Shown here: in pieces, positions 1 through 37,467 of the stretch
Numbering within the stretch: the stretch's first letter is position 1
Layout of the letters: the number at the start of each line of letters is the position of its first letter
DNA from: a virus
UHGV virus genome: UHGV-0220213
DNA length: 37,467 bases
Direction: 5' to 3' (one strand)
Made by a program: the position numbers and the translations under genes
Notes under the pieces: model-generated
What the model saw: only the letters and a program-made list of their open reading frames with translations
The model's database searches: none
What the model was told of the DNA's origin: nothing

Positions 1-7
1 GTGCGCT

Positions 8-1996
8 ATGAAAGAATGGTATACAGCAAAAGAGTTGCTCGGTTTGGCAGGTTTACCAAAGCAAGCCACTAACATTACACGTAAGGCACAAAGAGAAGGC
101 TGGGAGTTCAGGCAGGTTGCAGGGACTAAAGGTGTATCATTTGAATTCAATATCAAATCATTCCCTGTCGCATTACGTGCTGAAATTCTGTTGCAACAAG
201 GGAGAATTGAAACAAGCCTGGGCCGTTTTGAAATCGCCCGCCCCACGCTGGAAGCCCATGATTATGATCGTGAGGTGCTGTGGAGCAAATGGGATAAAGC
301 CAGCGATTCCCAGCGCAGACTTGCTGAAAAATGGTTGCCTGCGGTTCAGGCTGCAGACGAAATGCTGAACCAGGGGATTTCAACGAAAACGGCTTTTGCG
401 ACCGTTGCAGGGCATTACCAGGTCAGCGCATCCACTTTGCGGGACAAGTATTACCAGGTACAGAAGTTTGCGAAGCCTGACTGGGCGGCTGCACTTGTTG
501 ATGGACGTGGTGCATCCCGTCGCAATGTTCACAAAAGTGAATTTGACGAGGATGCCTGGCAGTTTCTGATTGCAGATTATCTGCGACCGGAAAAACCCGC
601 CTTCCGCAAATGTTATGAGCGTCTGGAACTGGCAGCCCGCGAGCATGGCTGGAGTATTCCCTCCCGTGCCACGGCCTTTCGCCGGATTCAGCAACTGGAC
701 GAGGCAATGGTTGTTGCCTGTCGTGAAGGTGAACATGCACTGATGCATCTGATACCGGCACAGCAGCGAACTGTGGAACACCTGGACGCCATGCAGTGGA
801 TCAACGGCGACGGTTATCTGCATAACGTCTTTGTACGCTGGTTTAACGGTGATGTGATCCGTCCGAAAACATGGTTCTGGCAGGATGTGAAAACCCGAAA
901 AATTCTGGGCTGGCGCTGCGATGTGAGCGAGAACATTGATTCAATTCGCCTCTCGTTCATGGATGTTGTGACTCGCTACGGTATCCCGGAGGATTTTCAC
1001 ATCACCATTGATAACACCCGTGGTGCTGCGAATAAATGGCTGACGGGAGGCGCGCCCAATCGCTACCGCTTTAAGGTGAAAGAAGACGATCCAAAGGGAT
1101 TGTTTTTACTGATGGGTGCGAAAATGCACTGGACAAGCGTTGTTGCCGGTAAAGGCTGGGGCCAGGCAAAACCTGTTGAACGTGCTTTCGGTGTTGGTGG
1201 GCTTGAGGAATACGTTGATAAGCATCCGGCACTGGCTGGCGCATATACGGGGCCAAATCCGCAGGCAAAACCTGATAACTATGGCAACCGCGCTGTTGAT
1301 GCAGAGCTGTTTCTGAAAACCCTTGCCGAAGGTGTGGCGATGTTCAATGCCAGAACAGGCCGTGAAACAGAAATGTGCGGGGGCAAACTCTCGTTTGATG
1401 ATGTTTTCGAGCGTGAATACGCCAGAACGATTGTGCGTAAGCCAACCGAAGAACAAAAACGGATGCTGTTACTGCCTGCCGAGGCGGTGAACGTTTCACG
1501 CAAAGGCGAGTTTACGCTTAAAGTTGGCGGCTCCCTTAAAGGCGCGAAAAACGTTTATTACAACATGGCATTAATGAATGCCGGCGTGAAAAAAGTTGTG
1601 GTCAGGTTTGATCCGCAGCAGCTACACAGCACGGTTTATTGTTACACCCTGGACGGTCGGTTTATCTGTGAAGCGGAATGTCTGGCACCTGTTGCATTTA
1701 ATGATGCTGCGGCAGGCCGTGAATATCGCCGCCGCCAGAAACAACTGAAATCTGCAACTAAAGCAGCCATTAAGGCGCAGAAACAAATGGACGCGCTGGA
1801 AGTTGCTGAACTGCTGCCGCAGATAGCCGAACCAGCAGCACCAGAATCACGAATTGTTGGTATTTTCCGGCCTTCCGGTAATACGGAACGGGTGAAGAAT
1901 CAGGAGCGTGATGATGAATACGAAACTGAGCGTGATGAATATCTGAATCATTCGCTGGATATTCTGGAACAGAACAGACGTAAAAAAGCCATTTAA
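8..1996 (+). CDS. A: DDE transposase MuA (662 aa)
   Basis: Translation matches recalled Mu transposase A along most of its length; the N-terminal ~60 aa diverge from canonical Mu (D108-like). First gene of the window. Confidence 0.93.
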
Positions 1997-2034
1997 TTAA
2001 CGTTTAAACAAAATTTAATTACGAGGTTATTCAG

Positions 2035-2973
2035 ATGAATATTTCCGATATTCGCGCAGGACTGCGCACGCTTGTAGAAAATGAAGAAACCACCTTTAAA
2101 CAAATTGCTCTTGAGAGCGGACTTTCTACCGGAACTATCAGTAGTTTTATCAATGATAAGTACAACGGGGATAACGAGCGTGTTTCACAAATTCTGCAAC
2201 GCTGGCTGGAAAAATATCATGCAGTTGCAGAACTACCTGAACCGCCCCGCTTTGTGGAAACGCAGACGGTAAAACAAATCTGGACAAGTATGCGTTTTGC
2301 CAGCCTGACTGAAAGTATTGCTGTTGTATGTGGCAATCCTGGTGTGGGCAAAACCGAAGCGGCCCGTGAATATCGCCGCACCAATAACAATGTCTGGATG
2401 ATCACCATTACGCCATCCTGTGCCAGCGTTCTGGAATGTCTTACTGAACTGGCGTTTGAGCTGGGAATGAATGACGCACCACGCCGTAAAGGGCCGCTCT
2501 CCCGCGCCCTGCGACGTCGCCTTGAAGGTACACAGGGGCTGGTTATCATCGACGAAGCTGATCATCTTGGTGCCGAAGTTCTGGAAGAACTCCGCCTGTT
2601 ACAGGAATCAACCCGTATTGGCCTTGTGCTGATGGGAAATCACCGGGTTTATTCAAATATGACGGGGGGTAACAGAACGGTTGAATTTGCCCGTCTGTTT
2701 TCCCGTATTGCAAAGCGCACTGCAATTAATAAAACCAAAAAAGCCGATGTAAAAGCTATTGCGGATGCCTGGCAGATTAACGGCGAAAAAGAACTGGAGT
2801 TATTACAGCAGATTGCGCAGAAACCAGGTGCGCTTCGTATTCTGAATCATTCACTTCGCCTTGCCGCCATGACGGCTCACGGTAAAGGTGAGCGTGTTAA
2901 CGAAGATTATCTGCGTCAGGCTTTCCGTGAATTAGACCTGGACGTTGATATTTCAACGCTGCTGCGTAATTAA
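2035..2973 (+). CDS. B: Transposition target-DNA activator MuB, AAA+ ATPase (312 aa)
   Basis: 312 aa as in Mu B; Walker A motif GNPGVGKT; directly downstream of A. Confidence 0.93.
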   Translation: MNISDIRAGLRTLVENEETTFKQIALESGLSTGTISSFINDKYNGDNERVSQILQRWLEKYHAVAELPEPPRFVETQTVKQIWTSMRFASLTESIAVVCGNPGVGKTEAAREYRRTNNNVWMITITPSCASVLECLTELAFELGMNDAPRRKGPLSRALRRRLEGTQGLVIIDEADHLGAEVLEELRLLQESTRIGLVLMGNHRVYSNMTGGNRTVEFARLFSRIAKRTAINKTKKADVKAIADAWQINGEKELELLQQIAQKPGALRILNHSLRLAAMTAHGKGERVNEDYLRQAFRELDLDVDISTLLRN

Positions 2974-2988
2974 GAAGGAGAAGAAATT

Positions 2989-3216
2989 ATGATGGCCCGA
3001 AATATAAAAATGGCAACGGATGCGCAGAATTGGTTACAGGCGCGCGGGAGTCATGTAAATGAATCATATCTCGGCGTGGCGCGTCCGATTCTTGAAATCA
3101 CTTACCCACCGGTGGAACTGGTAAAAAACGCGGTCAGAATTATGGAGCATAAGTCCGGGGTGGCCCGTTCTGTATGGACGGCCCGTCTTAATGGTTGCCA
3201 GATTATCTGGAGATAA
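2989..3216 (+). CDS. kil: Kil-like host cell division inhibitor (75 aa)
   Basis: Position immediately after B, size about 74 aa as Mu kil; SD AAGGAGAAG upstream. Confidence 0.7.
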
Positions 3217-3218
3217 CG

Positions 3219-3449
3219 ATGTGTATTAAAGCTGAAAAATATATTGAATGGGTTAAACACTGTCAGTGCCACGGGGTGCCGCTGACGACATATAAATGCC
3301 CCGGATGCGGTGAACAGATTATGACGCAATGCTCACCCGAAAAGGAAATTCGGGATTCCCTGACATGTTGTCCGTGGTGCAGCGCAGTTTTCTTTAAGCA
3401 GGTAAAAGGCGCGAAGGTAAAAGCCAGCGCAGTTATTCAGAATCAATAA
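3219..3449 (+). CDS. Small early protein with CxxC...CxxC zinc-ribbon-like motifs (Mu gp6-like)
   Basis: ORF frame 3195-3449; the ATG at 3219 follows the kil stop; two CPxC pairs. Confidence 0.6.
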   Translation: MCIKAEKYIEWVKHCQCHGVPLTTYKCPGCGEQIMTQCSPEKEIRDSLTCCPWCSAVFFKQVKGAKVKASAVIQNQ

Positions 3450-3460
3450 GGTGAAACAAA

Positions 3461-3730
3461 ATGGCAAAAGTAATCTTTGAATTTAACAATACAAGAAATA
3501 TTGAGTTTCAGGAAAATGGAGGTTTTGCCGTAAATATGAATGTGCGACTGGAAGAATCCTCACCTGAGGACCAGACCGGGCCACATGATGTAATGGCAGG
3601 CATCATCAAGAGCATGGCTCCTGAAATCATTAAAAAAGCGACCGAGGAGTTGTTGAAATCAGCCAGGGAGCTTGGGCTGGAAGCTGAGGGGAAATTATTC
3701 AGCTATAACCCGAATACAGCCAGACATTAA
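3461..3730 (+). CDS. Early-region hypothetical protein (89 aa)
   Basis: ORF with upstream SD; early-operon position. Confidence 0.6.
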   Translation: MAKVIFEFNNTRNIEFQENGGFAVNMNVRLEESSPEDQTGPHDVMAGIIKSMAPEIIKKATEELLKSARELGLEAEGKLFSYNPNTARH

Positions 3731-3750
3731 TTCGCAAAGGAACGCTGACA

Positions 3751-4170
3751 ATGAACGTCAAGACCCGAAATGAAATTCAGGCATTAATCCGAATTCAGGA
3801 ACGCAATAACAACGGTGGTGAATTACGCGAGTTTATTTGCGCCCGGAAAGTTGATGATTGTGGTGAAAAGACTTACCTGATTGCTTTCGACCATTACAGC
3901 ATCTGTGCACGTTATTGCGGCGAAAGCATATCCCGCGCCATTGCATTTGGCGGTGCGTTCAACGTGGATTTATGGGAGTACGTCATGGACCGGGAATACA
4001 TCTGCGCATCAGACCCTGAGGCCCGTGAAATGTGGCAGCGTATCTGGCGCGATTACCGGTTAATGGCAAAAGGCTGGGCGCGCTGCTGTTATTCCTCGCT
4101 TGCCCTGAAAGCGGTTCAGTTATCGCTGCGGCATATTCAGGCATCACTGCGCGAGCCTCTGCTGTACTGA
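3751..4170 (+). CDS. Early-region hypothetical protein (139 aa), Cys-rich
   Basis: ORF with SD AAAGGAA upstream; tightly packed in the early operon. Confidence 0.6.
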   Translation: MNVKTRNEIQALIRIQERNNNGGELREFICARKVDDCGEKTYLIAFDHYSICARYCGESISRAIAFGGAFNVDLWEYVMDREYICASDPEAREMWQRIWRDYRLMAKGWARCCYSSLALKAVQLSLRHIQASLREPLLY

Positions 4171-4470
4171 ATGGTGACTGACATGAAGTGTAATCGTAAG
4201 CGCTGGTCACGCGAAGACCGGGAATTTATCGAAGCCAACGTCGGGAAAATGACCATTGAAGAAATGGCGGAAAAACTGAAAGTCGCCACAACCGCCCTCC
4301 GGGCACATGCCAGAAGGCACGGAATATCATTGTGTGTATACCGAATCAGTGAACACGACAAATATTTATGTCGTGAACTTTATAAAGAAGGACTGGATAT
4401 TCATGTCATTGCCCGAAAGATGGAATTAAGCAATCGTGCTGTATCCAGCATTGTATACAGCGGATATTAA
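4171..4470 (+). CDS. Early-region small protein with predicted HTH segments (99 aa)
   Basis: Starts right at the upstream stop (alternative ATG at 4183); helix-turn-helix-like stretch MTIEEMAEKLKVATTALRAHARRHG. Confidence 0.55.
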   Translation: MVTDMKCNRKRWSREDREFIEANVGKMTIEEMAEKLKVATTALRAHARRHGISLCVYRISEHDKYLCRELYKEGLDIHVIARKMELSNRAVSSIVYSGY

Positions 4471-4489
4471 TTAACAGGAGCTTTAATTT

Positions 4490-5014
4490 ATGGCTAAACC
4501 AGCAAAACGTATCAAAAGTGCCGCAGCGGCTTATGTGCCACAAAACCGCGATGCGGTGATTACTGATATTAAACGCATCGGGGATTTACAGCGCGAAGCA
4601 TCACGTCTGGAAACGGAAATGAATGATGCCATCGCGGAAATTACGGAGAAATTTGCGGCCCGGATTGCACCGATTAAAACCGATATTGAAACCCTTTCAA
4701 AAGGCGTTCAGGGATGGTGTGAAGCGAACCGCGACGAACTGACGAACGGCGGCAAAGTGAAAACGGCAAATCTTGTCACCGGTGATGTATCGTGGCGGGT
4801 CCGTCCACCATCAGTAAGTATTCGTGGTATGGATGCAGTGATGGAAACGCTGGAGCGTCTTGGCCTGCAACGCTTTATTCGCACGAAGCAGGAAATCAAC
4901 AAGGAAGCGATTTTACTGGAACCGAAAGCGGTCGCAGGTGTTGCCGGAATTACGGTTAAATCGGGAATTGAAGATTTTTCCATTATTCCATTTGAACAGG
5001 AAGCCGGTATTTAA
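4490..5014 (+). CDS. gam: Gam host-nuclease inhibitor, DNA-end-binding (174 aa)
   Basis: 174 aa, matches recalled Mu Gam sequence (MAKPAKRIKSAAAAYVPQNRDAVITDIKRIG...). Confidence 0.9.
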   Translation: MAKPAKRIKSAAAAYVPQNRDAVITDIKRIGDLQREASRLETEMNDAIAEITEKFAARIAPIKTDIETLSKGVQGWCEANRDELTNGGKVKTANLVTGDVSWRVRPPSVSIRGMDAVMETLERLGLQRFIRTKQEINKEAILLEPKAVAGVAGITVKSGIEDFSIIPFEQEAGI

Positions 5015-5112
5015 TACCACCATTAATATTTAATTAATTCACATTCTTTTAATTATGGCGCGATGCGTCAGGGGATTGCTCGCGCCTGAAACAGATTACT
5101 GAGGAATAAAAC

Positions 5113-5643
5113 ATGGTTGATGCAAAAATTCTGAATGGTGTCAGCACATTATTACGGGCTTACGGACGCCTGACCTGCGGAGTTCTGGCTGAAAAAATGA
5201 AGATGCCTCCCTCATCAATGGTGTATTTCCTGCGTGATGCGGTTGATGCCGGCGTTCTCACCGAATGCAACGGATTTTATGACGTTCCGCGCCCGCGTCC
5301 GACGCCGCCTGTAAGACGAAACGCAACTGAGCAGCCTGCTGTTGATGATGCGGTGTGGTGCAACTGGCGTCGCTCATTACCCTGGGTGGAAGGTAATACC
5401 ATCCCCGCGCTGGCAAAAGAGTTTGCGACGGGCGTGCTGACCTGTGAATCCGTTCACATCGTTGCAGAACTGGACAACAGAATGTGCGAACAGGGAATGC
5501 CCCGTTTTGTGATGGCTTATATCGATATCCGGCTGGGGCGTTTTATTTGCAGTTCAAGCGCCTGGAATATCACCGACCATGTACTGCGTTATCTCATTCT
5601 TGATTGTTCTCCGGCTCCCACAGCGGTGCAGGAGGTGGCGTGA
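5113..5643 (+). CDS. Early semi-essential region protein (176 aa)
   Basis: ORF with SD GAGGAA upstream; stop overlaps the next start (TGATG). Confidence 0.6.
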   Translation: MVDAKILNGVSTLLRAYGRLTCGVLAEKMKMPPSSMVYFLRDAVDAGVLTECNGFYDVPRPRPTPPVRRNATEQPAVDDAVWCNWRRSLPWVEGNTIPALAKEFATGVLTCESVHIVAELDNRMCEQGMPRFVMAYIDIRLGRFICSSSAWNITDHVLRYLILDCSPAPTAVQEVA

Positions 5644-6173
5644 TGTTTTTTAAAACGTCAAATCCCGCAGCACTGCTGGCATGGGACCAGTTTATGGCGG
5701 ACTGCCTGAAACTACGCGAAGAAGCCCGCCATCTTGATAAGGTTCTGGGTTGTGGTTGCCGGTCAGTATTCAGCACAGGTATTGGTGGGCGTCATTTTCA
5801 TGGCGTGAATTTTCCGGGGAATGAGCGACCTTTCTCGCCGGAGTTGTGGACTGTACAACGCTCCGCATCAGGTAACAGTTGCAGGCCAAGAACATCGCGC
5901 ATTCCTGCACATCTGCGGGAGCAGTCAAAAGAGCTGGCGAAAATATGGCAGGAGAATATTCCGGTCACTTATGCCCGTACTGACGCTCTCTTACCCGCAC
6001 TGGGACTGGATTTCAGCGCAACAATATTCGGCCCGCTCCGGTGGTTCCGTGTTGGTGATGTGATTTACGTCATGACAGGGATGACTCCCGCACAGGGCCG
6101 CATGACTGAAATCCTTTCTGACGAATTTATCCGGGCGCAAAAACAGGCGGAGGTAAACAATGGAAAACAATGA
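5643..6173 (+). CDS. Early semi-essential region protein (about 176 aa)
   Basis: ATG at 5643 overlaps the upstream stop; same frame as track ORF 5604-6173. Confidence 0.55.
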   Translation: MFFKTSNPAALLAWDQFMADCLKLREEARHLDKVLGCGCRSVFSTGIGGRHFHGVNFPGNERPFSPELWTVQRSASGNSCRPRTSRIPAHLREQSKELAKIWQENIPVTYARTDALLPALGLDFSATIFGPLRWFRVGDVIYVMTGMTPAQGRMTEILSDEFIRAQKQAEVNNGKQ

Positions 6174-6342
6174 AACATCGTATTCGTGGCTGGGGAAATT
6201 TACCACGGTGAAACAGGAATGCCCGACCTGCGGTAATGAATCCCCTGAATATCTGAAAGAGTGCCCTCATTGTGGCGGGCAGAAATGCAACCACTGCGAT
6301 ATGGGCGACGACACGGCGTGCATGAATTGTGAAGGTGAGTGA
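6160..6342 (+). CDS. Small Cys-rich zinc-ribbon protein (60 aa, four CxxC pairs)
   Basis: Strong SD GGAGGT six nt upstream of the ATG; CPTCG...CPHCG...CNHCD...CMNCE. Confidence 0.6.
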   Translation: MENNETSYSWLGKFTTVKQECPTCGNESPEYLKECPHCGGQKCNHCDMGDDTACMNCEGE

Positions 6343-6343
6343 T

Positions 6344-6655
6344 ATGAATAATGGTGTATTTTCAAAATCAGAAGAGCTTGCCGCCCTGCTGATTGCCGGT
6401 GGTTTGCCGAAAAAAGAAGTGCATGACTTTGTGAATTTTGTATATGAGCCGTCTCATGAAAAAGCTATTGATGAAGTCATGGCGTACCGGTTTGGCATTA
6501 TTGCTGAGTCACTGAGTCCTCACTGGATTATTGAAAATCTCCGCACTATTGCTGATGGTAACGATAAAGTGGCGGCTGTCGCCGCCCTTGATGTGCTGCA
6601 ACGTATGAACCGGGAACTATTCAATCCCGAGTTTCTTTTTAAGAAACGAGGTTAA
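6344..6655 (+). CDS. Early-region hypothetical protein (about 103 aa)
   Basis: SD AGGTGA five nt upstream of the ATG at 6344; last + strand ORF before the coding gap. Confidence 0.55.
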   Translation: MNNGVFSKSEELAALLIAGGLPKKEVHDFVNFVYEPSHEKAIDEVMAYRFGIIAESLSPHWIIENLRTIADGNDKVAAVAALDVLQRMNRELFNPEFLFKKRG

Positions 6656-7033
6656 CCACTGTTTGCCGACGTCTGTTACGAGCGTCATCGGGGCGTCGGC
6701 AAGGTCCTGTTTTATGCGCTCAAGAATGGGTTTTTGATGTAGTGCTTTCGCAAAATCATGACCATCTTGTGTAAGTCTGACACTGGTGCCTGAATATGAA
6801 TATCCGAGGCTTGTTGGGGTGAGACCAATGCTTTTTGCGGTGCCTGTTTCCAGATATCTGTTGCTGATAAAACCATTTTCAACCAGCAACAGAAGATGGA
6901 AAACCAGCTTCTGATGGCTGTCGCTGTGCCGCTGAGAACGATCCCAGCCGACATCTTCCAGTCGAATGAATGCGGTGTCGGCCTCCAGAAAAACATCAAA
7001 TATTCTGGCTATCTCGTCATAATCAATTTTCAT
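6617..7033 (-). CDS. Opposite-strand hypothetical protein (138 aa), function unknown
   Basis: Only ORF filling the ~400 bp + strand coding gap between 6655 and gemA; SD AAGGAA about 8 nt upstream of its ATG on the minus strand; balanced, protein-like composition. Confidence 0.5.
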   Translation of the reverse strand: MKIDYDEIARIFDVFLEADTAFIRLEDVGWDRSQRHSDSHQKLVFHLLLLVENGFISNRYLETGTAKSIGLTPTSLGYSYSGTSVRLTQDGHDFAKALHQKPILERIKQDLADAPMTLVTDVGKQWLTSFLKKKLGIE

Positions 7034-7063
7034 ATCTCATTCCTTAATATGAGAGGTGAGCAA

Positions 7064-7615
7064 ATGAATCGCACATCGCTTATTAAATTAATCCATGTCG
7101 CCCGTCGGGAGCTACAACTCGACGATGACACTTACCGCGCCTTTCTGATGCAGAAAACGGGCAAAACCAGTTGCCGCGAGCTGACGGTTACGCAACTGGA
7201 ACAGACGCTCGATGCAATGAAAGAACGCGGCTTTAAGAAGCTGAATAAACATCCACGTCGCCGCTTTAAGGAACATGTCACGCCCCGCGAGAAGGTGTAC
7301 AAAGTCTGGCAGCAGATGGCAGAAGACGGTTTTATTACCGATGGCGGTGATGTGGCGCTGGATAAATATGTTCAGCGCCTGACCGCGAAACGCAACGGCG
7401 GACAGGGCGTTTCCACACTGGCGTGGTGTCATGGCGACACGCTGCTGACAGTCCTCGAAACACTCAAGCAGTGGCACATCCGCTGTATTCATGAAGCCTT
7501 TTCCCGTCACGGGCTTCCATTGCCGGTCAGTCCGTCCGGTCGTGAACTGCGCGGCTATGATGCCATGACGGCGGCTTATGCCCATGCCAGAAAGACGCGG
7601 AGGATGGCACAATGA
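7064..7615 (+). CDS. gemA: GemA-like early regulator (183 aa)
   Basis: ATG at 7064 preceded by SD GAGAGGTGAG; directly upstream of and overlapping mor (ATGA), as in Mu. Confidence 0.8.
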   Translation: MNRTSLIKLIHVARRELQLDDDTYRAFLMQKTGKTSCRELTVTQLEQTLDAMKERGFKKLNKHPRRRFKEHVTPREKVYKVWQQMAEDGFITDGGDVALDKYVQRLTAKRNGGQGVSTLAWCHGDTLLTVLETLKQWHIRCIHEAFSRHGLPLPVSPSGRELRGYDAMTAAYAHARKTRRMAQ

Positions 7616-8001
7616 CGGAAGATTTATTTGGTGATTTGCAGGATGACACCATCCTAGCACATCTTGACAATCCCGCAGAGGATACGTCACGCTTTCCGGC
7701 ACTGCTGGCGGAGCTGAACGATTTACTACGCGGGGAATTGTCCCGGCTGGGTGTTGATCCTGCCCATTCACTGGAGATTGTTGTGGCTATCTGTAAGCAT
7801 CTGGGCGGCGGTCAGGTCTACATTCCACGCGGTCAGGTTCTGGACTCGCTGATTCGGGATTTGCGTATCTGGAATGATTTTAACGGTCGCAACGTCAGCG
7901 AACTGACCACCCGTTATGGTGTCACTTTCAATACGGTTTACAAGGCCATTCGCCGGATGCGACGGCTGAAATACCGCCAGTACCAGCCCTCACTTCTGTA
8001 A
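7612..8001 (+). CDS. mor: Mor, activator of the middle promoter (129 aa)
   Basis: 129 aa; Mor/C-family C-terminal HTH; followed by an intrinsic terminator. Confidence 0.88.
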   Translation: MTEDLFGDLQDDTILAHLDNPAEDTSRFPALLAELNDLLRGELSRLGVDPAHSLEIVVAICKHLGGGQVYIPRGQVLDSLIRDLRIWNDFNGRNVSELTTRYGVTFNTVYKAIRRMRRLKYRQYQPSLL

Positions 8002-8007
8002 ACAGTA

Positions 8008-8031
8008 AAGCCGGTTAATCCGGCTTTTTTT
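8008..8031 (+). terminator. Rho-independent terminator ending the early operon (Mu t9.2 equivalent)
   Basis: Stem AAGCCGG / CCGGCTT with loop TTAAT, then a run of 7 T. Confidence 0.8.
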
Positions 8032-8078
8032 ACGTCCTCAATATCCTGTGATGAATAACCGTACCGGGGGAAATCATC
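8008..8078 (+). promoter_or_regulatory. Candidate middle promoter Pm with Mor-binding dyad
   Basis: By position, between the early terminator and the first middle gene; the terminator dyad could double as an activator site. Exact -10/-35 not assigned. Confidence 0.35.
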
Positions 8079-8297
8079 ATGGGTAAAGGCTGGAATGCAT
8101 CCTTTCATCTTGGCAGACGTGAGCGGCTGCGTCAGGAGGTTTTGCACCGTGTCGCCGGTGGGCCACGGCCTGCGCCCCGCGACTATACCGGTCATGATGG
8201 CACCCACGGCAGTTATTACATGAAAGGCTGGCAGTCAGTTGATATGCCGGAAATTCTTCATCATTGCCTGCTTTACAGGGAGAAACATTATGTCTGA
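8079..8297 (+). CDS. Middle-region hypothetical protein (72 aa, Mu gp18-like position)
   Basis: ORF with SD GGGGGAAA upstream. Confidence 0.5.
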   Translation: MGKGWNASFHLGRRERLRQEVLHRVAGGPRPAPRDYTGHDGTHGSYYMKGWQSVDMPEILHHCLLYREKHYV

Positions 8298-8652
8298 GCG
8301 TTCTGCTCGTCAGTGGCCTGATTTTTTATCGGTGGTATTACTGGCGCTGTTATTGTGGATAAGTCTGTTTTGTGGCTGGCGCGCGCTGATGTTTTGCTGT
8401 GCCTCGGTTTTCAGTGTTGCTTTATGTGTTGCCGCTGATTGTCTGGATGCGCTGATAATGAGCTGCCGGGTGCCTGAACATTTTGCCCGGTTCGTCTGGC
8501 CTCTGACCTGGCTGGGGAGTCTGTCCGGGCTGGGATTAGCCGTGATGGCAGCGTCTCAACTGAAAACGGGTCCTGAGCATGTCATCTGGGCGCTGGCCGG
8601 ATTGCTGACGTTCTGGCTCTCCTTTCGTTTTCGCGCTCGTCTGTTCGGGTAA
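8290..8652 (+). CDS. Multi-pass membrane protein (about 120 aa, Mu gp19-like position)
   Basis: ATG at 8290 in frame of track ORF 8239-8652; several hydrophobic helices. Confidence 0.55.
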   Translation: MSERSARQWPDFLSVVLLALLLWISLFCGWRALMFCCASVFSVALCVAADCLDALIMSCRVPEHFARFVWPLTWLGSLSGLGLAVMAASQLKTGPEHVIWALAGLLTFWLSFRFRARLFG

Positions 8653-8661
8653 AGGGGCACC

Positions 8662-8781
8662 ATGTACAGAAAATTCAGTGATGAATGTTTCGGGCCGTCC
8701 ACGCTGATGAGTGCGATAAAAGTGATTGCCCTTGTGGTTCTGATAACCATCAGTGCCGTGGTGTATCTTTCTGTCTGTTAA
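8662..8781 (+). CDS. Small single-TM membrane protein (39 aa, Mu gp20-like position)
   Basis: ATG 8662 to TAA 8779-8781; hydrophobic stretch IKVIALVVLITISAVVYL. Below the size cut-off of the ORF track. Confidence 0.4.
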   Translation: MYRKFSDECFGPSTLMSAIKVIALVVLITISAVVYLSVC

Positions 8782-8793
8782 CCGGGGGAAAAT

Positions 8794-9216
8794 ATGCAGC
8801 ATGATTTATTTGAACACGATCCGGCAATTCGCCAGTTAATCGGACATATTGATAACATCCCGGCCCCGGAACTGGAATCACGCTGGCCCCGTTCGGTGGT
8901 TGATCTGATTGATGTTCTGGAAAACGAACTGAAACGCCAGAACGTCAGCAATCCCCGTGAGCTTGCCCGTAAACAGGCCGTTGCCCTGTCCTGTTTTCTG
9001 GGCGGGCGGCAGTTTTACATCCCCTGCGGCGATACGATCCTGACCGCGTTACGCGACGATTTGCTTTACTGCCAGTTCAATGGTCGTAACATGGAAGAAC
9101 TGCGTCGCCAGTATCGCCTGTCCCAGCCGCAGATCTACCAGATTATTGCCCGCCAGAGAAAGCTGCATACACGACGTCATCAGCCTGATCTGTTCTCACC
9201 TGAAAGCCAGAAATAA
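8794..9216 (+). CDS. C: C, late-gene transcription activator (140 aa)
   Basis: 140 aa; Mor/C family with conserved C-terminal DNA-binding region. Confidence 0.88.
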   Translation: MQHDLFEHDPAIRQLIGHIDNIPAPELESRWPRSVVDLIDVLENELKRQNVSNPRELARKQAVALSCFLGGRQFYIPCGDTILTALRDDLLYCQFNGRNMEELRRQYRLSQPQIYQIIARQRKLHTRRHQPDLFSPESQK

Positions 9217-9240
9217 CCGGCATCCTGCCGGTTATTTCCT
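9215..9240 (+). terminator. Hairpin after C (possible middle-transcript terminator)
   Basis: Stem AACCGGCA / TGCCGGTT with loop TCC, followed by ATTTCCT (weak U-tract). Confidence 0.5.
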
Positions 9241-9307
9241 GTCACCATAATCCCGCACCTGCCATCTGATTTTTTAGACTGCCATCAGAGCATTTTTTCA
9301 GGGAAGC
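9241..9307 (+). promoter_or_regulatory. Candidate C-dependent late promoter Plys
   Basis: Intergenic region directly upstream of the endolysin gene. Assigned by position only. Confidence 0.4.
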
Positions 9308-9826
9308 ATGATGGCGGGAATACCAAAAAAACTGAAAGCCGCACTGCTGGCGGCAACGATTGCCGGTGGCGGTGTGGGGGGTTATCAGGAAATGACCCGT
9401 CAGTCTCTGATCCATCTGGAAAATATCGCTTATATGCCTTACCGCGATATTGCCGGTGTGCTTACGGTCTGTGTGGGACATACCGGGCCGGATATCGAAA
9501 TGCGCCGTTACAGCCATGCGGAGTGTATGGCTCTTCTCGACAGTGATTTAAAACCGGTTTATGCGGCAATCGATCGTCTTGTCAGGGTGCCGCTGACGCC
9601 ATATCAGAAAACGGCGCTGGCAACGTTTATTTTCAACACCGGTGTTACCGCATTCAGTAAATCAACGCTGCTGAAAAAACTCAATGCCGGTGATTACGCC
9701 GGAGCGCGTGACCAGATGGCCCGCTGGGTGTTTGCCGCAGGCCATAAATGGAAAGGACTGATGAACCGTCGCGAAGTGGAAATGGCTATCTGGAATATCA
9801 GGGGGGCGGATGACCTTCGCCAGTAA
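9308..9826 (+). CDS. lys: SAR endolysin, T4-lysozyme-like glycosidase (172 aa)
   Basis: N-terminal Gly/Ala-rich weakly hydrophobic signal-anchor-release segment (AALLAATIAGGGVGG), then a lysozyme-like domain. Confidence 0.85.
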   Translation: MMAGIPKKLKAALLAATIAGGGVGGYQEMTRQSLIHLENIAYMPYRDIAGVLTVCVGHTGPDIEMRRYSHAECMALLDSDLKPVYAAIDRLVRVPLTPYQKTALATFIFNTGVTAFSKSTLLKKLNAGDYAGARDQMARWVFAAGHKWKGLMNRREVEMAIWNIRGADDLRQ

Positions 9827-10196
9827 AAGTTTACTGCTGGCAGCCGTGTTTGCCGCCGTTCTGTCCGGGGTGTTGTGGCACAGGCTGGACAGCACCCGCC
9901 ACGATAACCAGACGCTGCGCCGTGAATTACAGACGGAGCAACAGGCCCGCAACACGGCTGAATGGTTGTTACACGGTCAGGAACAGACGATGCAGGTATT
10001 TTCCGCTATCCGTGCCGCAAATCGTGCCGCGCGGCTGGCAGACGAGACAGAACATCATGATGCAAAACAAAAAATTACAACCGCCATTACCGGTGACAAT
10101 TGCAGCACTCGTCCTGTGCCTGCCGTTGCTGCTGACAGGTTGCGGGAACTCGAAAAACGCACCCGTGCCATCGGTGGTGATCCTGCCCGAAACTGA
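9810..10196 (+). CDS. i-spanin, inner-membrane spanin subunit (128 aa)
   Basis: N-terminal TM helix (LLLAAVFAAVLSGVLW) then charged, coiled-coil-like periplasmic region; directly after lys. Confidence 0.7.
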   Translation: MTFASKSLLLAAVFAAVLSGVLWHRLDSTRHDNQTLRRELQTEQQARNTAEWLLHGQEQTMQVFSAIRAANRAARLADETEHHDAKQKITTAITGDNCSTRPVPAVAADRLRELEKRTRAIGGDPARN

Positions 10197-10398
10197 TGCA
10201 GAACTGACGGAAGCAACGCCCGTTCCGCCCACGCCACAGCCCCTGACGTGGGGAGCATCCCTTCTCTGGAATGCTGACCTGTTGATGGCGCTCGGGCAGT
10301 GCAACCGCGACAAGGCATCAGTCCGGGAACAGGAGACCCGAAGGAAAGAAATTTATGAACGAAGACCAGAACCGGGCGGTGGCGCTGCTGCTCGCTGA
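10057..10398 (+). CDS. o-spanin, outer-membrane lipoprotein spanin subunit (about 113 aa)
   Basis: Lipobox LLTGC after a signal peptide; starts inside the 3' end of the i-spanin gene in another frame; Pro-rich periplasmic part. Confidence 0.65.
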   Translation: MMQNKKLQPPLPVTIAALVLCLPLLLTGCGNSKNAPVPSVVILPETDAELTEATPVPPTPQPLTWGASLLWNADLLMALGQCNRDKASVREQETRRKEIYERRPEPGGGAAAR

Positions 10399-10549
10399 AC
10401 TCTGGCAGGGGGATACCCGTGATATTCCCCGCCCGGCGGCGTATGACCCGCCTGTATTGTGTGCCGGTTGCGGTCGTGAGCTGCGGCCTGATGTGCTGAG
10501 ACAGCAGCCGATGGCGAACTACTGCCACTGGTGCCGTGGAGCAGAATAA
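10355..10549 (+). CDS. Small protein with CxxC...CxxC (64 aa, Mu gp24-like position)
   Basis: ORF containing CAGCG and CHWCRG motifs. Confidence 0.5.
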   Translation: MNEDQNRAVALLLAELWQGDTRDIPRPAAYDPPVLCAGCGRELRPDVLRQQPMANYCHWCRGAE

Positions 10550-10848
10550 TGGATTTGATTTCAGTTTTAGCGTTATGGCCTTACCTGTTGCCTGTTGTGG
10601 CCGGTGGAGCCGTCTGGGCAATGCGTCGTAGTTTTGCCAGCACTGAGCGTGTGGAGCGTCTTGAAAACCGGATGACCGAAATGGAAACCCGCTACGCCAG
10701 CATCCCTGGCACAGAAGATGTACACGAAATGCGCCTGCGAATTGCAGAGCTGTCCGGCGATATCCGGGTGCTGTCCCAGCGGGTGCAGTCATTTTCCCAT
10801 CAACTGGAGCTGCTGCTTGAAAACGCAGTAAACCGGAGTAATTCATGA
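10549..10848 (+). CDS. Membrane-anchored lysis protein (Mu gp25 releasin-like, about 99 aa)
   Basis: N-terminal TM helix then coiled-coil region; last gene of the lysis cluster. Alternative start at 10531. Confidence 0.6.
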   Translation: MDLISVLALWPYLLPVVAGGAVWAMRRSFASTERVERLENRMTEMETRYASIPGTEDVHEMRLRIAELSGDIRVLSQRVQSFSHQLELLLENAVNRSNS

Positions 10849-11135
10849 TTAACGATATTCTGACCGAAGACCGTCGTCTGGTCATCCTGCGTTCCCTGAT
10901 GGACTGCAATAACGAAGCAAACGAATCCATCCTTCAGGACTGTCTGGATGCATACGGACACAACGTTTCCCGCGATGTGGTTCGCGGCCAGATTGACTGG
11001 CTGGCAGAGCAGCAACTGGTCACCGTGGAAAACCTGCGCGGCTTTTATGTCGTAACGCTGACCTCCCGAGGTCAGGATGTGGCGGAAGGTCGTGCCCGCG
11101 TTGCCGGTGTCAAGCGTCCTCGTCCCCGTGCATGA
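10845..11135 (+). CDS. Mu gp26-like protein (96 aa)
   Basis: ORF overlapping both neighbours by a few nt. Confidence 0.6.
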   Translation: MINDILTEDRRLVILRSLMDCNNEANESILQDCLDAYGHNVSRDVVRGQIDWLAEQQLVTVENLRGFYVVTLTSRGQDVAEGRARVAGVKRPRPRA

Positions 11136-11146
11136 CAGGAGGCGTG

Positions 11147-11722
11147 ATGGACAGGAAAACACGGGGCCGGGCTTCAAAAGTGGATTTACTGCCGGAAAAC
11201 GTACGTAAAACGCTGCATGAAATGCTGCGTGATAAAGCGATCCCACAGGCCCGCATTCTGGAAGAAATTAACGTACTGATTGAAGACGCTGGCCTGCCGG
11301 ATGAGATGAAACTCTCCCGTTCCGGTCTGAACCGTTACGCGACGAACGTCGAGCAGGTAGGCCATAACCTGCGACAGATGCGTGAAATGACGTCAGCACT
11401 GACCGCAGAACTTGGTGACAAGCCAATGGGAGAAACCACAAAGCTGATTCTGGAAATGGCCCGCAGCCAGCTTTTTAAGGCCATGATGCGGCAAATCGAA
11501 AACCCGGAATCTGACGTGGATATTGACCTGCTGAAAAATGCCATGCTGGCGGCACAGCGTCTGGAATCCACGGCAATGTCCAGCCACCGGCGCGAGAAAG
11601 AAATCCGCCAGGCATTCGCAGAAGAAGCGGCAAACGCCGTCAGTGAAGAACTGCGCGGGCAGGATGGCATCAGCGAAGAGCTGGAGCAGCGTATCCGTGA
11701 TGTGCTGCTGGGTAAGGCATGA
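11147..11722 (+). CDS. Putative terminase small subunit (Mu gp27-like, about 191 aa)
   Basis: Perfect SD AGGAGG four nt before the ATG at 11147 (alternative start 11132); immediately upstream of the large terminase. Confidence 0.7.
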   Translation: MDRKTRGRASKVDLLPENVRKTLHEMLRDKAIPQARILEEINVLIEDAGLPDEMKLSRSGLNRYATNVEQVGHNLRQMREMTSALTAELGDKPMGETTKLILEMARSQLFKAMMRQIENPESDVDIDLLKNAMLAAQRLESTAMSSHRREKEIRQAFAEEAANAVSEELRGQDGISEELEQRIRDVLLGKA

Positions 11723-11729
11723 GAGGGTT

Positions 11730-13385
11730 ATGAACACCAGAGAAAACAATCTTAAAGCCCTTCATGCCCCCCGAAAAATCGACCTGCGTGAGGAAGCCGA
11801 ACTGCTGGGCGTGAATATCGTTACCGATATCGGGGAAGCACAGCCCCGCAATGAACCGGTTTTTCTGGGTTATCAGCGCCGCTGGTTTGAGGATGAAAGC
11901 CAGATTTGTATTGCTGAAAAATCCCGTCGTACCGGTCTGACATGGGCCGAAGCGGGCCGCAATGTCATGACGGCCGCAAAGCCGAGGCGTCGCGGTGGTC
12001 GCAACGTCTTTTATGTGGGGTCCCGTCAGGAAATGGCGCTGGAATACATTGCCGCCTGTGCCCTGTTTGCCCGCGCCTTTAACCAACTGGCAAAGGCTGA
12101 CGTATGGGAGCAGACCTTCTGGGACAGCGACAAAAAAGAAGAAATCCTCACTTATATGATCCGTTTCCCTAACAGCGGATTTAAGGTGCAGGCGCTGTCA
12201 AGCCGTCCGTCTAACCTGCGTGGTTTGCAGGGGGACGTGGTGATTGATGAGGCGGCATTTCATGAAGCCCTGGACGAACTCCTGAAAGCGGCTTTTGCTC
12301 TCACCATGTGGGGTGCCCGCGTGCGGATCATATCGACACATAACGGCGTCGATAATCTGTTTAATCAGTACATTCAGGATGCGCGCGAGGGGCGCAAGGA
12401 TTACAGCGTTCACCGCATCACGCTGGATGATGCCATCGCTGACGGGTTGTACCGACGTATCTGTTACGTCACGAATCAGCCGTGGTCGCCGGAAGCGGAA
12501 AAAGCCTGGCGTGATGGCCTGTACCGGAATGCGCCGAATAAAGAGAGTGCCGACGAGGAATACGGCTGCATTCCAAAAAAATCCGGGGGCGCTTATCTGT
12601 CACGCGTGCTGATTGAAGCCGCCATGACGCCAGTGCGGGATATCCCGATTCTGCGTTTTGAAGCCCCGGACGATTTTGAATCGCTGACACCACAAATGCG
12701 CCACGGCATCGTTCAGGACTGGTGTGAACAGGAGCTGCTCCCGTTGCTCGATGCGCTGTCGCCGCTCAATAAACACGTACTGGGCGAAGACTTTGCACGC
12801 CGTGGCGACCTGACGGTGTTTGTGCCGCTTGCCATCACTCCTGACTTACGCAAACGCGAATGTTTCCGCGTGGAGCTGCGTAATGTGACCTATGACCAGC
12901 AGCGACAAATCCTTTTATTCATTCTGTCCCGTTTGCCCCGTTTTACCGGCGCTGCATTTGATGCCACCGGTAACGGCGGTTATCTGGCAGAAGCCGCCCG
13001 TCTGATTTATGGCCCGGAGATGATCGACTGCATCAGTCTGACCGCCGCCTGGTATCAGGAGTGGATGCCGAAACTGAAAGGCGAGTTTGAAGCGCAGAAC
13101 ATCACGATTGCCCGGCATCAGACCACACTCGATGACCTGCTTCATATCAAGGTGGACAAAGGTATTCCGCAGATTGATAAGGGGCGCACAAAAGATGAAA
13201 GCGGTAAAGGCCGACGACATGGTGACTTTGCCGTGGCGCTCTGTATGGCTGTCAGGGCGTCTTATATGAATGGTTTTGTTATCGACGAGGACAGCATACA
13301 GGCGCTGCCACCACGCCACCGTGGTGATGATGTTGATAACGATGATTTTGATGATTATCACCAGTTTGAACGAGGGGGCTGGTAA
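11730..13385 (+). CDS. Terminase large subunit (Mu gp28-like, about 551 aa)
   Basis: ATG at 11730 in frame of track ORF 11538-13385; size and position as Mu gp28. Confidence 0.85.
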   Translation: MNTRENNLKALHAPRKIDLREEAELLGVNIVTDIGEAQPRNEPVFLGYQRRWFEDESQICIAEKSRRTGLTWAEAGRNVMTAAKPRRRGGRNVFYVGSRQEMALEYIAACALFARAFNQLAKADVWEQTFWDSDKKEEILTYMIRFPNSGFKVQALSSRPSNLRGLQGDVVIDEAAFHEALDELLKAAFALTMWGARVRIISTHNGVDNLFNQYIQDAREGRKDYSVHRITLDDAIADGLYRRICYVTNQPWSPEAEKAWRDGLYRNAPNKESADEEYGCIPKKSGGAYLSRVLIEAAMTPVRDIPILRFEAPDDFESLTPQMRHGIVQDWCEQELLPLLDALSPLNKHVLGEDFARRGDLTVFVPLAITPDLRKRECFRVELRNVTYDQQRQILLFILSRLPRFTGAAFDATGNGGYLAEAARLIYGPEMIDCISLTAAWYQEWMPKLKGEFEAQNITIARHQTTLDDLLHIKVDKGIPQIDKGRTKDESGKGRRHGDFAVALCMAVRASYMNGFVIDEDSIQALPPRHRGDDVDNDDFDDYHQFERGGW

Positions 13386-14923
13386 TGGGCCGTATTCTGG
13401 ATATTTCCGGGCAGCCGTTTGATTTTGACGATGAAATGCAGACCCGCAGCGATGAGCTGGCAATGGTCATGAAGCGCACGCAGGAGCATCCTTCCAGTGG
13501 TGTGACGCCGAACCGGGCCGCGCAGATGCTGCGTGATGCCGAACGCGGTGATCTGACAGCACAGGCTGACCTGGCCTTTGATATGGAAGAAAAGGACACC
13601 CACCTTTTTTCCGAACTGAGCAAGCGCCGCCTTGCCATTCAGGCGCTGGAATGGCGCATCGCTCCGGCACGTGATGCCAGCGCACAGGAGAAAAAAGACG
13701 CCGACATGCTGAATGAATATCTGCATGATGCGGCGTGGTTTGAAGATGCCCTGTTTGATGCCGGTGATGCCATTCTCAAGGGTTATTCCATGCAGGAGAT
13801 TGAATGGGGCTGGCTGGGCAAAATGCGCGTGCCGGTGGCGCTGCATCATCGCGATCCGGCGCTGTTCTGCGCGAACCCCGATAATCTGAACGAATTACGT
13901 CTGCGTGATACGTCTTATCACGGGCTGGAGCTGCAACCGTTCGGCTGGTTTATGCACCGGGCCAAATCCCGCACCGGGTATGTTGGCACCAATGGCCTTG
14001 TGCGCACGCTTATCTGGCCTTTTATTTTTAAAAACTATTCCGTGCGTGATTTTGCAGAGTTTCTGGAAATTTACGGACTCCCCATGCGCGTCGGTAAATA
14101 TCCGACCGGCTCCACAAACCGTGAGAAAGCCACGCTGATGCAGGCCGTGATGGATATCGGGCGACGTGCCGGTGGCATTATTCCGATGGGGATGACGCTG
14201 GATTTTCAGAGCGCCGCAGATGGTCAGTCAGACCCCTTTATGGCGATGATTGGCTGGGCAGAAAAAGCGATTTCAAAAGCCATTCTGGGCGGCACCCTGA
14301 CCACAGAGGCCGGCGATAAAGGTGCACGGTCGCTGGGTGAAGTGCATGATGAGGTTCGCCGGGAAATCCGTAACGCGGATGTGGGCCAGCTTGCCCGCAG
14401 TATTAACCGTGACCTGATTTATCCCCTGCTGGCACTGAACAGTGACAGCACCATTGATATTAACCGCCTGCCGGGCATTGTATTTGATACCAGTGAAGCG
14501 GGTGATATTACGGCACTGTCTGACGCCATTCCGAAACTGGCGGCGGGAATGCGTATTCCGGTCTCCTGGATACAGGAAAAACTCCATATTCCGCAGCCGG
14601 TCGGTGATGAAGCCGTGTTTACTGCTCAACCGGTCGTCATGGATAACGGTCCGCAGAAAGAGGCCGCATTATCCGCTGAAGATATCCCGCAGGAGGATGA
14701 TATCGACCGGATGGGCGTCTCACCGGAAGACTGGCAGTGTTCGGTTGATCCCCTGCTGAAACCCGTCATTTTTTCTGTGCTGAAAGATGGCCCGGAAGCC
14801 GCCATGAACAAAGCTGCTTCATTATATCCGCAGATGGATGATGCAGAACTTATCGACATGCTGACCCGTGCCATTTTTGTTGCCGATATATGGGGGCGTC
14901 TGGATGCCGCAGCAGACCATTGA
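13385..14923 (+). CDS. H: Portal protein (512 aa)
   Basis: 512 aa as Mu portal gp29; follows the terminase. Confidence 0.88.
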   Translation: MGRILDISGQPFDFDDEMQTRSDELAMVMKRTQEHPSSGVTPNRAAQMLRDAERGDLTAQADLAFDMEEKDTHLFSELSKRRLAIQALEWRIAPARDASAQEKKDADMLNEYLHDAAWFEDALFDAGDAILKGYSMQEIEWGWLGKMRVPVALHHRDPALFCANPDNLNELRLRDTSYHGLELQPFGWFMHRAKSRTGYVGTNGLVRTLIWPFIFKNYSVRDFAEFLEIYGLPMRVGKYPTGSTNREKATLMQAVMDIGRRAGGIIPMGMTLDFQSAADGQSDPFMAMIGWAEKAISKAILGGTLTTEAGDKGARSLGEVHDEVRREIRNADVGQLARSINRDLIYPLLALNSDSTIDINRLPGIVFDTSEAGDITALSDAIPKLAAGMRIPVSWIQEKLHIPQPVGDEAVFTAQPVVMDNGPQKEAALSAEDIPQEDDIDRMGVSPEDWQCSVDPLLKPVIFSVLKDGPEAAMNKAASLYPQMDDAELIDMLTRAIFVADIWGRLDAAADH

Positions 14924-16223
14924 TCTGGCGTATGCCGCACGCCTCCCGCCAAAGGAGGCTGTCGCGTATTTCCGCGCCAAAGGCTACAACATCACCTGGA
15001 ACTGGTACGAACAACTGGCAGACGCGCACGCACGCGCCTTTACCGTTGCCAAAGCCACCCGGATGGATGTACTGACCACAATCCGTGAGGAAGTGGAGCG
15101 GGCTGTCAGTGAAGGCATCACCCGTGAGGAATTTACCCGCACACTGGCCCCCCGGCTGCAAAAACTCGGATGGTGGGGAAAACAAATCATCGTGGATGCA
15201 GAGGGAAACGCGAAGGAAATCGAACTGGGCAGTCCGCGTCGTCTGGCAACCATTTATGACGTCAACACCCGTACAGCATATGCGGCGGGACGTTATGCGC
15301 AGATGATGAACACGGCGGACCTGTATCCGTTCTGGCAGTACGTTGTTGTCGAAGATGGCAGAACGCGCCCGGAACACCTCTTGCTGCGCAATATGGTTTT
15401 CCGGTGTGACGATATTTTCTGGCAGACGCATTACCCGCCGAACGGCTGGCGCTGCCGCTGTCGCGTCCGGGCGCTGTCTGCGGCCCGCATGAAAGAGCTG
15501 GGGTTACAGGTCAGTTATGGTGCGTCATTCATGAATACCCGCGAAGTGGATGCCGGTACGGATGAAAGCACCGGAGAGATTTTCCGCACATCGTCAACCA
15601 CGTTTGACAACGGTCGGGTAAAAATGACGCCGGATGTGGGCTGGTCATATAACCCCGGTTCGGCGGCATTTGGTACGGATCAGGCACTGATTCGAAAACT
15701 GGTGGAAGTTCGTGACGCGCAGCTGCGTGAGCAGGTTGTTCAGACGCTGAATAACAGCCGGGAGCGTCAGCTTGCTTTTTCCCTCTGGCTTAAACGCCTG
15801 GCAGGATCACGTCAGACCGGTCATGAAATCCGGGCGCTGGGGTTTATGACGGGATCCGTGGCTGAAGCCGTATATCAGCGCACCGGGAATATGCCAGCCC
15901 GTCTGCTTGTAATGAACGGGAAAAGTCTGGCGACCACTGCTGATGCCGCCCTGAAACCGGAAGATTTACAGCGTCTGCCGTCGCTGATGGCAAAACCACA
16001 GGCGGTATTGTGGGACAGGGAGAACCACCAGTTGCTGTATGTTGTGGCAACCCGTGACGGCACGGCCCGGATTGTGGTCAGAACATCACAGACAGTCGGC
16101 AGGCAGAATGACCGGGCGGATGTGCTGGTCAGTATCAGCCGCGTATCTGCACAGTCGCTTGAAGCCGCGATTGCTGACGGGATGATTGACATACTGGAGG
16201 GGCATGTGGAGGTGAATAAGTGA
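14904..16223 (+). CDS. F: Head morphogenesis protein F (Mu gp30-like)
   Basis: ATG at 14904 (alternative GTG at 14868); follows the portal gene. Confidence 0.8.
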   Translation: MPQQTIDLAYAARLPPKEAVAYFRAKGYNITWNWYEQLADAHARAFTVAKATRMDVLTTIREEVERAVSEGITREEFTRTLAPRLQKLGWWGKQIIVDAEGNAKEIELGSPRRLATIYDVNTRTAYAAGRYAQMMNTADLYPFWQYVVVEDGRTRPEHLLLRNMVFRCDDIFWQTHYPPNGWRCRCRVRALSAARMKELGLQVSYGASFMNTREVDAGTDESTGEIFRTSSTTFDNGRVKMTPDVGWSYNPGSAAFGTDQALIRKLVEVRDAQLREQVVQTLNNSRERQLAFSLWLKRLAGSRQTGHEIRALGFMTGSVAEAVYQRTGNMPARLLVMNGKSLATTADAALKPEDLQRLPSLMAKPQAVLWDRENHQLLYVVATRDGTARIVVRTSQTVGRQNDRADVLVSISRVSAQSLEAAIADGMIDILEGHVEVNK

Positions 16224-16690
16224 GTCTTGATATGAACGTTGCCGTGGATGTGCGACGTATTCAGCTTGCGCTGGATGAACTGGGAACCGTCACACATGAC
16301 CGCGTCATTCCCCGTGTGATGGCTGCGGCGCTGCTGTCATCCACGGAACAGGCATTTGAACGGCAGGCAGACCCGGATACAGGGAAAGGCTGGGAAGCGT
16401 GGAGCGATTCGTGGCTGGCATGGCGTCAGGATCATGGTTTTGTTCCGGGCAGTATCCTTACCCTGCATGGCGATCTGGCACGCAGCATTACCACCGATTA
16501 TGGACAGGATTATGCCCTGATTGGTTCGCCAAAAATTTATGCTGCCATTCATCAGTGGGGCGGTACACCCGATATGGCACCCCGCCCGGCAGGCGTTCCT
16601 GCGCGTCCTTATATGGGGCTGGATAAGACCGGGGAACAGGAAATTTTTGATGCCATCAGAAAACGCGTCAGCGCCGCTCTGAGGCAATAA
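16220..16690 (+). CDS. G: Virion morphogenesis protein G (156 aa)
   Basis: 156 aa; overlaps the F stop (GTGA); Mu G position. Confidence 0.8.
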   Translation: MSLDMNVAVDVRRIQLALDELGTVTHDRVIPRVMAAALLSSTEQAFERQADPDTGKGWEAWSDSWLAWRQDHGFVPGSILTLHGDLARSITTDYGQDYALIGSPKIYAAIHQWGGTPDMAPRPAGVPARPYMGLDKTGEQEIFDAIRKRVSAALRQ

Positions 16691-16886
16691 ACAGAATCAG
16701 GCATAAAATCAGCCGCACAGATTTTTTAAAACGCGCCACGGGATTTTTAAACCGGTATTTAACGGTGTATGAATCCCGTTTTATCTTCCTTCCACTTTCT
16801 TTCTCCAGTACTCAAATAGCATAACCCCAGATTTTCCCGCACCTCCCGCAAACTGACTGCTCACAAACCATGATGAGCAGCAGGAC
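16691..16886. promoter_or_regulatory. Central G-I intergenic region: expected strong gyrase site (SGS) and late promoter PI
   Basis: 196 bp non-coding region between G and I, near the genome centre, as in Mu. Assigned by position; site sequence not verified. Confidence 0.5.
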
Positions 16887-17972
16887 ATGAAAAAACACGC
16901 GATTGGCATTGCCGCACTGAGTGCGCTGTCCATTGACGATGACGGCTGGTGCCAGCTATTGCCTGCCGGTCATTTCAGTGCCCGTGATGGTCGTCCGTTT
17001 GATGTGACAGGCGGTCAGGGGTGGTTCATCGACGGTGAGATTGCCGGGCGTCTGGTTGAAGGCGTTCGCGCGCTCAACCAGGACGTGCTGATTGATTACG
17101 AGCATAACCAGCTACGTAAGGACAAAGGATTACCCCCGGAACAACTCGTCGCGGCTGGCTGGTTTAACGCCGATGAAATGCAGTGGCGTGAAGGTGAAGG
17201 ATTATTTATCCACCCACGCTGGACGGCGGCGGCACAGCAGCGCATCGATGACGGCGAATTTGGTTATCTCTCTGCGGTTTTTCCGTATGACACCGCCACC
17301 GGTGCGGTGCTGCAAATCCGCCTTGCTGCGCTGACCAATGACCCCGGTGCCACCGGCATGAAAAAGCTGACCGCACTGGCGGCAGACCTTCCCGACATCC
17401 TTCAACAGGAGAACAAACCCATGAATGAAACGCTGCGCAAGCTGCTTGCGCGTCTTGGGGTGACGGTCCCCGAAAATGCAGACATCACCGATGAACAGGC
17501 CAGCGCGGCCCTGAGTGCGTTTGATGCGCTCGAAACAGATGCCGGAAAAGTGGCGTCGTTATCCGCCGAACTGGAAAAGGCACAGAACGCCGCCGTTGAC
17601 CTGACGAAATACGTCCCGGTGGAAAGCTACAACGCCGTGCTTGATGAACTGGCACAGGCCAAAGCACAAAGCGCCACTGCCAGCCTGAGCGCCGTTCTGG
17701 ACAAGGCGGAGCAGGAAGGCCGCATTTTCAAAAGCGAACGTACCTATCTGGAACAGCTTGGCGGTCAGATTGGCGTGGCGGCACTGTCGGCACAGCTTGA
17801 GAAAAAACAGCCCATCGCTGCGTTATCTGCCATGCAGACCACCACAGCGAAAATTCCGTCGCAGGAAAAACCGGCGGTGGCGGTGCTGTCTGCTGATGAA
17901 CAGGCAGCAGTGAAGGCGCTCGGCATTACAGAGGCTGAGTATCTGAAAATGAAACAGGAACAAGAAAAATGA
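16887..17972 (+). CDS. I: Head protease/scaffold I (361 aa); scaffold Z expected as an in-frame C-terminal product
   Basis: 361 aa as Mu I; Ala/Glu-rich coiled-coil C-terminal half typical of scaffold. Confidence 0.85.
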   Translation: MKKHAIGIAALSALSIDDDGWCQLLPAGHFSARDGRPFDVTGGQGWFIDGEIAGRLVEGVRALNQDVLIDYEHNQLRKDKGLPPEQLVAAGWFNADEMQWREGEGLFIHPRWTAAAQQRIDDGEFGYLSAVFPYDTATGAVLQIRLAALTNDPGATGMKKLTALAADLPDILQQENKPMNETLRKLLARLGVTVPENADITDEQASAALSAFDALETDAGKVASLSAELEKAQNAAVDLTKYVPVESYNAVLDELAQAKAQSATASLSAVLDKAEQEGRIFKSERTYLEQLGGQIGVAALSAQLEKKQPIAALSAMQTTTAKIPSQEKPAVAVLSADEQAAVKALGITEAEYLKMKQEQEK

Positions 17973-18886
17973 TTGTCACCCCGGCATCCATTAAAGCCCT
18001 GATGACCTCCTGGCGTAAGGATTTTCAGGGCGGTCTTGAAGACGCCCCGTCGCAGTACAGCAAAATTGCAATGGTGGTGAACTCTTCCACCCGCAGTAAT
18101 ACCTATGGCTGGCTGGGTAAATTCCCGACCCTGAAAGAATGGGTGGGTAAGCGAACCATTCAGCAAATGGAAGCGCATGGCTACTCCATCGCCAATAAAA
18201 CGTTTGAAGGCACAGTGGGTATTTCCCGTGATGACTTCGAGGATGACAATCTGGGTATTTATGCGCCGATTTTTCAGGAGATGGGCCGTTCTGCGGCAGT
18301 TCAGCCGGATGAGCTGATTTTTAAACTTCTGAAAGATGGCTTTACCCAGCCCTGCTATGACGGTCAGAACTTCTTCGACAAGGAGCATCCGGTATATCCG
18401 AATGTGGACGGCACGGGCGACGCAACGAATACCTCCAACATCGTTGAACAGGACAGCTTCAGTGGTCTGCCATTCTATCTGCTGGACTGCTCCCGCGCAG
18501 TCAAACCGCTGATTTTCCAGGAGCGCCGCAAACCCGAACTGGTCGCACGTACCCGTATCGATGACGACCACGTTTTTATGGATAACGAGTTCCTGTTTGG
18601 TGCCAGCGCCCGCCGTGCTGCCGGTTACGGCTTCTGGCAGATGGCTGTCGCGGTAAAAGGCGATCTGACGCTGGATAACCTCTGGAAGGGCTGGCAACTG
18701 ATGCGTGCGTTTGAAGGTGATGGCGGTAAGAAGCTGGGCCTGAAGCCGACACATATCGTTGTACCGGTCGGGCTGGAAAAAGCCGCAGAGCAACTGCTTA
18801 ACCGTGAACTGTTCGCGGATGGCAATACCACCGTCTCCAACGAGATGAAGGGCAAGCTGCAACTGGTTGTCGCTGACTACCTGTAA
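17969..18886 (+). CDS. T: Major head (capsid) protein T (305 aa)
   Basis: 305 aa as Mu T; ATGA overlap with I; followed by a terminator-like hairpin. Confidence 0.88.
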   Translation: MIVTPASIKALMTSWRKDFQGGLEDAPSQYSKIAMVVNSSTRSNTYGWLGKFPTLKEWVGKRTIQQMEAHGYSIANKTFEGTVGISRDDFEDDNLGIYAPIFQEMGRSAAVQPDELIFKLLKDGFTQPCYDGQNFFDKEHPVYPNVDGTGDATNTSNIVEQDSFSGLPFYLLDCSRAVKPLIFQERRKPELVARTRIDDDHVFMDNEFLFGASARRAAGYGFWQMAVAVKGDLTLDNLWKGWQLMRAFEGDGGKKLGLKPTHIVVPVGLEKAAEQLLNRELFADGNTTVSNEMKGKLQLVVADYL

Positions 18887-18895
18887 CCGTCATTA

Positions 18896-18918
18896 AAAGG
18901 CGGTTCAGACCGCCTTTT
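18896..18918 (+). terminator. Intrinsic terminator/attenuator hairpin after the major capsid gene
   Basis: Stem AAAGGCGG / CCGCCTTT with loop TTCAGA, followed by TTTT. Confidence 0.65.
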
Positions 18919-18952
18919 AACCTGATTTAAAGGAAAAGGAGGAGCATGTGTT

Positions 18953-19363
18953 ATGTCAGGCACTTCGCTTAATTCACAATGGCTGGACACTTCTCACATC
19001 ACTTGCACGGCGATTATTAAATGCCTTCGTCCGGTCTACCGCCGCGCCGGAATCGCCTTTACACGTGGCGAAAACACCGTGGAAGTCACCGAAGAACAAC
19101 TGGCGATCATTCGTGCCGACAGCGTGCTGTCTGTGGTATCTGCATCGTCAGCAGAAACGCTCGCTGAGGCTGGGGGGCTGGACGTTCTGGGTGTGGGCGA
19201 TCTGAATACCCGTATCCGTGCGACCGTTGCCGGTCTGGATAAGGCAAACCCGGAGCACTTTACCGCAGGGGGAGAACCCAAAGTGAAAGCCGTCAGTGCG
19301 GCGCTGGGAGAACCGGTGAGCAGTGCGCAAATCAAAGCGGCGCTGGCTGAGGCGGATGCATGA
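18953..19363 (+). CDS. Head-region protein (Mu gp35-like, 136 aa)
   Basis: SD AAGGAGGAG about 10 nt upstream of the ATG at 18953. Confidence 0.6.
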   Translation: MSGTSLNSQWLDTSHITCTAIIKCLRPVYRRAGIAFTRGENTVEVTEEQLAIIRADSVLSVVSASSAETLAEAGGLDVLGVGDLNTRIRATVAGLDKANPEHFTAGGEPKVKAVSAALGEPVSSAQIKAALAEADA

Positions 19364-19785
19364 ATTACGCGACGGTAAATGACCTGTGCGCCCGCTATAC
19401 ACGTACGCGGCTGGATATTCTCACCCGCCCTAAAACAGCGGACGGTCAGCCGGATGATGCCGTGGCAGAACAGGCACTGGCAGATGCTTCGGCCTTTATT
19501 GATGGCTATCTCGCCGCGCGCTTTGTTCTGCCGCTTACCGTCGTCCCCTCACTGCTGAAACGGCAGTGTTGCGTGGTGGCCTGGTTTTATCTGAATGAAT
19601 CACAACCCACAGAGCAGATCACCGCAACTTACAGGGACACGGTGCGCTGGCTGGAACAGGTGCGCGATGGCAAAACAGATCCCGGTGTGGAAAGCAGGAC
19701 GGCAGCCTCGCCGGATGGCGAAAACCTTGTGCAGGTGCAGTCTGACACGCCGGTCTTCTCACGAAAACAGAAGGGGTTTATCTGA
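19360..19785 (+). CDS. J: Head-tail connector/neck protein J (141 aa)
   Basis: ATGA overlaps on both sides; Mu gp36 position and size. Confidence 0.75.
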   Translation: MNYATVNDLCARYTRTRLDILTRPKTADGQPDDAVAEQALADASAFIDGYLAARFVLPLTVVPSLLKRQCCVVAWFYLNESQPTEQITATYRDTVRWLEQVRDGKTDPGVESRTAASPDGENLVQVQSDTPVFSRKQKGFI

Positions 19786-20333
19786 TGCTGGAAGAAACCG
19801 AAGCCGCACTGCTGGCGCGCGTTCGTGAGTTGTTTGGGGCAACCTTGCGGCAGGTGGAACCCCTTACCGGCACATGGACTAACGAGGATGTACACCGTCT
19901 CTTTCTGGCCCCTCCATCGGTATTTCTGGCATGGATGGGCTGTGGTGAGGGGCGTACGCGTCGGGAAGTTGAAAGTCGCTGGGCATTTTTTGTCGTGGCG
20001 GAGTTGCTGAACGGGGAACCGGTAAACCGGCCCGGTATTTATCAGATTGTGGAGCGACTGATTGCCGGTGTTAACGGTCAGACGTTTGGCCCGACCACCG
20101 GGATGAGACTGACGCAGGTCAGAAATCTTTGTGACGACAACCGTATCAATGCCGGTGTGGTGCTTTACGGCGTTCTGTTCAGTGGCACTACCCCGCTGCC
20201 GTCCGTGGTGGACATGGATTCGCTGGATGATTACGAGCGTCACTGGCAGACCTGGAAATTCCCGGACGAAACCCCGGAATTTGCCGCACATATCAATGTG
20301 AATCAGGAAAAGGATCATGATGCTGAAAATTAA
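19785..20333 (+). CDS. K: Tail completion/neck protein K (182 aa)
   Basis: Mu gp37 position and size. Confidence 0.75.
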   Translation: MLEETEAALLARVRELFGATLRQVEPLTGTWTNEDVHRLFLAPPSVFLAWMGCGEGRTRREVESRWAFFVVAELLNGEPVNRPGIYQIVERLIAGVNGQTFGPTTGMRLTQVRNLCDDNRINAGVVLYGVLFSGTTPLPSVVDMDSLDDYERHWQTWKFPDETPEFAAHINVNQEKDHDAEN

Positions 20334-20523
20334 ACCCGCAGCGGGAAAAGCCATCCGTGACCCGCTCACGATGAAATTACTGGCTCCGGAGGGAGAAGAA
20401 AAGCCCCGTAACAGTTTCTGGATACGTCGCCTTGCAGCCGGTGATGTGGTTGAAGTCGGGAGCACCGAAAACACGGCGGATGATACCGACACTGCGCCGA
20501 AAAAACGGAGTAAATCGAAATGA
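20317..20523 (+). CDS. Small late protein (Mu gp38-like, 68 aa)
   Basis: ORF overlapping both neighbours; acidic/basic C-terminus. Confidence 0.5.
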
Positions 20524-22007
20524 GCGATATTTCATTTAACGCGATCCCGTCAGATGTTCGCGTTCCTCTGACGTATATCGAATTTGATAACAGTAATGCC
20601 GTCAGCGGAACACCGGCACCCCGTCAGCGCGTGCTGATGTTCGGGCAAAGCGGAAGTAAAGCCAGTGCGGCACCAAATGTGCCTGTCCGTATCCGTTCCG
20701 GCTCACAGGCCAGTGCGGCGTTTGGTCAGGGTTCCATGCTGGCACTGATGGCAGATGCATTCCTGAACGCTAACCGCGTGGCGGAGCTGTGGTGTATTCC
20801 GCAGGGGAACGGCACCGGTAATGCTGCTGTCGGTGAAATTTCACTGTCAGGAACGGCAGGCGAAAACGGCTCGCTTGTGACTTACATTGCCGGTCAGCGA
20901 CTGGCGGTATCTGTCGCAGCAGGTGCAACGGGAGCGGCGCTGGCTGACCTGCTGGTTGCCCGAATCAAAGGCCAGCCTGATTTACCGGTGACGGCAGAAG
21001 TTCGCGCAGACAGCGGGGATGATGACACCCATGCAGATGTGGTTCTGAGTGCAAAATTTACGGGTGCATTATCTGCCGTGGACGTGCGCTGGAACTATTA
21101 CGCGGGTGAAATCACCCCTTACGGGATTATCACGGCATTCAAAGCCGCCTCCGGGAAAAATGGCAACCCGGATATCAGCGCAAGTATCGCGGGAATGGGC
21201 GATCTGCAATACAAATATATTGTGATGCCCTATACCGATGAACCGAACCTGAATCTGTTACGCACTGAATTGCAGGAACGCTGGGGACCGGTCAATCAGG
21301 CTGATGGCTTTGCCGTGACAGTGCTGTCCGGCACGTATGGGGATATTTCCACGTTTGGTGTCAGCCGTAATGACCATCTGATTTCCTGTATGGGGATTGC
21401 CGGTGCACCGGAACCGTCATATCTGTACGCCGCCACACTGTGTGCCGTTGCCAGCCAGGCGCTTTCCATCGACCCGGCGCGTCCACTCCAGACGCTGACG
21501 TTGCCCGGAAGAATGCCGCCTGCGGTGGGGGATCGTTTCACCTGGTCAGAACGTAATGCGCTGCTGTTTGACGGCATCTCCACGTTTAACGTGAATGATG
21601 GTGGTGAAATGCAGATTGAACGCATGATCACGATGTACCGCACAAACAAGTACGGTGACAGCGATCCGTCTTATCTGAACGTGAATACCATCGCCACGCT
21701 GAGTTATCTGCGTTATTCGCTGAGAACCCGCATCACGCAGAAATTCCCGAACTACAAGCTGGCAAGTGATGGCACCCGCTTTGCCACCGGTCAGGCCGTG
21801 GTGACGCCATCCGTGATCAAAACGGAGCTGCTGGCATTGTTTGAAGAATGGGAAAACGCCGGACTGGTCGAGGATTTCGACACGTTCAAAGAGGAGCTGT
21901 ATGTGGCACGTAACAAGGACGACAAAGACCGTCTTGATGTGCTGTGCGGCCCGAATCTGATTAACCAGTTCCGCATTTTCGCGGCACAAGTTCAGTTCAT
22001 TCTGTAA
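20520..22007 (+). CDS. L: Contractile tail sheath protein L (495 aa)
   Basis: 495 aa as Mu L. Confidence 0.9.
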
Positions 22008-22016
22008 GGAGCATTT

Positions 22017-22373
22017 ATGGCTGGAAATCAGCGTCAGGGGGTGGCGTTCATCCGTGTCAATGGCATGGAGCTTGAAACGATGGAAGGTGCCTCCTTCACA
22101 CCTTCCGGCATCACCCGTGAAGAAGTGACCGGCTCGCGGGTTTATGGCTGGAAAGGTAAACCACGTGCCGCAAAGCTGGAATGCAAAATTCCGGGCGGTG
22201 GTGATATCGGTCTGGATGAAATCATCGGCTGGGAAAATATCACGGCAGAGTTTCAGGCAGACACCGGTGAAACCTGGATGATGGCGAATGCCTGGCAGGC
22301 AGATGAACCGAAAAACGACGGCGGCGAAATTTCGCTGGTACTGATGGCAAAACAAAGCAAACGCATTGCATAA
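22017..22373 (+). CDS. M: Tail tube protein M (118 aa)
   Basis: 118 aa; directly after the sheath gene. Confidence 0.85.
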   Translation: MAGNQRQGVAFIRVNGMELETMEGASFTPSGITREEVTGSRVYGWKGKPRAAKLECKIPGGGDIGLDEIIGWENITAEFQADTGETWMMANAWQADEPKNDGGEISLVLMAKQSKRIA

Positions 22374-22382
22374 GGGGAAACA

Positions 22383-22817
22383 ATGGACGAAATGAATTTA
22401 GGTCCTGAAGCACAGGAACTGCATGACAGCATTGTGGCAGAAATTCAGTCCGGCGTGCTGAAACTGAAAGACGGCCTGCCGTTCGGCACCGGTGACGAGA
22501 CTGAAATGCAGTATGACGTGACACTGCGTGAACTGACCGCAGGCGATATGATTGATGCACAGGCGGCTGCTGAAAAGCTGGTAATGAGCAAGGAAGGTCC
22601 GGTGCTGGTCAGTTCCCCGTCCCGGATGGGACTGGAAATGCTGCGCCGACAGATTGCCAGCGTGGGCTGCATCAAAGGCCCGTTGTCGATGGCGCTGATT
22701 CGTAAGCTGTCTGTCGATGACTTCCAGCGTCTGTCGCTGGCCACAGAAATGTACGACATGGCTGTGGCGGCATCGCTGACACAAGAACGGGGGCGAGTGG
22801 CTGCGGTGCCGGAATGA
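22383..22817 (+). CDS. Y: Tail assembly chaperone Y (144 aa)
   Basis: Position between the tube and tape-measure genes; acidic protein. Confidence 0.7.
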   Translation: MDEMNLGPEAQELHDSIVAEIQSGVLKLKDGLPFGTGDETEMQYDVTLRELTAGDMIDAQAAAEKLVMSKEGPVLVSSPSRMGLEMLRRQIASVGCIKGPLSMALIRKLSVDDFQRLSLATEMYDMAVAASLTQERGRVAAVPE

Positions 22818-22961
22818 TATTGAGAAAGCGGCGACAGCGATTGGCGTTATTCTGAAAAGTGGCCCGGAATGGGCCTTATCCCTCCCGCTGTCCCGCTTTT
22901 TCCGGCACTGCCAGCAGGCTAAAACCCTCTCTCAATATCACCGTTAAATCAGGAAATCTCT
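22818..22961 (+). promoter_or_regulatory. Intergenic region upstream of the tape-measure gene, candidate late promoter
   Basis: 144 bp gap in an otherwise overlapping gene array; 12-bp inverted repeat ATATTGAGAAAG / CTCTCTCAATAT and a GGCCC...GGGCC dyad. Confidence 0.35.
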
Positions 22962-25034
22962 ATGACCGGGAAACGCTTAAAGGCGTCTGTCATTATTGAT
23001 CTTAATGGCAATCTTTCCCGGCGTTCCCGCCAGTATTCGAACCAGATAAACGCCCTGTCCCGTAGCGGTCAAAGTTCCCTTCGAGCCCTGCGTATGGAGG
23101 TTGTGCGCGTTTCTGGTGCCATTGACAGAATGGGTTCACTGTCAACCCGTACATTCCGAATGCTGTCAGCCGGGGCGCTGGGTATCGCTGGCGTGGGTTA
23201 CACCGCCAATAAACTGTTTATTGGTGCAGCCGCCCAGCGTGAGCAGCAGATCATCGCCATGAACTCGCTGTATCACGGCGATAAGGTCAGAGCGCAGGCC
23301 ATGATGGCCTGGGCGAAGCAGAACGCGAAGGACACCACGTGGGGGCTGAGTGGTGTTCTTGATGAGATCCGTTCGTCGAAAGGCTTCGGCATGACGGATG
23401 AACAGACGAAACAGTTCATCACCATGTTGCAGGATCAGGGGGCCATGCACGGCTGGGATTTACCCACTGCACAGGGTGCCTCACTGCAACTGAAACAGAT
23501 GTTTGCCCGCCAGCAAATCACAGCGGCGGATGCCAACCTGCTGACCGGTTACGGTATCAACGTTTATCAGGCGCTGGCTGATGCAACGGGAACGGACGTT
23601 AAAAAAATCCGTGATCTGGGTACAAAGGGCAAGCTGGGCATGAAATCCATTCTGACGGTATTCAGAACGCTGTCAGAACAGTCAAAAGGTGCACAGGCCA
23701 GTGCGATGAACTCCTGGGACGGGATGTTCGCCCAGATGGAAGCCAACCTGCTTGAATTTCGCATAAAGGTGGCAAACAGCGGCCCCTTTGAAGAAATCAA
23801 GAACGAGATGCGCCGGGTGCTTAACTGGCACGACATGGCGGATAAATCCGGGGAACTTGATGCACTGGCAGAAAACATTGGTCAGAAATTTCTGACCACA
23901 TTCAGAACGGTAAAAATCGCGGCGCAGGAATTATGGCGCTGGCTGAAACCGGGTAAAGATGCGCTGGCATGGGTTGACCAGAATATTGTCAGCCTGAAAA
24001 AACTGGCTGCTGTTCTGGTGTCTGTCTGGCTTGCCAATAAAGCCCTGAGAGCAGGCTGGGCCGTGGCAAAACCCTCATGGCAGGTTGCCAGTTATCCGTT
24101 TAAAACCGGGCGTCGTATGTGGCGCTGGATGCGAAACCGCAAACGTGGGCAGGCAGGTCTGCCGGTCCCGGATGCCATGACGTCTGAGACGCTGTTGCAG
24201 GGTATCGGCATTCAGCGTGTGTTTGTCATCAACTGGCCCCGTGGATTGGGTGGCTACGGGAGTGGCGGCGGTCGTCGCGGACGGAGCGGCGGAAGAATGG
24301 CCCCGCTGTTACCCCGCCAGCCGTTATTGCTGTCCGGGCCACAGCCGCTGGCATTACCTGCACCACGCCCTGTACTGGCATTACCCCCACCCGGCGTACC
24401 GGTAACGGCACGGCCTGCACCATTACCTTTACCCGGTAAATCAGGTCTTCTGAGCAGGCTTGCAGGCAGTGCTGCCGGGCAACTGGTTACAGGAACGGTC
24501 GGAAAGCTGGCTGATGCCGGGCGTGCTGTTGGCGGGTGGTTTTCCGGTATCGGAAACAAACTTGCAGGCAGTGCGATCGGTCGGGTTGTGACAAAAGGTG
24601 CCGGGGCGCTGGGCTGGATGGGGAAAGGTGCCGGTCGTGCGTTGTCACGTCTGGGTGGCCCGGTAATGGGGGCGCTCCAGCTTGCCCCCGTCCTGATGGA
24701 TGAGCAGGCGTCAACCCATGAAAAAGCAGGCGCAATTGGCAGTACAGCCGGTGCATGGCTCGGCGGTGCCGTTGGCAGCCTTGCCGGACCGCTGGGTACG
24801 GTTGCCGGTGCCACGCTGGGCAGTGTCGCCGGGGAGTATCTGGGCGGCTTTGTAACCGACCTGTATCAGAAATGGACGGCCACGGATAAGGAACCGCAGG
24901 AACAAAAAGTGAATGCGGAAGCCTCGCTGCGCGTCGAACTCGGCGAGGGGTTACGTCTGACCAGTTCCCGCGTCACCGAGGATGGTATGGGGCTGAATAT
25001 TTACGCGGGCGATAACTACATTACGGGCTGGTAA
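22962..25034 (+). CDS. Tail tape measure protein (690 aa)
   Basis: Large protein after the chaperone; Gly/Ala-rich low-complexity C-terminal third. Confidence 0.85.
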
Positions 25035-25038
25035 AACC

Positions 25039-26526
25039 ATGTTTGAAGATGCTTTAAATGCCGTTAATGCTGTCCGGGATAAAACTGGTGGAGGCAGGAA
25101 AACAACCGGCAAAGGCACGTTCCGTAACGTGCCGTTTCTCGTCATCGAGGAGCAAAAACAGGCTGGCGGACGTCGCCTGGTTAAACGCGAGTACCCGTTA
25201 CGTGATACCGGCGGCGTCAATGACCTGGGGAAAAAGCTTCGCTCCCGTACATTCAGCGCCTGCATTCTGAACAGCAACGCAGAAACAGCCAGAGATGAAG
25301 CGGGTGCGCTGATGGATGCTCTTGATGCTCCGGGTAGCGGTGAGCTGGTACATCCTGATTTCGGCACTGTGGACGTCATGGTGGATTCATGGGAATGCCG
25401 CACTAAAGCGGATGAACTGAATTATTACGCATTCACCGTTACCGTTTATCCGTCGTTGCAGGATACTGCCCCGGACTCAGAGACAGACACCAGTGCAGCC
25501 GTACCGGCACAGGCCGTTGCTGTAACCGGTTCTCTGGGAGATACGCTGTCCTCTGTCTGGCAGACCGTAAAAGATGGCACTGCGGCGGCAACCGCCGTGA
25601 TGGAAGCTGTAACCGGTGTCATCGATGATATCAGTGATGCGGTGGACAATCTGGGGGTTACGCAGACTGTCAGCGGTCTGATGGGATCGCTTTCTGCGAT
25701 GAAAGGCTCTGTGACCAGCCTGATTAACCAGCCTGCCATGCTGGCCTCCTCGCTGATGGGGGCGCTGTCCGGCGTTTCATCGTTATGCGATACCCGGACA
25801 GCATTTTCCACCTGGAACCGTCTGGCGCAGCGATTCGAACGTCGCCATGCCGCCACCACAGGCAGACAGGGGACAATCACAACCTCGTACAACAGTCCGG
25901 TTGCAGAAAAAAATATTGCCACACTGAACTACGTCATGCTGGCAGCGGCGCAGACATACCGGGCGGAGGCAGCAAGCCAGGCACTGACTGCGGCACTGGA
26001 TTTCAGTCGCCGGATGGATAATGCCGCCCGTGCACCTGTACTGGATGCCCCGTCCACCACAACCGGCACAGCCAGCGGGGCCAGCAGCACATCTGCTACC
26101 GTCACACAGGGACAGTTACAGTTAACTGCCATAACCCCGGACGGCGGCTTTTCACAGGTATCCTTTTCAGACAGTGGTACAGCCACGCCCCCGGTATTTG
26201 AAAGTGTGTCCGATATCGGAAAAACAGCCGCCATGCTGGGGGCTGCACTGGATACCGTCATTCTGACGGCATCTGAGCAGGGCTTTTCGACAGACAGCGT
26301 TCAGCTTACGCAACTGCGTCTGCTGGTTGTTGCCGACCTGGAAAAACGCGGGCTGCAACTGGCGGGCAGTGAAACGCACCGCCTGCCGGAGACGATGCCT
26401 GCAATGGTGGCCCTGTACCGTTACACAGGAAACAGCCGGAACTGGCAACGGCTGGCCCGCAGGAACGGTATCAGCAACCCGTTGTTTGTTCCCGGTGGTG
26501 TCAGTATTGAGGTGATTAATGAGTAA
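25039..26526 (+). CDS. N: Protein N, DNA circularisation/tail protein (495 aa)
   Basis: 495 aa as Mu N. Confidence 0.8.
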
Positions 26527-27658
26527 TACCGTCACGCTGCGAACGGATGGCAGGCTTTTTACCGGCTGGACGTCAGTCTCTGTCACCCGCTCCATTGAAT
26601 CCGTAGCCGGATATTTTGAGCTGGGGGTGAACGTGCCACCGGGCACGGATTTATCCGGGCTGGCACCGGGGAAGGCGTTCACGCTCGAAATCGGGGGGCA
26701 GATTGTCTGCACCGGTTATATCGATTCACGGCGACGCCAGATGACCGCTGACAGTATGAAAATCACTGTCGCCGGACGTGACAAAACGGCTGACCTGATT
26801 GACTGTGCTGCCGTTTACAGTGGCGGACAGTGGAAAAACCGCACACTGGAGCAGATTGCGCGTGACCTGTGCACCCCTTATGGCGTTACCGTTCGCTGGG
26901 AGCTTTCCGATAAGGAAAGTTCGGCAGCTTTTCCCGGCTTCACGCTGGACCATTCAGAAACCGTTTATGAGGCGCTGGTGCGTGCCTCCCGCGCACGCGG
27001 TGTACTGATGACCAGCAATGCCGCCGGAGAGCTGGTATTCAGCCGGGCTGCCAGCACAGCCACTGATGAGCTGGTTCTCGGAGAAAATCTGCTGACACTG
27101 GATTTTGAGGAAGACTTCCGCGACCGGTTCAGCGAATACACCGTCAAGGGGTATGCCCGCGCAAACGGTGCTGAGGGTGATGATATTGATGCGAAAAGTA
27201 TCGTCTCCCGGAAAGGGACCGCCACTGACAGTGATGTGACCCGTTACAGACCGATGATCATCATTGCCGACAGCAAAATTACGGCGAAGGATGCACAGGC
27301 CCGCGCCCTGCGTGAGCAACGCCGCAGACTGGCAAAATCCATCACCTTTGAGGCTGAAATTGACGGATGGACTCGCAAGGACGGGCAACTCTGGATGCCG
27401 AACCTGCTGGTCACTATTGATGCCTCGAAATATGCCATCAAAACCACGGAATTACTGGCCAGCAAAGTCACCCTGATACTGAATGACCAGGACGGGCTGA
27501 AAACCCGCGTCAGCCTTGCACCACGCGAAGGCTTTCTGGTGCCGGTTGAAAGCGACCGTAAAAACAGGAAAGGCGGCGACAGTAACGGCGGTATTGATGC
27601 GCTGGTTGAAGATTATTATCGCAGACACCCGGAGAAAACGCCGCCGTGGAAAGAGTAA
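26519..27658 (+). CDS. P: Baseplate hub protein P (379 aa)
   Basis: 379 aa; Mu gp44 position. Confidence 0.8.
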
Positions 27659-28239
27659 ATGATTCCGCCCTGAACCGCCTGCTGACGCCGCTGATGCGTC
27701 GTGTGCGCCTGATGCTTGCGCGCGCTGTTGTTAACGTGATTAACGACGGGCGAAAGGTTCAGAACCTGCAGGTCGGTCTGCTGGATGATGAGGAATCCGA
27801 TGAAGTGGAGCGCCTGCAAAATTACGGACATTTCAGCGTTCCCCTGCCGGGCGCAGAGGCGCTGATTGCCTGTGTGGGTGCACAACGTGATCAGGGGATC
27901 GCCGTTGTGGTGGAAGACCGCCGCTACCGCCCGACAAATCTTGAACCGGGTGATGCAGGCATTTACCACCACGAGGGGCATCGTATCAGGCTGACAAAGG
28001 ACGGACGCTGCATCATTACCTGTAAAACGGTTGAGGTTTACGCTGATGAAGGCGCGACCGTTGACACCCCGAAAGCCACGTTTACCGGAGATGTTGAAAT
28101 TCTGAACGGCCTCAGCGTTAAAGGTGAAAGTGACTTTGCAGGCAATATCAGCGCCCCGGATGCCATCATCAATGGCAAATCGACGGATAAGCATATCCAC
28201 CGTGGCGACAGCGGCGGAACCACAGGGCCGATGCAATGA
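27646..28239 (+). CDS. Baseplate spike/puncturing protein (Mu gp45-like, 197 aa)
   Basis: Size and order as Mu gp45. Confidence 0.75.
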   Translation: MERVNDSALNRLLTPLMRRVRLMLARAVVNVINDGRKVQNLQVGLLDDEESDEVERLQNYGHFSVPLPGAEALIACVGAQRDQGIAVVVEDRRYRPTNLEPGDAGIYHHEGHRIRLTKDGRCIITCKTVEVYADEGATVDTPKATFTGDVEILNGLSVKGESDFAGNISAPDAIINGKSTDKHIHRGDSGGTTGPMQ

Positions 28240-28673
28240 CCGATTTAGCCATTATCTGGACGAACGGACGCGGCGATATTGCGCAGGATGGTATTGATAT
28301 GCTGACCGACGACAGCCTGACAACCGATGTGACAATCTCCCTGTTTACCGACCGGCGCGCGCTGGATTCTGACACGCTGCCGGATGGTTCAGATGATCGC
28401 CGTGGATGGTGGGGTGACAGTTACCGCGACCGCCCCATCGGTTCGCGGTTGTGGCTGTTATCACGTGAAAAAGCCACGCCGGATACACTGGAACGCGCCA
28501 GAGGGTATGCCGAAGAGGCGCTGGAATGGCTGAAAACAGCGGGCCGGGTAAGTGCGATTAACGTCAGAGCGGAACAGTTACATCAGGGCTGGTTATACCT
28601 CTACATTGCACTGACATTACCGGATGGTTCCGTTATTCCTTATGAGTTTAAAGCAGCATTTAACGGGGTTTAA
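28236..28673 (+). CDS. Baseplate wedge protein (Mu gp46-like, 145 aa)
   Basis: Size and order as Mu gp46. Confidence 0.75.
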   Translation: MTDLAIIWTNGRGDIAQDGIDMLTDDSLTTDVTISLFTDRRALDSDTLPDGSDDRRGWWGDSYRDRPIGSRLWLLSREKATPDTLERARGYAEEALEWLKTAGRVSAINVRAEQLHQGWLYLYIALTLPDGSVIPYEFKAAFNGV

Positions 28674-29756
28674 ATGGCTTATTCACCACCGACATTATCA
28701 TCGCTGATTGCCCGTACAGAACAGAATATTGAACAGCGCCTGCCGGGTAGCTGGCCTCAGGCCCGTGAAAAAACGCTGAGTGCCATTGCTTATGCTCAGG
28801 CGGGCCTTGCTGCCGGTTGTCACGAGCATATTTCATGGGTTGGACGGCAGATTATCCCGTCGACAGCAGATGAAGATGAGTTGCTGGAGCACTGCCGGTT
28901 CTGGGGCGTGCGCCGCAAACAGGCGACAGCCGCCAGCGGCCCGCTGACTGTCACCACATCGGCAGCGACCACCATTCCTGCCGGTACACGCTGGCAGCGT
29001 GCTGATGGTGTGGTTTACAGCCTGGCTGATGCCATTGTGATTGACCGTGCAGGAACGACGGAAATTACCGTTACCGCACTGGCTGCCGGTGAAGCAGGAA
29101 ATACCGGTGAGAATACCCTTTTAACGTTGATCACCCCGGTTGCCTGTGTTGTTTCCGATGCCATCACTGTAAAAGGGTTTTCCGGTGGGGCTGATATTGA
29201 GAGTGCAGCGGAGCTGCTGTCACGGCTGGAATATCGTGTCCAGTATCCTCCGTTCGGCGGTAATCAGTTTGATTACGTCCGCTGGGCACGTGAAGTCAGC
29301 GGCGTTACCCGTGCCTGGTGTTTTCCGACATGGAAAGGCGGTGGCACAGTCGGGGTGACGTTTGTTATGGATAACCGGAGCAATATTTTTCCACAACCGG
29401 CAGACGTGGAACGCGTGGCAGATTATATCGCCGGTCATACTGACCCGATCACCGGTCTGATTGTCGGACAGCCTGACGGTGTAAATGTCACTGTATTTGC
29501 GCCAAAGGCAAAGCCGGTAAATCCACGGATTTATATATCACCGAAGACAGCCGAACTGAAACAGGCTATTACCCACGCCATTAATACCATGTTTTTTAAT
29601 GAGGTGACGCCGGGCGGCGCACTTGCCCCCTCCCGTATTATCCGTGCGGTGGCAGGTGTTACCGGTCTGGATGATTTTGAAGTGCGTTTCCCGACAGAGA
29701 TCCAGCGTTCGGAGAATACGGAACTGTTAACACCGGGGACAATTGAATGGCTGTAA
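28674..29756 (+). CDS. Baseplate J-like protein (Mu gp47-like, 360 aa)
   Basis: Size and order as Mu gp47. Confidence 0.75.
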   Translation: MAYSPPTLSSLIARTEQNIEQRLPGSWPQAREKTLSAIAYAQAGLAAGCHEHISWVGRQIIPSTADEDELLEHCRFWGVRRKQATAASGPLTVTTSAATTIPAGTRWQRADGVVYSLADAIVIDRAGTTEITVTALAAGEAGNTGENTLLTLITPVACVVSDAITVKGFSGGADIESAAELLSRLEYRVQYPPFGGNQFDYVRWAREVSGVTRAWCFPTWKGGGTVGVTFVMDNRSNIFPQPADVERVADYIAGHTDPITGLIVGQPDGVNVTVFAPKAKPVNPRIYISPKTAELKQAITHAINTMFFNEVTPGGALAPSRIIRAVAGVTGLDDFEVRFPTEIQRSENTELLTPGTIEWL

Positions 29757-30289
29757 CACCCTATCAGACGGCCTTTCTGCAATTACTGCCGTCAGGGCTT
29801 GCCTGGAATAAAAGCCCCGACAGCAAATTATCTGCGCTGGCGCAGGCCATCAGCGACGTGATTGCCACTGCGGCGGATGATGCGCGGCAAATGCTGCGGG
29901 AGCGTTTCCCGTCCACATCCCGCTGGTATCTGGGGGAGTGGGAATCATTTCTGGGGTTGCCGGACTGTACCAGCGAAAACGGCACCCTGTCCGAACGCCA
30001 CCGGGCTGCCGCGAATAAAATGCGTATGACCGGCAATCTGAGTCGGCGCTTTTATGAATGGCTGGCTGCGCAGTACGGTTTTACCGTCAGGCTGACGGAT
30101 TCCACAGAAGGCCAGTGGGTTACGCAGGTCAATATTTACGGTATTAAAAATTATCGCAACGCAACGGTGCTGGATAATGTTCTGACGCCGTTACGTGTTT
30201 ATGAATCGGGTGCGCTGGAATGTTTACTGGAGAAATATAAACCCGCGCATCAGATTTATAAATTTGTTTACCATGACGGAGATAACTAA
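29747..30289 (+). CDS. Baseplate/tail protein (Mu gp48-like, 180 aa)
   Basis: Size and order as Mu gp48. Confidence 0.7.
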   Translation: MAVTPYQTAFLQLLPSGLAWNKSPDSKLSALAQAISDVIATAADDARQMLRERFPSTSRWYLGEWESFLGLPDCTSENGTLSERHRAAANKMRMTGNLSRRFYEWLAAQYGFTVRLTDSTEGQWVTQVNIYGIKNYRNATVLDNVLTPLRVYESGALECLLEKYKPAHQIYKFVYHDGDN

Positions 30290-31755
30290 TGTTTTATATT
30301 GATAACGACAGCGGCGTAACCGTCATGCCGCCCGTATCCGCCCAGCGTAGTGCTATCGTTCGCTGGTTTTCAGAAGGTGACGGGAATAATGTTATCACAT
30401 GGCCCGGCATGGACTGGTTTAATATTGTGCAGGCGGAGTTATTAAACACGCTGGAAGAAGCCGGTATTCAACCGGATAAAACAAAATTAAACCAGCTTGC
30501 ACTGTCCATTAAAGCCATTATGAGCAATAACGCGCTGCTGATAAAAAATAACCTCAGCGAAATTAAAACTGCCGGGGCATCAGCACAGCGTACAGCACGT
30601 GAAAATCTGGATATCTATGATGCCAGCCTGAACAAAAAAGGACTCGTTCAGCTAACCAGTGCCACTGACAGCCCCAGTGAAACGCTGGCAGTCACCGCAA
30701 AAGCGGTGAAAATTGCGATGGATAATGCCAATGCCCGTCTGGCAAAAGACCGGAACGGAGCAGATATTCCCAATAAGCCGCTGTTTATCCAAAACCTCGG
30801 TTTACAGGAAACGGTAAATCAGGCTTCTGGCGCATTACAGAAAAACCAGAACGGCGCAGATATTCCGGGGAAAGATACCTTCACCAAAAATATTGGGGCC
30901 TGCCGCGCATATAGCGCATGGCTGAATATTGGTGGCGATAGTCAGGTCTGGACAACCGCGCAATTTATTTCGTGGCTGGAGAGTCAGGGAGCATTTAACC
31001 ATCCTTACTGGATGTGCAAAGGCTCATGGGCTTATGCAAATAATAAGGTCATTACAGATACAGGTTGCGGAAATATTTGTCTTGCAGGTGCTGTGGTGGA
31101 AGTTATTGGCACTCGCGGCGCAATGACCATACGCGTTACTACGCCGAGCACGTCCAGCGGTGGCGGAATTACTAACGCTCAATTCACTTATATTAATCAT
31201 GGTGATGCTTATGCTCCTGGCTGGCGACGAGACTACAACACGAAAAATCAACAACCTGCATTTGCTTTAGGGCAAACAGGAAGCACTGTCGGAAATGATA
31301 AAGCTGTTGGCTGGAACTGGAATAGCGGGGTCTATAACGCAAATATTAGTGGCGCATCGACATTAATCCTCCACTTCAATATGAATACGGGGAGTTGCCC
31401 TGCTGCACAGTTCCGCGTGAATTACAGAAATGGCGGTATCTTTTATCGTTCAGCGCGTGATGGTTATGGCTTTGAAGCTGACTGGTCAGAGTTTTACACC
31501 ACAACCCGCAAACCCTCTGCGGGAGATGTTGGTGCATATACGCAGGCAGAATGTAACTCAAGGTTTATTACAGGTATTCGCCTTGGCGGTCTGTCATCTG
31601 TTCAGACATGGAATGGTCCCGGCTGGTCTGACAGGTCAGGTTATGTCGTTACGGGTTCAGTTAACGGAAACCGTGATGAATTAATTGATACAACTCAGGC
31701 AAGGCCAATTCAGTATTGCATTAATGGGACTTGGTATAACGCGGGAAGTATTTAA
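30289..31755 (+). CDS. S: Tail fibre protein S: constant part Sc fused to variable part Sv inside the G segment (488 aa)
   Basis: ORF crosses the left G inverted repeat at 30785-30818, which encodes QNLGLQETVN; C-terminus resembles that of S'. Confidence 0.85.
   Translation: MFYIDNDSGVTVMPPVSAQRSAIVRWFSEGDGNNVITWPGMDWFNIVQAELLNTLEEAGIQPDKTKLNQLALSIKAIMSNNALLIKNNLSEIKTAGASAQRTARENLDIYDASLNKKGLVQLTSATDSPSETLAVTAKAVKIAMDNANARLAKDRNGADIPNKPLFIQNLGLQETVNQASGALQKNQNGADIPGKDTFTKNIGACRAYSAWLNIGGDSQVWTTAQFISWLESQGAFNHPYWMCKGSWAYANNKVITDTGCGNICLAGAVVEVIGTRGAMTIRVTTPSTSSGGGITNAQFTYINHGDAYAPGWRRDYNTKNQQPAFALGQTGSTVGNDKAVGWNWNSGVYNANISGASTLILHFNMNTGSCPAAQFRVNYRNGGIFYRSARDGYGFEADWSEFYTTTRKPSAGDVGAYTQAECNSRFITGIRLGGLSSVQTWNGPGWSDRSGYVVTGSVNGNRDELIDTTQARPIQYCINGTWYNAGSI
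30785..30818. repeat. Left 34-bp inverted repeat of the G segment (gix-type Gin crossover site)
   Basis: TTATCCAAAACCTCGGTTTACAGGAAACGGTAAA matches the reverse complement of 33704-33737 with one mismatch. Confidence 0.9.
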
Positions 31756-31757
31756 TT

Positions 31758-32291
31758 ATGATGCACTTAAAAAACATTACCGCTGGTAATCCTAAAACAG
31801 TGGAGCAGTACCAGCTAACAAAGCAATTTAACATTAAGTGGCTTTATTCAGATGATGGAAAAAACTGGTATGAGGAACAAAAGAATTTCCAGCCAGACAC
31901 TTTGAAAATGGTCTATGACCATAACGGCGTTATTATTTGTATTGAAAAGGATGTTTCAGCAATTAATCCGGAAGGCGCAAGCGTCGTTGAATTACCTGAT
32001 ATTACAGCAAATCGCCGGGCTGATATTTCGGGGAAATGGTTGTTCAAAGATGGCGTAGTGATAAAGCGAACTTATACCGAGGAAGAGCAGAGGCAACAAG
32101 CGGAAAATGAAAAGCAAAGCCTGTTGCAACTTGTCAGGGATAAAACCCAGCTATGGGACTCACAGCTACGGCTGGGCATCATTTCCGACGAGAATAAACA
32201 AAAATTAACCGAGTGGATGCTCTATGCGCAGAAAGTCGAATCTACAGACACCTCCAGCCTGCCAGTAACGTTTCCCGAACAACCAGAATGA
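31758..32291 (+). CDS. U: Tail fibre assembly chaperone U (177 aa)
   Basis: Paralogous to the minus-strand U' (shared N-terminal LKNI..GNPKT..EQYQLTK). Confidence 0.85.
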   Translation: MMHLKNITAGNPKTVEQYQLTKQFNIKWLYSDDGKNWYEEQKNFQPDTLKMVYDHNGVIICIEKDVSAINPEGASVVELPDITANRRADISGKWLFKDGVVIKRTYTEEEQRQQAENEKQSLLQLVRDKTQLWDSQLRLGIISDENKQKLTEWMLYAQKVESTDTSSLPVTFPEQPE

Positions 32292-32319
32292 GAGAAGGCC
32301 CGATATTGGGCCTTAATTT

Positions 32320-32847
32320 TTACTCAGGCTTTTGTGGCCATTCGGGATTTGCTGTATCCACACGGCTGACCAGAACGCTGTAGCGTTCCCATGACTCCAG
32401 TCGTGTGCGTTCCTCATCCGTCGCCATATTCAGCCTGACAGCGCGTTCCAGTGGCTGAATAACGCTTTCAGCTTCAGAAAGCAACGCGACCTTTTGTGAT
32501 TCGGCCTGTTGTTGCTGTTCGTCTGCTGTATAAATCCGCTTAACCACAGTTCCGTCCTTAAACATCCACTTCCCTGAATCATCGGCACGACGATTGGCTG
32601 TTATATCTGGAATCTCAACGACACTAAAGCCTTCGGGATTAAGCGTTGAGGCATCTTTGGTGATGGCAACAATAATATTATTTTCGTCGTATACAATCTT
32701 TATGGTGTCGTCCTGAAAGTTATTTACTTCCTCATACCAGTTTTTACCGTCTTCGGACCATAACCAGATAACATCAAAATTCTTTGTTAGCTGATATTGT
32801 TCTTTTGTTTTTGGATTTCCGGACTTAATATTTTTTAAATGCTGCAT
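32320..32847 (-). CDS. Alternative tail fibre assembly chaperone U' (175 aa)
   Basis: Minus-strand paralogue of U inside the G segment. Confidence 0.85.
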
Positions 32848-32850
32848 AAT

Positions 32851-33703
32851 TTACACCTGTGCGACGTTATACCATGTGCCATTGATGTATTTTTGTATTG
32901 GTCTGAAGATGGCTTCATCATCGCCATCTACTTCACCAATGATTCTTAATCCGGTAATTGCGTGTCCGGCTTTTTCATAACGACCACCACGCGCCATCAA
33001 TTGAACAACACGCGTACCCAGGCGAACATCTTTTACATAGCGTGAATCAAAATTCCCCCAGTTGCTGGGCTGCATCTGACCGTTAACAGAAAATATTACC
33101 GAGTTATCTGTATTTCGCTGGCTATAGAAATGCCATCCTGCCTCATCGCCTAACTCTGCAACTACTGGACGGGTTGAAGCACCCCATAAATTAAACGTTG
33201 CATTCTTTGTGGAGTTGTTGGAGCTGGATAGCGTGAATTTTTTACCATCCCCGGCCTGAATATTTTTAAAAGCAATAGCCACTCCATTCTGAAAGCGGAA
33301 TACACGCTGACTATTAGCATAAACATCCAGAATACCGTCTCCATTCTGTTTAAATCCGGTGTCATTATCACCAAGAACAATAGAGCTACCACCTAACGCA
33401 TTCGTCGAACCAACTCCAAGACTGCCATTAATGACAGCATTAACAAGAATATTTAGTGCATCCCATTTCAGCGTCATCAGGTCTTTTGTTGTGGTGCTCT
33501 GGCGGCTTCTCCATTTGAAATATTCATTGCCGTTGTCGCCTGTTTCAAACCACATGTATGAATCAGTGTCACCATCGGCATCATTTTTAAATCCAATCTT
33601 CGCCCAGTCAGTATTTCGAATCCAGGCAAGGATTGAGTCATTTTCAAAAGTAAGCCCACCGGACAAGGTATCGCCATTTTTTTGCACGGCGTTACCAGCC
33701 CTG
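32851..33703 (-). CDS. Sv', alternative variable part of the tail fibre (no own promoter; fuses to Sc after inversion)
   Basis: Minus-strand frame stays open from 32851 through the right inverted repeat, where it also encodes NLGLQETVN; C-terminus homologous to S. Confidence 0.8.
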
Positions 33704-33737
33704 TTTACCGTTTCCTGTAAACCGAGGTTTTAGATAA
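33704..33737. repeat. Right 34-bp inverted repeat of the G segment (gix-type site)
   Basis: TTTACCGTTTCCTGTAAACCGAGGTTTTAGATAA, reverse complement of the left repeat with one mismatch. Confidence 0.9.
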
Positions 33738-33791
33738 TGGTTGTTTCCGGCCTGCATGGCATGATTTGCGCTTTTAAACGGGAGATCCAGA

Positions 33792-34409
33792 GTGCTGATT
33801 GGCTATGTAAGGGTATCAACAAATGACCAGAATACAGACCTGCAACGAAACGCTCTTGTTTGTGCAGGATGTGAACAAATATTTGAAGATAAATTAAGCG
33901 GAACAAGGACAGACAGACCTGGATTAAAACGCGCGTTAAAGCGCCTTCAAAAAGGTGACACACTGGTTGTCTGGAAACTGGATCGCCTCGGGCGAAGCAT
34001 GAAACATCTGATTTCCCTCGTCGGGGAACTACGGGAGCGAGGGATTAATTTTCGCAGTCTTACCGACAGCATAGACACATCTTCTCCAATGGGGCGTTTT
34101 TTCTTCCACGTTATGGGTGCCCTGGCTGAAATGGAACGAGAACTAATCATCGAGCGAACGATGGCTGGACTTGCTGCCGCCAGAAATAAAGGCCGTATTG
34201 GTGGGCGACCACCTAAACTAACCAAAGCGGAATGGGAGCAGGCCGGGCGTTTATTAGCACAAGGAATCCCCCGCAAGCAGGTTGCATTGATCTATGATGT
34301 GGCTCTGTCAACTCTGTATAAAAAACACCCCGCGAAACGAACGCATATAGAAAACGACGATCGAATCAATCAAATCGATCGGCAATACAGATCGATTATG
34401 CCCCAATAA
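33792..34409 (+). CDS. gin: Gin, serine-recombinase DNA invertase (205 aa, GTG start)
   Basis: N-terminus MLIGYVRVSTNDQ with the catalytic serine motif; Hin/Gin/Cin family; adjacent to the right repeat. Confidence 0.9.
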   Translation: MLIGYVRVSTNDQNTDLQRNALVCAGCEQIFEDKLSGTRTDRPGLKRALKRLQKGDTLVVWKLDRLGRSMKHLISLVGELRERGINFRSLTDSIDTSSPMGRFFFHVMGALAEMERELIIERTMAGLAAARNKGRIGGRPPKLTKAEWEQAGRLLAQGIPRKQVALIYDVALSTLYKKHPAKRTHIENDDRINQIDRQYRSIMPQ

Positions 34410-34467
34410 CCACACTCAACCCACGATGTTTTTTAAGATAGTGGCGAATTGATGCAAAGGAGGTGAG
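34359..34467 (+). promoter_or_regulatory. mom operon control region: three clustered GATC (Dam) sites and the Pmom region
   Basis: GATC at 34359-34362, 34377-34380 and 34390-34393, 75-110 bp upstream of com; strong SD AAAGGAGGTGAG before com. Confidence 0.6.
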
Positions 34468-34656
34468 ATGAAATCAATTCGCTGTAAAAACTGCAACAAA
34501 CTGTTATTTAAGGCGGATTCCTTTGATCACATTGAAATCAGGTGTCCGCGTTGCAAACGTCACATCATAATGCTGAATGCCTGCGAGCATCCCACGGAGA
34601 AACATTGTGGGAAAAGAGAAAAAATCACGCATTCTGACGAAACCGTGCGTTATTGA
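34468..34656 (+). CDS. com: Com, zinc-finger translational activator of mom (62 aa)
   Basis: 62 aa with CxxC...CxxC (CKNC...CPRC); overlaps the 5' end of mom. Confidence 0.9.
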
Positions 34657-35320
34657 GTATGAAGGCCAGATTGTTGGCTATGGTTCAAAGGAACTGCGCG
34701 TTGAAACCATATCCTGTTGGCTGGCCCGCACAATTATTCAGACAAAGCACTATTCCCGCCGTTTTGTGAATAACTCTTACCTTCATCTGGGGGTATTCAG
34801 CGGACGCGATCTGGTTGGCGTTCTCCAGTGGGGATATGCCCTTAACCCCAACTCAGGTCGTCGTGTCGTGCTTGAAACGGATAACCGGGGCTATATGGAG
34901 TTGAACCGCATGTGGCTACACGACGACATGCCCCGCAACTCTGAATCACGGGCCATCAGCTACGCGCTGAAAGTTATCAGATTACTGTATCCGTCAGTGG
35001 AGTGGGTTCAGTCCTTTGCTGACGAACGCTGCGGACGCGCAGGCGTTGTGTATCAGGCGTCGAATTTTGATTTTATTGGCAGCCATGAAAGCACGTTCTA
35101 CGAGCTGGATGGTGAGTGGTATCACGAGATAACGATGAACGCGATTAAGCGAGGTGGACAACGAGGCGTGTATTTACGGGCTAATAAAGAGCGTGCCGTG
35201 GTGCACAAATTTAATCAGTATCGCTACATCAGATTCCTGAACAAGCGAGCAAGGAAGCGGCTAAATACCAAGCTATTCAGGGTTCAGCCATACCCTAAGA
35301 GATCCCCATGGAATGAATAA
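34577..35320 (+). CDS. mom: Mom DNA-modification (anti-restriction) enzyme; exact start uncertain
   Basis: Last phage gene, reading frame overlaps the 3' end of com; in-frame candidate starts ATG 34577 and GTG 34607. Confidence 0.8.
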
Positions 35321-35322
35321 AA

Positions 35323-35349
35323 AGCAGTAATTAATACTGCTGTTTCATT
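35323..35349 (+). terminator. Terminator-like hairpin after mom
   Basis: Stem AGCAGTA / TACTGCT with loop ATTAA, followed by GTTTCATTT. Confidence 0.5.
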
Positions 35350-35417
35350 TGAAGCGCGAAAGCTAAAGTTTTCGCATTTATCGTGAAACGCTTTCGCGTT
35401 TTTCGTGCGCCGCTTCA
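35341..35417. repeat. Mu right end (attR) with three transposase-binding repeats (R3, R2, R1)
   Basis: TGTTTCATTTGAAGCGCGAAAG (35341-35362), then two opposite-orientation copies ending ...CGTGCGCCGCTTCA at 35417. Confidence 0.85.
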
Positions 35418-35740
35418 GCGAACACAATACACAATGCAGAAACCAGTAGCGTATTGAGCAGGCCGACAATAAAAACGCGTCCGTAAGTGTCGCCTTGCTG
35501 ATAATCAATCAAATGCTGAACGATGCCAAAACCGGCCCCGCGGTCAAGAAAAGCAAATCCTGATGTTATGCCGCGATTACTGAGATTCGTTACAGTGTTG
35601 TGAAATAACCAACCAATAATGCCGACAACAGCAACAACGGCAAGGATCTGGAATAACCAGGCGCGAACCGTAGGGTTGGCAAAAGAGAGTGAGCCTTTAA
35701 CGGTTGAGCGGCGATGAGACATAGAAACCTCGGAAAGCAT
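35418..35740 (-). pseudogene. yhdX: 5' fragment of an amino-acid ABC transporter permease gene (yhdX-like) interrupted by the prophage
   Basis: Minus-strand ORF starts at 35740 with TM-rich permease N-terminus and runs into the phage end, terminating in phage DNA at 35378; only about 107 codons are host-encoded. Confidence 0.7.
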
Positions 35741-35789
35741 AACGCTGAAGAGAGCGCCGCCGTAGCGACGCTCGTTACCTCACACCGAC

Positions 35790-36815
35790 TTAACGCACGG
35801 GCGGCGCGTACTGAATACCGCCGTTATTCCAGAGATTATTTTGCCCACGTTTAATTTTCAGCGGGCTTTCTGAACCTACGTTACGCTCGAAAATTTCCGA
35901 GTAGTTACCCACCTGTTTGATGATGTTAAAGGCCCATTTATTATCCAGCTTCAGATCCTTGCCGTAATCGCCTTCTTTACCCAGCAGATGTGCCATATCA
36001 GGCGTTGCTGGATTAGCCGCTTTTTCATCGACGTTCTGGGAATTGATGCCCATCTCTTCAGCATTCAGCATGGCGAAAAGCGTCCAGCGTACAATCGAGA
36101 ACCATTCATCATCGCCACGACGAACTACCGGCCCAAGCGGTTCTTTAGAGATAACTTCCGGTAAGACAATCCATTCAGCTGGGTTGCTTAATTTGATGCG
36201 CAGGGCATACAGTTGTGATTGATCCGAGGCTAGCGTATCGCAGCGACCAGATTCCAGTGCCTTCGCTGATTCGTCAGAGCGATCGAAAGTCACTGGTGTG
36301 TACTTCATATTGTTTGCCTTGAAGTAATCGGCAACATTGAGTTCAGTATCAGTACCCGCCTGAATACAGACGGTAGCGCCATCCAGTTCTTTCGCGCTTT
36401 TTAGCCCCGCTTTATCGTGCGTCAGGAAGCCAATGCCGTCGTAATAAGTGACGCCAGTAAATGCCATTCCCATCCCGGCATCGCGAGATGAAGTCCAGGT
36501 CGTATTACGGGAGAGCAAATCCACCTCCCCTGACTGTAAAGCGGTGAAGCGTTCTTTTGCAGTGAGCGGGGTATATTTCACTTTCGTATCGTCACCGAAT
36601 ACAGCAGCGGCAACGCCACGACAAACATCTACATCAATACCTGAAAACTTACCGTCAGCATCGGCATAAGAGAACCCAGGTAATCCATCACTGATCCCGC
36701 ATTGCACAAAACCTTTTTTCTGAACGGCATCAAGCGTCGCGCCAGCATGCGCCTGATTTGCAACGGCAAGCAGCACGCTGGCGGCAGCCAGTGTGGCTAT
36801 CATCATCTTTTTCAT
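35790..36815 (-). CDS. yhdW: Periplasmic amino-acid-binding protein of an ABC transporter (341 aa)
   Basis: Signal peptide MKKMMIATLAAASVLLAVANQAHA; solute-binding protein features; upstream of the permease gene. Confidence 0.75.
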   Translation of the reverse strand: MKKMMIATLAAASVLLAVANQAHAGATLDAVQKKGFVQCGISDGLPGFSYADADGKFSGIDVDVCRGVAAAVFGDDTKVKYTPLTAKERFTALQSGEVDLLSRNTTWTSSRDAGMGMAFTGVTYYDGIGFLTHDKAGLKSAKELDGATVCIQAGTDTELNVADYFKANNMKYTPVTFDRSDESAKALESGRCDTLASDQSQLYALRIKLSNPAEWIVLPEVISKEPLGPVVRRGDDEWFSIVRWTLFAMLNAEEMGINSQNVDEKAANPATPDMAHLLGKEGDYGKDLKLDNKWAFNIIKQVGNYSEIFERNVGSESPLKIKRGQNNLWNNGGIQYAPPVR

Positions 36816-37212
36816 AATGCTTCCTGTGAGGCGAAAATTATCGTTATAGGACGTTTGGGAAACGTCTTTTACCTGTCTGTGGCCATCCTCTTATAAGCAA
36901 AAGTAGTGCCAGCTTTTGCGCACGATTTCGCGTCGCAATAAGCTGAGTGTAGACAGGAAATAATAAAAACAGCGCCCCGCAATGGTGCGAAAATGAAACA
37001 TGCGCCACATTTTGGCGCAAAATATTTACGCGTTTTTTACTAAGCAGAATAATGATTGTTAGCGTGAGTATATTTCTGGTGGGATGTGTGAAAGTTAAAT
37101 TGATGCGTTATTTCGAAAGCAGCGAAATAACGTGATATAACATGCTAAATCAGCAGGGAATTACCCAGCAGAATATAGCAATATTTTATCTTATGGAAAG
37201 ATACTGTATCGT

Positions 37213-37240
37213 TAAAAAGAGCGCGGAGCTCCGCGCCCTG
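37213..37240 (-). terminator. Rho-independent terminator of yhdV
   Basis: Perfect palindrome GCGCGGAGCTCCGCGC followed by TTTTT on the minus strand, immediately after the yhdV stop. Confidence 0.7.
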
Positions 37241-37245
37241 TTTAG

Positions 37246-37467
37246 TTATTTCGACAGAGCGATGATCCCCATCGTCAGGCCAGCAACAGCTGCTGCCCCG
37301 CCGGCAATAGCCCCAGCCGTTTCCCAGTTATCCTGAGTCGTGCCTTTCATACAGGTATTGGTGTGAACCAGACGACCCTGGTCGTCATAAACCGGAACGC
37401 AGGGCGAATCGTGAGCACAGCCCGCCAGCAATGCGGTGAGCAATGTCACAGGAATTAATCTTTTCAT
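37246..37467 (-). CDS. yhdV: Small lipoprotein (73 aa)
   Basis: Lipobox LLAGC after a signal peptide; Gly/Ala-rich C-terminal TM segment; start codon is the last triplet of the window. Confidence 0.7.
   Translation of the reverse strand: MKRLIPVTLLTALLAGCAHDSPCVPVYDDQGRLVHTNTCMKGTTQDNWETAGAIAGGAAAVAGLTMGIIALSK

Follow-up and report, generated by a model that had tools for sequence, protein, structure and literature searches.

A D108-type N-terminal domain in the transposase of a mosaic Mu-like prophage of Escherichia coli

The transposase gene A of the Mu-like prophage found in UHGV virus genome UHGV-0220213 begins with a segment whose product is identical to that of phage D108 and strongly diverged from that of phage Mu. 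We consider it very probable that this segment encodes the I-alpha domain in its D108 allele, and that it forms the last part of a D108 immunity block joined to a Mu-type A body. The stretch of DNA that was analyzed, hereafter called the window, is 37,467 nucleotides long and starts seven bases before the ATG of A. The segment is an already known allele of MuA I-alpha, ordinary and common, and neither a new mechanism nor a new family is implied by its presence. The difference between Mu and D108 in the transposase N-terminus was reportedly described in the 1986 work of Mizuuchi, Weisberg and Mizuuchi in Nucleic Acids Res 14:3813. The features of the prophage are collected in Table 1.

Table 1. 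Features of the prophage and its surroundings, in window coordinates unless another record is named.
Feature	Position	Strand	Type or remark
Transposase gene A	8..1996	+	662 aa plus stop, ATG start, full Mu A domain order
D108-type module, codons 1-66, I-alpha winged helix-turn-helix domain	8..205	+	63/63 identical to D108 A
Putative specificity determinant ATNITRKAQ, codons 21-29	68..94	+	HTH turn plus start of second helix
I-alpha/I-beta linker region	206..305	+	recombination junction; lineage-private R73, V90, K97
Rest of A: I-beta/I-gamma end-binding, DDE core, domain III	236..1993	+	Mu-type DNA
Transposition protein B, partner of A	2035..2973	+	312 aa ORF
Mosaic block, left end	left end to 205		D108-type, 771/778 informative sites
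Mosaic block, A gene body	codons 416-628		Mu-type, 34/34 informative sites
Mosaic block, gene 7	3494-3735		D108-type
Mosaic block	5000-5500		mostly Mu-type
Mosaic block	6354-7063		in neither Mu nor D108
Right end, attR with transposase end-binding sites	35358..35417	+	last 60 bases identical to Mu, different from D108
120-aa yhdX fusion ORF into phage right end	35378-35740	-
GCGAA, first 5 host bases past right end	35418..35422		predicted 5-bp target duplication, inside E. coli yhdX
c-ner spacer cluster	L005 5657-5690 = D108 936-968		among AAATCA/TGATTT repeats

Transposase Gene and Domain Architecture

The reading frame of A does encode the N-terminus that had been quoted in an earlier sequence-only reading of this DNA, and the Mu sequence given there for comparison (MELWVSPKECANLPGLPK...) is the genuine N-terminus of Mu A in AF083977. 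By criteria of sequence, fold and architecture, A is a member of the Mu-family DDE transposases. Its Pfam domains follow one another as HTH_Tnp_Mu_1 (residues 8-141), HTH_Tnp_Mu_2 (148-255), DDE_2 (256-472) and Mu-transpos_C (485-555), and PF02316, PF09039, PF02914 and PF09299 all score far over their curated cut-offs, in the order of MuA. The available Mu A structures align to A near-perfectly (4fcy over residues 76-604, 1bcm over 247-573, 2ezk over 76-173 and 2ezh over 173-246), whereas the match of the Mu I-alpha structure 1tns to residues 1-75 is much weaker (phmmer, E = 1.1e-14). The DDE triad is intact as D268, D335 and E391, in local motifs identical to those around D269, D336 and E392 of Mu. 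The B gene that follows A is annotated, in relatives where it is identical, with AAA_22 and Phage-MuB_C domains.

Two reference proteins serve for comparison. D108 A (GQ357916 / NC_013594, ACV50262) has the same length of 662 aa, the same start context and the same domain order, and differs from the A of this prophage at 7 of 662 residues. Unlike D108, the prophage carries Mu alleles in its DNA from codon 416 on, including those for T503 and A610 in the protein; L71 is also Mu-type, and R73, V90, K97 and N427 are private to the lineage. Mu A (AF083977, AAF01083; I-alpha structure 1TNS/1TNT) shares with the prophage protein its fold family, architecture, DDE triad and C-terminus, and Mu shares the right-end DNA, but residues 1-63 are only 38% identical to Mu A and are one residue shorter, G43 of Mu being absent.

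The D108-Type Segment and Its Boundary

Over residues 1-63, A is identical to D108 A at 63 of 63 positions (GQ357916) and to Mu A at 24 of 63 (AF083977). The earlier suggestions that the first ~60 residues diverge from Mu A and that the domain is of D108 type are thereby borne out, with 39 differences from Mu A in this stretch, and the N-terminus is plainly not that of canonical Mu A. The divergence lies far above what chance would give. Past residue 63 the picture is reversed, as had also been noted for the part beyond about residue 65: residues 64-662 differ from Mu A at 5 positions and from D108 A at 7, and residues 77-662 are ~99% identical to both, with only three differences from Mu A (V90, K97 and N427) and complete identity to Mu in residues 575-662.

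The DNA gives the same division. Bases 1-200 of the window are 100% identical to D108 and, in the same register, 36% identical to Mu; in megablast searches Mu aligned from window base 196 on, and D108, Mu_3F6 and SfMu from base 1. D108-specific sites extend to 202-205 (codons 65-66), and Mu-specific ones begin at 217 and 219 (codons 70-71), which places the switch from D108 to Mu within codons 66-70, at window ~205-217, a few bases beyond the limits of 8-200 that had been proposed from the sequence alone. In the linker region, these two Mu-type sites are followed by private sites at 223-225, 276-277 and 298. The module boundary coincides exactly with the point where Mu and D108 regain homology.

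Other N-terminal types do exist among the Mu-like phages of E. coli: the A protein of PhiR68_1 is 56% identical over the first 80 residues, and an 86.5% module variant is present in five E. coli genomes. Given these types, the lineage-private R73, V90 and K97 just past the domain, and the single-base differences in the operator region of relatives, the A N-terminus might represent a third specificity, neither that of Mu nor that of D108. This is highly improbable, for residues 1-63 are those of D108 A, bases 1-200 match D108 throughout, and the private changes fall in the linker and I-beta, outside the I-alpha fold core. A third N-terminal type is ruled out by the identity to D108.

The position of the segment at the extreme edge of the window could suggest an artefact, whether through chimeric assembly or through a misplaced start codon or frame. 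Against this, the frame runs on unbroken into the remainder of A, and D108 A is annotated with this ATG as its start. The upstream sequence continues smoothly in 10 independent contigs from different samples, and likewise in D108, Mu_3F6 and SfMu. The chance of an artefact is negligible, and an assembly artefact is ruled out by the ten independent copies, nine of which show 0 mismatches and one a single mismatch.

The D108-type N-terminus is found in further phages. Over the first 80 aa, SfMu is 93.8% and Mu_3F6 97.5% identical to the prophage protein; the two phages are nonetheless not identical to the prophage, at 97.3-97.5% over the first 2 kb. SfMu also has c and Ner of D108 type, although its c and D108 c share no more than 89% identity (PMC4406740).

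Fold, Paralogy With the Repressor and Putative Specificity Residues

Residues 1-76 alone score 67.1 bits against PF02316, for a cut-off of 23.3. A single-sequence AlphaFold (AF2) model of I-alpha, of moderate confidence (pLDDT 73.9), places strands at residues 4-6, 34-38 and 43-48 and helices at 7-12, 17-20, 23-30 and 54-70, a predicted topology of strand, HTH, beta-hairpin wing and long helix. Its sole significant matches in the PDB are 1tns (E = 3e-5), the I-alpha domain of the Mu transposase, and 1qpm (E = 3e-3), the DNA-binding domain of the Mu repressor, both with a probability of 1.00; the TM score with 1qpm is 0.66-0.71.

The kinship with the repressor is also seen directly in the proteins. 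The N-terminus of A and that of the D108-type repressor are paralogues, with 47% identity over 76 aa (E = 4e-21). The D108-type repressor c (174 aa), like the Mu repressor domain 1QPM, has an N-terminal winged HTH paralogous to that of this A; it differs from A in having no end-binding or catalytic domains and a C-terminal region of its own, and it is encoded outside the window. In both Mu and D108 the repressor and the transposase resemble each other at the N-terminus, which is the topic of the 1986 paper by Mizuuchi, Weisberg and Mizuuchi, to go by its citation in PMC3820752.

In a four-sequence alignment of the A of this prophage, the D108-type repressor, Mu A and the Mu repressor, 12 positions are invariant and likely make up the fold core. 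Another 7 are constant within a type and different between types, and 5 of these 7 lie at alignment positions 21-30. This is the region of the stretch ATNITRKAQ, which, compared as residues 20-28, is identical to the D108-type repressor at 8 of 9 positions and at 1 of 9 to each of Mu A and the Mu repressor. Its type-specific columns 21, 22, 23 and 25 are residues T22, N23, I24 and R26 of A, and the putative recognition stretch reads ATNITRKA in this A as against SAGVIYVA in Mu A. The helix that is predicted at 23-30 falls on the same stretch, for which a role in DNA contact is suggested. Such a residue match between A and repressor would be expected where a phage's transposase and repressor are rivals for common binding sites and each immunity type reads a sequence of its own.

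In Mu, I-alpha promotes transpososome assembly through enhancer binding (PMC3362531), and the enhancer overlaps the repressor-bound operators O1-O3, with two clusters of MuA sites flanking an IHF site (PMC3145075). The assignment of operator/enhancer binding to the N-terminal domain, made beforehand for this prophage, agrees with these reports on Mu (PMC3362531; PMC3145075). Homology, together with co-variation with the repressor, suggests that the A described here would bind the operator/enhancer of its own phage.

Linkage to the D108 Immunity Module

The c gene, operators and ner of this particular copy lie beyond the window and were typed through its relatives. The exact A protein is recorded in 53 blocks of the assembly collection, and 10 places, at 10 different insertion sites, were compared. 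Across the 7,996 bases that they share with the window, nine of the ten copies (L005-L011, L018 and L019) show 0 mismatches and the tenth (L004) shows one. The left ends of all ten are colinear with D108 bases 1-1278, with 13-14 mismatches. All ten share one 174-aa repressor, identical to D108 c at 172 of 174 residues and to Mu c at ~28%, as well as a Ner of 73 aa that is identical to D108 Ner (73/73) and 47% identical to Mu Ner. The operator region directly upstream of A is likewise the same in all 10 copies at the level of D108 type, and in the c-ner spacer of the relatives an 11-bp inverted repeat (CCGTGAGCTAC, 8 bp, GTAGCTCACGG) is kept intact before ner.

Linkage holds equally among finished genomes. 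The D108-type A segment is present in 45 of 5,426 complete E. coli genomes, and a query of 1,134 bases, made up of c, the operators and ner plus 195 bases from the start of A, was recovered in each of the 45 as a single full-length piece; in 5 of them the module is the 86.5%-identical variant. It might still be that, in this copy, the D108-type N-terminus of A has been uncoupled from its module and now follows, for instance, a repressor and operator region of Mu or another type, so that transposase and enhancer are mismatched, since recombination within A is evident in this lineage and the left end of the copy itself lies outside the window. No case of an A N-terminus apart from its module was found among the 45 complete genomes, the 10 exact-match contigs and 3 phage records. 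The seven bases before the ATG (GTGCGCT) are those with which the D108-type ner-A junction ends, and a metagenome contig with the same host junction agrees with the window throughout 12,090 bases. With these observations, uncoupling is hardly to be expected.

Three indirect lines, from the relatives, from the complete genomes and from the co-variation of A with the repressor, thus point strongly to D108-type immunity for this copy. Its immunity genes and DNA-binding specificity would be those of D108, its A would have the corresponding enhancer specificity, and it would probably be heteroimmune with Mu. A D108-like character is shown for the A segment and is probable, by way of the c-ner region of its relatives, for the immunity type; it does not extend to the element as a whole, which is a mosaic of Mu and D108 (see below).

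Several further differences were seen at the left end of the relatives. Of the 13 differences from D108, six fall close together within 33 bases of the operator region (Table 1), so that the immunity may not be exactly that of D108; this spacer stretch with its repeats is also variable among L003, L010 and L011. At repressor codon 50, the D108 reference (L012 340-864) has N and all 11 natural relatives have Y, and at the paralogous position the A of this prophage, Mu A and the Mu repressor have hydrophobic residues (F, I, V). One may speculate that the repressor allele in the laboratory D108 record is a mutant one, possibly temperature-sensitive.

Mosaic Structure of the Prophage

For the mosaic map, the left end of a relative and the window were combined into a composite, and the sites at which Mu and D108 differ were classified (Table 1). 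Two observations could be taken to mean that the prophage is simply D108 throughout: D108 aligns along the entire window with 97-98% identity, and both the left-end module and gene 7 are of D108 type. The body of the A gene, however, is Mu-type at every informative site, the last 60 bases of the right end are those of Mu, the D108-specific gene 56 is absent from that end, the segment at 6354-7063 occurs in neither phage, and the types alternate along the genome. A D108 prophage throughout is very improbable, and D108 proper is ruled out by the mosaic map. The right-end alignment to Mu stops at the final base of Mu, and that to D108 breaks between 35301 and 35332, with 82% identity over the last 86 bases.

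By these comparisons the entire prophage is a Mu/D108 mosaic and not the D108 genome, and its A protein is a natural hybrid, with a D108 I-alpha domain on a Mu-type body. The hybrid has little functional meaning, as the protein encoded by the A body is nearly equal in Mu and D108.

Blocks of D108 and Mu type alternate at fine scale across window 1-35417, and a few patches at ~5500-6000, 15000-15500 and 28000-28500 are private to the lineage, the density of private sites there being 20-34 per 500 bases. In the segment at 6354-7063, only the first 215 bases match SfMu and Mu-like phages of Yersinia. The segment holds a 138-aa minus-strand ORF (6617-7033), opposed to the early operon, a copy of which in strain 22KM0354 is labelled DUF2513 by RefSeq; neither this ORF nor its neighbor had a match in Pfam or PADLOC, and it may be an accessory gene. 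The invertible G segment (30785-33737) is opposite in orientation to the Mu and D108 reference records and is bordered by conserved inverted repeats; neither reference aligns well to its middle part (~32887-33423).

Frequency Among E. coli Genomes

A Mu-like A/B region was found in 89 complete E. coli genomes. The D108-type module, carried by 45 of them, is more frequent than the Mu type, which is carried by 25 genomes that include several laboratory strains; the rest presumably carry other types, such as that of PhiR68_1. The best match of the window among complete E. coli genomes is at 99.8%, none being at 100%. Strain 22KM0354 has three Mu-like places.

Insertion Site and Spread

The right boundary of the prophage is at window 35417. 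The bases that follow (35418-37467) comprise the 5' part of yhdX, yhdW and neighboring genes, and are 100% identical to strain FDAARGOS_536; yhdX, an amino-acid ABC transporter permease gene of E. coli, is interrupted by the prophage. Three metagenome assemblies, from gut or other sources, contain the same yhdX junction (ERZ27267311, ERZ28660694 and ERR3004182), the contig identical to the window over 12,090 bases being k113_82245 of ENA assembly ERZ27267311. The predicted left junction reads ...GAAGCCCAAAACAGAAGCGAA up to the point of insertion and TGTATTGATTCAC... after it; neither this nor the real right junction had an exact match in the species-representative genome collection.

One of the copies (L008) adjoins the conjugation genes TraG/TraH/TrbF. 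The occurrence of the same sequence at at least 11 chromosomal sites, once beside these conjugation genes, argues that the prophage is a recently active and widely circulating transposable phage with a functional transposase.

Discussion

In the mechanism proposed here, the winged helix-turn-helix of ~65 residues would recognize the operator region of its own phage, which would double as the transpositional enhancer. In Mu, I-alpha brings the transposase to the enhancer, located ~1 kb from the left end, and thereby promotes synapsis of both ends. The repressor, with its paralogous N-terminal domain, would bind the same region and block both early transcription and transposition. The D108 immunity module would consist of repressor c, the operators/enhancer, ner and codons 1-66 of A and be inherited as one block; homologous recombination at codons 66-70 would have linked this block with an A body of Mu type. 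Since the end-binding, catalytic and MuB/ClpX-interacting parts are near-identical in Mu and D108, A should act on the common Mu/D108 ends; the enhancer that it uses and the repressor that blocks it would both be of D108 type. Among the papers that could be searched, none stated D108 enhancer specificity directly; Mizuuchi and Mizuuchi are said to have found in 1989 that D108 A requires the D108 enhancer.

The changes in the linker (R73, V90 and K97), together with the six substitutions in the operator region of the relatives, might define a distinct immunity or enhancer subtype. We regard this as improbable; if true, it would mean a subtype with altered affinity of repressor or transposase, or partial heteroimmunity with laboratory D108.

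The D108-type N-terminus, as part of a D108 immunity block, matters chiefly for annotation. The first 66 codons of A, contiguous with a matching c-ner region in 45 of 45 genomes, serve as a reliable marker of immunity type for Mu-like prophages, and owing to this linkage a window that begins at gene A can still be typed. More generally, natural Mu-like prophages are mosaics that recombine at the boundary of the immunity module.

What the first reader, a model, noticed from the sequence alone, without database searches (positions are those of the whole stretch)
3219..6342. Several small Cys-rich zinc-ribbon-like proteins in the semi-essential early region
ORFs 3219-3449 (CPGCG...CPWC) and 6160-6342 (four CxxC pairs in 60 aa) are small putative metal-binding proteins; 3751-4170 is Cys-rich and 4171-4470 carries HTH-like segments. 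Such early products in Mu-like phages are largely uncharacterised and are plausible host-takeover or anti-defence factors, but I see no specific signature assigning them to a known family. A similar CxxC protein sits in the lysis cluster (10355-10549).
Basis: inference. Interest (0 to 1): 0.35.

Follow-up and report, generated by a model that had tools for sequence, protein, structure and literature searches.

The report
Phage Mu's uncharacterised small zinc-binding proteins
The flagged ORFs are real, conserved genes of a Mu/D108-type phage (Mu gp6, gp8, gp9, gp13 and a late zinc-finger ORF) that have been catalogued for decades with no known function; two are convincing zinc-binding mini-proteins from phage-only families, so the finding is correct but not new.

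Summary
The window is a Muvirus (Mu/D108-type) prophage. The flagged ORFs are 94-100% identical to long-annotated Mu/D108 genes:
- 3219-3449 is gp6 (E5).
- 3751-4170 is gp8 (E7).
- 4171-4470 is gp9 (E8).
- 6160-6342 is gp13 (E14).
- 10355-10549 is D108 gene 24.

The cysteine patterns are exactly as described and far exceed chance.

gp6 belongs to a small phage-only family (phrog_3786 / PF26833). The family also occurs in Chi-like and Pseudomonas phages and in a Shewanella Mu-like phage. A confident model (pLDDT 90) shows a helix plus a C4 zinc ribbon. It has no solved structural relative.

gp13 is an acidic 8-Cys module, C..C-x(6-22)-C..C-x(3-5)-C..CDxGD-x(2-4)-C..C. At least 84 protein clusters from proteobacterial phages carry it. 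It nearly always sits at the extreme C-terminus, either alone or fused to varied N-terminal domains.

The late ORF is unrelated to both. It looks like a truncated DksA/TraR-type zinc finger.

No characterised family, defence model or solved structure matches any of them, and the function remains unknown. My best guess is that they are zinc-stabilised binding modules acting as dispensable early accessory factors. gp13 probably targets a conserved DNA-handling protein.

Verdict: observation confirmed, already known as uncharacterised genes, modest interest.

The parts
3219..3449 (+). Mu gp6 (formerly E5), 76 aa. N-terminal helix plus C4 zinc ribbon; predicted ligands are C27, C30, C51 and C54.
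   Evidence: It is 100% identical to Mu gp6. It matches phrog_3786 at E 1e-40. Cluster representatives carry a precomputed PF26833 hit. The AF2 model has pLDDT 90: helix 3-17 plus 5 strands. C27, P28, D46, C51, P52 and C54 are invariant across 14 family members, and C30 is present in 13 of 14.
3209..3212 (+). Shine-Dalgarno GGAG for gp6. The kil stop codon is at 3214-3216, so the two genes are tightly coupled.
   Evidence: Read directly from the sequence.
3751..4170 (+). Mu gp8 (formerly E7), 139 aa, 7 Cys, no CxxC motif, function unknown.
   Evidence: It is 94% identical to Mu gp8 and is found only in Muvirus records. It matches phrog_3690, function unknown. Pfam, NCBIfam and PDB give no hit. 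dN/dS is 0.19-0.28.
4171..4470 (+). Mu gp9 (formerly E8), 99 aa, basic, probably a helix-turn-helix DNA-binding protein.
   Evidence: It matches phrog_323, 'transcriptional regulator, D5-like', at E 6e-29. RefSeq gives Mup09 the same name. Pfam and NCBIfam hits to HTH and sigma-70 region 4 families are below threshold, at residues about 22-53 and 69-95.
6160..6342 (+). Mu gp13 (formerly E14), 60 aa, pI 4.5. A variable N-terminus is followed by a 40-aa acidic module with 8 Cys, predicted to bind two zinc ions.
   Evidence: It is 100% identical to D108 and SfMu gp13 and 96.7% to Mu. It matches phrog_5584 at E 2.7e-44. Thirteen positions are invariant, including all 8 Cys. Among the representatives retrieved, 84 carry the full module.
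6147..6151 (+). Shine-Dalgarno GGAGG for gp13. The gp13 start overlaps the end of gp12 by 14 nt, and the gp13 stop at 6340-6342 abuts the next ATG at 6344.
   Evidence: Read directly from the sequence.
8007..8027 (+). Terminator-like hairpin after mor. All the early ORFs above lie in one transcription unit that ends here.
   Evidence: The consensus scan finds no + strand promoter-like or terminator-like site between 2900 and 7600. This is a consensus match only.
10355..10549 (+). Late-operon ORF (D108 gene 24), 64 aa, with a CxxC-17-CxxC zinc finger of DksA/TraR type. It is not related to gp6 or gp13.
   Evidence: It is 100% identical to the Mu and D108 ORF. It matches phrog_3260, function unknown. 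The syntenic gene in Shewanella phage MuM16-2 passes Pfam PF01258 (28.5 bits against a cutoff of 24.9). That gene aligns to the window ORF at 38% identity over 29 aa, pairwise E 1e-4.
34468..34656 (+). Com, the one characterised zinc-finger protein of this phage, included as a comparator.
   Evidence: The ORF and its translation are. It gives no alignment to gp6, gp13 or the 10355 ORF.

Best explanation
These are genuine, translated accessory genes of a Mu/D108-type transposable phage.

gp6 and gp13 are two unrelated, phage-restricted, non-enzymatic mini-proteins. In each, the fold is held together by zinc: one C4 site in gp6 and two sites from four CxxC pairs in gp13. They are made from the single early transcript, together with the transposition proteins, Kil and Gam.

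I propose that they act as small binding modules that modulate another macromolecule rather than catalysing anything.

gp13 is strongly acidic in every family member (8-14 Asp/Glu against 1-7 Lys/Arg in 15 of 16 aligned sequences; one has 25 against 5), so it should bind a protein and not DNA. The most likely target is a conserved, basic, nucleic-acid-handling host or phage protein, such as a nuclease, a recombination or replication factor, or a topoisomerase. The module is a portable C-terminal domain that other phages attach to various N-terminal domains.

gp6 is a helix plus a classical zinc ribbon, mildly basic in Mu. It could bind either nucleic acid or a protein.

gp9 is a small HTH DNA-binding protein. 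gp8 has no assignable activity.

The ORF at 10355-10549 is a separate case: a cut-down DksA/TraR-type zinc finger in the late lysis/packaging operon.

What is shown: the identity of the genes, that they are coding, the conservation of the Cys ligands, the extent of each family, the gp6 fold prediction, and the genomic contexts.

What is inferred: zinc binding itself, a binding role rather than a catalytic one, and the class of target.
For: Identity:
- The region is 95-97% identical in DNA to D108, Mu and the Yersinia vB_YpM phages.

Coding and function:
- Shine-Dalgarno sites precede both main ORFs.
- dN/dS is 0.1-0.43.
- gp6 and gp13 are present in all Muvirus records and in roughly as many complete E. 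coli genomes as Mu-type gam.

Zinc sites:
- All 8 Cys of gp13 are invariant, together with G25, K42, D47, G49 and D50, in a diverse alignment.
- In gp6, C27, C51 and C54 are invariant and C30 is present in 13 of 14 sequences.
- The four Cys of gp6 outside the two knuckles (2, 15, 17, 38) are not conserved.

gp6 fold:
- The AF2 model has pLDDT 90, with the CxxC knuckles between strands, as in zinc ribbons.
- Its only structural relatives are uncharacterised phage proteins, with TM 0.7-0.87.

gp13 family:
- The exhaustive profile search gave 259 representatives at E <= 1e-3.
- Among the ~160 sequences retrieved, 84 have the full module, 76 of those within 12 residues of the C-terminus. Asp/Glu make up 52% of the residues in the short tail after the module.
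- Of the 84, 48 are stand-alone proteins of 70 aa or less, and 20 are longer than 100 aa with different N-terminal domains.

Conserved target:
- In a second group of Mu-like prophages, the gp13 core is 86-92% identical to the window's. The flanking gam, gp11 and gp12 are only 52-68% identical.

Context in unrelated phages. The gp13-like gene sits in DNA-metabolism modules:
- next to a DUF2800 PD-(D/E)XK nuclease, an SSB and a DNA polymerase in Klebsiella phage Kpn BU9;
- overlapping the start of an Rv2179c-like 3'-5' exonuclease gene in a KplE1-like prophage;
- downstream of genes for an AAA_24 ATPase and a RuvC-like protein in L071;
- 1.1 kb downstream of gam in Mu itself.

No enzymatic family matches any of the proteins.
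Against: - Nothing here measures zinc, binding or phenotype.
- The gp13 model is poor (pLDDT 55), so its fold and ligand pairing are unknown. Eight Cys could in principle hold an Fe-S cluster.
- One abundant Salmonella cluster of gp6 (P0019, 74 member sequences) has Tyr in place of C30. The C4 site is therefore not absolutely required.
- Association with nuclease and replication genes is loose. Early regions of phages are full of such genes, and two loci place the gp13-like ORF near terminase and portal genes instead (L067, L070).
- gp12 can be swapped out while gp13 stays (L021-L027), so there is no fixed partner gene to point to a target.
- The literature held here has no functional data on these ORFs.
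Confidence: 0.55

Rival explanations
1. Dedicated anti-defence proteins. gp6 and/or gp13 would inhibit a host immune system, in the way Lar or Ral alleviate restriction or anti-CRISPRs block Cas proteins, by binding and blocking the effector.
For: - They are small, early, dispensable-region genes with no housekeeping homology.
- The gp6 family is scattered across unrelated phage groups (Muvirus, Casjensviridae, Pseudomonas phages KPP23, KPP25 and PMBT3, and a Shewanella Mu-like phage). That is typical of mobile accessory genes.
- gp6 evolves fairly fast, with dN/dS 0.43 and two alleles at 78% identity.
- gp13 is an acidic mini-protein like many nuclease inhibitors.
- gp13 gives a weak, far sub-threshold hit to the Lar family, 14.9 bits against a cutoff of 39.6.
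Against: - gp13 and gp6 are kept in essentially every Muvirus genome rather than varying in presence.
- The gp13 core is more conserved than its neighbours and has 13 invariant positions across Gamma- and Betaproteobacterial prophages. That fits a conserved cellular target better than a variable defence system.
- The polymorphic gene in this region is gp7, not the zinc proteins.
- No library of anti-defence families was available, so this explanation is untested rather than excluded.
Confidence: 0.2
2. Nucleic-acid-binding regulators of phage gene expression. gp6 in particular would act like Mu Com, a zinc-finger translational activator, or like the Ogr/Delta zinc-finger transcription activators or the zinc ribbons of the transcription machinery. 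It would tune early or middle expression or transposition.
For: - gp6 has a zinc-ribbon topology.
- Its nearest, non-significant, sequence neighbours in the PDB are RNA polymerase subunit P/Rpo12 and zinc-ribbon RNA-binding proteins.
- One source names a homologue 'transcription elongation factor Elf1', and one phage record names another 'RNA polymerase 7 kDa-like subunit'.
- Mu gp6 is basic, pI 8.6.
- The same phage uses a zinc finger (Com) for translational control.
Against: - All those matches are below significance and are driven by the CxxC knuckles (E 0.03-1). Foldseek finds no PDB relative (best E about 1).
- pI in the gp6 family ranges from 5.7 to 9.3, so a basic surface is not conserved.
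- gp13 is far too acidic for nucleic-acid binding.
- There is no similarity to Com.
Confidence: 0.15
3. The ORFs are not functional genes: chance reading frames or decaying remnants in a poorly conserved region.
For: - They are short and lie in a region known for small uncharacterised ORFs.
- RefSeq often leaves gp6 unannotated in E. coli genomes.
- Two other Cys-rich ORFs in the window are indeed spurious.
Against: - Strong Shine-Dalgarno sites precede both ORFs.
- dN/dS is below 1.
- Homologues at 30-60% identity in unrelated phages keep every ligand Cys.
- A confident fold is predicted for gp6.
- The four-CxxC pattern never arose in 100 shuffles.
Confidence: 0.02

Closest known systems
Bacteriophage Mu / D108 gp6 (E5), gp8 (E7), gp9 (E8), gp13 (E14) and D108 gene 24
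   Same: They are the same genes in the same order, at 94-100% amino-acid identity.
   Different: There is nothing material in these ORFs. The window differs from Mu elsewhere: the gp7 allele, an extra ORF at 6344-6655, and a different minus-strand ORF at 6617-7033.
DksA/TraR C4 zinc-finger family (Pfam PF01258; F-plasmid TraR, lambda Orf73), compared with ORF 10355-10549 only
   Same: The CxxC-17-CxxC spacing is identical to TraR's (PMC9239242). The gene has the same position in the lysis-to-terminase interval as a bona fide PF01258 protein in a Shewanella Mu-like phage, and the two align over the finger.
   Different: There is no Pfam hit. NCBIfam DksA_like scores only 15.3 bits against a cutoff of 105. 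The N-terminus reads E3-x-x-N6-x-A8 instead of DxxDxA. Only 4 residues follow the last Cys, so the C-terminal RNAP-binding helix is missing. No PDB sequence match is found, even at E 10.
DnaJ cysteine-rich domain (Pfam PF00684, four CxxCxGxG repeats, two zinc ions), compared with gp13
   Same: Both have four CxxC pairs in about 40-60 residues and are expected to bind two zinc ions. It is the best Pfam hit for gp13 (E 0.0015).
   Different: The score is 19.2 bits against a cutoff of 32.7. None of the four repeats keeps the full CxGxG glycines. The spacing between pairs is much shorter (10, 4 and 7 residues). The signature KCxxCDxGD and the acidic tail are absent from DnaJ.
Lar family restriction-alleviation proteins (NCBIfam TIGR03655), compared with gp13
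   Same: Both are small prophage-encoded Cys-containing proteins of 55-65 aa from an early or accessory region.
   Different: The score is 14.9 bits against a cutoff of 39.6, with no independent matched stretch. Homology is not supported.
Mu Com (zinc-finger translational activator of mom)
   Same: It is a small CxxC...CxxC protein from the same phage, present in this window at 34468-34656.
   Different: It gives no detectable alignment to gp6, gp13 or the 10355 ORF. It is a basic RNA-binding protein encoded at the far right end of the genome (from my own knowledge of Mu).
E. coli YacG (gyrase inhibitor: a C4 zinc finger with an acidic tail). An analogy from memory; not tested here.
   Same: Both are tiny zinc-stabilised proteins with an acidic C-terminal tail. 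YacG blocks the DNA-binding surface of a DNA enzyme, which is the kind of mechanism proposed for gp13.
   Different: YacG has four Cys and one zinc, and no sequence relationship was shown here. It is a functional analogy only.

Membership tests
Mu gp6 family (phrog_3786 / Pfam PF26833) | Significant full-length match to the family profile | tested here: met
   phrog_3786 matches at E 1.1e-40 over residues 1-76. All cluster representatives of 52 aa or more, including one 99% identical to the window protein, carry a precomputed PF26833.1 hit. PF26833 is not in the local Pfam copy, so I could not rescore it or read its name.
Mu gp6 family (phrog_3786 / PF26833) | Conserved C-P-x-C ... D ... C-P-x-C core after an N-terminal helix | tested here: met
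   C27, P28, D46, C51, P52 and C54 are invariant, and C30 is present in 13 of 14 sequences. The AF2 model has helix 3-17 plus five strands.
Mu gp13 family (phrog_5584; 8-Cys 'KCxxCDxGD' module) | Significant match to the family profile | tested here: met
   phrog_5584 matches at E 2.7e-44 over residues 1-60.
Mu gp13 family (phrog_5584) | Four CxxC pairs plus K42, D47, G49 and D50, at the extreme C-terminus, with an acidic tail | tested here: met
   These are invariant columns in a 16-sequence alignment. Of the ~160 representatives retrieved, 84 match the motif and 76 of those are at the C-terminus.
DnaJ cysteine-rich domain (PF00684), for gp13 | Pfam gathering score; four CxxCxGxG repeats | tested here: not met
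   The score is 19.2 bits against 32.7. The repeats read CPTCGNES, CPHCGGQK, CNHCDMGD and CMNCEGE, so the GxG glycines are not kept.
Lar restriction-alleviation family (TIGR03655), for gp13 | NCBIfam cutoff score | tested here: not met
   The score is 14.9 bits against 39.6.
FmdB / CxxC_CxxC_SSSS zinc ribbon (TIGR02605), for gp6 | NCBIfam cutoff score | tested here: not met
   The score is 18 bits against 31.3.
DksA/TraR C4 zinc finger (PF01258), for ORF 10355-10549 | CxxC-17-CxxC zinc motif | tested here: met
   The Cys are at 36, 39, 57 and 60, with 17 residues between the pairs. The motif is as defined in PMC9239242.
DksA/TraR C4 zinc finger (PF01258), for ORF 10355-10549 | Profile score above the curated cutoff | tested here: not met
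   There is no PF01258 hit at E <= 0.1. NCBIfam DksA_like scores 15.3 bits against 105.
DksA/TraR C4 zinc finger (PF01258), for ORF 10355-10549 | N-terminal DxxDxA motif and a C-terminal RNAP-binding helix (PMC9239242) | tested here: not met
   The N-terminus is M-N-E-D-Q-N-R-A, that is E3, N6 and A8. The protein ends 4 residues after C60.
DksA/TraR C4 zinc finger (PF01258), for ORF 10355-10549 | Positional equivalence with a bona fide member in a related phage | tested here: met
   Shewanella phage MuM16-2 p23 lies between the lysis genes and the small terminase gene. It scores 28.5 bits on PF01258 against a cutoff of 24.9, and it aligns with the window ORF at E 1e-4.
HTH transcriptional regulators (phrog_323, 'D5-like'), for gp9 | Profile match; recognisable HTH | tested here: inconclusive
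   phrog_323 matches at E 6e-29 but covers only positions 142-244 of a 319-position profile. All Pfam and NCBIfam HTH hits are below cutoff.
Known anti-phage defence proteins (PADLOC) | Match to any defence-system model | tested here: not met
   gp6, gp7, gp8, gp11, gp12, gp13, the 6344 ORF, the 6617 ORF and the 10355 ORF give no hit. gp9 gives one weak HTH-type hit at 15.6 bits.
Known anti-defence proteins (anti-restriction, anti-CRISPR and similar) | Match to a curated anti-defence family | not testable with these tools
   No anti-defence profile library was available. PHROGs gives only 'unknown function'.

The most novel reading that the evidence does not exclude
The gp13 module (C..C-x(6-22)-C..C-x(3-5)-C..CDxGD-x(2-4)-C..C plus an acidic tail) is an unrecognised, portable two-zinc domain. 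Phages of Gamma- and Betaproteobacteria would use it, alone or attached to different N-terminal domains, to dock onto and inhibit one conserved host DNA-end-processing or DNA-repair enzyme. On this reading, Mu carries a second anti-nuclease function besides Gam. gp6 would similarly define a new zinc-ribbon fold with a host target.
Probability: 0.12. Interest if true: 0.6.

Novelty: already known. Interest (0 to 1): 0.22.

Why it matters
Mu is a model phage. Yet most of the 4-5 kb between its transposition genes and its middle-gene regulator still has no assigned function.

This analysis shows that two of these ORFs are conserved zinc mini-proteins. Their families reach well beyond Mu: gp6 into Chi-like and Pseudomonas phages, and gp13 into at least 84 clusters of proteobacterial phage proteins.

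That turns 'hypothetical protein' into specific, cheap experiments: zinc stoichiometry, partner pull-downs and in-frame deletions. If gp13 proves to target a conserved DNA-handling enzyme, it would add a new small inhibitor domain to the phage toolkit.

As it stands, nothing here changes what is known about Mu.

Tried and rejected
1. gp12-gp13 fusion or frameshift idea. gp13 matches the C-terminus of a 231-position PHROG, phrog_6418, and overlaps gp12 by 14 nt. I rejected the idea for three reasons:
- gp12 matches only phrog_2314.
- The protein upstream of the Klebsiella homologue is unrelated to gp12.
- gp12 is replaced in several Muvirus prophages that keep gp13.

2. Solved-structure relatives. 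Sequence and profile searches of the PDB for gp6, gp8, gp9, gp13 and the 10355 ORF gave only non-significant hits anchored on Cys. Foldseek of the gp6 model against the PDB gave nothing better than E about 1.

3. gp13 structure. AF2 with a shallow 12-sequence alignment gave pLDDT 55. I did not run a fold search on it because the result would be meaningless.

4. Conserved neighbour analysis for gp13-like genes in 35 viral loci. No single partner gene is conserved; there is only a loose association with nuclease and replication modules.

5. Literature. Seven searches found no functional work on these ORFs. They found only a general statement that the SEE region encodes small uncharacterised proteins (PMC8705779) and the TraR-homologue paper used for the membership test (PMC9239242). 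Harshey's Mu review (PMC4486318) is not held.

6. Homology among the phage's own zinc proteins (gp6, gp13, the 10355 ORF and Com). There is none beyond short stretches anchored on the CxxC motifs.

7. Multi-stretch hits of the gp13 profile to long repetitive zinc-ribbon proteins (P0031 and others). These were discounted because only the generic first two CxxC pairs match.

Full report
**What the window is**

DNA from 2900-7100 matches D108, Mu, SfMu and the Yersinia vB_YpM phages at 93-97% identity. The ORF order is MuA, MuB, Kil, gp6-gp9, Gam, gp11-gp13, GemA, Mor, C, Lys. This is the Mu map as annotated in NC_000929.

The flagged ORFs map as follows:
- 3219-3449 is gp6 (old name E5).
- 3751-4170 is gp8 (E7).
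- 4171-4470 is gp9 (E8).
- 6160-6342 is gp13 (E14).
- 10355-10549 is the ORF numbered 24 in D108.

Amino-acid identities to Mu/D108 are 94-100%. The stretch between B and gemA is the 'semi-essential early' (SEE) region. One paper describes it as coding for small proteins with uncharacterised functions (PMC8705779).

A consensus scan finds no + strand promoter-like or terminator-like site between 2900 and 7600. It finds a terminator-like hairpin at 8007-8027, just after mor. This is consistent with one early transcript covering all these ORFs.

**Checking the observation**

- gp6 has 9 Cys in 76 residues, including C27-x-x-C30 and C51-x-x-C54.
- gp13 has 8 Cys in 60 residues, as four CxxC pairs.
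- gp8 has 7 Cys in 139 residues and no CxxC.
- The 10355 ORF has CxxC-17-CxxC.

Long ORFs in the window average 0.97% Cys. Shuffled windows give 0.32 small ORFs with two or more CxxC, against six observed, and never one with four. Two of the six are artefacts: one antisense to gene A and one out of frame inside the tape-measure gene. The other four are gp6, gp13, the 10355 ORF and Com.

The genes are real:
- Good Shine-Dalgarno sites precede both main ORFs.
- dN/dS is 0.43 for gp6 against its most diverged Muvirus allele and about 0.1 for gp13.
- Both genes are in every Muvirus record of the phage collection.
- They occur in 38 (gp6) and 49 (gp13) of 5,426 complete E. coli genomes. Mu-type gam at 90% identity or more occurs in about 44.

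**gp6**

No Pfam, NCBIfam or PDB sequence match reaches significance. The protein belongs to phrog_3786 (E 1e-40). Its cluster representatives carry a precomputed Pfam PF26833 hit. That family is absent from the local Pfam copy.

The family is small, with 16 clusters at 90% identity, but it is not confined to Mu. Relatives at 30-40% identity occur in:
- Chi-like Casjensviridae (Chi gp72);
- Serratia phage Smarc5;
- Pseudomonas phages SS2019XI, CRPAP1904, KPP25, KPP23 and PMBT3;
- the SEE region of a Shewanella Mu-like phage.

In KPP23 and PMBT3 the gp6 unit is the C-terminal domain of a longer protein of unknown function.

Across 14 family members, C27, P28, D46, C51, P52 and C54 are invariant. 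C30 is present in 13. The other four Cys of Mu gp6 are not conserved. One abundant Salmonella cluster has Tyr at position 30.

AlphaFold2 on this alignment gives a confident model (pLDDT 90): helix 3-17 followed by five strands. The two CxxC knuckles lie between strands 1/2 and 3/4, which is a zinc-ribbon arrangement.

Foldseek finds no solved relative (best E about 1, TM 0.37 or less). In the viral predicted-structure library it finds only uncharacterised phage proteins (TM 0.7-0.87).

**gp13**

No curated family matches. The best Pfam hit is the DnaJ cysteine-rich domain at 19.2 bits against a cutoff of 32.7. The best NCBIfam hit is Lar at 14.9 bits against 39.6. It belongs to phrog_5584.

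A word-indexed search found only 14 clusters. An exhaustive profile search of 1.84 billion representatives found 259 at E <= 1e-3.

Many of these hits are long repetitive zinc-ribbon proteins that match only the generic first two CxxC pairs. Of the ~160 sequences I could retrieve, 84 carry the whole motif C..C-x(6-22)-C..C-x(3-5)-C..C[DN]xG[DN]-x(2-4)-C..C. For these 84:
- 76 have the motif within 12 residues of the C-terminus.
- Asp/Glu make up 52% of the residues in the short tail after the module.
- 48 are stand-alone proteins of 70 aa or less.
- 20 are longer than 100 aa and have several different N-terminal domains. One of these scores 26.6 bits, just under the cutoff of 27, on Pfam 'phage ProQ C-terminal-like'.

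In a diverse 16-sequence alignment, all eight Cys plus G25, K42, D47, G49 and D50 are invariant. The module is acidic in every member.

Species-representative genomes with the motif span Gamma- and Betaproteobacteria, including Buttiauxella, Thauera, Rubrivivax, Hydrogenophaga and Methylovulum.

In a second group of Mu-like prophages, the gp13 core is 86-92% identical to the window's. The flanking gam, gp11 and gp12 are only 52-68% identical. The module is therefore under unusually strong constraint.

gp12 is not an obligate partner. It is replaced in several Muvirus prophages that keep gp13. The upstream gene in Klebsiella phage Kpn BU9 is unrelated to it.

Outside Mu, the gp13-like gene tends to sit in DNA-metabolism modules:
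- beside a DUF2800 PD-(D/E)XK nuclease, an SSB and a DNA polymerase;
- overlapping an Rv2179c-like 3'-5' exonuclease gene next to xis/int;
- downstream of genes for an AAA_24 ATPase and a RuvC-like protein.

The association is loose, and two loci place it by terminase and portal genes instead.

The AF2 model from a shallow alignment was poor (pLDDT 55), so I did not search with it.

**gp8 and gp9**

gp8 is found only in Muvirus, at 90% identity or more, so conservation of its Cys cannot be tested. It matches only phrog_3690, function unknown.

gp9 matches phrog_323, 'transcriptional regulator, D5-like' (E 6e-29). It has two sub-threshold HTH-like segments.

**The ORF at 10355-10549**

It lies in the late lysis/packaging operon, after the spanin genes. 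It is unrelated to gp6, gp13 and Com.

In the Shewanella Mu-like phage MuM16-2, the gene at the same position is a bona fide DksA/TraR zinc finger (PF01258, 28.5 bits against 24.9). The two proteins align over the finger at 38% identity across 29 residues, with a pairwise E of 1e-4.

The window ORF has TraR's CxxC-17-CxxC spacing. It lacks the DxxDxA motif, reading E3, N6 and A8 instead. It ends four residues after the last Cys, so it has no C-terminal helix. Both features matter for TraR function (PMC9239242). I therefore call it TraR-like in its finger only, and not a family member.

**Explanation**

The evidence supports the following:
- Both proteins are real, selected genes.
- Their conserved residues are almost entirely metal ligands and a few flanking positions.
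- They are too small and too motif-poor to be enzymes.
- They are carried as mobile accessory genes by unrelated phages.

My best reading is that they are zinc-stabilised binding modules made early in infection.

For gp13, I favour a conserved basic DNA- or RNA-handling protein as the target. Three observations lead there: the uniformly acidic surface, the extreme conservation, and the company of nuclease and replication genes. E. coli YacG, a zinc-finger gyrase inhibitor, is a functional analogy from memory and was not tested here.

For gp6 the ligand class is open, because pI across the family ranges from 5.7 to 9.3.

The anti-defence reading is not excluded, since no anti-defence library was available. 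The conservation pattern does not favour it for gp13. The gene in this stretch that does behave like an arms-race locus is gp7. It exists in three allele types that share little beyond the first five or six residues, between flanks that are 97% identical or more.

**Verdict**

The objects are long-known Mu ORFs in catalogued families of unknown function, so the finding is not novel.

What this analysis adds:
- the true extent of both families;
- a confident gp6 fold with no solved relative;
- the definition of the gp13 module;
- the separate, TraR-like nature of the late ORF.

Noticed in passing
window 6617-7033 (- strand): A 138-aa ORF runs convergent with the early operon, at the spot where Mu has a different 88-aa minus-strand gene (gp15). 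It matches phrog_585, function unknown, and gives no Pfam or PADLOC hit. The best relative in the phage collection is only 34% identical. It may be a cargo gene expressed from the prophage.
   Followed up: partly
window 3461-3730 (gp7): gp7 is polymorphic. There are three allele types of 87-89 aa: the window type, the YpM_5 type at about 40% identity, and the Mu type, which is unalignable beyond MAKVI. The flanking genes are 97% identical or more. There is a weak, sub-threshold RraB-like Pfam hit (16.9 bits against 23.3). This is the pattern expected of an arms-race gene.
   Followed up: partly
loci L021, L022, L024-L027 (Muvirus prophages), position of gp12: gp12 is replaced by unrelated sequence of similar length, while gp11 and gp13 are retained. 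The first four or so residues of gp13 change with the upstream gene.
   Followed up: partly
window 6344-6655: A 103-aa ORF (phrog_1988, function unknown) follows gp13 directly. It is shared with Yersinia phage vB_YpM_5 and many prophages, but it was not aligned with Mu gp14 at this position.
   Followed up: no
E. coli RefSeq genomes, e.g. NZ_CP151071.1, NC_017635.1: RefSeq annotation frequently leaves the gp6 ORF uncalled ('none' under a 98-100% match) although the gene is intact. Strain 22KM0354 has three matching places, which suggests several Mu-type prophage copies.
   Followed up: no
window 24536-24703 and 1622-1786 (-): These two further Cys-rich ORFs with CxxC motifs are spurious. The first is out of frame inside the tape-measure gene (22962-25034) and the second is antisense to gene A.
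   Followed up: yes
window 34468-35320 and beyond about 35.4 kb: Com (identical to the Mu Com sequence as I recall it from memory; not compared against a record) and Mom are present. Sequence after about 35.4 kb carries a minus-strand membrane-protein-like ORF (35378-35740) and looks like host DNA, so the window spans the right end of a prophage.
   Followed up: no
proteins P0053, P0091, P0131, P0157: This is a recurrent fusion of the gp13-type 8-Cys module to an N-terminal domain of about 110 aa. In P0053 that domain scores 26.6 bits, just under the cutoff of 27, on Pfam PF24203 'phage ProQ C-terminal-like domain'.
   Followed up: partly
locus L051 3781-3975 (KplE1-like prophage): Another small Cys-rich ORF (64 aa, phrog_10154, function unknown) lies immediately upstream of the gp13-like gene. 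Small cysteine proteins therefore cluster there as well.
   Followed up: no

What the first reader, a model, noticed from the sequence alone, without database searches (positions are those of the whole stretch)
6617..7033. Opposite-strand 138-aa ORF in the only coding gap of the rightward early operon
Every other early gene from A to mor is on the + strand and tightly packed, with overlapping stops and starts. Between 6655 and the gemA start at 7064 there is no + strand ORF of 60 aa or more; the gap is filled by a minus-strand ORF with a good SD (AAGGAA about 8 nt before its ATG) and a balanced, non-repetitive composition, unlike the Cys/His/Arg-rich antisense artefacts elsewhere in the window. 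It converges on and overlaps the 3' end of the preceding + gene by 39 nt and sits about 30 bp from gemA. I do not recall a leftward gene at this place on the canonical Mu map, so it may be an unannotated accessory gene (for example host-takeover, anti-defence or lysogeny-expressed). I cannot assign a fold from sequence alone.
Basis: partly seen in the sequence, partly recalled or inferred. Interest (0 to 1): 0.62.

Follow-up and report, generated by a model that had tools for sequence, protein, structure and literature searches.

The report
Leftward DUF2513 accessory gene in Mu-like prophage
The opposite-strand ORF is a real, conserved small winged-helix gene of unknown function, already annotated in public E. 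coli genomes as a "DUF2513 domain-containing protein", and it sits in an exchangeable slot just upstream of gemA in Mu-like phages; it is a sound observation but not a new kind of thing.

Summary
The ORF at 6617-7033 (-) exists as described: 138 aa, AAGGAA Shine-Dalgarno, 39-nt tail-to-tail overlap with the preceding + gene, 30 nt from the gemA ATG. It is a genuine gene. It matches PHROG 585 over its full length (E 2.6e-31). Homologues of about 136 aa at 30-62% identity sit at the same place and orientation in divergent Escherichia and Salmonella Mu-like prophages. dN/dS is 0.05-0.27. It is not unannotated: the exact protein occurs on 636 public contigs as "DUF2513 domain-containing protein". 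The AlphaFold model (pLDDT 90.6) is a winged helix-turn-helix plus three C-terminal helices; the family is acidic and has no characterised member. Relative to SfMu, window 6596-7063 is a discrete replacement cassette. Mu, SfMu and most E. coli relatives carry an unrelated 88-aa leftward gene (PHROG 8747, SfMu gp16) in the same slot, and some carry nothing. In other phages, homologues lie directly downstream of cI-type or Arc-type repressor genes or among moron-like cargo. Best reading: an exchangeable accessory gene, probably expressed from the prophage, encoding a non-enzymatic binding protein. No promoter was found and expression is untested. Interest is low to moderate.

The parts
6617..7033 (-). 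138-aa protein-coding gene, PHROG 585, a divergent branch of DUF2513 (winged helix-turn-helix plus three C-terminal helices)
7040..7045 (-). Shine-Dalgarno AAGGAA, 6 nt before the ATG
   Evidence: Read directly from the sequence. It lies in a 36-nt stretch identical in the window, SE11 and the 62%-identity homologue locus L005.
6596..7063 (.). Replacement cassette relative to SfMu; relative to Mu the non-homologous block is 6354-7063
   Evidence: blastn: 98% identity to SfMu up to 6595, and 95-96% identity to SfMu and Mu from 7064 (the gemA ATG) onward. GC is 45.5% against 52.3% for the window and 54.5% for gemA.
6344..6655 (+). Convergent neighbour, an early gene of PHROG 1988 (SfMu gp14 type); its last 13 codons overlap the 3' end of the DUF2513 gene
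   Evidence: PHROG 1988 E 6.1e-52. The same tail-to-tail pairing is seen in L005, L006 and L010, in about 35 of 53 IMG/VR loci, and in Kluyvera L078, where gemA lies elsewhere.
7064..7615 (+). gemA, the divergent neighbour 30 nt away, followed by mor at 7612-8001
   Evidence: Pfam GemA E 7.8e-31. 96% identity to Mu gemA starting at its ATG.
7035..7054 (.). Inverted repeat TCTCAT-N8-ATGAGA between the two start codons, spanning both ribosome-binding sites; significance unproven
   Evidence: It occurs once in the window, and 1.2 matches are expected by chance at 2 or fewer mismatches. The RNA hairpin is weak, with z -0.45 and -1.58.
6571..6586 (-). GC-rich 6-bp hairpin about 30 nt past the stop codon on the minus strand; a possible terminator of the leftward transcript
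   Evidence: Terminator-like hit. It lies in the conserved AAVAAL codons of the PHROG 1988 gene, which is also present in SfMu, so it may be incidental.

Best explanation
The ORF is a genuine accessory gene that is already catalogued. It encodes a small acidic winged-helix protein of the PHROG 585 / DUF2513 family. In Mu-like phages it is carried as an exchangeable leftward cassette in the slot between the PHROG 1988 early gene and gemA-mor. Shown: it is coding and under purifying selection; it keeps its position and orientation across divergent Mu-like prophages; it replaces an unrelated 88-aa leftward gene found in Mu, SfMu and most E. coli relatives; its fold is wHTH plus a helical tail with no enzymatic motif. 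Inferred: because it points against the Pe early operon, it is most likely transcribed from the repressed prophage. After induction, convergent early transcription and antisense pairing over the 39-nt overlap would shut it down. Also inferred: the protein acts stoichiometrically by binding a partner (protein or nucleic acid) in prophage-host or phage-phage conflict, for example superinfection exclusion or immunity, rather than as an enzyme.
For: Coding and conservation. Same slot and orientation directly upstream of gemA in E. coli and Salmonella Mu-like prophages at 48-62% protein identity. About 33 of 53 IMG/VR loci have gemA divergent and adjacent. Cassette boundaries lie at gene edges and GC is lower. 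Alternative cargo or an empty slot in relatives. The cassette is present in only 5 of 72 E. coli genomes with this region. Truncated remnants occur in other phages, as expected for dispensable cargo. Fold. Contexts pointing to prophage expression: in L032 the homologue lies 77 nt downstream of, and on the same strand as, a cI-type repressor (HTH_3 + Peptidase_S24). In L052 it directly follows two Arc-like repressor genes. In L033 it sits among secreted-protein morons. In a related transposable phage, prophage-transcribed genes on the strand opposite the lytic operon gave superinfection exclusion (PMC9936078); this is an analogy only.
Against: No sigma-70-like promoter was found for the leftward gene in 6000-9500 or by a relaxed scan of homologous loci. 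With a 30-nt intergenic region, any promoter must lie inside gemA. No expression data exist. There are no hits to known defence proteins (PADLOC) and no literature on the family. In some lambdoid phages the homologue is co-oriented with lytic genes, for example between lysis genes and terminase in L015, so prophage-only expression is not general. The wHTH fold would also fit a DNA-binding regulator.
Confidence: 0.55

Rival explanations
1. It is a sequence-specific DNA-binding regulator of the PadR/MarR type. It would bind near the 30-nt gemA intergenic region and modulate its own expression and/or read-through into gemA-mor, acting as a brake on the switch to middle transcription.
For: wHTH fold with C-terminal helices, as in PadR/MarR dimers. 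It is divergent and adjacent to gemA-mor in most Mu-like loci. An inverted repeat spans both ribosome-binding sites within a 36-nt stretch identical in the window and in L005, which is only about 74% identical overall.
Against: The family is acidic: median pI 5.4, 97% below 7, and net charge about -5.5 over the wHTH core. There is no Pfam MarR or PadR hit even at E<=1. The palindrome is single-copy, no better than chance, and absent from the Salmonella loci. In Kluyvera the gene is not next to gemA. In non-Mu phages and genomic islands there is no gemA at all.
Confidence: 0.2
2. It is a lytic-cycle host-takeover or anti-defence protein, expressed after infection or induction.
For: It is a small acidic protein in the accessory early region, where Mu keeps gam, kil and similar genes. 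In some lambdoid phages it is co-oriented with lytic genes.
Against: In every Mu-like locus examined it is antisense to the early operon and convergent with it. That arrangement would oppose its expression exactly when Pe fires. No promoter dependent on Mor or C is evident.
Confidence: 0.12
3. It is a chance antisense ORF with no protein product.
For: No promoter was detected. Long antisense frames do occur elsewhere in the window, for example 7112..7771 (-), 219 aa.
Against: Full-length PHROG match at E 2.6e-31. 458 family representatives of conserved length. Against SE11 there are 6 synonymous changes and 1 non-synonymous change; dN/dS is 0.17-0.27 at saturating dS. The gap has no + strand gene. 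The AF2 model is confident.
Confidence: 0.02

Closest known systems
Pfam DUF2513 (PF10711) / PHROG 585, with related YjcQ (PF09639)
   Same: Full-length match to PHROG 585. A profile of the close family reaches proteins that pass the DUF2513 gathering score, one of which also matches YjcQ. NCBI names the exact protein 'DUF2513 domain-containing'. Like the family, it is a single-domain protein of about 135 aa found in phages and prophages.
   Different: The window protein itself scores only 15.9 bits against PF10711, whose gathering score is 29.6, so it belongs to a divergent enterobacterial branch. No member has a known function.
SfMu gp16 / PHROG 8747, the 88-aa leftward gene upstream of gemA in SfMu, Mu and most E. 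coli Mu-like prophages
   Same: Same slot, same leftward orientation, start codon close to the gemA start, and a 3' end that overlaps the preceding + gene.
   Different: No sequence relationship: hhalign probability 0.5%. It is 88 aa rather than 138 aa, and it overlaps a different + gene (the Mu gp14 type).
PadR/MarR-type winged-helix regulators and other small wHTH proteins (TubR, STIV F93)
   Different: No sequence-level membership. The wHTH core is acidic. The three C-terminal helices are family-specific. DNA binding is untested.
Prophage-expressed cargo genes ('morons') such as lambda rexAB downstream of cI, or the olg1 exclusion gene of transposable phage Fc02 (PMC9936078)
   Same: Presence varies among close relatives. 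GC is lower. Orientation is independent of the lytic operon. In L032 it lies directly after a cI-type repressor gene.
   Different: No promoter was identified, the terminator is uncertain, and no exclusion phenotype or lysogen expression has been shown. There is no homology to Rex, Sie or Olg proteins.

Membership tests
PHROG 585 | Significant full-length match to the family HMM | tested here: met
   E 2.6e-31, 109.6 bits, residues 1-137 on profile positions 1-127 of 128.
Pfam DUF2513 (PF10711) | Score at or above the gathering threshold of 29.6 bits | tested here: not met
   15.9 bits, E 0.017.
Pfam DUF2513 (PF10711) | Transitive homology to bona fide members | tested here: met
   Profile A1 finds P0105 and P0175 (E about 1e-18 and 3.5e-13). 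These score 48.4 and 42.4 bits on PF10711. NCBI labels the exact protein as DUF2513.
PadR/MarR winged-helix transcription regulators | wHTH fold | tested here: met
PadR/MarR winged-helix transcription regulators | Sequence membership (Pfam MarR or PadR HMMs) | tested here: not met
   No such hit at E<=1.
PadR/MarR winged-helix transcription regulators | Dimeric binding to a palindromic operator | tested here: inconclusive
   One 6+6 inverted repeat lies at 7035-7054, no better than chance, and is not conserved in the Salmonella loci. The wHTH core is acidic. Dimerisation is not testable with these tools.
Known anti-phage defence proteins (PADLOC-DB 2.0) | Match to any defence-system HMM | tested here: not met
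   0 families at E<=1.
Moron / lysogenic-conversion cargo | Present or absent among close relatives, with discrete boundaries | tested here: met
   Boundaries at 6595/6596 and 7063/7064 against SfMu. Present in 5 of 72 E. coli genomes that have this region. Alternative or empty slots.
Moron / lysogenic-conversion cargo | Own promoter and terminator | tested here: inconclusive
   No consensus promoter. A terminator-like hairpin lies at 6586-6571 (-), but inside conserved coding sequence.
Moron / lysogenic-conversion cargo | Expression from the repressed prophage | not testable with these tools
   Needs strand-specific RNA-seq or 5' RACE on a lysogen.
Canonical Mu early genes (AF083977 map) | Homologue present in Mu or D108 | tested here: not met
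   tblastn against 50,697 phage records finds no Mu, D108 or SfMu hit. Mu has gp14 and Mu_54 at this place.

The most novel reading that the evidence does not exclude
The slot just downstream of the PHROG 1988 early gene, usually directly upstream of gemA, is a dedicated site for leftward, prophage-expressed cargo in Mu-type phages. Its alternative occupants would be PHROG 8747 or DUF2513/PHROG 585. On this reading, the DUF2513 protein is an uncharacterised single-gene superinfection-exclusion or defence factor. Alternatively it is a brake on read-through into mor, whose expression is switched off by convergent early transcription on induction.
Probability: 0.25. Interest if true: 0.55.

Novelty: already known. 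Interest (0 to 1): 0.27.

Why it matters
The finding gives a function-unknown family (DUF2513 / PHROG 585, at least 458 clusters at 50% identity) a clear and experimentally tractable setting. That setting is a single leftward gene inside the otherwise unidirectional early operon of Mu-type prophages of E. coli and Salmonella. Natural controls exist, because close relatives carry a different cargo gene or an empty slot. The finding also shows that the reference Mu map is not a good guide at this locus: relatives are annotated with a leftward gene where Mu is annotated with a + strand gene, Mu_54. If the protein proved to be an exclusion or defence factor, or a regulator of the early-to-middle switch, that would be a modest addition to Mu biology. 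As it stands it is an ordinary accessory gene that is already annotated.

Tried and rejected
- **Promoters.** The consensus scan found no leftward promoter in 6300-7400 or 6000-9500. A relaxed scan of eight homologous upstream regions found only weak 8/12 matches.
- **Operator idea.** The palindrome TCTCAT-N8-ATGAGA occurs once, and about 1.2 matches are expected by chance. Its hairpin stability is not significant.
- **Family libraries.** No hits in NCBIfam or PADLOC.
- **Solved structures by sequence.** Only noise, with E of 0.16 or higher.
- **Fold searches.** Foldseek against PDB and BFVD gave only generic wHTH proteins or uncharacterised viral proteins. AFDB50 was unavailable.
- **Remote homology between the two alternative cargo genes.** A shared 'DAP' motif prompted the test; hhalign gave probability 0.5%, so it is rejected.
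- **A mobile two-gene module of PHROG 1988 plus DUF2513.** The pairing holds in Mu-like loci, including Kluyvera. It does not hold in lambdoid or other contexts, and PHROG 1988 occurs without DUF2513 in SfMu. The pairing is therefore treated as synteny.
- **Which strand codes in Mu, the 88-aa (-) ORF or Mu_54 (+).** There are too few substitutions to decide.
- **Literature.** Searches for DUF2513, PF10711, YjcQ and Mu-like leftward genes found nothing functional. The SfMu paper does not discuss gp16.
- **Other.** Rfam found no family in the window. The context look-up for P0016 found nothing on record.

Full report
**1. Observation**

The window is a Mu-type phage genome that begins at the transposase gene A (ORF 8..1996; 98.5% identity to D108 A). 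The ORF 6617..7033 (-) is present exactly as described: ATG start, 138 aa.
- AAGGAA lies 6 nt before the ATG.
- The ORF overlaps the + gene ending at 6655 by 39 nt.
- It lies 30 nt from the gemA ATG at 7064.
- One correction: the gemA frame is open back to 6896, giving a mechanical 239-aa ORF. Homology to Mu and SfMu gemA starts exactly at 7064, and PGAP starts gemA there. The gap therefore holds no independent + strand gene.

**2. It is a real gene**

- The protein matches PHROG 585 end to end (E 2.6e-31).
- A search of 5.8 billion proteins gave 29 relatives of 134-146 aa at 30-62% identity in Escherichia, Salmonella, Enterobacter, Serratia, Pantoea, Cedecea and Oceanisphaera. Invariant positions are spread along the whole length.
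- A profile search of 1.84 billion cluster representatives found 458 members. Almost all are single-domain proteins of 125-150 aa.
- The window copy differs from E. coli SE11 by 6 synonymous changes and 1 conservative change. Against homologues at 48-62% identity, dN/dS is 0.17-0.27 with saturated dS.
- GC by codon position is coding-like.
The frame is intact in all 5 complete E. coli genomes with the cassette, in 8 near-identical IMG/VR contigs, and in divergent syntenic copies.

**3. It is already annotated**

- The exact sequence is on 636 public contigs as [quoted passage not shown].
- PGAP annotates it in SE11 (WP_000687313.1) and in 22KM0354 (WP_000687312.1).
- Against Pfam DUF2513 the window protein is below threshold (15.9 bits against 29.6). 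More distant members found with the family profile pass it, and one of those also matches YjcQ. It is therefore a divergent branch of DUF2513.
- No paper in the library says anything about the family's function.

**4. Anatomy of the locus**

- Against SfMu the window is 98% identical up to 6595 and 95% identical from 7064. Window 6596-7063 is thus a discrete replacement whose right edge is the gemA start codon.
- Against Mu the unmatched block is 6354-7063.
- The cassette has 45.5% GC, against 52.3% for the window.
- In Mu the same interval holds gp14, Mu_54 (+) and an annotated semi-early promoter.
- In SfMu it holds gp15 (the Mu gp14 type) and gp16, an 88-aa leftward gene of PHROG 8747.
- PGAP annotates the same 88-aa leftward gene in other E. 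coli Mu-like prophages. One relative has nothing there.
- The 88-aa ORF is also open in Mu, inside the 1990s putative ORF "F-134".
- A leftward gene upstream of gemA is therefore the usual condition in this phage group. The window carries the rarer cargo, found in 5 of 72 E. coli genomes with this region.
- The two cargo proteins are unrelated.

**5. Conserved position**

- The DUF2513 gene sits directly upstream of, and divergent from, gemA. It is tail-to-tail with a PHROG 1988 gene, overlapping it by 30-39 nt.
- This holds for the homologue at 62% identity (E. coli) and for those at 48-54% (Salmonella). These prophages differ in their lysis, gam and GemA modules.
- Among 53 IMG/VR loci, about 33 show the gemA adjacency and about 35 show the PHROG 1988 adjacency.
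- In Kluyvera the gene still follows PHROG 1988, but it lies between gemA and mor.
- PHROG 1988 also occurs without the gene (SfMu). I therefore read the pairing as synteny and as shared recombination flanks, not as an obligate two-gene system.

**6. Contexts outside Mu-like phages**

- Directly downstream of, and co-oriented with, a cI-type repressor (HTH_3 + Peptidase_S24; L032).
- Directly after two Arc-like repressor genes (L052).
- Between lysis genes and terminase (L015).
- Next to excisionase and integrase (L014).
- Among secreted-protein morons near tail genes (L033).
- In chromosomal islands of Alcanivorax and Hydrogenovibrio, next to ORFs that by eye look nuclease-, HNH- or HicB-like; these neighbours were not searched against any library.
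- Sources for these contexts.
- Some phages retain only a C-terminal remnant.
- Together this is the distribution expected of dispensable cargo.

**7. The protein**

- The AlphaFold2 model is confident (pLDDT 90.6, pTM 0.81). It shows a winged helix-turn-helix (H5-17, H25-28, H38-52, then a three-stranded wing ending in the conserved RLTQDGHDFA motif), followed by three helices.
- Foldseek against PDB and BFVD adds nothing functional.
- There is no catalytic motif and no hit in PADLOC or NCBIfam.
- The family is acidic: median pI 5.4, and the window wHTH core has a net charge of about -5.5. This weakly disfavours classical operator binding and fits a wHTH used to bind another partner.

**8. 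Mechanism: what is shown and what is inferred**

*Shown.* The gene is real, conserved and exchangeable, and it is antisense to the early operon. Its protein is a non-enzymatic wHTH.

*Inferred.* Pe-driven early transcription must pass through it in antisense to reach gemA-mor. The gene is therefore best placed to be expressed when Pe is repressed, that is, in the lysogen. It would then be silenced on induction by convergent transcription and by the overlapping 3' ends. The repressor-adjacent positions in L032 and L052 point the same way. So does the analogy with prophage-transcribed exclusion genes of the transposable phage Fc02 (PMC9936078). I therefore favour a prophage-expressed binding protein acting in superinfection immunity or exclusion, or in lysogen maintenance.

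*Main weakness.* No promoter was found. With a 30-nt intergenic region, any promoter must lie inside gemA.

*Regulator rival.* This reading has the protein bind DNA near gemA-mor. It rests on the fold and on a palindrome at 7035-7054. That palindrome lies in a 36-nt stretch identical between the window and the locus of the 62%-identity homologue. However, it is no better than chance, it is absent from the Salmonella loci, and the gene functions in contexts without gemA.

**9. Verdict**

- The feature is already known as an annotated member of a family of unknown function.
- Interest is low to moderate. Its value is as a clean experimental entry point to DUF2513 / PHROG 585 and to the leftward cargo slot of Mu-type phages.

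Noticed in passing
L001 (Mu AF083977) locus 1887-2150 (-), record about 7899-8162; L002 (SfMu) 2191-2457 (-): Mu contains the same 88-aa leftward ORF that SfMu (gp16) and PGAP annotate (PHROG 8747, E 1e-60). The Mu reference instead annotates Mu_54 (55 aa, +) on the opposite strand, and Mu_54 has no PHROG match. Both frames are open in all four relatives compared, and there are too few substitutions to decide which strand codes.
   Followed up: partly
L006 about 5935-5975 and L010 about 5700-5740 (early-operon strand): In two Salmonella Mu-like prophages, a canonical intrinsic-terminator-like hairpin with a U-tract lies in the early-operon direction between the DUF2513 gene and the gemA ribosome-binding site. 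This implies that gemA-mor expression needs terminator read-through there. The window has only a weaker hairpin at 6662-6703 (+), followed by GGUCCUGUUUUAU.
   Followed up: partly
window 7018-7054: A 36-nt stretch (minus strand CACCTCTCATATTAAGGAATGAGATATGAAAATTGAT) covers both ribosome-binding sites and the first DUF2513 codons. It is identical in the window, SE11 and L005, although L005 is only about 74% identical overall.
   Followed up: partly
L009 4982-5386 (+ in locus; opposite to gemA and mor): One Salmonella Mu-like prophage carries a further opposite-strand 134-aa acidic ORF, inserted between gemA and mor. It has no PHROG match. It may be a second leftward cargo site.
   Followed up: partly
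L078 (Kluyvera sichuanensis) 3001-4226: The gene order is rearranged: gemA, then the PHROG 1988-like gene, then the convergent DUF2513 gene, then a secreted 119-aa protein, then mor. The DUF2513 gene stays tail-to-tail with PHROG 1988 even though gemA lies on the other side.
   Followed up: no
L058-L065 (IMG/VR), match about 4001-4162: Only the C-terminal 54 residues of the DUF2513 homologue remain (61-63% identity). They sit next to the same secreted-protein genes that flank the intact copy in L033. These appear to be decayed copies.
   Followed up: no
L032 4496-6149 (-): Next to the pair formed by the cI-type repressor and the DUF2513 homologue lies an opposite-strand two-gene module. It comprises a 169-aa predicted membrane protein (PHROG 37654) and a 380-aa protein (PHROG 24371), both of unknown function. 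It could be another cargo or defence module.
   Followed up: no
window 6896-7063 (+): The gemA reading frame is open 56 codons upstream of its real ATG, so a mechanical ORF caller reports 239 aa. The extension lies entirely in the cassette and has no homology to Mu.
   Followed up: yes
window 6160-6342 (+): A 60-aa protein (Mu gp13/E14 type) has CxxC...CxxC...CxxC-type spacing. It gives weak zinc-ribbon and DnaJ-CXXCXGXG hits, all below threshold.
   Followed up: no

What the first reader, a model, noticed from the sequence alone, without database searches (positions are those of the whole stretch)
9308..10848. Lysis cassette without a recognisable holin
The endolysin has an N-terminal SAR-type segment rather than a cytoplasmic lysozyme. 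It is followed by a TM-anchored i-spanin, an o-spanin lipoprotein whose start lies inside the i-spanin gene in another frame, a small CxxC protein, and a TM plus coiled-coil protein at the position of the Mu releasin. No classical multi-TM holin is evident here; the only small membrane proteins are upstream of C (8290-8652 and 8662-8781).
Basis: partly seen in the sequence, partly recalled or inferred. Interest (0 to 1): 0.4.

Follow-up and report, generated by a model that had tools for sequence, protein, structure and literature searches.

The report
Phage Mu holin-less lysis cassette

Summary
Window 9311-10848 encodes, in one tightly overlapping + strand block, a SAR-type lysozyme, a TM-anchored i-spanin, an overlapped o-spanin lipoprotein, a 64-aa four-Cys protein and a TM plus helical-hairpin DUF2730 protein. 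No multi-TM protein lies among them.

The window is a Mu-like prophage in an E. coli chromosome. This region is 98.7% identical in DNA to phage Mu. gp24 and gp25 are 100% identical in protein, and gp22 differs by one residue (V15A, the allele also found in D108, SfMu and PhiR68_1).

Chamblee et al. 2022 (mBio, PMC9239132) showed for Mu that:
- gp22 is a SAR endolysin and gp23/gp23.1 are spanins.
- gp19, gp20 and gp25 all lack holin behaviour.
- gp25 ("releasin") is needed to free gp22 from the membrane, a dependence conferred by K6 and K7.

Every one of these features is kept here.

The only uncharacterised member, gp24, has a DksA/TraR-type zinc finger but lacks TraR's DxxDxA motif and C-terminal helix. 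In every relative examined it sits directly upstream of the releasin gene.

Verdict: real, correctly read, already known, low interest.

The parts
8290..8652 (+). Gene 19 homologue: 120-aa multi-TM inner-membrane protein of the middle operon. It is not part of the lysis cassette and not a holin.
   Evidence: 99.2% identical to Mu gp19, with one substitution, T88A. Annotated in Mu as a 4-TMD N-in C-in protein. It matches only a PHROG of unknown function. Mu gp19 showed no DNP-triggered lethality. The gene is absent from SfMu and PhiR68_1.
8662..8781 (+). Gene 20 homologue: 39-aa single-TM protein of the middle operon. Not a holin or antiholin.
   Evidence: Two substitutions relative to Mu gp20. 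TM peak of KD 2.77. Mu gp20 showed no DNP-triggered lethality, alone or together with gp19.
8794..9216 (+). Gene C: late transcription activator (Mor family) that turns on the lysis promoter.
   Evidence: Pfam Mor E=9.3e-34. 98.6% identical to Mu C.
9214..9237 (+). Hairpin terminator that ends the middle transcript. It separates genes 19/20/C from the late lysis operon.
   Evidence: Identical to the annotated Mu terminator at 10383-10406.
9234..9300 (+). Plys, the C-dependent late promoter that drives the lysis cassette.
   Evidence: 65 of 67 nt identical to the annotated Mu late promoter at 10403-10469. Its function is inferred by homology.
9311..9826 (+). Gene 22 (lys): SAR endolysin, a GH24-type lysozyme with an N-terminal signal-anchor-release segment.
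   Evidence: Pfam PF00959 E=1e-37. One substitution relative to Mu gp22 (V15A), and A15 is shared with D108, SfMu and PhiR68_1. K6, K7, K9, E37, D46 and T52 are all kept. Mu gp22 was shown to be a SAR endolysin.
9810..10196 (+). Gene 23: i-spanin, an inner-membrane-anchored helical periplasmic protein.
   Evidence: PHROG 214 Rz-like spanin E=1.2e-34. N-terminal TM peak of KD 1.93. 96.9% identical to Mu gp23. The Mu amber mutant gives the spherical-cell spanin phenotype.
10057..10398 (+). Gene 23.1: o-spanin, an outer-membrane lipoprotein in the overlapped architecture.
   Evidence: Pfam LysC PF23793 E=4.5e-15. Lipobox LTGC with Cys29. 94.7% identical to Mu_55.
10355..10549 (+). Gene 24: 64-aa soluble four-Cys protein with a DksA/TraR-type zinc finger. 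It is not required for lysis in the Mu plasmid reconstruction, and its role is unknown.
   Evidence: 100% identical to Mu gp24. CxxC-X17-CxxC spacing. NCBIfam DksA_like E=0.019. Top Foldseek hits are TraR and DksA chains, none significant. hhalign against a TraR family alignment gives probability 60.6%, E=8.3e-5. It sits immediately upstream of DUF2730 in relatives at 63% and 43% identity.
10549..10848 (+). Gene 25: releasin (DUF2730). An N-out C-in membrane-tethered cytoplasmic helical hairpin that is required to free the SAR endolysin.
   Evidence: 100% identical to Mu gp25. Pfam DUF2730 at 50.4 bits against a cut-off of 24.9. The AF2 model has helices 10-49 and 56-97. The function of Mu gp25 was shown experimentally.

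Best explanation
This is the late lysis operon of a Mu-type (Muvirus) prophage in an E. coli chromosome, and it works as described for phage Mu.

The activator C is made from the middle transcript and switches on Plys. gp22 is exported by Sec but stays tethered and inactive in the inner membrane through its weakly hydrophobic SAR segment. Two cytoplasmic lysines, K6 and K7, lock it there. gp25, a membrane-tethered and mostly cytoplasmic DUF2730 protein, helps the SAR segment leave the bilayer. gp22 then refolds and degrades the peptidoglycan, and the gp23/gp23.1 spanin complex disrupts the outer membrane.

No holin takes part. gp19 and gp20, upstream of C, are dispensable middle-gene membrane proteins. 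gp24 is a small zinc-finger protein co-inherited with gp25 and is not needed for the lytic step.

Shown here: gene content, order, overlaps, family memberships, and near-identity to Mu including every residue known to matter. Taken from published experiments on Mu: the SAR behaviour, the gp25 dependence, and the absence of holin activity. Still unknown in the field: how gp25 acts chemically. The proposals are proteolysis of the N-terminus, charge neutralisation, or a transient channel.
For: - DNA identity to Mu is 98.7% and to D108 98.8% across 8000-11200.
- Per-protein comparison: gp24, gp25, gp26 and gp18 are 100% identical to Mu; gp22 has one change.
- The curated Mu annotation names the SAR endolysin, i-spanin, o-spanin and releasin at the matching coordinates.
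- Family hits: Phage_lysozyme 1e-37, LysC 4.5e-15, DUF2730 2.5e-13, Mor 9.3e-34; Rz-like spanin PHROGs.
- K6/K7/K9 and E37/D46/T52 are conserved, and the SAR segment is 11 of 16 Gly/Ala/Ser/Thr.
- Pm and both terminators are identical to Mu, and Plys is 65 of 67 nt identical. This places genes 19/20 in the middle operon and genes 22-25 in the late operon.
- The whole-window TM scan finds no extra membrane protein.
- All Mu CDS from A to mom are intact apart from three replaced early genes and a divergent tail-fibre S/G-segment region, so the prophage looks functional.
- Experiments on Mu: PMC9239132.
- Natural variants: SfMu and PhiR68_1 lack gene 19. Relative L004 lacks 18-20 but keeps the order SAR endolysin (with KK at 6-7), spanins, gp24, DUF2730.
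Against: Nothing in the sequence argues against it. The caveats are these:
- Function is transferred by homology. No experiment was done on this prophage.
- gp22 carries V15A relative to the tested Mu protein, and the spanins carry 4 and 6 substitutions.
- Plys differs from Mu at 2 nt.
- No dedicated TM or signal-peptide predictor was available, so topology rests on hydropathy plus the Mu annotation.
- The releasin mechanism itself is unresolved in the literature.
Confidence: 0.93

Rival explanations
1. gp19 (4 TM) and gp20 (1 TM), upstream of C, are the real holin-antiholin pair and set the lysis time. The cassette only appears holin-less because the holin is encoded elsewhere.
For: They are the only other small membrane proteins of the phage and lie within 1 kb of the endolysin. 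Samanta et al. proposed this on the basis of topology, as cited.
Against: - They sit in the middle operon, separated from the late genes by a terminator and Plys.
- They match no holin family.
- For Mu, 19, 20, 19+20 and the whole 18-25 set show no lethality on DNP, and earlier genetics found that both can be inactivated without a lysis defect.
- Gene 19 is absent from SfMu and PhiR68_1, and 18-20 are absent from relative L004.
Confidence: 0.02
2. gp25 is itself an unconventional one-TM holin or pinholin that depolarises the membrane, rather than a specific releasin.
For: It is a small, late-expressed membrane protein next to the endolysin. It also releases SAR endolysins of unrelated phages (abstract).
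Against: Mu gp25, which is 100% identical, does not affect growth and is not lethal after DNP, and DNP delays Mu lysis. Only about four of its residues are periplasmic. Dependence on it is removed by K6A or K7A on the cytoplasmic side of gp22.
Confidence: 0.03
3. The prophage is a decaying remnant, and the cassette is no longer a working lysis system.
For: The window lacks the left end (c and ner lie outside it). Three early genes (7, 14, 54) are replaced. The G segment is inverted and partly different from the Mu reference.
Against: Every Mu CDS from A to mom that has a match is full length with no stop codon, apart from the divergent tail-fibre S gene in the G segment. The regulatory elements are conserved. 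The right end abuts E. coli chromosome exactly at the Mu terminus. Replaced early genes and G inversion are normal variation among Mu-like phages.
Confidence: 0.04

Closest known systems
Phage Mu lysis cassette gp22-gp23-gp23.1-gp24-gp25 (GenBank AF083977.1; Chamblee et al. 2022, mBio 13:e00813-22)
   Same: Gene order, overlaps, promoter and terminator context are the same. gp24 and gp25 are identical. gp22 is 170 of 171 identical, with K6/K7/K9 and E37/D46/T52 kept. The spanins are 95-97% identical.
   Different: V15A in the gp22 SAR segment, which is the allele of D108, SfMu and PhiR68_1. A few spanin substitutions. 2 nt in Plys. None touches a residue known to matter.
Phage D108, SfMu, PhiR68_1 and Yersinia vB_YpM phages (Muvirus relatives)
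   Same: The late lysis operon is the same at 98.5-99.6% DNA identity, with identical or near-identical gp22 N-terminus, gp24 and gp25.
   Different: SfMu and PhiR68_1 lack gene 19, whereas this window, like Mu and D108, keeps it. SfMu gp25 has a slightly different TMD sequence.
Pinholin / SAR-endolysin systems (phage 21 S21-68 with R21; P1 Lyz)
   Same: The endolysin is Sec-exported, membrane-tethered and inactive until its SAR segment leaves the bilayer. Spanins finish the job.
   Different: Release there is triggered by a pinholin that collapses the PMF. Here no holin exists, and release needs a cytoplasm-facing DUF2730 protein. Depolarisation delays lysis rather than triggering it.
TraR / DksA family (F-plasmid TraR, lambda Orf73), compared with gp24 only
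   Same: Small size, an N-terminal helix, and the CxxC-X17-CxxC zinc finger with the conserved Pro. TraR and DksA chains are the top structural and profile hits. The GenBank record of PhiR68_1 already notes 'TraR/YbiI family protein' for its copy.
   Different: The DxxDxA motif needed for TraR action is E-D-Q-N-R-A here, with Asn at the D6 position. D6N weakens lambda Orf73. There is no C-terminal helix, only 4 residues after the last Cys. Pfam PF01258 is not matched at E<=0.1.

Membership tests
SAR endolysin | Muralytic catalytic domain, here GH24 lysozyme with the E-X8-D-X5-T triad | tested here: met
   Pfam PF00959 E=1e-37 over residues 37-158. E37, D46 and T52 are present.
SAR endolysin | N-terminal weakly hydrophobic TMD rich in Gly/Ala/Ser/Thr, preceded by basic residues | tested here: met
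   Residues 6-25 are KKLKAALLAATIAGGGVGGY. 11 of 16 core residues are G/A/S/T, and mean KD is 1.33, below the TM threshold that gp19, gp20, gp23 and gp25 pass.
SAR endolysin | Stays uncleaved and membrane-tethered, and is released and activated by a pinholin or by membrane disruption | not testable with these tools
   Shown for Mu gp22, which differs only by V15A: release by S21-68, chloroform or gp25, and non-lytic alone.
Releasin (DUF2730, Mu gp25 type) | Full-length match to Pfam PF10805 including the N-terminal TMD | tested here: met
   50.4 bits against a cut-off of 24.9. TMD within residues 1-26, followed by RR. 100% identical to Mu gp25.
Releasin (DUF2730, Mu gp25 type) | Encoded in the late operon next to a SAR endolysin whose cytoplasmic N-terminus carries the two basic residues that confer dependence | tested here: met
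   Gene order 22-23-23.1-24-25 downstream of Plys. K6 and K7 are present.
Releasin (DUF2730, Mu gp25 type) | Required for timely release of the SAR endolysin, with no holin-like lethality | not testable with these tools
   Shown for the identical Mu protein: the 25::cam mutant, co-expression of 22 and 25, and the DNP test.
Two-component spanin | i-spanin: N-terminal TMD plus a helical periplasmic domain | tested here: met
   PHROG 214 E=1.2e-34. TM peak of KD 1.93 at residues 4-22.
Two-component spanin | o-spanin: a lipoprotein with a lipobox Cys, encoded in another frame overlapping the i-spanin gene | tested here: met
   Gene at 10057-10398 against the i-spanin at 9810-10196. Lipobox LTGC with Cys29. 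Pfam LysC E=4.5e-15.
Holin / pinholin (tested on gp19, gp20, gp25) | Match to a described holin family | tested here: not met
   No holin family in Pfam, PHROGs or NCBIfam for any of the three.
Holin / pinholin (tested on gp19, gp20, gp25) | Expressed from the late lysis transcript | tested here: not met
   gp19 and gp20 lie upstream of C, the terminator and Plys, which are conserved with Mu. gp25 does meet this feature.
Holin / pinholin (tested on gp19, gp20, gp25) | Lethal hole formation that depolarisation can trigger prematurely | not testable with these tools
   Negative for Mu gp19, gp20, gp25 and for all of them together. DNP delays Mu lysis.
TraR/DksA family (gp24) | C4 zinc finger with CxxC-X17-CxxC spacing | tested here: met
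   C36, C39, C57 and C60. C36, C39 and C57 are invariant in 5 homologues, and C60 is present in 4 of 5. hhalign against TraR aligns the finger in register with probability 60.6%, E=8.3e-5. Foldseek rmsd is 0.6-1.0 A over 29-30 residues of DksA chains.
TraR/DksA family (gp24) | N-terminal helix with a DxxDxA motif that reaches the RNAP active site | tested here: not met
   gp24 reads E3-D4-Q5-N6-R7-A8, and homologues have T or R at position 6. The motif and the D6N defect are described in PMC9239242.
TraR/DksA family (gp24) | C-terminal helix after the zinc finger, and a match to Pfam PF01258 | tested here: not met
   Only 4 residues follow C60. PF01258 is not reported at E<=0.1. NCBIfam DksA_like scores 15.3 bits against a cut-off of 105.

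The most novel reading that the evidence does not exclude
gp24, the small zinc-finger protein, may be more than a passenger. Its stop codon overlaps the releasin start (TAATG), and it stays directly upstream of the DUF2730 gene in relatives down to 43% identity. It could be a modulator of the releasin, and so a candidate part of the missing lysis clock of a holin-less phage. Alternatively it could be a degenerate TraR-like factor that acts on host RNA polymerase late in infection. Published reconstruction shows that gp22 plus gp25 lyse cells without gp24, so at most it would tune timing.
Probability: 0.12. Interest if true: 0.4.

Novelty: already known. Interest (0 to 1): 0.1.

Why it matters
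It adds little that is new. The holin-less, releasin-dependent lysis pathway of Mu was a real surprise when published in 2022, and this window is another copy of that system. The cassette occurs in 41 of 5,426 complete E. coli genomes.

There are two modest additions. First, natural Mu-like phages that lack gene 19, or genes 18-20, give independent comparative support that those membrane proteins are not the holin. Second, gp24 is strictly syntenic with the releasin and carries a DksA/TraR-type zinc finger without TraR's functional motif. It is the one member of the cassette that nobody has tested.

Tried and rejected
- I looked for an overlooked holin with a hydropathy scan of all ORFs of at least 30 aa on both strands. 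It found only gp19, gp20, gp23, gp23.1 and gp25, plus antisense or out-of-frame ORFs inside known genes. The four segments that differ from Mu (3494-3735, 6354-7063, 32905-33423, and 1-195) contain no TM protein.
- I searched gp24 for relatives. The word-index search gave 5 proteins. The exhaustive representative search gave only 3 true relatives plus low-complexity hits to long repetitive proteins, which I set aside. A direct PDB sequence search found nothing.
- I considered calling gp24 a TraR homologue. I rejected full membership because the DxxDxA motif and the C-terminal helix are missing.
- I considered that V15A in the SAR segment might mark an unusual variant. I rejected this because A15 is the common allele and Mu's V15 is the exception.
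- The sigma-70 promoter scan found nothing useful. This is expected, because Plys is activator-dependent.
- No SignalP- or TMHMM-type predictor was available, so cleavage-site prediction was not attempted.
Full report
**What the window is**

A megablast of 8000-11200 against phage records gives full-length matches to Escherichia phage D108 (98.8%) and phage Mu (98.7%). Matches of 87-88% coverage go to SfMu, PhiR68_1 and several Yersinia Mu-like phages. The rest of the window is colinear with Mu. In the lysis region the offset is Mu coordinate = window coordinate + 1169.

The window begins at the start of the transposase gene A. The Mu right end falls at 35417. Positions 35418-37467 are E. coli chromosome in the yhdW/yhdX amino-acid ABC transporter region, found in 5,422 of 5,426 complete genomes. 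The window is therefore a Mu-type prophage with its right junction.

Every Mu CDS from A to mom has a full-length, stop-free counterpart, with two kinds of exception. Early genes 7, 14 and 54 are replaced. The tail-fibre gene S region in the G segment diverges from the Mu reference, and the G segment is inverted relative to it.

**Checking the observation**

- The endolysin is at 9311-9826. It matches Pfam Phage_lysozyme at 1e-37 and has the E37/D46/T52 triad.
- Its N-terminus is MAGIPKKLKAALLAATIAGGGVGGY. This is three lysines followed by a stretch in which 11 of 16 residues are Gly/Ala/Ser/Thr. It is too weakly hydrophobic to pass the TM threshold that gp19, gp20, gp23 and gp25 pass.
- Gene 23 (9810-10196) is an Rz-like i-spanin with an N-terminal TMD.
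- Gene 23.1 (10057-10398) starts inside gene 23 in another frame and runs beyond its stop. It has the lipobox LTGC with Cys29 and matches Pfam LysC at 4.5e-15.
- Gene 24 (10355-10549) encodes a 64-aa soluble protein with CxxC-X17-CxxC.
- Gene 25 (10549-10848) matches DUF2730 above the curated cut-off. It is modelled as a long helix at 10-49 that contains the TMD, a loop, and a second helix at 56-97.
- The genes overlap or abut throughout, with TAATG at 24/25 and ATGA at 25/26.

No multi-TM protein is present in the cassette.

**Identity with the characterised system**

Protein by protein against Mu:
- gp18, gp24, gp25 and gp26 are identical.
- gp22 has one change, V15A.
- gp19 has one change, gp20 two, C two, gp23 four and gp23.1 six.

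A15 is also the residue in D108, SfMu and PhiR68_1, so Mu's V15 is the exception. The middle promoter Pm, the terminator after mor and the terminator after C are identical to Mu. Plys differs at 2 of 67 nt. So genes 18-19-20-C belong to the middle transcript and genes 22-25 to the C-dependent late transcript, as in Mu.

**What is known about that system**

Chamblee et al. 2022 (PMC9239132) showed the following.
- gp22 is a SAR endolysin. It is released by the phage 21 pinholin and by chloroform, and it is non-lytic alone.
- Genes 23 and 23.1 encode the spanins. The amber mutant tested (23.1am) arrests as spherical cells and is complemented by lambda RzRz1.
- gp19, gp20, gp25 and the whole set together show no lethality when the membrane is depolarised with DNP, unlike lambda S105 and S21-68. 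DNP delays rather than advances Mu lysis.
- 25::cam lysogens keep growing and lyse only at about 3 h.
- gp22 plus gp25 suffice for lysis at about 50 min from plasmids.
- K6A or K7A in gp22 removes the need for gp25. Replacing the lysines with arginine (K6R, K7R) leaves the dependence unchanged.
- gp25 also releases SAR endolysins of other phages.

The authors named gp25 a releasin and called Mu the first tailed phage known to lack a holin. The current GenBank record of Mu carries these names. The mechanism of gp25 remains open: proteolysis, charge neutralisation and a transient channel have all been proposed. I found no later paper that resolves it. A 2024 preprint on LambdaSo only cites it.

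**Independent comparative support found here**

SfMu and PhiR68_1 lack window 8294-8662, which is all of gene 19, and join gene 18 directly to gene 20.

A more distant Mu-like contig, L004, has gp24 at 63% identity. It has no counterpart of genes 18-20 and carries an unrelated 124-aa protein with a signal-peptide-like N-terminus in front of C. It keeps the order SAR endolysin (MPGIPKKLKAS..., with KK at 6-7), i-spanin, overlapped o-spanin, gp24, DUF2730. This fits gp19 and gp20 being accessory genes rather than lysis genes.

**The one uncharacterised member, gp24**

The Mu paper does not discuss gp24 (0 occurrences), and the Mu record annotates it as hypothetical.

Its family is very small. 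There are 5 proteins by word-index search and 3 credible relatives in the exhaustive search. C36, C39 and C57 are invariant, and C60 is kept in 4 of 5.

Several weak but concordant signals point to the DksA/TraR zinc finger:
- The CxxC-X17-CxxC spacing.
- NCBIfam DksA_like at E=0.019.
- The best PDB profile hit is an Agrobacterium DksA at E=0.081, aligned in register.
- The AF2 model has pLDDT 72.9. Seven of its top eight Foldseek hits are TraR or DksA chains, with TraR-RNAP 6n57_M first at E=0.068 and probability 0.91. None is below 0.001.
- hhalign against a TraR family alignment gives probability 60.6% and E=8.3e-5 over 31 columns.

gp24 nevertheless fails two features that define functional TraR homologues (PMC9239242). 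The DxxDxA motif reads EDQNRA, with Asn at the D6 position. There is no C-terminal helix.

I therefore file gp24 as a protein with a DksA/TraR-type zinc finger, not as a TraR. Its position directly upstream of, and overlapping, the DUF2730 gene is conserved in relatives at 63% and 43% identity. That is compatible with a functional link to the releasin, or simply with a compact operon.

**Verdict**

The feature is already known and the interest is low. The only loose thread is the role of gp24.

Noticed in passing
window 10355-10549: gp24 has a DksA/TraR-type CxxC-X17-CxxC zinc finger, and its best fold and profile hits are TraR and DksA. It lacks TraR's DxxDxA motif and C-terminal helix. It always lies directly upstream of the DUF2730 releasin gene in relatives at 63% and 43% identity.
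   Followed up: yes
window 8294-8662, compared with L006 (PhiR68_1) and L007 (SfMu): Gene 19, the 4-TM protein once proposed as the Mu holin, is precisely absent from SfMu and PhiR68_1. Relative L004 lacks genes 18-20 and has an unrelated 124-aa protein with a signal-peptide or lipobox-like N-terminus (MNNKRMWLAGIVLATCS...) in their place.
   Followed up: yes
window 6354-7063: A 710-bp segment with no Mu counterpart replaces Mu genes 14 and 54 and the semi-early promoter region. It holds a 108-aa + strand ORF (6329-6655) and a 138-aa ORF on the minus strand (6617-7033), opposite to the whole early operon. Neither has a Pfam match.
   Followed up: partly
window 3461-3730: An 89-aa ORF replaces Mu gene 7 in the semi-essential early region. 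Its only match is a sub-threshold RraB-like hit (E=0.0097).
   Followed up: partly
window 30785-33737: The invertible G segment is in the opposite orientation to the Mu reference. Part of it (32905-33423, and the S-type fibre C-terminus) diverges from Mu, with the S product only 79% identical over its first 246 aa. This suggests a different host-range variant.
   Followed up: partly
window 35418-37467: The Mu right end at 35417 abuts E. coli chromosome in the yhdW/yhdX amino-acid ABC transporter region. The host flank is 100% identical to several human isolates. The 120-aa 2-TM ORF at 35378-35740 (minus strand) overlaps a host gene annotated 'membrane protein' and spans the junction. Its coding region may be altered by the insertion.
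   Followed up: partly
L004 742-924: The distant Mu-like relative encodes a 60-aa two-TM protein in its early region, between a Gp11_C-like gene and GemA. It has no counterpart in this window. Its topology is holin-like, but it lies in the early region.
   Followed up: no
window 1-195: The N-terminal part of transposase A matches D108 rather than Mu (no Mu match for 1-195, and 93% protein identity overall). This is consistent with the known D108-type operator-binding domain variant.
   Followed up: no

What the first reader, a model, noticed from the sequence alone, without database searches (positions are those of the whole stretch)
16691..16886. Central G-I intergenic region as the expected strong gyrase site
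This is one of very few sizeable non-coding gaps in the late region and lies about 16.8 kb from the A start, near the genome centre between G and I. In Mu this is where the strong gyrase site required for efficient replicative transposition is located, together with the late promoter PI. It contains a 7-bp inverted repeat (CGGGATT ... AATCCCG) with a 26-bp spacer. Assignment is positional; I cannot verify the gyrase site from sequence.
Basis: partly seen in the sequence, partly recalled or inferred. Interest (0 to 1): 0.4.

Follow-up and report, generated by a model that had tools for sequence, protein, structure and literature searches.

The report
Phage Mu's known central gyrase site
This non-coding gap is the well-studied strong gyrase-binding site of bacteriophage Mu, followed by a terminator-like hairpin and the late promoter P_I, sitting in a natural Mu prophage of E. 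coli; it is a correct identification of something already known.

Summary
The window is a Mu-type prophage in an E. coli chromosome: 94-99% identical to phage Mu, Mu right end at 35417, host DNA beyond.

The G-I gap is exactly 16691-16886. It is 195/196 identical to Mu 17860-18055. The Mu record annotates there a gyrase cut site (window 16710^16711), a predicted terminator (16739-16784) and late promoter P_I (16808-16874). The 133-bp "Mu SGS" fragment used in published gyrase binding assays matches window 16643-16775 at 132/133.

- The roughly 150-bp site starts about 45 bp inside gene G, so it is not confined to the gap.
- The 7-bp inverted repeat is real, but alone it is not beyond chance. 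It is the outer stem of a longer hairpin that overlaps the essential right arm of the gyrase site, and its sequence is not conserved in relatives.

What is conserved in Mu-like phages with G proteins only 50-85% identical is a roughly 175-215 bp gap holding helically phased T/A tracts. This matches the published wrapping model.

Verdict: confirmed, already known, low interest.

The parts
16220..16690 (+). Gene G (virion morphogenesis / neck protein, 156 aa). Its last ~45 nt also form the left arm of the gyrase site.
   Evidence: ORF list. Matches Mu_31 / G in AF083977.
16644..16794 (.). Strong gyrase site (SGS), about 150 bp. Boundaries are uncertain by about 4 bp because the exact cleavage centre could not be fixed here.
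   Evidence: Published anatomy is -65..+85 around the cleavage centre (PMC6463007), mapped through the Mu cut-site annotation. The 133-bp published SGS fragment matches 16643-16775 at 132/133. 195/196 identity to Mu in the gap.
16644..16683 (.). SGS left arm (-65..-26), entirely within the 3' end of gene G. Reported to be dispensable.
   Evidence: Coordinates inferred from PMC6463007. Dispensability from PMC10052514 and PMC13284261.
16684..16733 (.). SGS core, the gate (G) segment that gyrase cleaves. The annotated cut is at 16710^16711. The 4-bp stagger is most likely 16707-16710, alternatively 16711-16714. The first T/A tract, TTTTTTAAAA, is at 16722-16731.
   Evidence: AF083977 and NC_000929 'gyrase cut site' 17879^17880. 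Register of the published 133-bp fragment against the Topo-Seq consensus. Numbering in PMC6463007 Fig. 7 legend.
16734..16794 (.). SGS right arm (+26..+85), reported to be the essential arm that wraps the GyrA C-terminal domain and presents the T segment. It holds phased T/A tracts TTTTTAAA (16744-16751) and TTTAA (16758-16762). The only difference from Mu in the gap (16792, C here, T in Mu) is at its distal edge.
   Evidence: Identical to Mu over 16734-16791. 18-nt direct repeat with 21-nt spacing, 16716-16733 / 16737-16754. A/T periodicity of the 40-mer at 16738 ranks 18 of 37,428. The tracts are conserved in divergent relatives. Role of the arm from PMC10052514, PMC11626157, PMC13284261.
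16738..16788 (+). Probably the intrinsic terminator of the lys-to-G late transcript. It overlaps the SGS right arm.
   Evidence: Inverted repeat I1. RNA fold -19.8 kcal/mol, z -3.2. TransTermHP terminator in AF083977 at 17908-17953 = window 16739-16784. The tool's simple terminator scan does not call it. Most other lineages examined have a different hairpin followed by a T-rich run downstream of the tract array.
16808..16874 (+). Late promoter P_I, dependent on the Mu C activator. The shared late-promoter box CATAACCCC is at 16820-16828. A -10-like CAAACT at 16849-16854 is inferred from the alignment.
   Evidence: AF083977 promoter feature 17977-18043. The box occurs at the same offset in the window's P_lys, P_I, P_P and P_mom regions. 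No sigma-70 consensus promoter is present, as expected for an activator-dependent promoter.
16887..17972 (+). Gene I (head protease / scaffold, 361 aa), the first gene of the P_I transcript.
   Evidence: ORF list. Mu_32 in AF083977.

Best explanation
The G-I gap of this Mu-type prophage, together with the last ~45 bp of gene G, carries the Mu strong gyrase site (SGS), followed by a terminator-like hairpin and the C-dependent late promoter P_I.

Mechanism, taken from published work on the essentially identical Mu sequence. Host DNA gyrase binds this site with unusually high affinity. It cleaves the gate segment near 16707-16711. It wraps the right arm (about 16734-16794) around one GyrA C-terminal domain, so that this arm is presented as the T segment. 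The result is fast, processive negative supercoiling. Because the site lies midway between the prophage ends, the growing plectoneme has the SGS at its apex and brings the left and right ends, 37 kb apart, together. This allows transpososome assembly, replicative transposition after induction, and the stable 'Mu domain' of the prophage.

Shown here: sequence identity to the characterised site, its position, the phased T/A tracts, and their conservation in relatives. Inferred from the literature: gyrase binding, cleavage and the biological role in this particular prophage.
For: - Identity to Mu. The gap is 195/196 identical to Mu and 100% identical to two Muvirus isolates.
- Annotation. The Mu records annotate the gyrase cut site, terminator and late promoter in this stretch.
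- Experimental fragment. Window 16643-16775 matches the published SGS fragment at 132/133. At the one differing base (16712) the window carries the wild-type Mu base.
- Position. The window is a Mu prophage with its right end at 35417, which places the site near 49% of its length.
- Right-arm signals in the window. There is an 18-nt direct repeat 21 nt apart. A/T periodicity is in the top 0.05% of 40-mers in the window. The triple tract pattern occurs once in the window, against 0.01 expected.
- Conservation. Spacers from Mu-like phages with G proteins 50-85% identical mostly keep a 175-215 bp gap. They keep T(n)RA(n) tracts spaced about 21 and 11-12 nt apart, while the GC-rich spacers and the cleavage core diverge.
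- O157:H7 lineage. The O157:H7-type spacer retains the Mu right-arm stretch GATTTT..AACC.GTATTTAACGG but not the core. PMC10052514 reports that the SGS of the Mu-like prophage in the O157:H7 Sakai genome is the only other site that supports Mu replication.
- Within-Mu variation. Among 13 distinct Mu-type sequences there are 8 variable sites in the 50-bp core and 1 in the proximal 40 bp of the right arm.
- Function. Literature: PMC10052514, PMC3820752, PMC6379681, PMC6463007, PMC11626157, PMC13284261.
Against: - No experiment exists on this particular prophage.
- A crude stand-in for the Topo-Seq gyrase motif did not single out the site. The stand-in was a strong/weak-base correlation with the published consensus string. 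The real weight matrix (table DS10) was cut from the stored supplement.
- The dominant A/T period in the right arm came out near 12 nt, the upper edge of the scanned range, not 10.5-10.75 nt.
- The prophage left end is not in the window, so centrality rests on an assumed 1.2-1.35 kb left-end segment.
- The exact cleavage stagger (16707-16710 or 16711-16714) could not be settled from the sources held.
Confidence: 0.95

Rival explanations
1. The gap is only ordinary operon punctuation: a terminator for the lys-to-G transcript plus the P_I promoter. The T/A tracts would be promoter-upstream or terminator-context sequence with no gyrase role in this prophage.
For: - The hairpin folds well and the Mu record annotates it as a terminator.
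- The late-promoter box is present.
- Most divergent lineages examined have some hairpin followed by a T-rich run.
Against: - Terminator and promoter are real, but they do not exclude the gyrase site. The sequence is 132/133 identical to the fragment shown experimentally to bind gyrase, and to be cleaved in vivo as part of a longer insert.
- The cut site lies upstream of the hairpin.
- The hairpin sequence turns over between lineages while the phased tracts stay fixed.
Confidence: 0.03
2. The conserved phased TTTRAA array is mainly a binding platform for a nucleoid or phage protein (Fis, IHF, HU or similar) that helps organise the Mu domain. On this view it is not a gyrase-wrapping signal.
For: - The array is repeated, helically phased and conserved.
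- Saha et al. report that the Mu domain also depends on IHF, Fis and HU (PMC3820752).
Against: - Cryo-EM of gyrase on a 217-bp Mu SGS fragment shows the right arm wrapped on the GyrA C-terminal domain, with AT repeats facing the protein (PMC11626157).
- Removing the right arm abolishes the preferential gyrase activity in vitro with purified enzyme (PMC13284261 citing Oram 2006).
- I did not test any binding-site model for these proteins. The two readings are not mutually exclusive.
Confidence: 0.07
3. The gap encodes a small protein or a small RNA, as suggested by the 'gene 31.5' annotated in phage D108 and a reverse-strand ORF annotated in Mu_3F6.
For: - D108 record GQ357916 annotates a 42-aa CDS at 17914-18042.
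- Record LR595867 annotates a minus-strand CDS overlapping the G stop codon.
Against: - The D108 ATG reads ATA in this window and in Mu.
- There is no + strand ORF of 20 aa or more in the gap.
- The minus-strand ORFs are short (23-50 aa), and the longer ones run into G or I.
- No Rfam family matches.
Confidence: 0.02

Closest known systems
[quoted passage not shown] 2006)
   Same: - Essentially the same sequence: 195/196 in the gap, 132/133 against the experimental fragment.
- The same flanking genes and the same central position.
- The same downstream terminator-like hairpin and P_I promoter.
   Different: - One substitution at the distal edge of the right arm: 16792 is C here and T in Mu. 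C is also found in D108, Tongde and Mu_3F6.
- The host element is a natural prophage. The 5' end of its transposase gene does not match Mu, and its G segment is inverted relative to the Mu reference.
G-I spacer of the Mu-like prophage lineage found in E. coli O157:H7 genomes; PMC10052514 reports that the Sakai Mu-like prophage SGS can replace the Mu SGS
   Same: - The same G-I location and a similar gap length (about 176 bp).
- It keeps the right-arm stretch GATTTT..AACC.GTATTTAACGG and the phased T/A tracts.
   Different: - The core and cleavage region and the first tract are not conserved.
- The G protein is only about 54% identical.
- I did not confirm that the matching O157:H7 prophages are the Sakai prophage itself.
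Strong gyrase sites of plasmids pSC101 and pBR322
   Same: They are preferred gyrase binding and cleavage sites that score highly with the Topo-Seq motif (PMC6379681).
   Different: - They have no sequence relationship to this site.
- They are reported not to support Mu replication when placed at the Mu centre (PMC10052514).
- The pSC101 site binds strongly but slows the enzyme.
Chromosomal gyrase cleavage sites and BIME-2/REP elements of E. coli
   Same: They share the indirect-readout logic: a cleavage core flanked by arms with roughly 10.5-10.75 bp GC/AT periodicity that wrap the GyrA C-terminal domains.
   Different: - They have much lower affinity.
- They are not linked to a transposable element.
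- They have no requirement for a central position.

Membership tests
Mu strong gyrase site (SGS) | Sequence matches the experimentally characterised Mu SGS | tested here: met
   195/196 identity to Mu 17860-18055. 132/133 identity to the 133-bp fragment of PMC6379681, and at the differing base the window carries the wild-type Mu base.
Mu strong gyrase site (SGS) | Located between genes G and I, near the centre of a Mu-type transposable prophage | tested here: met
   G stop at 16690 and I start at 16887. The cut site is 18.7 kb from the right end at 35417. The left end is outside the window, so the 49% figure assumes a 1.2-1.35 kb left segment.
Mu strong gyrase site (SGS) | Right arm with an extended set of helically phased bending signals | tested here: met
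   Right arm identical to Mu up to +83. 21-nt direct repeat. A/T periodicity in the top 0.05% of 40-mers in the window, though the period is near 12 nt. Tracts conserved across lineages.
Mu strong gyrase site (SGS) | Single strong quinolone-induced gyrase cleavage with a 4-bp stagger at the defined position | not testable with these tools
   Only the GenBank cut-site annotation could be mapped, to window 16710^16711.
Mu strong gyrase site (SGS) | High score with the Topo-Seq gyrase position-weight matrix | tested here: inconclusive
   The matrix (table DS10) was cut from the stored supplement. A proxy built from the consensus string did not rank the site highly. The paper itself reports that the Mu SGS is the top-scoring site in the Mu genome.
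Mu strong gyrase site (SGS) | Deletion delays replicative transposition and end synapsis | not testable with these tools
   Literature only: PMC10052514 and PMC3820752.
Mu C-dependent late promoter (P_I) | Shared late-promoter box upstream of a weak -10, with no -35 | tested here: met
   CATAACCCC at 16820-16828, at the same offset as in the window's P_lys, P_P and P_mom regions. No sigma-70 consensus match. Maps onto the AF083977 promoter feature.
Mu C-dependent late promoter (P_I) | C-dependent transcript start upstream of gene I | not testable with these tools
   Needs transcript mapping after induction.
Rho-independent terminator | GC-rich hairpin immediately followed by a U-run | tested here: inconclusive
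   Hairpin of -19.8 kcal/mol, z -3.2, followed by UUUUAUCUU. TransTermHP calls it in AF083977. The simple scan here does not call it, because the stem is interrupted and the enclosed loop region is long.

The most novel reading that the evidence does not exclude
The helically phased T(n)RA(n) tract array just downstream of gene G may be a portable signature of the strong gyrase site across enterobacterial Mu-like phages. In Mu the array is TTTTTTAAAA-N12-TTTTTAAA-N6-TTTAA. It is kept while the cleavage core and the terminator hairpin turn over.

If so, strong gyrase sites evolve by preserving the wrapping arm rather than the cut site, and they could be predicted from sequence in uncharacterised transposable phages. 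The idea extends the published right-arm model. It is not a new mechanism, and part of it may already be in Oram et al. 2006, which I could not read.
Probability: 0.5. Interest if true: 0.3.

Novelty: already known. Interest (0 to 1): 0.1.

Why it matters
The Mu SGS is the textbook example of a sequence that recruits host gyrase to fold a 37-kb mobile element so that its two ends meet. It is also the standard substrate for gyrase structural and single-molecule work. Finding it intact in a natural E. coli prophage confirms that the prophage carries the cis element needed for efficient replicative transposition. It adds no new biology.

The one modestly useful by-product is the comparative picture. 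The gap length and the phased T/A tracts are conserved across Mu-like phages whose proteins have diverged to about 50% identity. The cleavage core is not conserved. This supports the wrapping-arm model on evolutionary grounds and gives a simple search pattern for candidate gyrase sites in related phages.

Tried and rejected
- Topo-Seq motif proxy. I scored the window with a strong/weak-base correlation and with exact matches to the published 133-bp consensus string. The SGS did not stand out. The real weight matrix (DS10) was cut from the stored supplement, so this test says nothing either way.
- Periodicity script. The first version timed out. The vectorised version ran.
- Primary SGS papers. 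Oram 2006 (PMC1347280) and Pato 1990 (PMC55030) are not held, and a further id, PMC94057, which I tried from memory, is not held either. The site anatomy therefore comes from later open-access papers. The legend that gives the nuB mutations and the bonded bases reads ambiguously, so I could not assign the G-to-C difference at 16712 to nuB103 with certainty, nor fix the 4-bp stagger.
- Genome-contig scan with the single G protein. It returned only 2 loci. An alignment-based scan of viral contigs returned 68.
- Source genome. No complete E. coli genome in the collection contains this prophage-host junction, so the prophage left end and the exact centre could not be measured.
- Simple promoter and terminator scans found nothing in 16400-17100. 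This is expected for an activator-dependent promoter and a hairpin with an interrupted stem.
- Rfam search found nothing.
- Small-ORF reading (D108 gene 31.5). Rejected because its start codon is absent here and in Mu.
- Caveat on the triple-tract pattern. I defined it after seeing the alignments. Its presence in the spacers is therefore circular. Only its absence elsewhere carries weight.

Full report
**What the window is.** The window aligns to phage Mu (AF083977) from window 196 to 35417, corresponding to Mu 1519 to 36717, in blocks of 94-99% identity. The Mu right end (…GCGCCGCTTCA) is at 35417. The 2,050 bases beyond it match no phage record. They are 100% identical to an E. coli chromosomal amino-acid ABC transporter region that includes yhdX. 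The window is therefore a Mu-type prophage in E. coli, cut just upstream of gene A, whose ATG is at position 8. No complete E. coli genome in the collection has this junction.

**Check of the observation.** Gene G ends at 16690 and gene I starts at 16887, so the gap is exactly 16691-16886. In the Mu annotation it is the largest non-coding gap of the late region, 196 bp against 94 bp for the next. The inverted repeat CGGGATT (16739-45) / AATCCCG (16772-78) with a 26-bp spacer is present. Alone it is not significant: 22% of shuffles contain at least one such repeat. It is the outer stem of a longer imperfect hairpin with 20-nt arms, 80% complementary. That hairpin folds as RNA at -19.8 kcal/mol, z = -3.2, and is followed by TTTTATCTT.

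**Identity.**
- The gap matches 13 Muvirus records: 100% to two Yersinia-propagated isolates, 99.5% to Mu, 98% to D108.
- It differs from Mu at one base, 16792 (C here, T in Mu). D108, Tongde and Mu_3F6 also have C there.
- AF083977 annotates a gyrase cut site at 17879^17880 (window 16710^16711). NC_000929 carries the same cut site.
- The 133-bp "Mu SGS" fragment that Sutormin et al. used for gyrase gel-shift and competition assays matches window 16643-16775 at 132/133. It comes from supplementary table S2 of PMC6379681.
- The differing base, 16712, is G in the window and in wild-type Mu. The fragment was derived from plasmid pMP1000. PMC6463007 describes a plasmid it calls 'pM1000' as carrying the nuB103 allele. 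I take the difference to be that laboratory allele but could not confirm it.

**Anatomy.** PMC6463007 describes the SGS as about 150 bp: a left arm at -65..-26, a core (gate segment) at -25..+25, and a right arm at +26..+85 whose first 40 nt are essential. Two things place the cleavage centre at about 16708/16709: the register of the published fragment against the Topo-Seq consensus, and the "+3 A / -3 T" numbering in that paper. A centre at 16712/16713 is not excluded.
- the left arm is 16644-16683, inside gene G;
- the core is 16684-16733;
- the right arm is 16734-16794.

**Signals in the sequence.**
- An 18-nt direct repeat is spaced 21 nt apart: CACAGATTTTTTAAAACG / CACGGGATTTTTAAACCG.
- The 40-mer starting at 16738 ranks 18th of 37,428 for A/T periodicity, though the best period is about 12 nt, at the edge of the scanned range.
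- The pattern TTTRA-N13-17-TTRAA-N5-9-TTTRA occurs once in the window on either strand, at 16725, against 0.01 expected in shuffles. I defined this pattern after seeing the alignments.

**Comparison with relatives.** I collected G-I spacers from 71 loci, 64 of them distinct in sequence, whose G proteins are 50-99% identical to the window's.
- The gap is about 175-215 bp in nearly all of them.
- T(n)RA(n) tracts sit at conserved spacings of about 21 and 11-12 nt, with a further tract about 11 nt on in some lineages. These spacings are whole numbers of helical turns.
- The GC-rich stretches between the tracts, the cleavage core and the hairpin all differ between lineages.
- All 39 occurrences of the triple pattern in 211 kb of related DNA lie within 120 nt after the G stop codon.
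- The roughly 54%-identity lineage lacks the strict pattern. It aligns with Mu best in the right arm, at GATTTT..AACC.GTATTTAACGG.
- That lineage is about 94-95% identical to prophages in O157:H7 genomes. PMC10052514 states that the SGS of the Sakai Mu-like prophage is the only other tested site that supports Mu replication. I did not confirm that the matching prophages are the Sakai one.
- Among 13 distinct Mu-type sequences, 8 of the 50 core positions vary and 1 of the 40 proximal right-arm positions.
- Most lineages examined have a hairpin of their own followed by a T-rich run, downstream of the tract array. This is consistent with a positionally conserved terminator.

**Promoter.** The box CATAACCCC at 16820-16828 recurs at the same offset in the window's counterparts of P_lys, P_P and P_mom.

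**Mechanism (from the literature).**
- Gyrase binds the SGS very tightly and supercoils processively (PMC6463007).
- The right arm wraps one GyrA C-terminal domain and supplies the T segment (PMC11626157; PMC13284261).
- Central placement is needed for timely end synapsis and replication (PMC10052514).
- The site is also needed for the prophage "Mu domain" (PMC3820752).

None of this was tested on this prophage. It is inferred from near-identity.

**Verdict.** The feature is already known, and interest is low. The comparative tract conservation is a small addition consistent with the published right-arm model.

Noticed in passing
window 1-195: Gene A (transposase) starts at ATG position 8 ([18 protein letters not shown]...). 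Its first ~190 nt have no DNA match to Mu A, while the rest is 99% identical. This suggests a different N-terminal operator/enhancer-binding domain, possibly D108-like, and hence a different immunity type.
   Followed up: no
window 30785-33737: The invertible G segment is in the opposite orientation to the Mu reference: window 30785-32850 equals Mu 35037-32972 reversed, and 33458-33737 equals Mu 32233-31954 reversed. Window 32851-33457 has no megablast match to Mu, so one tail-fibre variable part has diverged.
   Followed up: no
window 3494-3735 and 6354-7063: Two blocks in the early region have no match to Mu. This is mosaic variation among the small early genes.
   Followed up: no
window 35417-37467: The Mu right end is at 35417. 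The flank is E. coli chromosomal DNA of an amino-acid ABC transporter region that includes yhdX, 100% identical to several genomes. No complete genome in the collection carries this insertion.
   Followed up: partly
window 16696-16824 (D108 GQ357916 17914-18042): The D108 record annotates a 42-aa 'gene 31.5' across the gyrase site. Its ATG reads ATA in this window and in Mu, and no + strand ORF of 20 aa or more exists in the gap. It is probably an annotation artefact.
   Followed up: yes
loci L008, L010, L011, L028-L079, first ~120 nt after the G stop codon: Mu-like phages with G proteins 50-85% identical mostly keep a 175-215 bp G-I gap with helically phased TTTTRAA tracts spaced about 21 and 11-12 nt apart. 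The cleavage core and the hairpin sequences turn over. Exceptions: L039 has a 278-bp gap and L049 a 676-bp gap.
   Followed up: partly
window 16835-16880: In the P_I promoter and leader there is a direct repeat TCCCGCA x2 (16835-41, 16844-50). There is also an inverted repeat CTGCTCA/TGAGCAG (16857-63 / 16874-80) that ends just before the gene I start codon and could pair in the leader RNA around the ribosome-binding site.
   Followed up: no
window 16712: The widely used laboratory SGS fragment (from plasmid pMP1000) differs from this natural prophage and from wild-type Mu by G to C at this position, next to or inside the 4-bp cleavage stagger. Natural Mu-type variants also differ at 16714 and 16715.
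   Followed up: partly

Follow-up and report, generated by a model that had tools for sequence, protein, structure and literature searches.

Which of two alternative tail-fibre cassettes is in use at this locus, and can the two still be exchanged? The window analysed here is the whole stretch of viral DNA (37,467 nt). The region in question is, with a probability of roughly 0.93, the invertible G segment of a Mu-like prophage, that is, a two-state switch operated by a serine recombinase. The Mu G segment is the founding example of host-range switching via site-specific DNA inversion. A G segment in a Mu-like prophage is an expected find; the system described here is already known, and the current understanding of it is unchanged.

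In the prophage, colinearity with Mu begins at gene A (Mu position 1328) and runs to the right end (Mu 36717), which is at position 35416 of the window. The prophage is inserted in the E. coli gene yhdX, and the E. coli DNA flanking it is 100% identical to several strains. Among 5,426 complete E. coli genomes, the best match of the locus is 97.2%. The G segment is placed between the baseplate genes and gin-com-mom of a transposable Mu-like phage, and the flanking genes show Pfam matches to Phage_Mu_Gp48, Com and Mom.

Anatomy of the segment

The features are as follows, in the order of their positions.

30289-30796, plus strand: Sc, constant N-terminal part of the tail-fibre gene S; includes the outer gixL half-site and stays fixed on inversion
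30785-30818, plus strand: left 34-bp inverted repeat, TTATCCAAAACCTCGGTTTACAGGAAACGGTAAA; includes the 26-bp gixL (30785-30810), with the crossover dinucleotide TC at 30797-30798
30799-31755, plus strand: variable fibre C-terminus joined to Sc, homologue of Mu S' (the G(-) fibre tip), 98.7% aa identity over 319 aa; Pfam gp37_C
31758-32291, plus strand: tail-fibre assembly chaperone, 177 aa, homologue of Mu U' (96.6% aa identity; 55.9% to Mu U); Caudo_TAP, E = 1e-36
32295-32314, no strand assigned: GC-rich hairpin between the convergent cassettes, terminator-like on the plus strand (8 pairs, then AATTTTT)
32320-32847, minus strand: silent chaperone, 175 aa, homologue of Mu U (97.1% aa identity; 92.6% to P2 gpG); Pfam Caudo_TAP
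32851-33723, minus strand: silent variable fibre C-terminus, P2 gpH-type tip; Pfam Gp34_trimer
33704-33737, minus strand: right 34-bp inverted repeat, TTATCTAAAACCTCGGTTTACAGGAAACGGTAAA, read from 33737 to 33704; includes the 26-bp gixR (33712-33737), with the central dinucleotide at 33724-33725
33792-34409, plus strand: gin, serine DNA invertase, 205 aa, GTG start; Pfam Resolvase (E = 8e-50) and HTH_7 (E = 3e-17)

This anatomy was observed directly. The sequence-only reading had described 34-bp inverted repeats with one mismatch around about 2.95 kb, and the same pair was recovered: the bracketed span is 2,953 bp, and the single mismatch between the arms is at position 6. At up to three mismatches, the 34-bp repeat has only these two matches in the window, whereas 0.00 are expected from 100 shuffles. 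Weaker complementarity reaches 61 nt per arm at 80%, because both cassettes begin with similar codons. The left repeat matches both Mu repeats at 34/34 bp, the right one at 33/34 bp. Compared with Mu gix, the 26-bp gixL matches at 26/26 positions and gixR at 25/26; the two sites are inverted, and both show the central TC when read from outside. The repeats are the gix sites of Mu. In the outer half-site of gixR, which stays put on inversion, T replaces C at position 6 (33732), a variant shared with SfMu and with a sibling prophage that has inverted.

The open reading frames were also found as claimed earlier, with S continuing on the plus strand and followed by a chaperone, and with a second fibre C-terminus and chaperone on the minus strand. 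Sc lies within a part of the window (28831-30823) whose DNA is 99.1% identical to Mu. The S open reading frame (30289-31755) encodes 488 aa, shows Pfam Phage_fiber_2 at aa 113-153, and its full captured product is 96.5% identical to SfMu ORF49. The silent fibre frame of 292 codons is open from 33729 to 32851, and a TAA is present upstream at 33732-33730. Its tip shows 96.9% aa identity to P2 gpH residues 379-669 (291 residues; DNA identity 94.2% over 876 nt) and 46.6% to Mu Sv; in blastn, positions 32887-33423 of this tip gave no match to Mu or SfMu. The hairpin between the cassettes has a folding energy of -17.6 kcal/mol (z = -3.4). A promoter scan inside G gave six sites against 8.3 expected, and thus no evidence of an internal promoter, which is consistent with a silent cassette that is not expressed. 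The plus-strand open reading frame 33359-33733 and other short frames overlapping the cassettes were treated as spurious antisense frames.

Captured state and its proposed inversion

Sv-U had been expected to be the expressed pair. This expectation was not borne out: the plus-strand cassette is that of Mu S'/U', the minus-strand chaperone is that of Mu U, and, compared with the Mu G(+) reference, the complete segment lies the other way round. According to these sequence comparisons, the locus is captured in G(-), with S'-U' as the predicted expressed pair. Nor is the silent tip the Sv of Mu; it is of the P2 gpH type. The window, a single assembled sequence, shows one orientation only.

The plus frame over the left repeat reads ...FIQNLGLQETVNQASGALQKN..., and the minus frame over the right repeat reads *NLGLQETVNRAGNAVQKNGD... 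Therefore, the repeat is translated as NLGLQETVN in both frames, in agreement with the earlier reading. The position-6 mismatch converts CAA into TAA in the minus frame; therefore, the silent cassette is closed by a stop codon directly upstream of NLGLQ. When the segment was inverted in silico, the constant part of S was fused in frame to the second cassette, resulting in an uninterrupted S protein of 460 aa, and the 175-aa chaperone started 4 nt past it. The in-frame swap of fibre C-terminus and chaperone claimed previously is thus reproduced, and frame preservation is an observed property of the segment. The predicted 460-aa S is identical at 457/460 positions to the annotated S protein of strain 21KM1392; an exact-sequence look-up in a collection of 15 billion proteins did not return the post-inversion 460-aa protein itself.

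The mechanism is proposed by analogy with Mu, in which the Gin/gix/Fis reaction and the host ranges of G(+) and G(-) have been described (PMC3575834, PMC4406740, PMC3378877). Gin dimers would bind the two inverted 26-bp gix sites, and host Fis, bound to an enhancer within the 5' part of gin, would bring about synapsis of the sites. Both sites would then be cut at the central TC, rotated and religated, and the 2.9 kb would be flipped. The constant 5' part of S outside the segment would provide transcription, the start codon and the first ~170 codons. The cassette facing constant S would be expressed, and the other, having no start and being closed by the stop codon, would stay silent. In the captured arrangement the expressed cassette would be S'/U', the G(-) cassette; after inversion, it would be the 460-aa fibre with the P2 gpH-type tip together with the U chaperone.

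Particles produced from the captured arrangement would thus bear the S'-type fibre. In Mu, the S'-type fibre does not adsorb to E. coli K-12. Annotation pipelines label the silent half as a pseudogene or 'hypothetical protein', and they name the expressed fibre without regard to the state of the segment.

Gin and inversion in relatives

The gene was checked for an inactivating mutation, and none was found; the Resolvase and HTH domains are intact. The description of an intact Gin/gix segment holds, and the intact gin is observed directly. The N-terminus reads MLIGYVRVSTNDQ, and Ser9 is present. The protein is identical to Mu Gin at 192/193 positions, with A184T as the sole difference in the first 193 aa, and its 12-aa C-terminal tail results from the loss of two TAA stops. 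The exact 205-aa Gin occurs on 431 contigs, and it is a common natural allele. The activity of this widespread allele, with its 12-aa tail, is a predicted one.

gin and its Mu counterpart agree throughout the first 123 nt, and at 217/220 positions over the first 220 nt. A substitution at 33935 in the 5' part is absent from Mu, SfMu and the sibling prophage CP098214, and the prophage L017 (GCA_049556835.1) has no mismatch to the window at this position. By analogy with Mu, the 5' part of gin probably carries the Fis-dependent recombinational enhancer. In the literature, the Fis sites lie inside the coding sequence of gin, ~550 bp upstream of where mom starts (PMC3378877). In a Fis consensus scan of the gin 5' region, two strict matches were separated by 37 bp and one loose pair by 48 bp, a result too ambiguous for enhancer coordinates to be assigned.

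Inversion in very close relatives is observed. L017 is colinear with the in-silico inverted window, with 99.82% identity across 6,600 bp, and its 205-aa Gin is the same protein. Its opposite state reflects an inversion somewhere in the lineage, not necessarily during lysogeny. The insertion site of L017 differs from that of the window. In two strains, one sibling prophage (L003 and L004) occupies a single lptG-proximal insertion site. The deposited sequences of the pair have 1,960 differing positions, and inversion between the central dinucleotides brings this to 0/6,872; the outer half-sites are fixed and the inner halves are swapped. Two assemblies of E. coli W show 2,204 mismatches as deposited and 0 after inversion. 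Among the 5,426 E. coli genomes, at a coverage of at least 80%, the captured arrangement was found in 26 and the inverted one in 31.

A segment whose parts are intact might still be locked, with inversion abolished or negligible in this allele and the prophage fixed in G(-), through the gixR T6 variant, the 12-aa Gin extension or changes upstream of gin. The gixR mismatch and the extended Gin are both real, and the 54 nt separating gixR from the start of gin contain about 9 differences from Mu. Moreover, the authors of SfMu compared induced and infection lysates and saw no host-range difference, and they considered that this related allele might not invert (PMC4406740). Against this, the same gixR T variant, with a region upstream of gin differing at one aligned position, is also present in the perfectly inverted pair L003/L004. 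The identical 205-aa Gin, furthermore, accompanies both orientations of two G alleles: of the allele found here (the window against L017 and L019), and of another allele (L013-L015 against L016, L018, L020 and L021). Thus, we consider a locked segment improbable.

The two orientations in the relatives might instead be due to RecA rather than Gin, through homologous recombination at the short inverted repeats, since any inverted repeat can in principle recombine, and the present analysis deals with sequences alone. However, in L003/L004 the two sites have just 9 bp in common around the exchange point (TCGGTTTAC). This stretch contains the central TC; a G/C difference at position 12 and divergence from position 22 set its limits, and the exchange is exact within it. 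Such a stretch is far too short for homologous recombination, and an exact exchange is characteristic of a serine invertase. In every case an intact invertase gene adjoins the segment, and a RecA-dependent origin is hardly credible. The weight of a multi-site, shufflon-like system that, like Min of p15B, could produce more than two fibre variants is equally negligible: fibre cassettes are indeed mosaic, with related modules moving between Mu-like, P2-like and P1-like elements, but the gix core AAACCNNGGTTT occurs at only two sites in the 37.5 kb with one mismatch allowed, which rules out more than two crossover sites, and only two cassettes are present.

The Gin-operated two-state switch is therefore the reading we retain, and the switch appears fully functional. 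From the Mu literature and from relatives in both orientations, a mixed population would be expected at this locus. Inversion would occur in this lysogen, presumably in a Fis-dependent manner, and the two states would probably differ in host range. The odds seem about even that the allele, in pairing a Mu S'-type tip with a P2 gpH-type tip, toggles between a Mu G(-)-like and a P2-like host range. In the same reading, the gix variants that the SfMu paper suspected of blocking inversion prove inversion-proficient in the sibling comparison. For the combination of S'-type and P2 gpH-type tips, as for the 205-aa Gin allele, the functions given here are predicted ones.

Comparison with known G and C segments

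The Mu G segment (NC_000929, 31954-35037) occupies the same place, after gp48 and before gin-com-mom, and S is split likewise. The likeness extends to gixL (34/34), U/U' (96-97% aa identity), the S' tip (98.7%) and Gin (192/193). The 5' region of gin, the enhancer site of Mu, is conserved, and colinearity continues through the remainder of the prophage at 96.6-99%. In contrast to the Mu reference, which is G(+), the window is deposited in the opposite orientation, G(-). A P2 H-type tip (46.6% aa identity to Mu Sv) stands in place of Sv, and consequently the segment is 2,953 bp instead of 3,084 bp. The window also differs from Mu in having T at position 6 of gixR and a Gin of 205 aa rather than 193 aa.

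SfMu (KP010268) shares the deposited orientation and the gixR T variant with the window; the identities are 96.5% aa for the fibre, 95.5% aa for the chaperone and 100% over 197 aa for Gin. It differs by a C12G change in gixL beside the crossover, which is absent from the window, by a silent tip without DNA match to 32906-33441 of the window, and by a Gin of 197 aa.

The likeness to P2 lies in gpH and gpG, as given above for the silent tip (96.9%) and its chaperone (92.6%). P2 H carries a gix-like relic, TTATCGAATATCTCGGTTTACAGGAA, exactly at the junction. The P2 region 12368-16243 contains this one gix-like sequence only, with neither a second cassette nor an invertase gene beside H and G, and the N-terminus of the P2 fibre is unrelated to Mu Sc.

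The same arrangement of two convergent cassettes, each of fibre tip and chaperone, between inverted crossover sites is found in the C segment of P1/P7 with Cin, and in P2-like prophages with an invertase (for example, in E. coli N50). The G segment as a whole shows a DNA identity of 98.3% to the N50 P2-like prophage and 88-94% to P1 and P7, whereas the phage backbone and the constant fibre part are different in all of them, and the N50 invertase is 85.6% identical in aa. The P2-like alternative tip found here illustrates the exchange of whole fibre cassettes among Mu-, P2- and P1-type phages.

Inverted repeats and the captured orientation

According to a repeat search of the window, inverted arms are located at 30785–30845 and 33677–33737, and a 34-bp core repeat lies in each arm. 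The features of the locus and its surroundings are as follows.

29747–30289, Mu gp48 (Pfam)
30785–30818, + strand, left 34-bp core repeat, TTATCCAAAACCTCGGTTTACAGGAAACGGTAAA
32295–32314, GC-rich hairpin between the cassettes
33704–33737, − strand, right 34-bp core repeat, TTATCTAAAACCTCGGTTTACAGGAAACGGTAAA
Tail fibre S, Pfam Phage_fiber_2 and gp37_C domains
Two chaperones, Pfam Caudo_TAP
Fibre fragment, Pfam Gp34_trimer domain
Recombinase, Pfam Resolvase and HTH_7
Com and Mom, Pfam

The two cores differ by one mismatch, and the span from repeat to repeat is 2,953 bp. Allowing up to 3 mismatches, the core is present at only two sites in the 37.5 kb of the window (0 expected by chance). NLGLQETVN is encoded both by the + frame over the left repeat and by the − frame over the right repeat. 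The sequence-only reading had described the repeat pair, its single mismatch, the span of about 2.95 kb and the peptide in both frames, and all of these are confirmed. The mismatch creates a TAA stop in the − frame immediately upstream of NLGLQ. Within the right repeat it falls in the outer half-site, and thus stays beside gin in either orientation of the segment. As only two gix cores (Gin crossover sites) are present in the window, the locus is a simple two-state switch.

The S motif NGADIP-K--F--N(L/I)G occurs twice, at 30749–30800 and 30848–30899. The first copy is just upstream of gixL, the left crossover site (DRNGADIPNKPLFIQNLG), and the second is about 30 codons past it, within the S' cassette (NQNGADIPGKDTFTKNIG); the pair forms a short direct duplication on either side of the crossover site.

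The cassettes were named by comparison with the annotated Mu reference (NC_000929), which is itself in the G(+) orientation. The variable part of S on the + strand shows 98.7% identity to Mu S', and the adjoining chaperone (177 aa) shows 96.6% identity to U'. For the 175-aa chaperone on the − strand, the identity to U is 97.1%. At the DNA level, 30785–32886 aligns to Mu in reverse, and both flanks align forward. The reversed segment and the cassette identities indicate that the locus was captured in G(−), as in the deposited SfMu genome. The expressed cassette had first been taken as Sv-U; this assignment is reversed, since the + strand cassette matches S'/U' and the DNA is inverted relative to Mu G(+). 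The stretch 32887–33423 has no DNA match in Mu or SfMu. The silent 292-codon frame shares 96.9% identity with the last 291 residues of gpH, the tail fibre of phage P2, and only 46.6% with Mu Sv. Judged from these alignments, the silent tip is of the P2 H type, not Mu Sv.

In-silico inversion between the central TC dinucleotides (30797–30798 and 33724–33725) gives an uninterrupted S of 460 aa, and the 175-aa chaperone begins 4 nt after it. This result supports the proposed in-frame swap of the fibre C-terminus and chaperone. The exact 460-aa fibre protein was not found in the public protein collection.

Inversion among relatives

Prophages encoding the identical 205-aa Gin were compared. L017 (GCA_049556835.1) is colinear with the in-silico inverted window (99.82% over 6,600 bp, 12 mismatches), and L019 matches it at 97.9%. 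A second G allele, likewise accompanied by this Gin, occurs in both states (L013–L015 versus L016, L018, L020 and L021). One prophage, at a single lptG-proximal insertion site, is shared by L003 (NZ_CP098214) and L004 (NZ_CP151067). Comparison of the deposited sequences gives 1,960 differing positions, and 0 of 6,872 once the segment is inverted between the central dinucleotides. The outer half-sites are fixed (left TTATCCAAAACG, right TTATCTAAAACC), and the inner halves move. The two sites have only 9 bp in common around the point of exchange, which excludes homologous recombination as the cause and fits the action of a serine invertase. Two E. coli W assemblies are related by an exact inversion of the same kind: the 2,204 mismatches between the deposited sequences fall to 0 when the segment is inverted in one of them. 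A survey of 5,426 complete E. coli genomes, at a coverage of at least 80%, found the captured arrangement in 26 and the inverted one in 31. That the lysogen population is a mixture of the two states, as the sequence-only reading expected, is a prediction from such relatives and from the Mu literature.

The L003/L004 prophage has the same T variant of gixR, the right crossover site, as the window, plus C12G in gixL (L003 1997–2022; L004 1997–2022 / 4675–4700). C12G adjoins the crossover, and the inner half-site of one cassette diverges past GGTTTAC. The SfMu authors suspected that gixL C12G might block inversion (PMC4406740). The perfect L003/L004 inversion argues against this suggestion, and both gixR T and gixL C12G are evidently tolerated.

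Gin and the prophage setting

Gin retains Ser9 and both domains (Resolvase and HTH_7), and A184T is the sole difference from Mu Gin within the first 193 aa. Its length of 205 aa results from the loss of two successive stops: the TAA codons 194 and 198 of Mu are CAA here, giving a 12-aa C-terminal tail (34371–34409). In SfMu and two E. coli prophages, only the first TAA is lost, and Gin has 197 aa. The exact 205-aa Gin is found on 431 contigs, compared with 529 for the 193-aa Mu Gin; it is therefore a common natural allele, not a one-off lesion. Three GATC motifs in 34371–34409, upstream of com/mom, are kept. Over its first 123 nt, gin matches Mu exactly; in Mu, the Fis-dependent enhancer is reported inside the coding region of gin (Kahmann et al., 1985, cited in PMC10434027; also PMC3378877).

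From gene A (8–1996) up to position 35416, where the right end of Mu lies, the window and phage Mu are colinear, with 96.6–99% DNA identity. Past 35416, E. coli yhdX/yhdW sequence follows, 100% identical to several strains. These results indicate a Mu-like prophage inserted in yhdX. This host permease gene is interrupted, and its truncated frame runs into the Mu end (35378–35740, 35417–37467); yhdW is intact at 35790–36815. The stretches 1–195, 3494–3735 and 6354–7063, which take in the start of gene A at its 5' end, are without a megablast match to Mu. Compared with the identity of the remaining prophage, the early region thus appears mosaic.

Host range and comparison with known systems

According to the literature as summarised in PMC4406740, E. 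coli K-12 is infected by G(+) particles; the hosts of G(−) particles are E. coli C, Enterobacter, Serratia, Citrobacter and others. Relative to Mu S', SfMu has 18 changed residues, and its host range is also different (PMC4406740). Since changes as small as these have reportedly shifted host range, sequence does not reveal the receptor specificity of the two tips. That inversion depends on Fis, and which hosts each state infects, we infer from the literature on Mu, SfMu and P1.

Gene H of phage P2 contains a gix-like sequence, TTATCGAATATCTCGGTTTACAGGAA, with 3 mismatches (1490–1515 of the P2 locus), exactly at the start of the similarity to the Mu-type cassette. The P2 region examined contained neither an invertase gene nor a second cassette. 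The gix-like sequence resembles a relict crossover site. E. coli N50 has the complete G segment in a P2-like prophage (3001–6370 of its locus), at 98.3% DNA identity. There the segment faces the same way with respect to the invertase gene as in the window, and is fused to a 700-aa H-like fibre. The adjoining invertase is only 85.6% identical to the Gin of the window. The occurrence of this G segment in a P2-like prophage supports lateral transfer of the cassette as a whole, and the invertible module has evidently been exchanged between phage types.

The locus is the known Mu G segment, and it appears to be functional; on the comparisons made here, the captured state is G(−) and the alternative cassette carries a P2 H-type tip. 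Such a segment is to be expected in a Mu-like prophage, and the system is already known.

Follow-up and report, generated by a model that had tools for sequence, protein, structure and literature searches.

The com-mom control region of a Mu-type prophage in Escherichia coli and a tentatively proposed Com-responsive RNA element at related mom loci

Main finding

The com-mom control region analysed here, together with the 5′ part of mom, most probably is a Muvirus prophage operon in Escherichia coli and is expected to work in a Mu-like way (we put the probability of this reading at about 0.93). It lies near the right-hand side of a stretch of 37,467 nt, which was analysed as a whole and is called the window below. 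The basis for the region consists of its identity to phage Mu, its genes and sites, the predicted hairpins, and the conservation and covariation of these elements; the binding of proteins at the locus and the regulatory outcomes would follow what the Mu literature describes. The control region is the well-studied one of Mu, which had been correctly recognised and is already known, and the window shows an E. coli Mu-type prophage with an apparently intact copy of a heavily regulated phage gene, which otherwise matters little. The local peculiarities, judged by sequence, are minor variants: 12 additional residues in Gin, six additional residues in Mom and one substitution in the promoter spacer. 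Only one part may go beyond published work, namely the comparison of the Com-responsive RNA among related loci together with the lineage-limited distribution of the GATC triad.

The locus and its prophage context

In the alignment, positions 33700-35417 are 97.3% identical to phage Mu and 97.6% identical to SfMu, and the segment 34394-34695, which holds the promoter, com, the Com target and the mom start, is only one base off Mu, with C34424 in place of T, a variant common to SfMu. Since this segment is a single base away from Mu, the earlier Mu interpretation is supported and the element is one already known. The first-pass annotation, made from the letters alone, had claimed a Mu-type com-mom arrangement, and this is borne out by the 97.3% identity to Mu, by a Com protein that is 100% identical, and by the homologous annotated promoter, ribosome-binding site and GTG. 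The gene order is gin, com, mom, attR. The prophage is of the Mu/D108/SfMu type and its insertion site is E. coli yhdX: the Mu right end (attR, 35342..35417, unstranded), placed by alignment to the Mu and SfMu ends, finishes with CGCCGCTTCA at 35417, and the DNA past this position is E. coli yhdX/yhdW, 100% identical over the next 2 kb. Over its left 25 kb the window matches D108 best, while the right end is of the Mu/SfMu kind, with no D108 gene 56; the window does not reach the left end of the prophage. No complete E. coli genome was identical to the region, the closest being 99.0%.

The gene mom (34607..35320, plus strand) encodes an adenine-modifying GNAT enzyme of 237 aa that uses Gly-tRNA(Gly), as assigned from PF25680 and from homology to the Mu CDS; the adenine modification via Gly-tRNA(Gly) is described in the biochemical literature on Mom (PMC13219725). 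The PF25680 (Mom) match spans positions 1-202 of 202 with an E value of 3e-75, and the protein is 98.7% identical to Mu Mom. Because the stop codon TGA of Mu is AGA here (35300-35302), the product carries six further residues, RSPWNE, and has 237 aa versus 231 aa in Mu. The exact 237-aa protein is rare, being found on only three contigs, one of which has the same yhdW flank. Directly after the mom stop there is a terminator-like hairpin (35323..35341, plus strand), recognised by pattern scan only. NCBIfam gave no matches for Com, Mom, C and Mor, and Pfam was used in its place.

com and the two hairpins at the mom start

The gene com (34468..34656, plus strand) encodes a 62-aa CCCC zinc-ribbon protein, the translational activator of mom, as assigned from PF10122 (Zn_ribbon_Com, E 2.7e-9) and from its identity to Mu Com (62/62 residues, 100%); it is also 100% identical to Com of SfMu and of D108. 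Its Shine-Dalgarno sequence AAGGAGGT is located at 34457-34464, 5′ of the ATG, so that the earlier description of com as a 62-aa zinc finger with a strong Shine-Dalgarno sequence was right on both counts. The function of Com as the translational activator of mom is known from Mu (PMC6483171). A further fold was predicted around the com ribosome-binding site, namely an 11-bp stem (34443-34453 paired with 34473-34483; 34443..34483, plus strand) whose 19-nt loop shows the com Shine-Dalgarno sequence and AUG, with -13.4 kcal/mol and z -3.24, and it appears in the 285-nt fold too. The relatives compared do not conserve it; the modelled stem is specific to the Mu lineage, and for want of conservation it was left out of the mechanism proposed below.

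The 25-nt Com target published for Mu, GAAUGCCUGCGAGCAUCCCACGGAG (PMC6483171), is present exactly at 34575-34599. Within it lies the Com-binding hairpin (34577..34590, plus strand), with the stem AUGC/GCAU and the hexaloop CUGCGA, which is identified by the match to the published target, by the predicted folds and by covariation. It is followed by the translation inhibition structure (TIS; 34590..34612, plus strand), an 8-bp hairpin formed by 34590-34597 and 34605-34612 in both the predicted minimum free energy and centroid structures and described in the literature, where the Mom GUG is placed in the TIS stem (PMC6483171, Nowacka et al.). Half of the mom Shine-Dalgarno sequence GGAG (34596-34599) is in the 5′ arm of the TIS, and the GUG (34607-34609) is in the 3′ arm. 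The hairpin alone has -9.5 kcal/mol (z -2.74), with 3 of 200 shuffles as stable, it is predicted in every fold made, and the pairing of GUG 34607 with an upstream partner has an ensemble probability of 1.0. The wider folds are no better than shuffles (z -0.61 for 96 nt and z -0.76 for 285 nt), and thus thermodynamics alone would have missed the element. The first-pass annotation had suggested folding 34600-34670 to find a stem masking the mom start, and had named the lack of a stable structure at any in-frame start codon as something that would refute its proposal. A masking stem does exist and encloses GTG 34607, but it is located slightly upstream, at 34590-34612. That Com binding opens the TIS and activates Mom translation is known for Mu (PMC3378877; PMC6483171), and by analogy the same would be expected here.

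Rfam has no family for the Com target or the TIS, and a scan of 33700-35500 at E <= 1 returned only a chance-level Phage_DGR hit of 20.9 bits, where the gathering score is 50. A covariance model built for the Com element gave one match in the window, at 34573-34617.

Comparison with related mom loci

A search seeded by aligned Mom homologues gave 80 loci, from gamma-, alpha- and delta-proteobacteria and from a few other phyla, and in most of them a Com-like zinc-ribbon ORF lies 5′ of mom. In nearly all of the 44 loci with a detectable Com, the mom frame opens before the com stop, with an in-frame start 30-70 nt inside com. When, for each locus, the in-frame start closest to the com stop but no less than 20 nt before it was chosen, the median probability of upstream pairing at this start was 0.70, versus 0.27 at control positions (44 loci), and it reached at least 0.8 in 20/44; the 59-nt segment had a median z of -2.0 in the same 44 loci. 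Moreover, 25 of 43 non-redundant loci, versus 0.65 expected, have the motif CC-N3-4-GAGC beginning 26-39 nt 5′ of the start, a statistic that ignores phylogeny; the motif agrees with the SELEX motif CC(N)2-3GAG in a hexaloop (PMC6483171). The GAG of this motif falls in com frame 0 within the Mu lineage but in frame 1 in other lineages, and this shift of frame, as read from the sequences, argues for a constraint at the RNA level rather than at the protein level.

The small Com hairpin covaries across 21 loci, where 95% of the cells are paired and none of 500 shuffles scored as high; the pair types are GC 7, CG 6 and UA 4 at one position and AU 13, GC 4 and GU 2 at another, and slid registers are paired at 12-52%. 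RNAalifold, run on the MAFFT alignment, recovered the small hairpin only, and the masking stems, whose lengths are too variable to align, were assessed sequence by sequence. In 15 of the 17 loci outside the Mu lineage, the start codon is predicted to pair with the motif itself, and therefore the Com hairpin and the masking stem would be mutually exclusive there; in the Mu lineage, including the window, the masking stem is 3′ of the motif. The covariance model found one match per locus in 12 held-out loci (E < 0.01), on the coding strand and just 5′ of mom, and no other match at E <= 1 in 308 kb. Gamma-, alpha- and deltaproteobacterial loci alike include cases with the com-mom overlap, with a hairpin that masks the start and with the covarying 4-bp Com hairpin and its CNNNGA loop. 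In some enterobacterial mom loci, such as L006 and L015, com is missing and the covariance model finds no match either.

Based on these results, we propose tentatively, at slightly less than even odds, that the Com-responsive RNA is a conserved element wherever com and mom co-occur in prophages of gamma-, alpha- and deltaproteobacteria, with the overlapping form in most alpha and delta lineages, the adjacent form in the Mu lineage, and the GATC triad in Enterobacterales only. The element may consist of a 4-bp hairpin with the hexaloop C-NNN-GA (GCC-NNN-GAGC), located 26-39 nt 5′ of a mom start that is itself 30-70 nt inside com, as modelled from the aligned loci. The overlapping form, if the predicted folds are right, may make a simple protein-driven switch. 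No description of a family-wide Com-responsive RNA, or of a GATC triad limited to one lineage, was found in the searchable literature, the older subscription papers being outside that search. The comparison yields sequence rules for finding Com-controlled mom genes and their correct start codons, and it suggests how the translational lock evolved between adjacent-hairpin and overlapping-hairpin forms.

The same geometry could be explained in another way, namely that the main activator of mom is not free Com but the ribosomes translating com, which would cross the hairpin in cis (translational coupling), and that the overlap of 30-70 nt is kept for that. The whole TIS (34590-34612) indeed lies within the com ORF (34468-34656), and the overlap appears to be kept in nearly all of the 44 loci. 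However, a pure transit of ribosomes would not need the Com hairpin and its loop motif, which are conserved and covarying, nor would it account for a GAG that occupies different com frames in different lineages. Wulczyn, Bolker and Kahmann reportedly found in 1989 that Com in trans activates mom, which counts against coupling in cis. Furthermore, Com binds its target on the mom mRNA specifically in vitro, and the accepted model is a Com-induced melting of the TIS (PMC6483171). We thus consider translational coupling as the main activator to be improbable and retain free Com in this role.

The start codon of mom

The first-pass annotation had stated that the mom frame opens inside com, that initiation occurs within or just after com, and that ATG 34577 and GTG 34607 are in frame whereas ATG 34659 is not. 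All of this agrees with our analysis: the frame opens at 34577, ATG 34659 is out of frame (82 mod 3 = 1), and GTG 34607 is 50 nt before the com stop, which gives a com/mom overlap of 50 nt. It had also held that the start codon cannot be fixed from the sequence, and here we differ, since the Mu annotation, the literature and the relatives all point to GTG 34607. In the curated Mu record, mom starts from the GTG homologous to 34607, with the ribosome-binding site GGAG homologous to 34596-34599. The mom gene therefore starts at GTG 34607 and not at ATG 34577, which has no Shine-Dalgarno sequence, is part of the Com hairpin and is missing in four of the related loci, and the annotation of mom is fixed accordingly.

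Translation from ATG 34577 with a 247-aa product, in place of the hairpin-embedded GTG, is very improbable. This ATG is the first in-frame start of the mom ORF, and the long form is annotated in the SfMu and D108 records and in several assemblies. However, the sequence in front of it (34560-34576, TCACATCATAATGCTGA) has no purine-rich Shine-Dalgarno sequence, the ATG itself belongs to the conserved Com-binding hairpin as its 5′ arm, and an upstream ATG is missing from the mom frame in L004, L008, L012 and L019, so that there the GTG within the hairpin is the only usable start. In addition, the Mu curation uses the GTG with the GGAG, and published work has the GUG within the stem of the TIS (PMC6483171) and treats Mom as a protein of 231 aa. 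No record of the exact 247-aa Mom protein was found. Automatic calls of the mom start are inconsistent, with products of 231, 235 or 237 aa versus 245 or 247 aa.

gin and the GATC triad

The gene gin (33792..34409, plus strand), identified from the ORF list, from the Pfam domains Resolvase and HTH_7 and from alignment with Mu, SfMu and D108, encodes the G-segment invertase with 205 aa, compared with 193 aa in Mu and 197 aa in D108 and SfMu. It overlaps a cluster of three Dam sites at 34359-34362, 34377-34380 and 34390-34393 (34359..34393, unstranded), which are spaced by 18 and 13 bp and cover 35 bp overall, and which we assign as the predicted methylation-sensitive OxyR operator of Pmom on the basis of the GATC positions, the identity to Mu, SfMu and D108, and the literature. 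The cluster had been reported as three GATC sites within 35 bp, 75-110 bp upstream of com, and measured from the com ATG (34468) it lies 109 to 75 bp upstream. It was also noted that the gin ORF appears to run through the cluster, and all three sites are indeed inside 33792-34409. The gin gene of Mu itself already spans the first GATC, and its stop TAA sits between GATC 1 and 2; D108 and SfMu have CAA at this position and end at a second TAA between GATC 2 and 3. Both in-frame TAA codons have become CAA in the window (34371-34373 and 34383-34385), and this is why gin spans all three sites here. The alignment of the C-terminus with Mu Gin, which had been proposed as a check, shows the 12 additional residues and the loss of the two stops, and gin now stops at TAA 34407-34409, directly beside the -35 hexamer of the mom promoter. 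The Pfam HTH domain ends at residue 181, and the extra residues lie past it; the index of a public collection lists the exact 205-aa protein in 908 blocks. Because it is so widely indexed and its extra residues are beyond the HTH domain, the 205-aa Gin is a common, tolerated variant.

The GATC triad is identical in the alignment of Mu, SfMu and D108. No other GATC triple of the window is as tight, the runner-up spanning 92 bp and sharing sites with it, and the window is depleted in GATC, with 71 sites versus 137 +/- 10 expected. Under uniform placement, the probability of a GATC triple within 35 bp anywhere in 37 kb is about 0.10, and by counts alone the cluster is only mildly unusual; its weight, as far as sequence goes, rests on homology and conservation. 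Among the related loci, a triad with the spacing of 18/13 bp (19/13 in one locus) is found 76-114 bp 5′ of com in five Enterobacterales loci (L005, L019, L007, L025 and L039), and a partial one in L004, L008 and L011. The flanks of the triad are about 49% identical in these Enterobacterales relatives, and the fact that the triad is kept despite this is the best evidence here, taken from sequence comparison, for selection on it. None of the alpha and delta loci examined has the triad, and clusters of GANTC (CcrM), sought as a substitute for GATC in the alphaproteobacterial loci, were not seen. E. coli has both Dam and OxyR. An OxyR consensus scored best over the GATC sites at 34356 and 34365 with 12/20, and about 16 other positions of the window scored equally. 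In Mu, the interplay of Dam and OxyR governs Pmom, OxyR binding and repressing only when the DNA is un- or hemimethylated (PMC3378877; PMC2909390).

It is hardly credible that the three sites arose from gin coding or by chance and play no regulatory part in this prophage. In favour of this view, all three are inside the gin ORF here, a triple of this kind has a probability of about 0.1 across the window, and the match to the OxyR consensus is weak. Against it, the gin gene of Mu stops before GATC 2 and those of D108 and SfMu before GATC 3, yet the sites are identical whether coding or not, and therefore coding constraint does not explain them. Moreover, the extra Gin residues are outside the HTH domain, the triad and its spacing persist in Enterobacterales with diverged flanks while the alpha and delta loci are without it, and Dam/OxyR control of Pmom is documented (PMC3378877; PMC2909390).

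The promoter and its activator

The weak, activator-dependent mom promoter is assigned to 34396..34439 (plus strand) from its identity to Mu Pmom, with the exception of C34424, and from the mapping of the Mu late-promoter feature 35693-35759 to 34393-34459 of the window. It consists of a -35 hexamer ACCACA (34409-34414), a spacer of 19 bp with a run of six T (34429-34434), and a -10 hexamer TAAGAT (34434-34439). Upstream there is the inverted repeat TTAT-N6-ATAA (34396-34409), which we take to be the C-binding site. A consensus scan found no sigma-70 promoter at Pmom, as expected if it depends on an activator. In Mu, Pmom is known to have poor -35 and -10 hexamers with a spacing that is not optimal, to contain a T stretch and to depend on C (PMC3378877; PMC4461284), and Fis is a further repressor of it (PMC3378877, PMC4461284 and PMC2909390 as a group). 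The gene for C, the late transcription activator that is required for transcription from Pmom (PMC4461284), is also in the window (8794..9216, plus strand), with 100% identity to the SfMu 'late transcriptional activator'.

Proposed mechanism

We propose that the operon would be controlled at several levels. Host OxyR would bind the triad operator (34359-34393) when the GATCs are not fully methylated and block transcription, and Dam methylation of these sites would lift the block. The weak promoter (34409-34439) would then fire only when C binds just upstream and recruits RNA polymerase. On the resulting mRNA, com would be translated efficiently from its strong Shine-Dalgarno sequence, whereas the Shine-Dalgarno sequence and GUG of mom (34596-34609) would be locked in the 8-bp hairpin 34590-34612 of the same molecule. 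Com would bind the adjacent hairpin (34577-34590, loop CUGCGA), the lock would open, and Mom would be made from GUG 34607 and would modify adenines of the phage DNA using Gly-tRNA(Gly). This copy differs from Mu by C34424 in the promoter spacer, by 12 aa in Gin and by six aa in Mom.

Comparison with known systems

The locus shares with phage Mu (AF083977 / NC_000929; Mu_52, Mu_53 and Pmom) the gene order, Com, the GATC triad, the Com target, the TIS and the GTG start, and the differences are a Gin of 205 rather than 193 aa, a Mom of 237 rather than 231 aa, and C rather than T at 34424. SfMu resembles the window in having C34424 and a Mu-type right end. In both SfMu and D108 the first gin stop of Mu is missing, as in the window, but both end gin at 197 aa. 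D108 carries, in addition, gene 56 behind mom, and its right end is of another kind; the window is without both.

With regard to the transcriptional switch, agn43 (Ag43) of E. coli and the gtr genes of Salmonella/P22 likewise have GATCs in an OxyR operator, where methylation prevents binding of the repressor (PMC2909390). While agn43 and gtr phase-vary, phase variation is not settled for mom (PMC2909390). The mom system is also unlike agn43 and gtr in that the switch is superimposed on a translational lock and on a late promoter that needs an activator. For this lock, a comparison has been drawn with HIV Tat-TAR (PMC6483171), where likewise a small basic protein and a short hairpin loop change the fate of an RNA. 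However, Tat acts on transcription, whereas Com acts on the initiation of translation, by freeing a hairpin, adjacent here and overlapping in other lineages, that hides the Shine-Dalgarno sequence and the start codon.

Prophage structure and insertion site

By sequence comparison, the prophage is a mosaic in which the left 25 kb and the right end (35180-35417) are of different types. Window 1-25000 has D108 as its top match (97.9%, from D108 coordinate 1272), whereas the right end is of the type found in Mu and SfMu, and the D108-specific gene 56 is missing there. The insertion site is yhdX of E. coli, encoding an amino-acid ABC transporter permease (window 35418-37467); a residual yhdX ORF (35378-35740, minus strand) runs into the Mu right end, and yhdW (35790-36815) is intact. 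Positions 1-35417 contain 65 GATC sites where base composition predicts about 137, a roughly two-fold depletion. The tail-fibre and Caudo_TAP-type genes beside gin (32320-33687) lie on the minus strand, which shows how the invertible G segment is oriented in the present assembly, and both orientations are present among other assemblies carrying the same Gin.

The gin-com-mom region

In gin, the G-segment invertase gene, the codon CAA at 34371-34373 and 34383-34385 replaces two successive in-frame TAA stops of Mu and D108/SfMu. Because both earlier stops read CAA, Gin is lengthened to 205 aa, and its stop (34407-34409) adjoins the mom -35 hexamer. The index of the public collection lists 908 blocks with exactly this 205-aa protein, and the long form is therefore common. 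Downstream, a perfect 11-bp stem (34443-34453 with 34473-34483), placed at the mom mRNA 5' end or close to it, holds the com SD and AUG inside its 19-nt loop (-13.4 kcal/mol, z -3.2 in folding). No complete E. coli RefSeq genome carries an identical copy of the com region, the best match being 99.0%.

At the other end of mom, AGA stands in place of the Mu stop TGA (35300-35320 region), which lengthens Mom by six residues (RSPWNE). Only three contigs encode exactly this 237-aa Mom, and one of them has the same yhdW flank; gene callers place the mom start inconsistently, giving 231, 235 or 237 aa versus 245 or 247 aa. A hairpin resembling a terminator, readable on both strands and carrying a T-rich tail, lies 3 nt past the mom stop (35323-35341), and additional hairpins lie inside the Mu right end, attR (35356-35398).

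Comparison with other mom loci

Some enterobacterial mom loci (L006, L015, and also L009, L010, L014, L016-L018 and L028) have no detectable com, and no match to the Com-target RNA was found in them (e.g. L006 2382-2500, L015 2200-2480). Their Mom proteins are 67-81% identical, and in L006 mom comes almost immediately after a gin-like invertase gene. In these loci the control of mom must differ.

The 11-bp stem enclosing the com SD and AUG is identical in Mu, but com-mom loci that are less closely related do not conserve it. In alpha- and deltaproteobacterial loci (L023, L031-L033, L040-L044, L056, L060, L062 and L071; region about 45 nt upstream of the mom start), the mom start codon is predicted to pair with the NNN of the Com motif GCC-NNN-GAGC, so that formation of the masking stem would preclude the Com hairpin, and vice versa; Mu, unlike these loci, has two adjacent hairpins.

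What the first reader, a model, noticed from the sequence alone, without database searches (positions are those of the whole stretch)
35341..35740. Phage right end inserted inside a yhdX-like ABC permease gene
The Mu-type end sequence stops at 35417 and is followed directly by the 5' part of a minus-strand permease ORF, which reads from 35740 into the phage end and terminates on phage sequence. This is the signature of transposition-mediated insertional inactivation, not site-specific integration. The 5 bp GCGAA (35418-35422) would be the target-site duplication if the same 5 bp precedes the left end. The host operon is transcribed toward the phage, so transcription from it would read into the right end.
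Basis: partly seen in the sequence, partly recalled or inferred. Interest (0 to 1): 0.5.

Follow-up and report, generated by a model that had tools for sequence, protein, structure and literature searches.

The report
Mu-like prophage inserted in yhdX
The right end of a transposable Mu/D108-type prophage sits inside the E. coli amino-acid ABC-transporter permease gene yhdX and cuts it after codon 102; this is the ordinary, textbook result of Mu-type transposition.

Summary
The phage sequence ends at 35417 with the exact terminus of phage Mu (…GCGCCGCTTCA). From 35418 on, the DNA is 100% identical to yhdX/yhdW of E. coli FDAARGOS_536, where the gene is whole and reads …ACAGAA-GCGAA-CACAAT.

The interrupted ORF keeps 102 of 393 native residues. 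It adds 12 phage-encoded residues and stops at TAA 35378-35380. It lacks the permease domain (residues 221-388).

The same phage, 100% identical over 12 kb, lies at 10 other unrelated loci, so integration is transpositional and not site-specific.

I could not read the left junction as DNA. However, the predicted 289-aa 3' yhdX fragment exists exactly once in the protein collection, on a 66,657-bp contig. That is the length of the ENA contig carrying this right junction. This places the left junction within about 7 bp of the right one.

Three complete-genome relatives show perfect 5-bp duplications at the same ends. GCGAA fits the Mu target core (Y-S-R).

One nuance for the read-in claim: a terminator-like hairpin (35323-35341, T-run on the minus strand) lies about 76 nt inside the end.

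Verdict: real, correctly interpreted, already known biology, low interest.

The parts
1..35417 (+). Right-hand 35.4 kb of a Muvirus (Mu/D108-type) prophage. The window starts just after ner; the left end lies about 1,271 bp before window base 1, for a total of about 36,688 bp.
   Evidence: 97.9% identical to D108 over window 1-25000 and 98.1% to Mu from base 196. The left end TGTATTGATTCAC lies 1,271 bp upstream of window base 1 in 10 identical copies.
8..1999 (+). Transposase A (662 aa), with a D108-type N-terminal DNA-binding domain.
   Evidence: Translation. Pfam HTH_Tnp_Mu_1, HTH_Tnp_Mu_2, DDE_2 and Mu-transpos_C on the identical protein. The Mu DNA match starts only at window 196, whereas the D108 match starts at base 1.
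34577..35320 (+). mom, the last phage gene.
   Evidence: Pfam Mom, E = 3e-75.
35323..35341 (.). Palindromic terminator-like hairpin (7-bp stem, 5-nt loop) just after mom. On the minus strand it is followed by TTTTATTCAT, so it faces transcription entering from the host.
   Evidence: Found on both strands by the terminator scan. The stem is perfect here and in MB06231, but has two mismatches in the Mu reference. Function was not tested.
35341..35417 (+). Mu-type right end (attR), ending in ...CGCTTCA.
   Evidence: Identical to the terminus of AF083977. Four RYRCGAAAR transposase-site cores lie at 35354-35362 (+), 35369-35377 (-), 35391-35399 (-) and 35400-35408 (-).
35418..35422 (.). GCGAA: the right copy of the predicted 5-bp target-site duplication.
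   Evidence: First five host bases after the phage end. They occur once in the intact locus. They fit N-Y-S-R-N, like 13/13 control sites. The left copy was not read.
35418..35722 (-). 5' fragment of yhdX (codons 1-102 of 393).
   Evidence: 100% identical to yhdX of FDAARGOS_536. 102 N-terminal residues are identical.
35378..35722 (-). Fusion ORF of 114 aa: YhdX residues 1-102 plus 12 phage-encoded residues, with stop TAA at 35378-35380. The longest-ORF start is 35740.
   Evidence: The exact protein is called on three public contigs. It has no Pfam domain.
35790..36815 (-). Intact upstream gene of the operon, the periplasmic amino-acid-binding protein (yhdW position), transcribed toward the phage.
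   Evidence: ORF of 341 aa. Pfam SBP_bac_3. RefSeq annotation of the identical DNA.

Best explanation
A Mu/D108-type transposable phage integrated by MuA-catalysed transposition into the chromosome of an E. coli closely related to FDAARGOS_536. The target was the pentamer GCGAA inside yhdX, the first permease gene of the yhdW-X-Y-Z amino-acid ABC-transporter operon.

Mechanism (established Mu biology). The transpososome assembles on the L and R end sites. It joins the 3'-OH of the terminal CA at each end to target phosphates staggered by 5 bp. Host repair then fills the gaps and leaves a 5-bp direct repeat.

Result.
- yhdX is split after codon 102. The 5' part is translated into 12 phage-encoded residues and stops in the right end.
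- The 3' part (about 290 codons, with the permease domain) lies beyond the left end, 36.7 kb away.
- yhdY and yhdZ are cut off from the operon promoter.
- The transporter is therefore inactivated, while the binding-protein gene stays intact.

Shown here: the exact phage end; the exact host breakpoint; truncation of the ORF; many insertion sites for the same phage; the 3' fragment on a contig of the same length; and 5-bp duplications in relatives.

Inferred: the GCGAA copy at the left junction; the polar loss of yhdYZ expression; and termination of host read-in at the hairpin 35323-35341.
For: - The phage end is identical to the Mu terminus and stops at 35417.
- The host sequence from 35418 is 100% identical to the intact locus of FDAARGOS_536. 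The 10-kb host flank of the source-like contig L003 differs from that strain by 1 base in 10,050.
- L003 equals the window over 12,090 bp.
- An identical MuA with identical DNA over 12 kb sits in 10 different host contexts. All 10 left-flank pentamers fit N-Y-S-R-N.
- Three complete genomes show perfect 5-bp duplications at the same ends.
- The predicted 289-aa yhdX 3' fragment is on record on one contig of 66,657 bp, the length of L003's contig.
- Geometry: that contig has 5,960 bp left of the phage. This matches yhdX'-yhdY-yhdZ plus the 3' part of the rrnD operon in the intact locus.
- The fusion product lacks BPD_transp_1.
- The Mu 5-bp target consensus CYSRG is a property of MuA (PMC7350765).
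Against: - The DNA of the left junction was never read.
- The 289-aa gene call only bounds the junction to offsets -7 to +6.
- GCGAA matches only the central Y-S-R of the preferred CYSRG.
- Equating the two 66,657-bp contigs rests on their equal length and their source (ENA), not on a record name.
Confidence: 0.92

Rival explanations
1. The host DNA is the variable end of packaged virion DNA. Mu headful packaging carries up to about 2-3 kb of host DNA on the right end (established knowledge). On this reading it is not a stable prophage junction.
For: The window itself shows only 2,050 bp of host DNA on the right, which is within the packaging range.
Against: The identical contig L003 continues at least 10 kb into host DNA on the right. 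By its coordinates it runs about 24 kb right and about 6 kb left of the phage, far beyond what a Mu head holds. Variable ends are heterogeneous and would not assemble into one junction in three assemblies.
Confidence: 0.01
2. Assembly chimera: a metagenome assembler joined a Mu-like phage end to an unrelated E. coli contig.
For: The junction is known only from metagenome and read-archive assemblies. It is absent from 5,426 complete genomes and from the JGI, GTDB and IMG/VR collections.
Against: - The junction falls exactly at the last base of the Mu end.
- The flanking pentamer fits the Mu target core.
- Three assemblies made by different pipelines give the same 114-aa fusion gene.
- The matching 3' gene fragment appears on a contig of the same length.
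A chimera would not respect the transposon terminus to the base.
Confidence: 0.02
3. The right junction is real but the prophage is no longer flanked by both halves of yhdX. A Mu-mediated deletion, inversion or second transposition would have moved the left end to another locus, so no GCGAA repeat exists.
For: The left junction DNA was not obtained. Mu is known to cause adjacent deletions and inversions (established knowledge).
Against: The exact 289-aa 3' fragment of this yhdX allele starts 8-10 nt from the breakpoint. It is recorded on a single 66,657-bp contig. The left host flank of 5,960 bp matches the distance from the site into rrnD.
Confidence: 0.04
4. Site-specific integration into an attB within yhdX, or a naturally short permease gene.
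For: None beyond the single locus seen in the window.
Against: - The same phage sits at 10 or more other loci, plus 3 more in relatives, with no shared flanking sequence.
- Only a DDE transposase (A) with MuB is present; the only recombinase-family gene is gin, next to the invertible G segment.
- yhdX is 393 aa and continuous across the site in 5,294 of 5,426 genomes.
Confidence: 0.005

Closest known systems
Escherichia phage Mu (AF083977 / NC_000929), the prototype transposable 'mutator' phage
   Same: The right-end terminus matches base for base. The com-mom-attR layout is the same. It shares gin with the invertible G segment, A/B transposition genes, and 98.1% DNA identity from window 196 to 25000. 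It inserts into genes with 5-bp target duplications (PMC7350765; controls).
   Different: The first ~195 bp of the window, coding for the N-terminal DNA-binding domain of transposase A, do not match Mu. The hairpin after mom is perfect here and imperfect in the Mu reference.
Escherichia phage D108 (GQ357916 / NC_013594)
   Same: Best overall match: 97.9% over 97% of window 1-25000, starting at base 1, so the transposase N-terminus is D108-type. The repressor next to identical copies is 174 aa, with a 73-aa Ner.
   Different: D108 carries a D108-specific gene 56 before its right end, and its last ~150 bp differ outside the terminal ~45 bp. The window has the Mu arrangement there.
Mu-like prophages in sequenced E. 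coli (SE11, FDAARGOS_1058, 20AH011, W, MB06231 and others)
   Same: They have the same ends. They interrupt host genes (an Rpn-family gene, yidA, tonB-yciA region, rhsB), and 3 of 3 examined have perfect 5-bp duplications. 96 of 5,426 complete genomes carry such a right end.
   Different: They sit at other insertion sites. None of the complete genomes has the yhdX insertion.

Membership tests
Muvirus (Mu/D108) transposable prophage | Terminal sequences 5'-TG...CA-3' with clustered MuA-binding sites at the right end | tested here: met
   The last 77 bp are identical to the Mu terminus. Four RYRCGAAAR cores lie within 35354-35408. The left end TGTATTGATTCAC is present in 10 identical copies.
Muvirus (Mu/D108) transposable prophage | DDE transposase A plus the AAA+ target-capture protein B | tested here: met
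   Pfam DDE_2, Mu-transpos_C and HTH_Tnp_Mu_1/2 on the 662-aa A protein. Phage-MuB_C on the 312-aa B protein in the identical DNA.
Muvirus (Mu/D108) transposable prophage | Insertion at many unrelated sites (no attB) | tested here: met
   Ten different host contexts for the identical phage, one of them an F-type plasmid tra region. Different neighbouring genes occur across 96 complete genomes.
Muvirus (Mu/D108) transposable prophage | 5-bp target-site duplication flanking this particular insertion | tested here: inconclusive
   The right copy GCGAA is seen. The left junction DNA was not retrievable. The 289-aa fragment bounds the offset to -7 to +6, with +5 compatible. Relatives show 3/3 perfect 5-bp repeats.
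Muvirus (Mu/D108) transposable prophage | Target pentamer fits the Mu consensus (N-Y-S-R-N; preferred CYSRG) | tested here: met
   In GCGAA the centre C-G-A equals Y-S-R. 13/13 control pentamers fit as well. The consensus comes from PMC7350765. The outer C and G of the preferred form are not matched.
Muvirus (Mu/D108) transposable prophage | Invertible G segment with gin, and com-mom at the right end | tested here: met
   gin at 33792-34409, com at 34468-34656 and mom at 34577-35320. Inverted repeats at 30785-30845 and 33677-33737.
YhdX, permease of the YhdWXYZ amino-acid ABC transporter | Full-length 393-aa protein with a BPD_transp_1 domain (residues 221-388) | tested here: not met
   Only residues 1-102 are encoded in the window, and the 114-aa fusion has no Pfam hit. 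The intact homologue has the domain. The window therefore holds a disrupted gene, not a functional member.

The most novel reading that the evidence does not exclude
The yhdX::Mu allele may not be a neutral accident. On this reading it marks a circulating gut E. coli clone in which loss of the YhdWXYZ amino-acid importer is selected, or in which yhdW-promoter transcription and translation running across the R1-R3 transposase sites affects prophage stability or mom expression. The junction recurs in three public assemblies, but these may come from the same or related samples. Nothing here tests selection or read-in effects.
Probability: 0.04. Interest if true: 0.35.

Novelty: already known. Interest (0 to 1): 0.08.

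Why it matters
It matters little beyond annotation. The locus should be annotated as a yhdX pseudogene split by a Mu/D108-type prophage, and the strain should be predicted to lack the YhdWXYZ transporter.

It does add one more documented natural insertion. Together with the loci fetched here, it shows that an essentially identical transposable phage is actively hopping among natural E. coli chromosomes and plasmids. That may interest people surveying Mu-like prophages.

Tried and rejected
1. No complete E. coli genome carries this junction, so I could not read both ends from one.
2. The exact left-junction pattern CAGAAGCGAATGTATTGATTCACTTG gave 0 hits in JGI metagenomes, GTDB genomes and IMG/VR. 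The right-junction pattern is also absent there, so these negatives say nothing.
3. The look-up of the 120-aa longest ORF found nothing on record. The 114-aa version worked.
4. I tried to reach the left part of contig k113_82245 through the transposase, with flanks of 10 kb and 7 kb, and through gp6. The contig was never among the 10 places shown. gp6 is far too widespread (3,589 blocks).
6. I made exact look-ups of ten hypothetical plus-strand chimeric ORFs, one for each junction offset from -4 to +9. None is in the collection. This is uninformative, because such small ORFs need not be called.
7. NZ_OZ040355.1, a complete genome with the identical phage, is not in the RefSeq set. I used SE11, FDAARGOS_1058 and 20AH011 as duplication controls instead.
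8. The BLAST extension of the MB06231 hit 21 bases past the phage end is chance similarity of the flanks, not a shared site.

Full report
**Observation.**
- Window 35268-35417 aligns with the last 150 bases of the phage Mu reference genome AF083977, and the last 77 bases are identical. Both end in ...GTGCGCCGCTTCA, so 35417 is the last phage base.
- The same terminus is joined to quite different host DNA in strain MB06231 (rhsB) and in three other complete genomes.
- Four matches to the transposase-site core RYRCGAAAR lie within 35354-35408, out of only 12 in the whole 37-kb window.
- From 35418 to the end of the window, the DNA is 100% identical to E. coli FDAARGOS_536. That record annotates an intact 393-aa yhdX, preceded by an amino-acid-binding protein gene and followed by yhdY, yhdZ and the rrnD operon.
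- In the intact locus the site reads ...CCCAAAACAGAA GCGAA CACAATAC. The host breakpoint is therefore unambiguous apart from one coincidentally shared A.

**The interrupted ORF.** The minus-strand ORF 35378-35740 is real. The start used by RefSeq in the identical host DNA is ATG 35722, which has GAGG five bases upstream. The start at 35740 is only the longest-ORF start. The product has 102 native residues followed by EAAHEKRESVSR, and it stops at TAA 35378-35380 inside the phage end. It has no Pfam domain. The BPD_transp_1 domain of the intact protein spans residues 221-388. The region across the insertion site is continuous in 5,294 of 5,426 complete E. coli genomes. The short ORF is therefore not a natural form.

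**What the phage is.** Window 1-25000 is 97.9% identical to D108 from base 1. It is 98.1% identical to Mu, but only from base 196. The transposase N-terminus is thus D108-type. The right end is Mu-type and lacks D108 gene 56. The window begins just after ner. In ten identical copies the left end TGTATTGATTCAC lies 1,271 bp upstream of window base 1, which gives a prophage of about 36,688 bp.

**Transposition, not site-specific integration.** The exact 662-aa transposase was found on contigs from many assemblies. In the ten places shown, the DNA matches window 1-11996 with 0-1 mismatches, yet the left flanks are ten unrelated loci (suf, kefC, dgo, cedA, an F-type tra region, treF/treA-type genes, nan, csc and others). 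All ten flanking pentamers fit N-Y-S-R-N, and so does GCGAA (C-G-A in the centre). The published preference is CYSRG and is a property of MuA (PMC7350765). Ninety-six of 5,426 complete genomes carry a Mu-like right end, next to many different genes. In SE11, FDAARGOS_1058 and 20AH011, the same two ends are flanked by perfect 5-bp repeats (CCGAT, TCCGC, GTGGT), and the host gene is annotated as two partial pieces in two of the three.

**The left junction of this insertion.**
- No complete genome has this insertion.
- The 114-aa fusion gene is on three public contigs. One of them, ENA ERZ27267311 k113_82245 (66,657 bp), is identical to the window over 12,090 bp. Its host flank differs from FDAARGOS_536 by one base in 10,050.
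- By its coordinates, the phage left end should lie at about position 5,961 of that contig. That leaves 5,960 bp of host DNA, which equals the distance from the site through yhdX', yhdY, yhdZ and the 5S/tRNA-Thr/5S genes to just inside the 5' end of the 23S gene in the intact locus. An assembly would be expected to break there.
- I built the predicted left junction with a 5-bp duplication. In the yhdX frame, the phage end supplies a TGA 9 nt from the junction. The first start codon is then a TTG that gives a 289-aa fragment.
- That exact 289-aa sequence is in the protein collection, from ENA and Logan, on one contig whose length is 66,657 bp.
- A scan of alternative junction offsets shows what this gene call constrains. 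The left flank must end between 7 bp short of and about 6 bp beyond the right-flank start, and one frame in three is disfavoured. The 5-bp duplication is compatible.
- The DNA itself could not be fetched. Pattern scans of other collections were uninformative, because those collections lack the right junction too. Ten hypothetical chimeric small ORFs were not on record.
- Conclusion: the two halves of yhdX flank the prophage on one contig and meet within a few bases. The GCGAA repeat is a strong inference, not an observation.

**Consequences and the read-in claim.** yhdW-like, yhdX, yhdY and yhdZ are all on the minus strand, so the operon is indeed transcribed toward the right end. Ribosomes stop at 35378. 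About 37 nt further in lies a 7-bp-stem hairpin (35323-35341). On the minus strand it is followed by TTTTATTCAT, and the terminator scan picked it up on both strands. Host transcription would therefore cross the transposase sites but probably ends before mom. This is inferred from sequence only. yhdY and yhdZ are separated from their promoter by 36.7 kb of phage, so the transporter is predicted to be non-functional (inference).

**Rivals.**
- Packaged virion DNA with a variable host end is excluded by the roughly 24 kb and 6 kb of host DNA on the contig.
- An assembly chimera is unlikely. The break falls exactly at the transposon terminus, and three assemblies agree.
- A rearranged left end is made unlikely by the 289-aa fragment.
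- Site-specific integration and a naturally short gene are refuted.

**Verdict.** This is a real, correctly read and entirely conventional Mu-type insertional disruption of a non-essential transporter gene. The kind of event has been known since Mu was named the 'mutator' phage. Interest is low.

Noticed in passing
window 1-11996; loci L006-L015: The early region of this prophage is 100% identical (one copy has 1 mismatch) in ten assemblies from NCBI, ENA and Logan, at ten different insertion sites. One site is in an F-type plasmid tra region (L010). This points to one phage genotype spreading and transposing very recently in natural E. coli.
   Followed up: partly
window 1-195 versus 35268-35417: The phage is a mosaic. 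The left part is D108-type (transposase N-terminal domain; 174-aa repressor and 73-aa Ner in identical copies). The right end is Mu-type: mom is followed directly by attR, without D108-specific gene 56.
   Followed up: partly
window 30785-30845 and 33677-33737: These are the inverted repeats of the invertible G segment (61 nt, 80% complementary). Two of the three public contigs that carry the yhdX junction (L004, L005) end at window 33704, inside the right repeat. That is expected if G is present in both orientations in those samples.
   Followed up: partly
window 35323-35341: The hairpin after mom has a perfect 7-bp stem here and in MB06231. The Mu reference has two mismatches in the stem (ACATCTG in place of ACTGCTG).
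   Followed up: no
E. coli genome search with window 35118-35417: Ninety-six of 5,426 complete E. coli genomes carry a Mu-like right end (114 places). A genome has up to 4 places, and 4 places are on plasmids. Lab strains such as S17-1 and ST18 appear, and they are known to carry Mu-derived DNA.
   Followed up: no
L002 3200-3260 (E. coli MB06231, NZ_CM129886.1): A related Mu-like prophage is inserted in rhsB, which is annotated as an incomplete pseudogene. The first ~20 flanking bases there resemble the yhdX flank by chance, which extended a BLAST hit past the phage end.
   Followed up: yes
window 1 and 37467: Both window borders fall on gene borders. Base 1 follows the ner stop codon, and base 37467 is the first base of the start codon of a 73-aa membrane/lipoprotein gene on the minus strand. 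The left phage end was therefore excluded by how the window was cut.
   Followed up: no
window 35790-36815: The binding-protein gene at the yhdW position is intact here (341 aa, SBP_bac_3). From memory, yhdW is a pseudogene in K-12, but I did not check this here.
   Followed up: no
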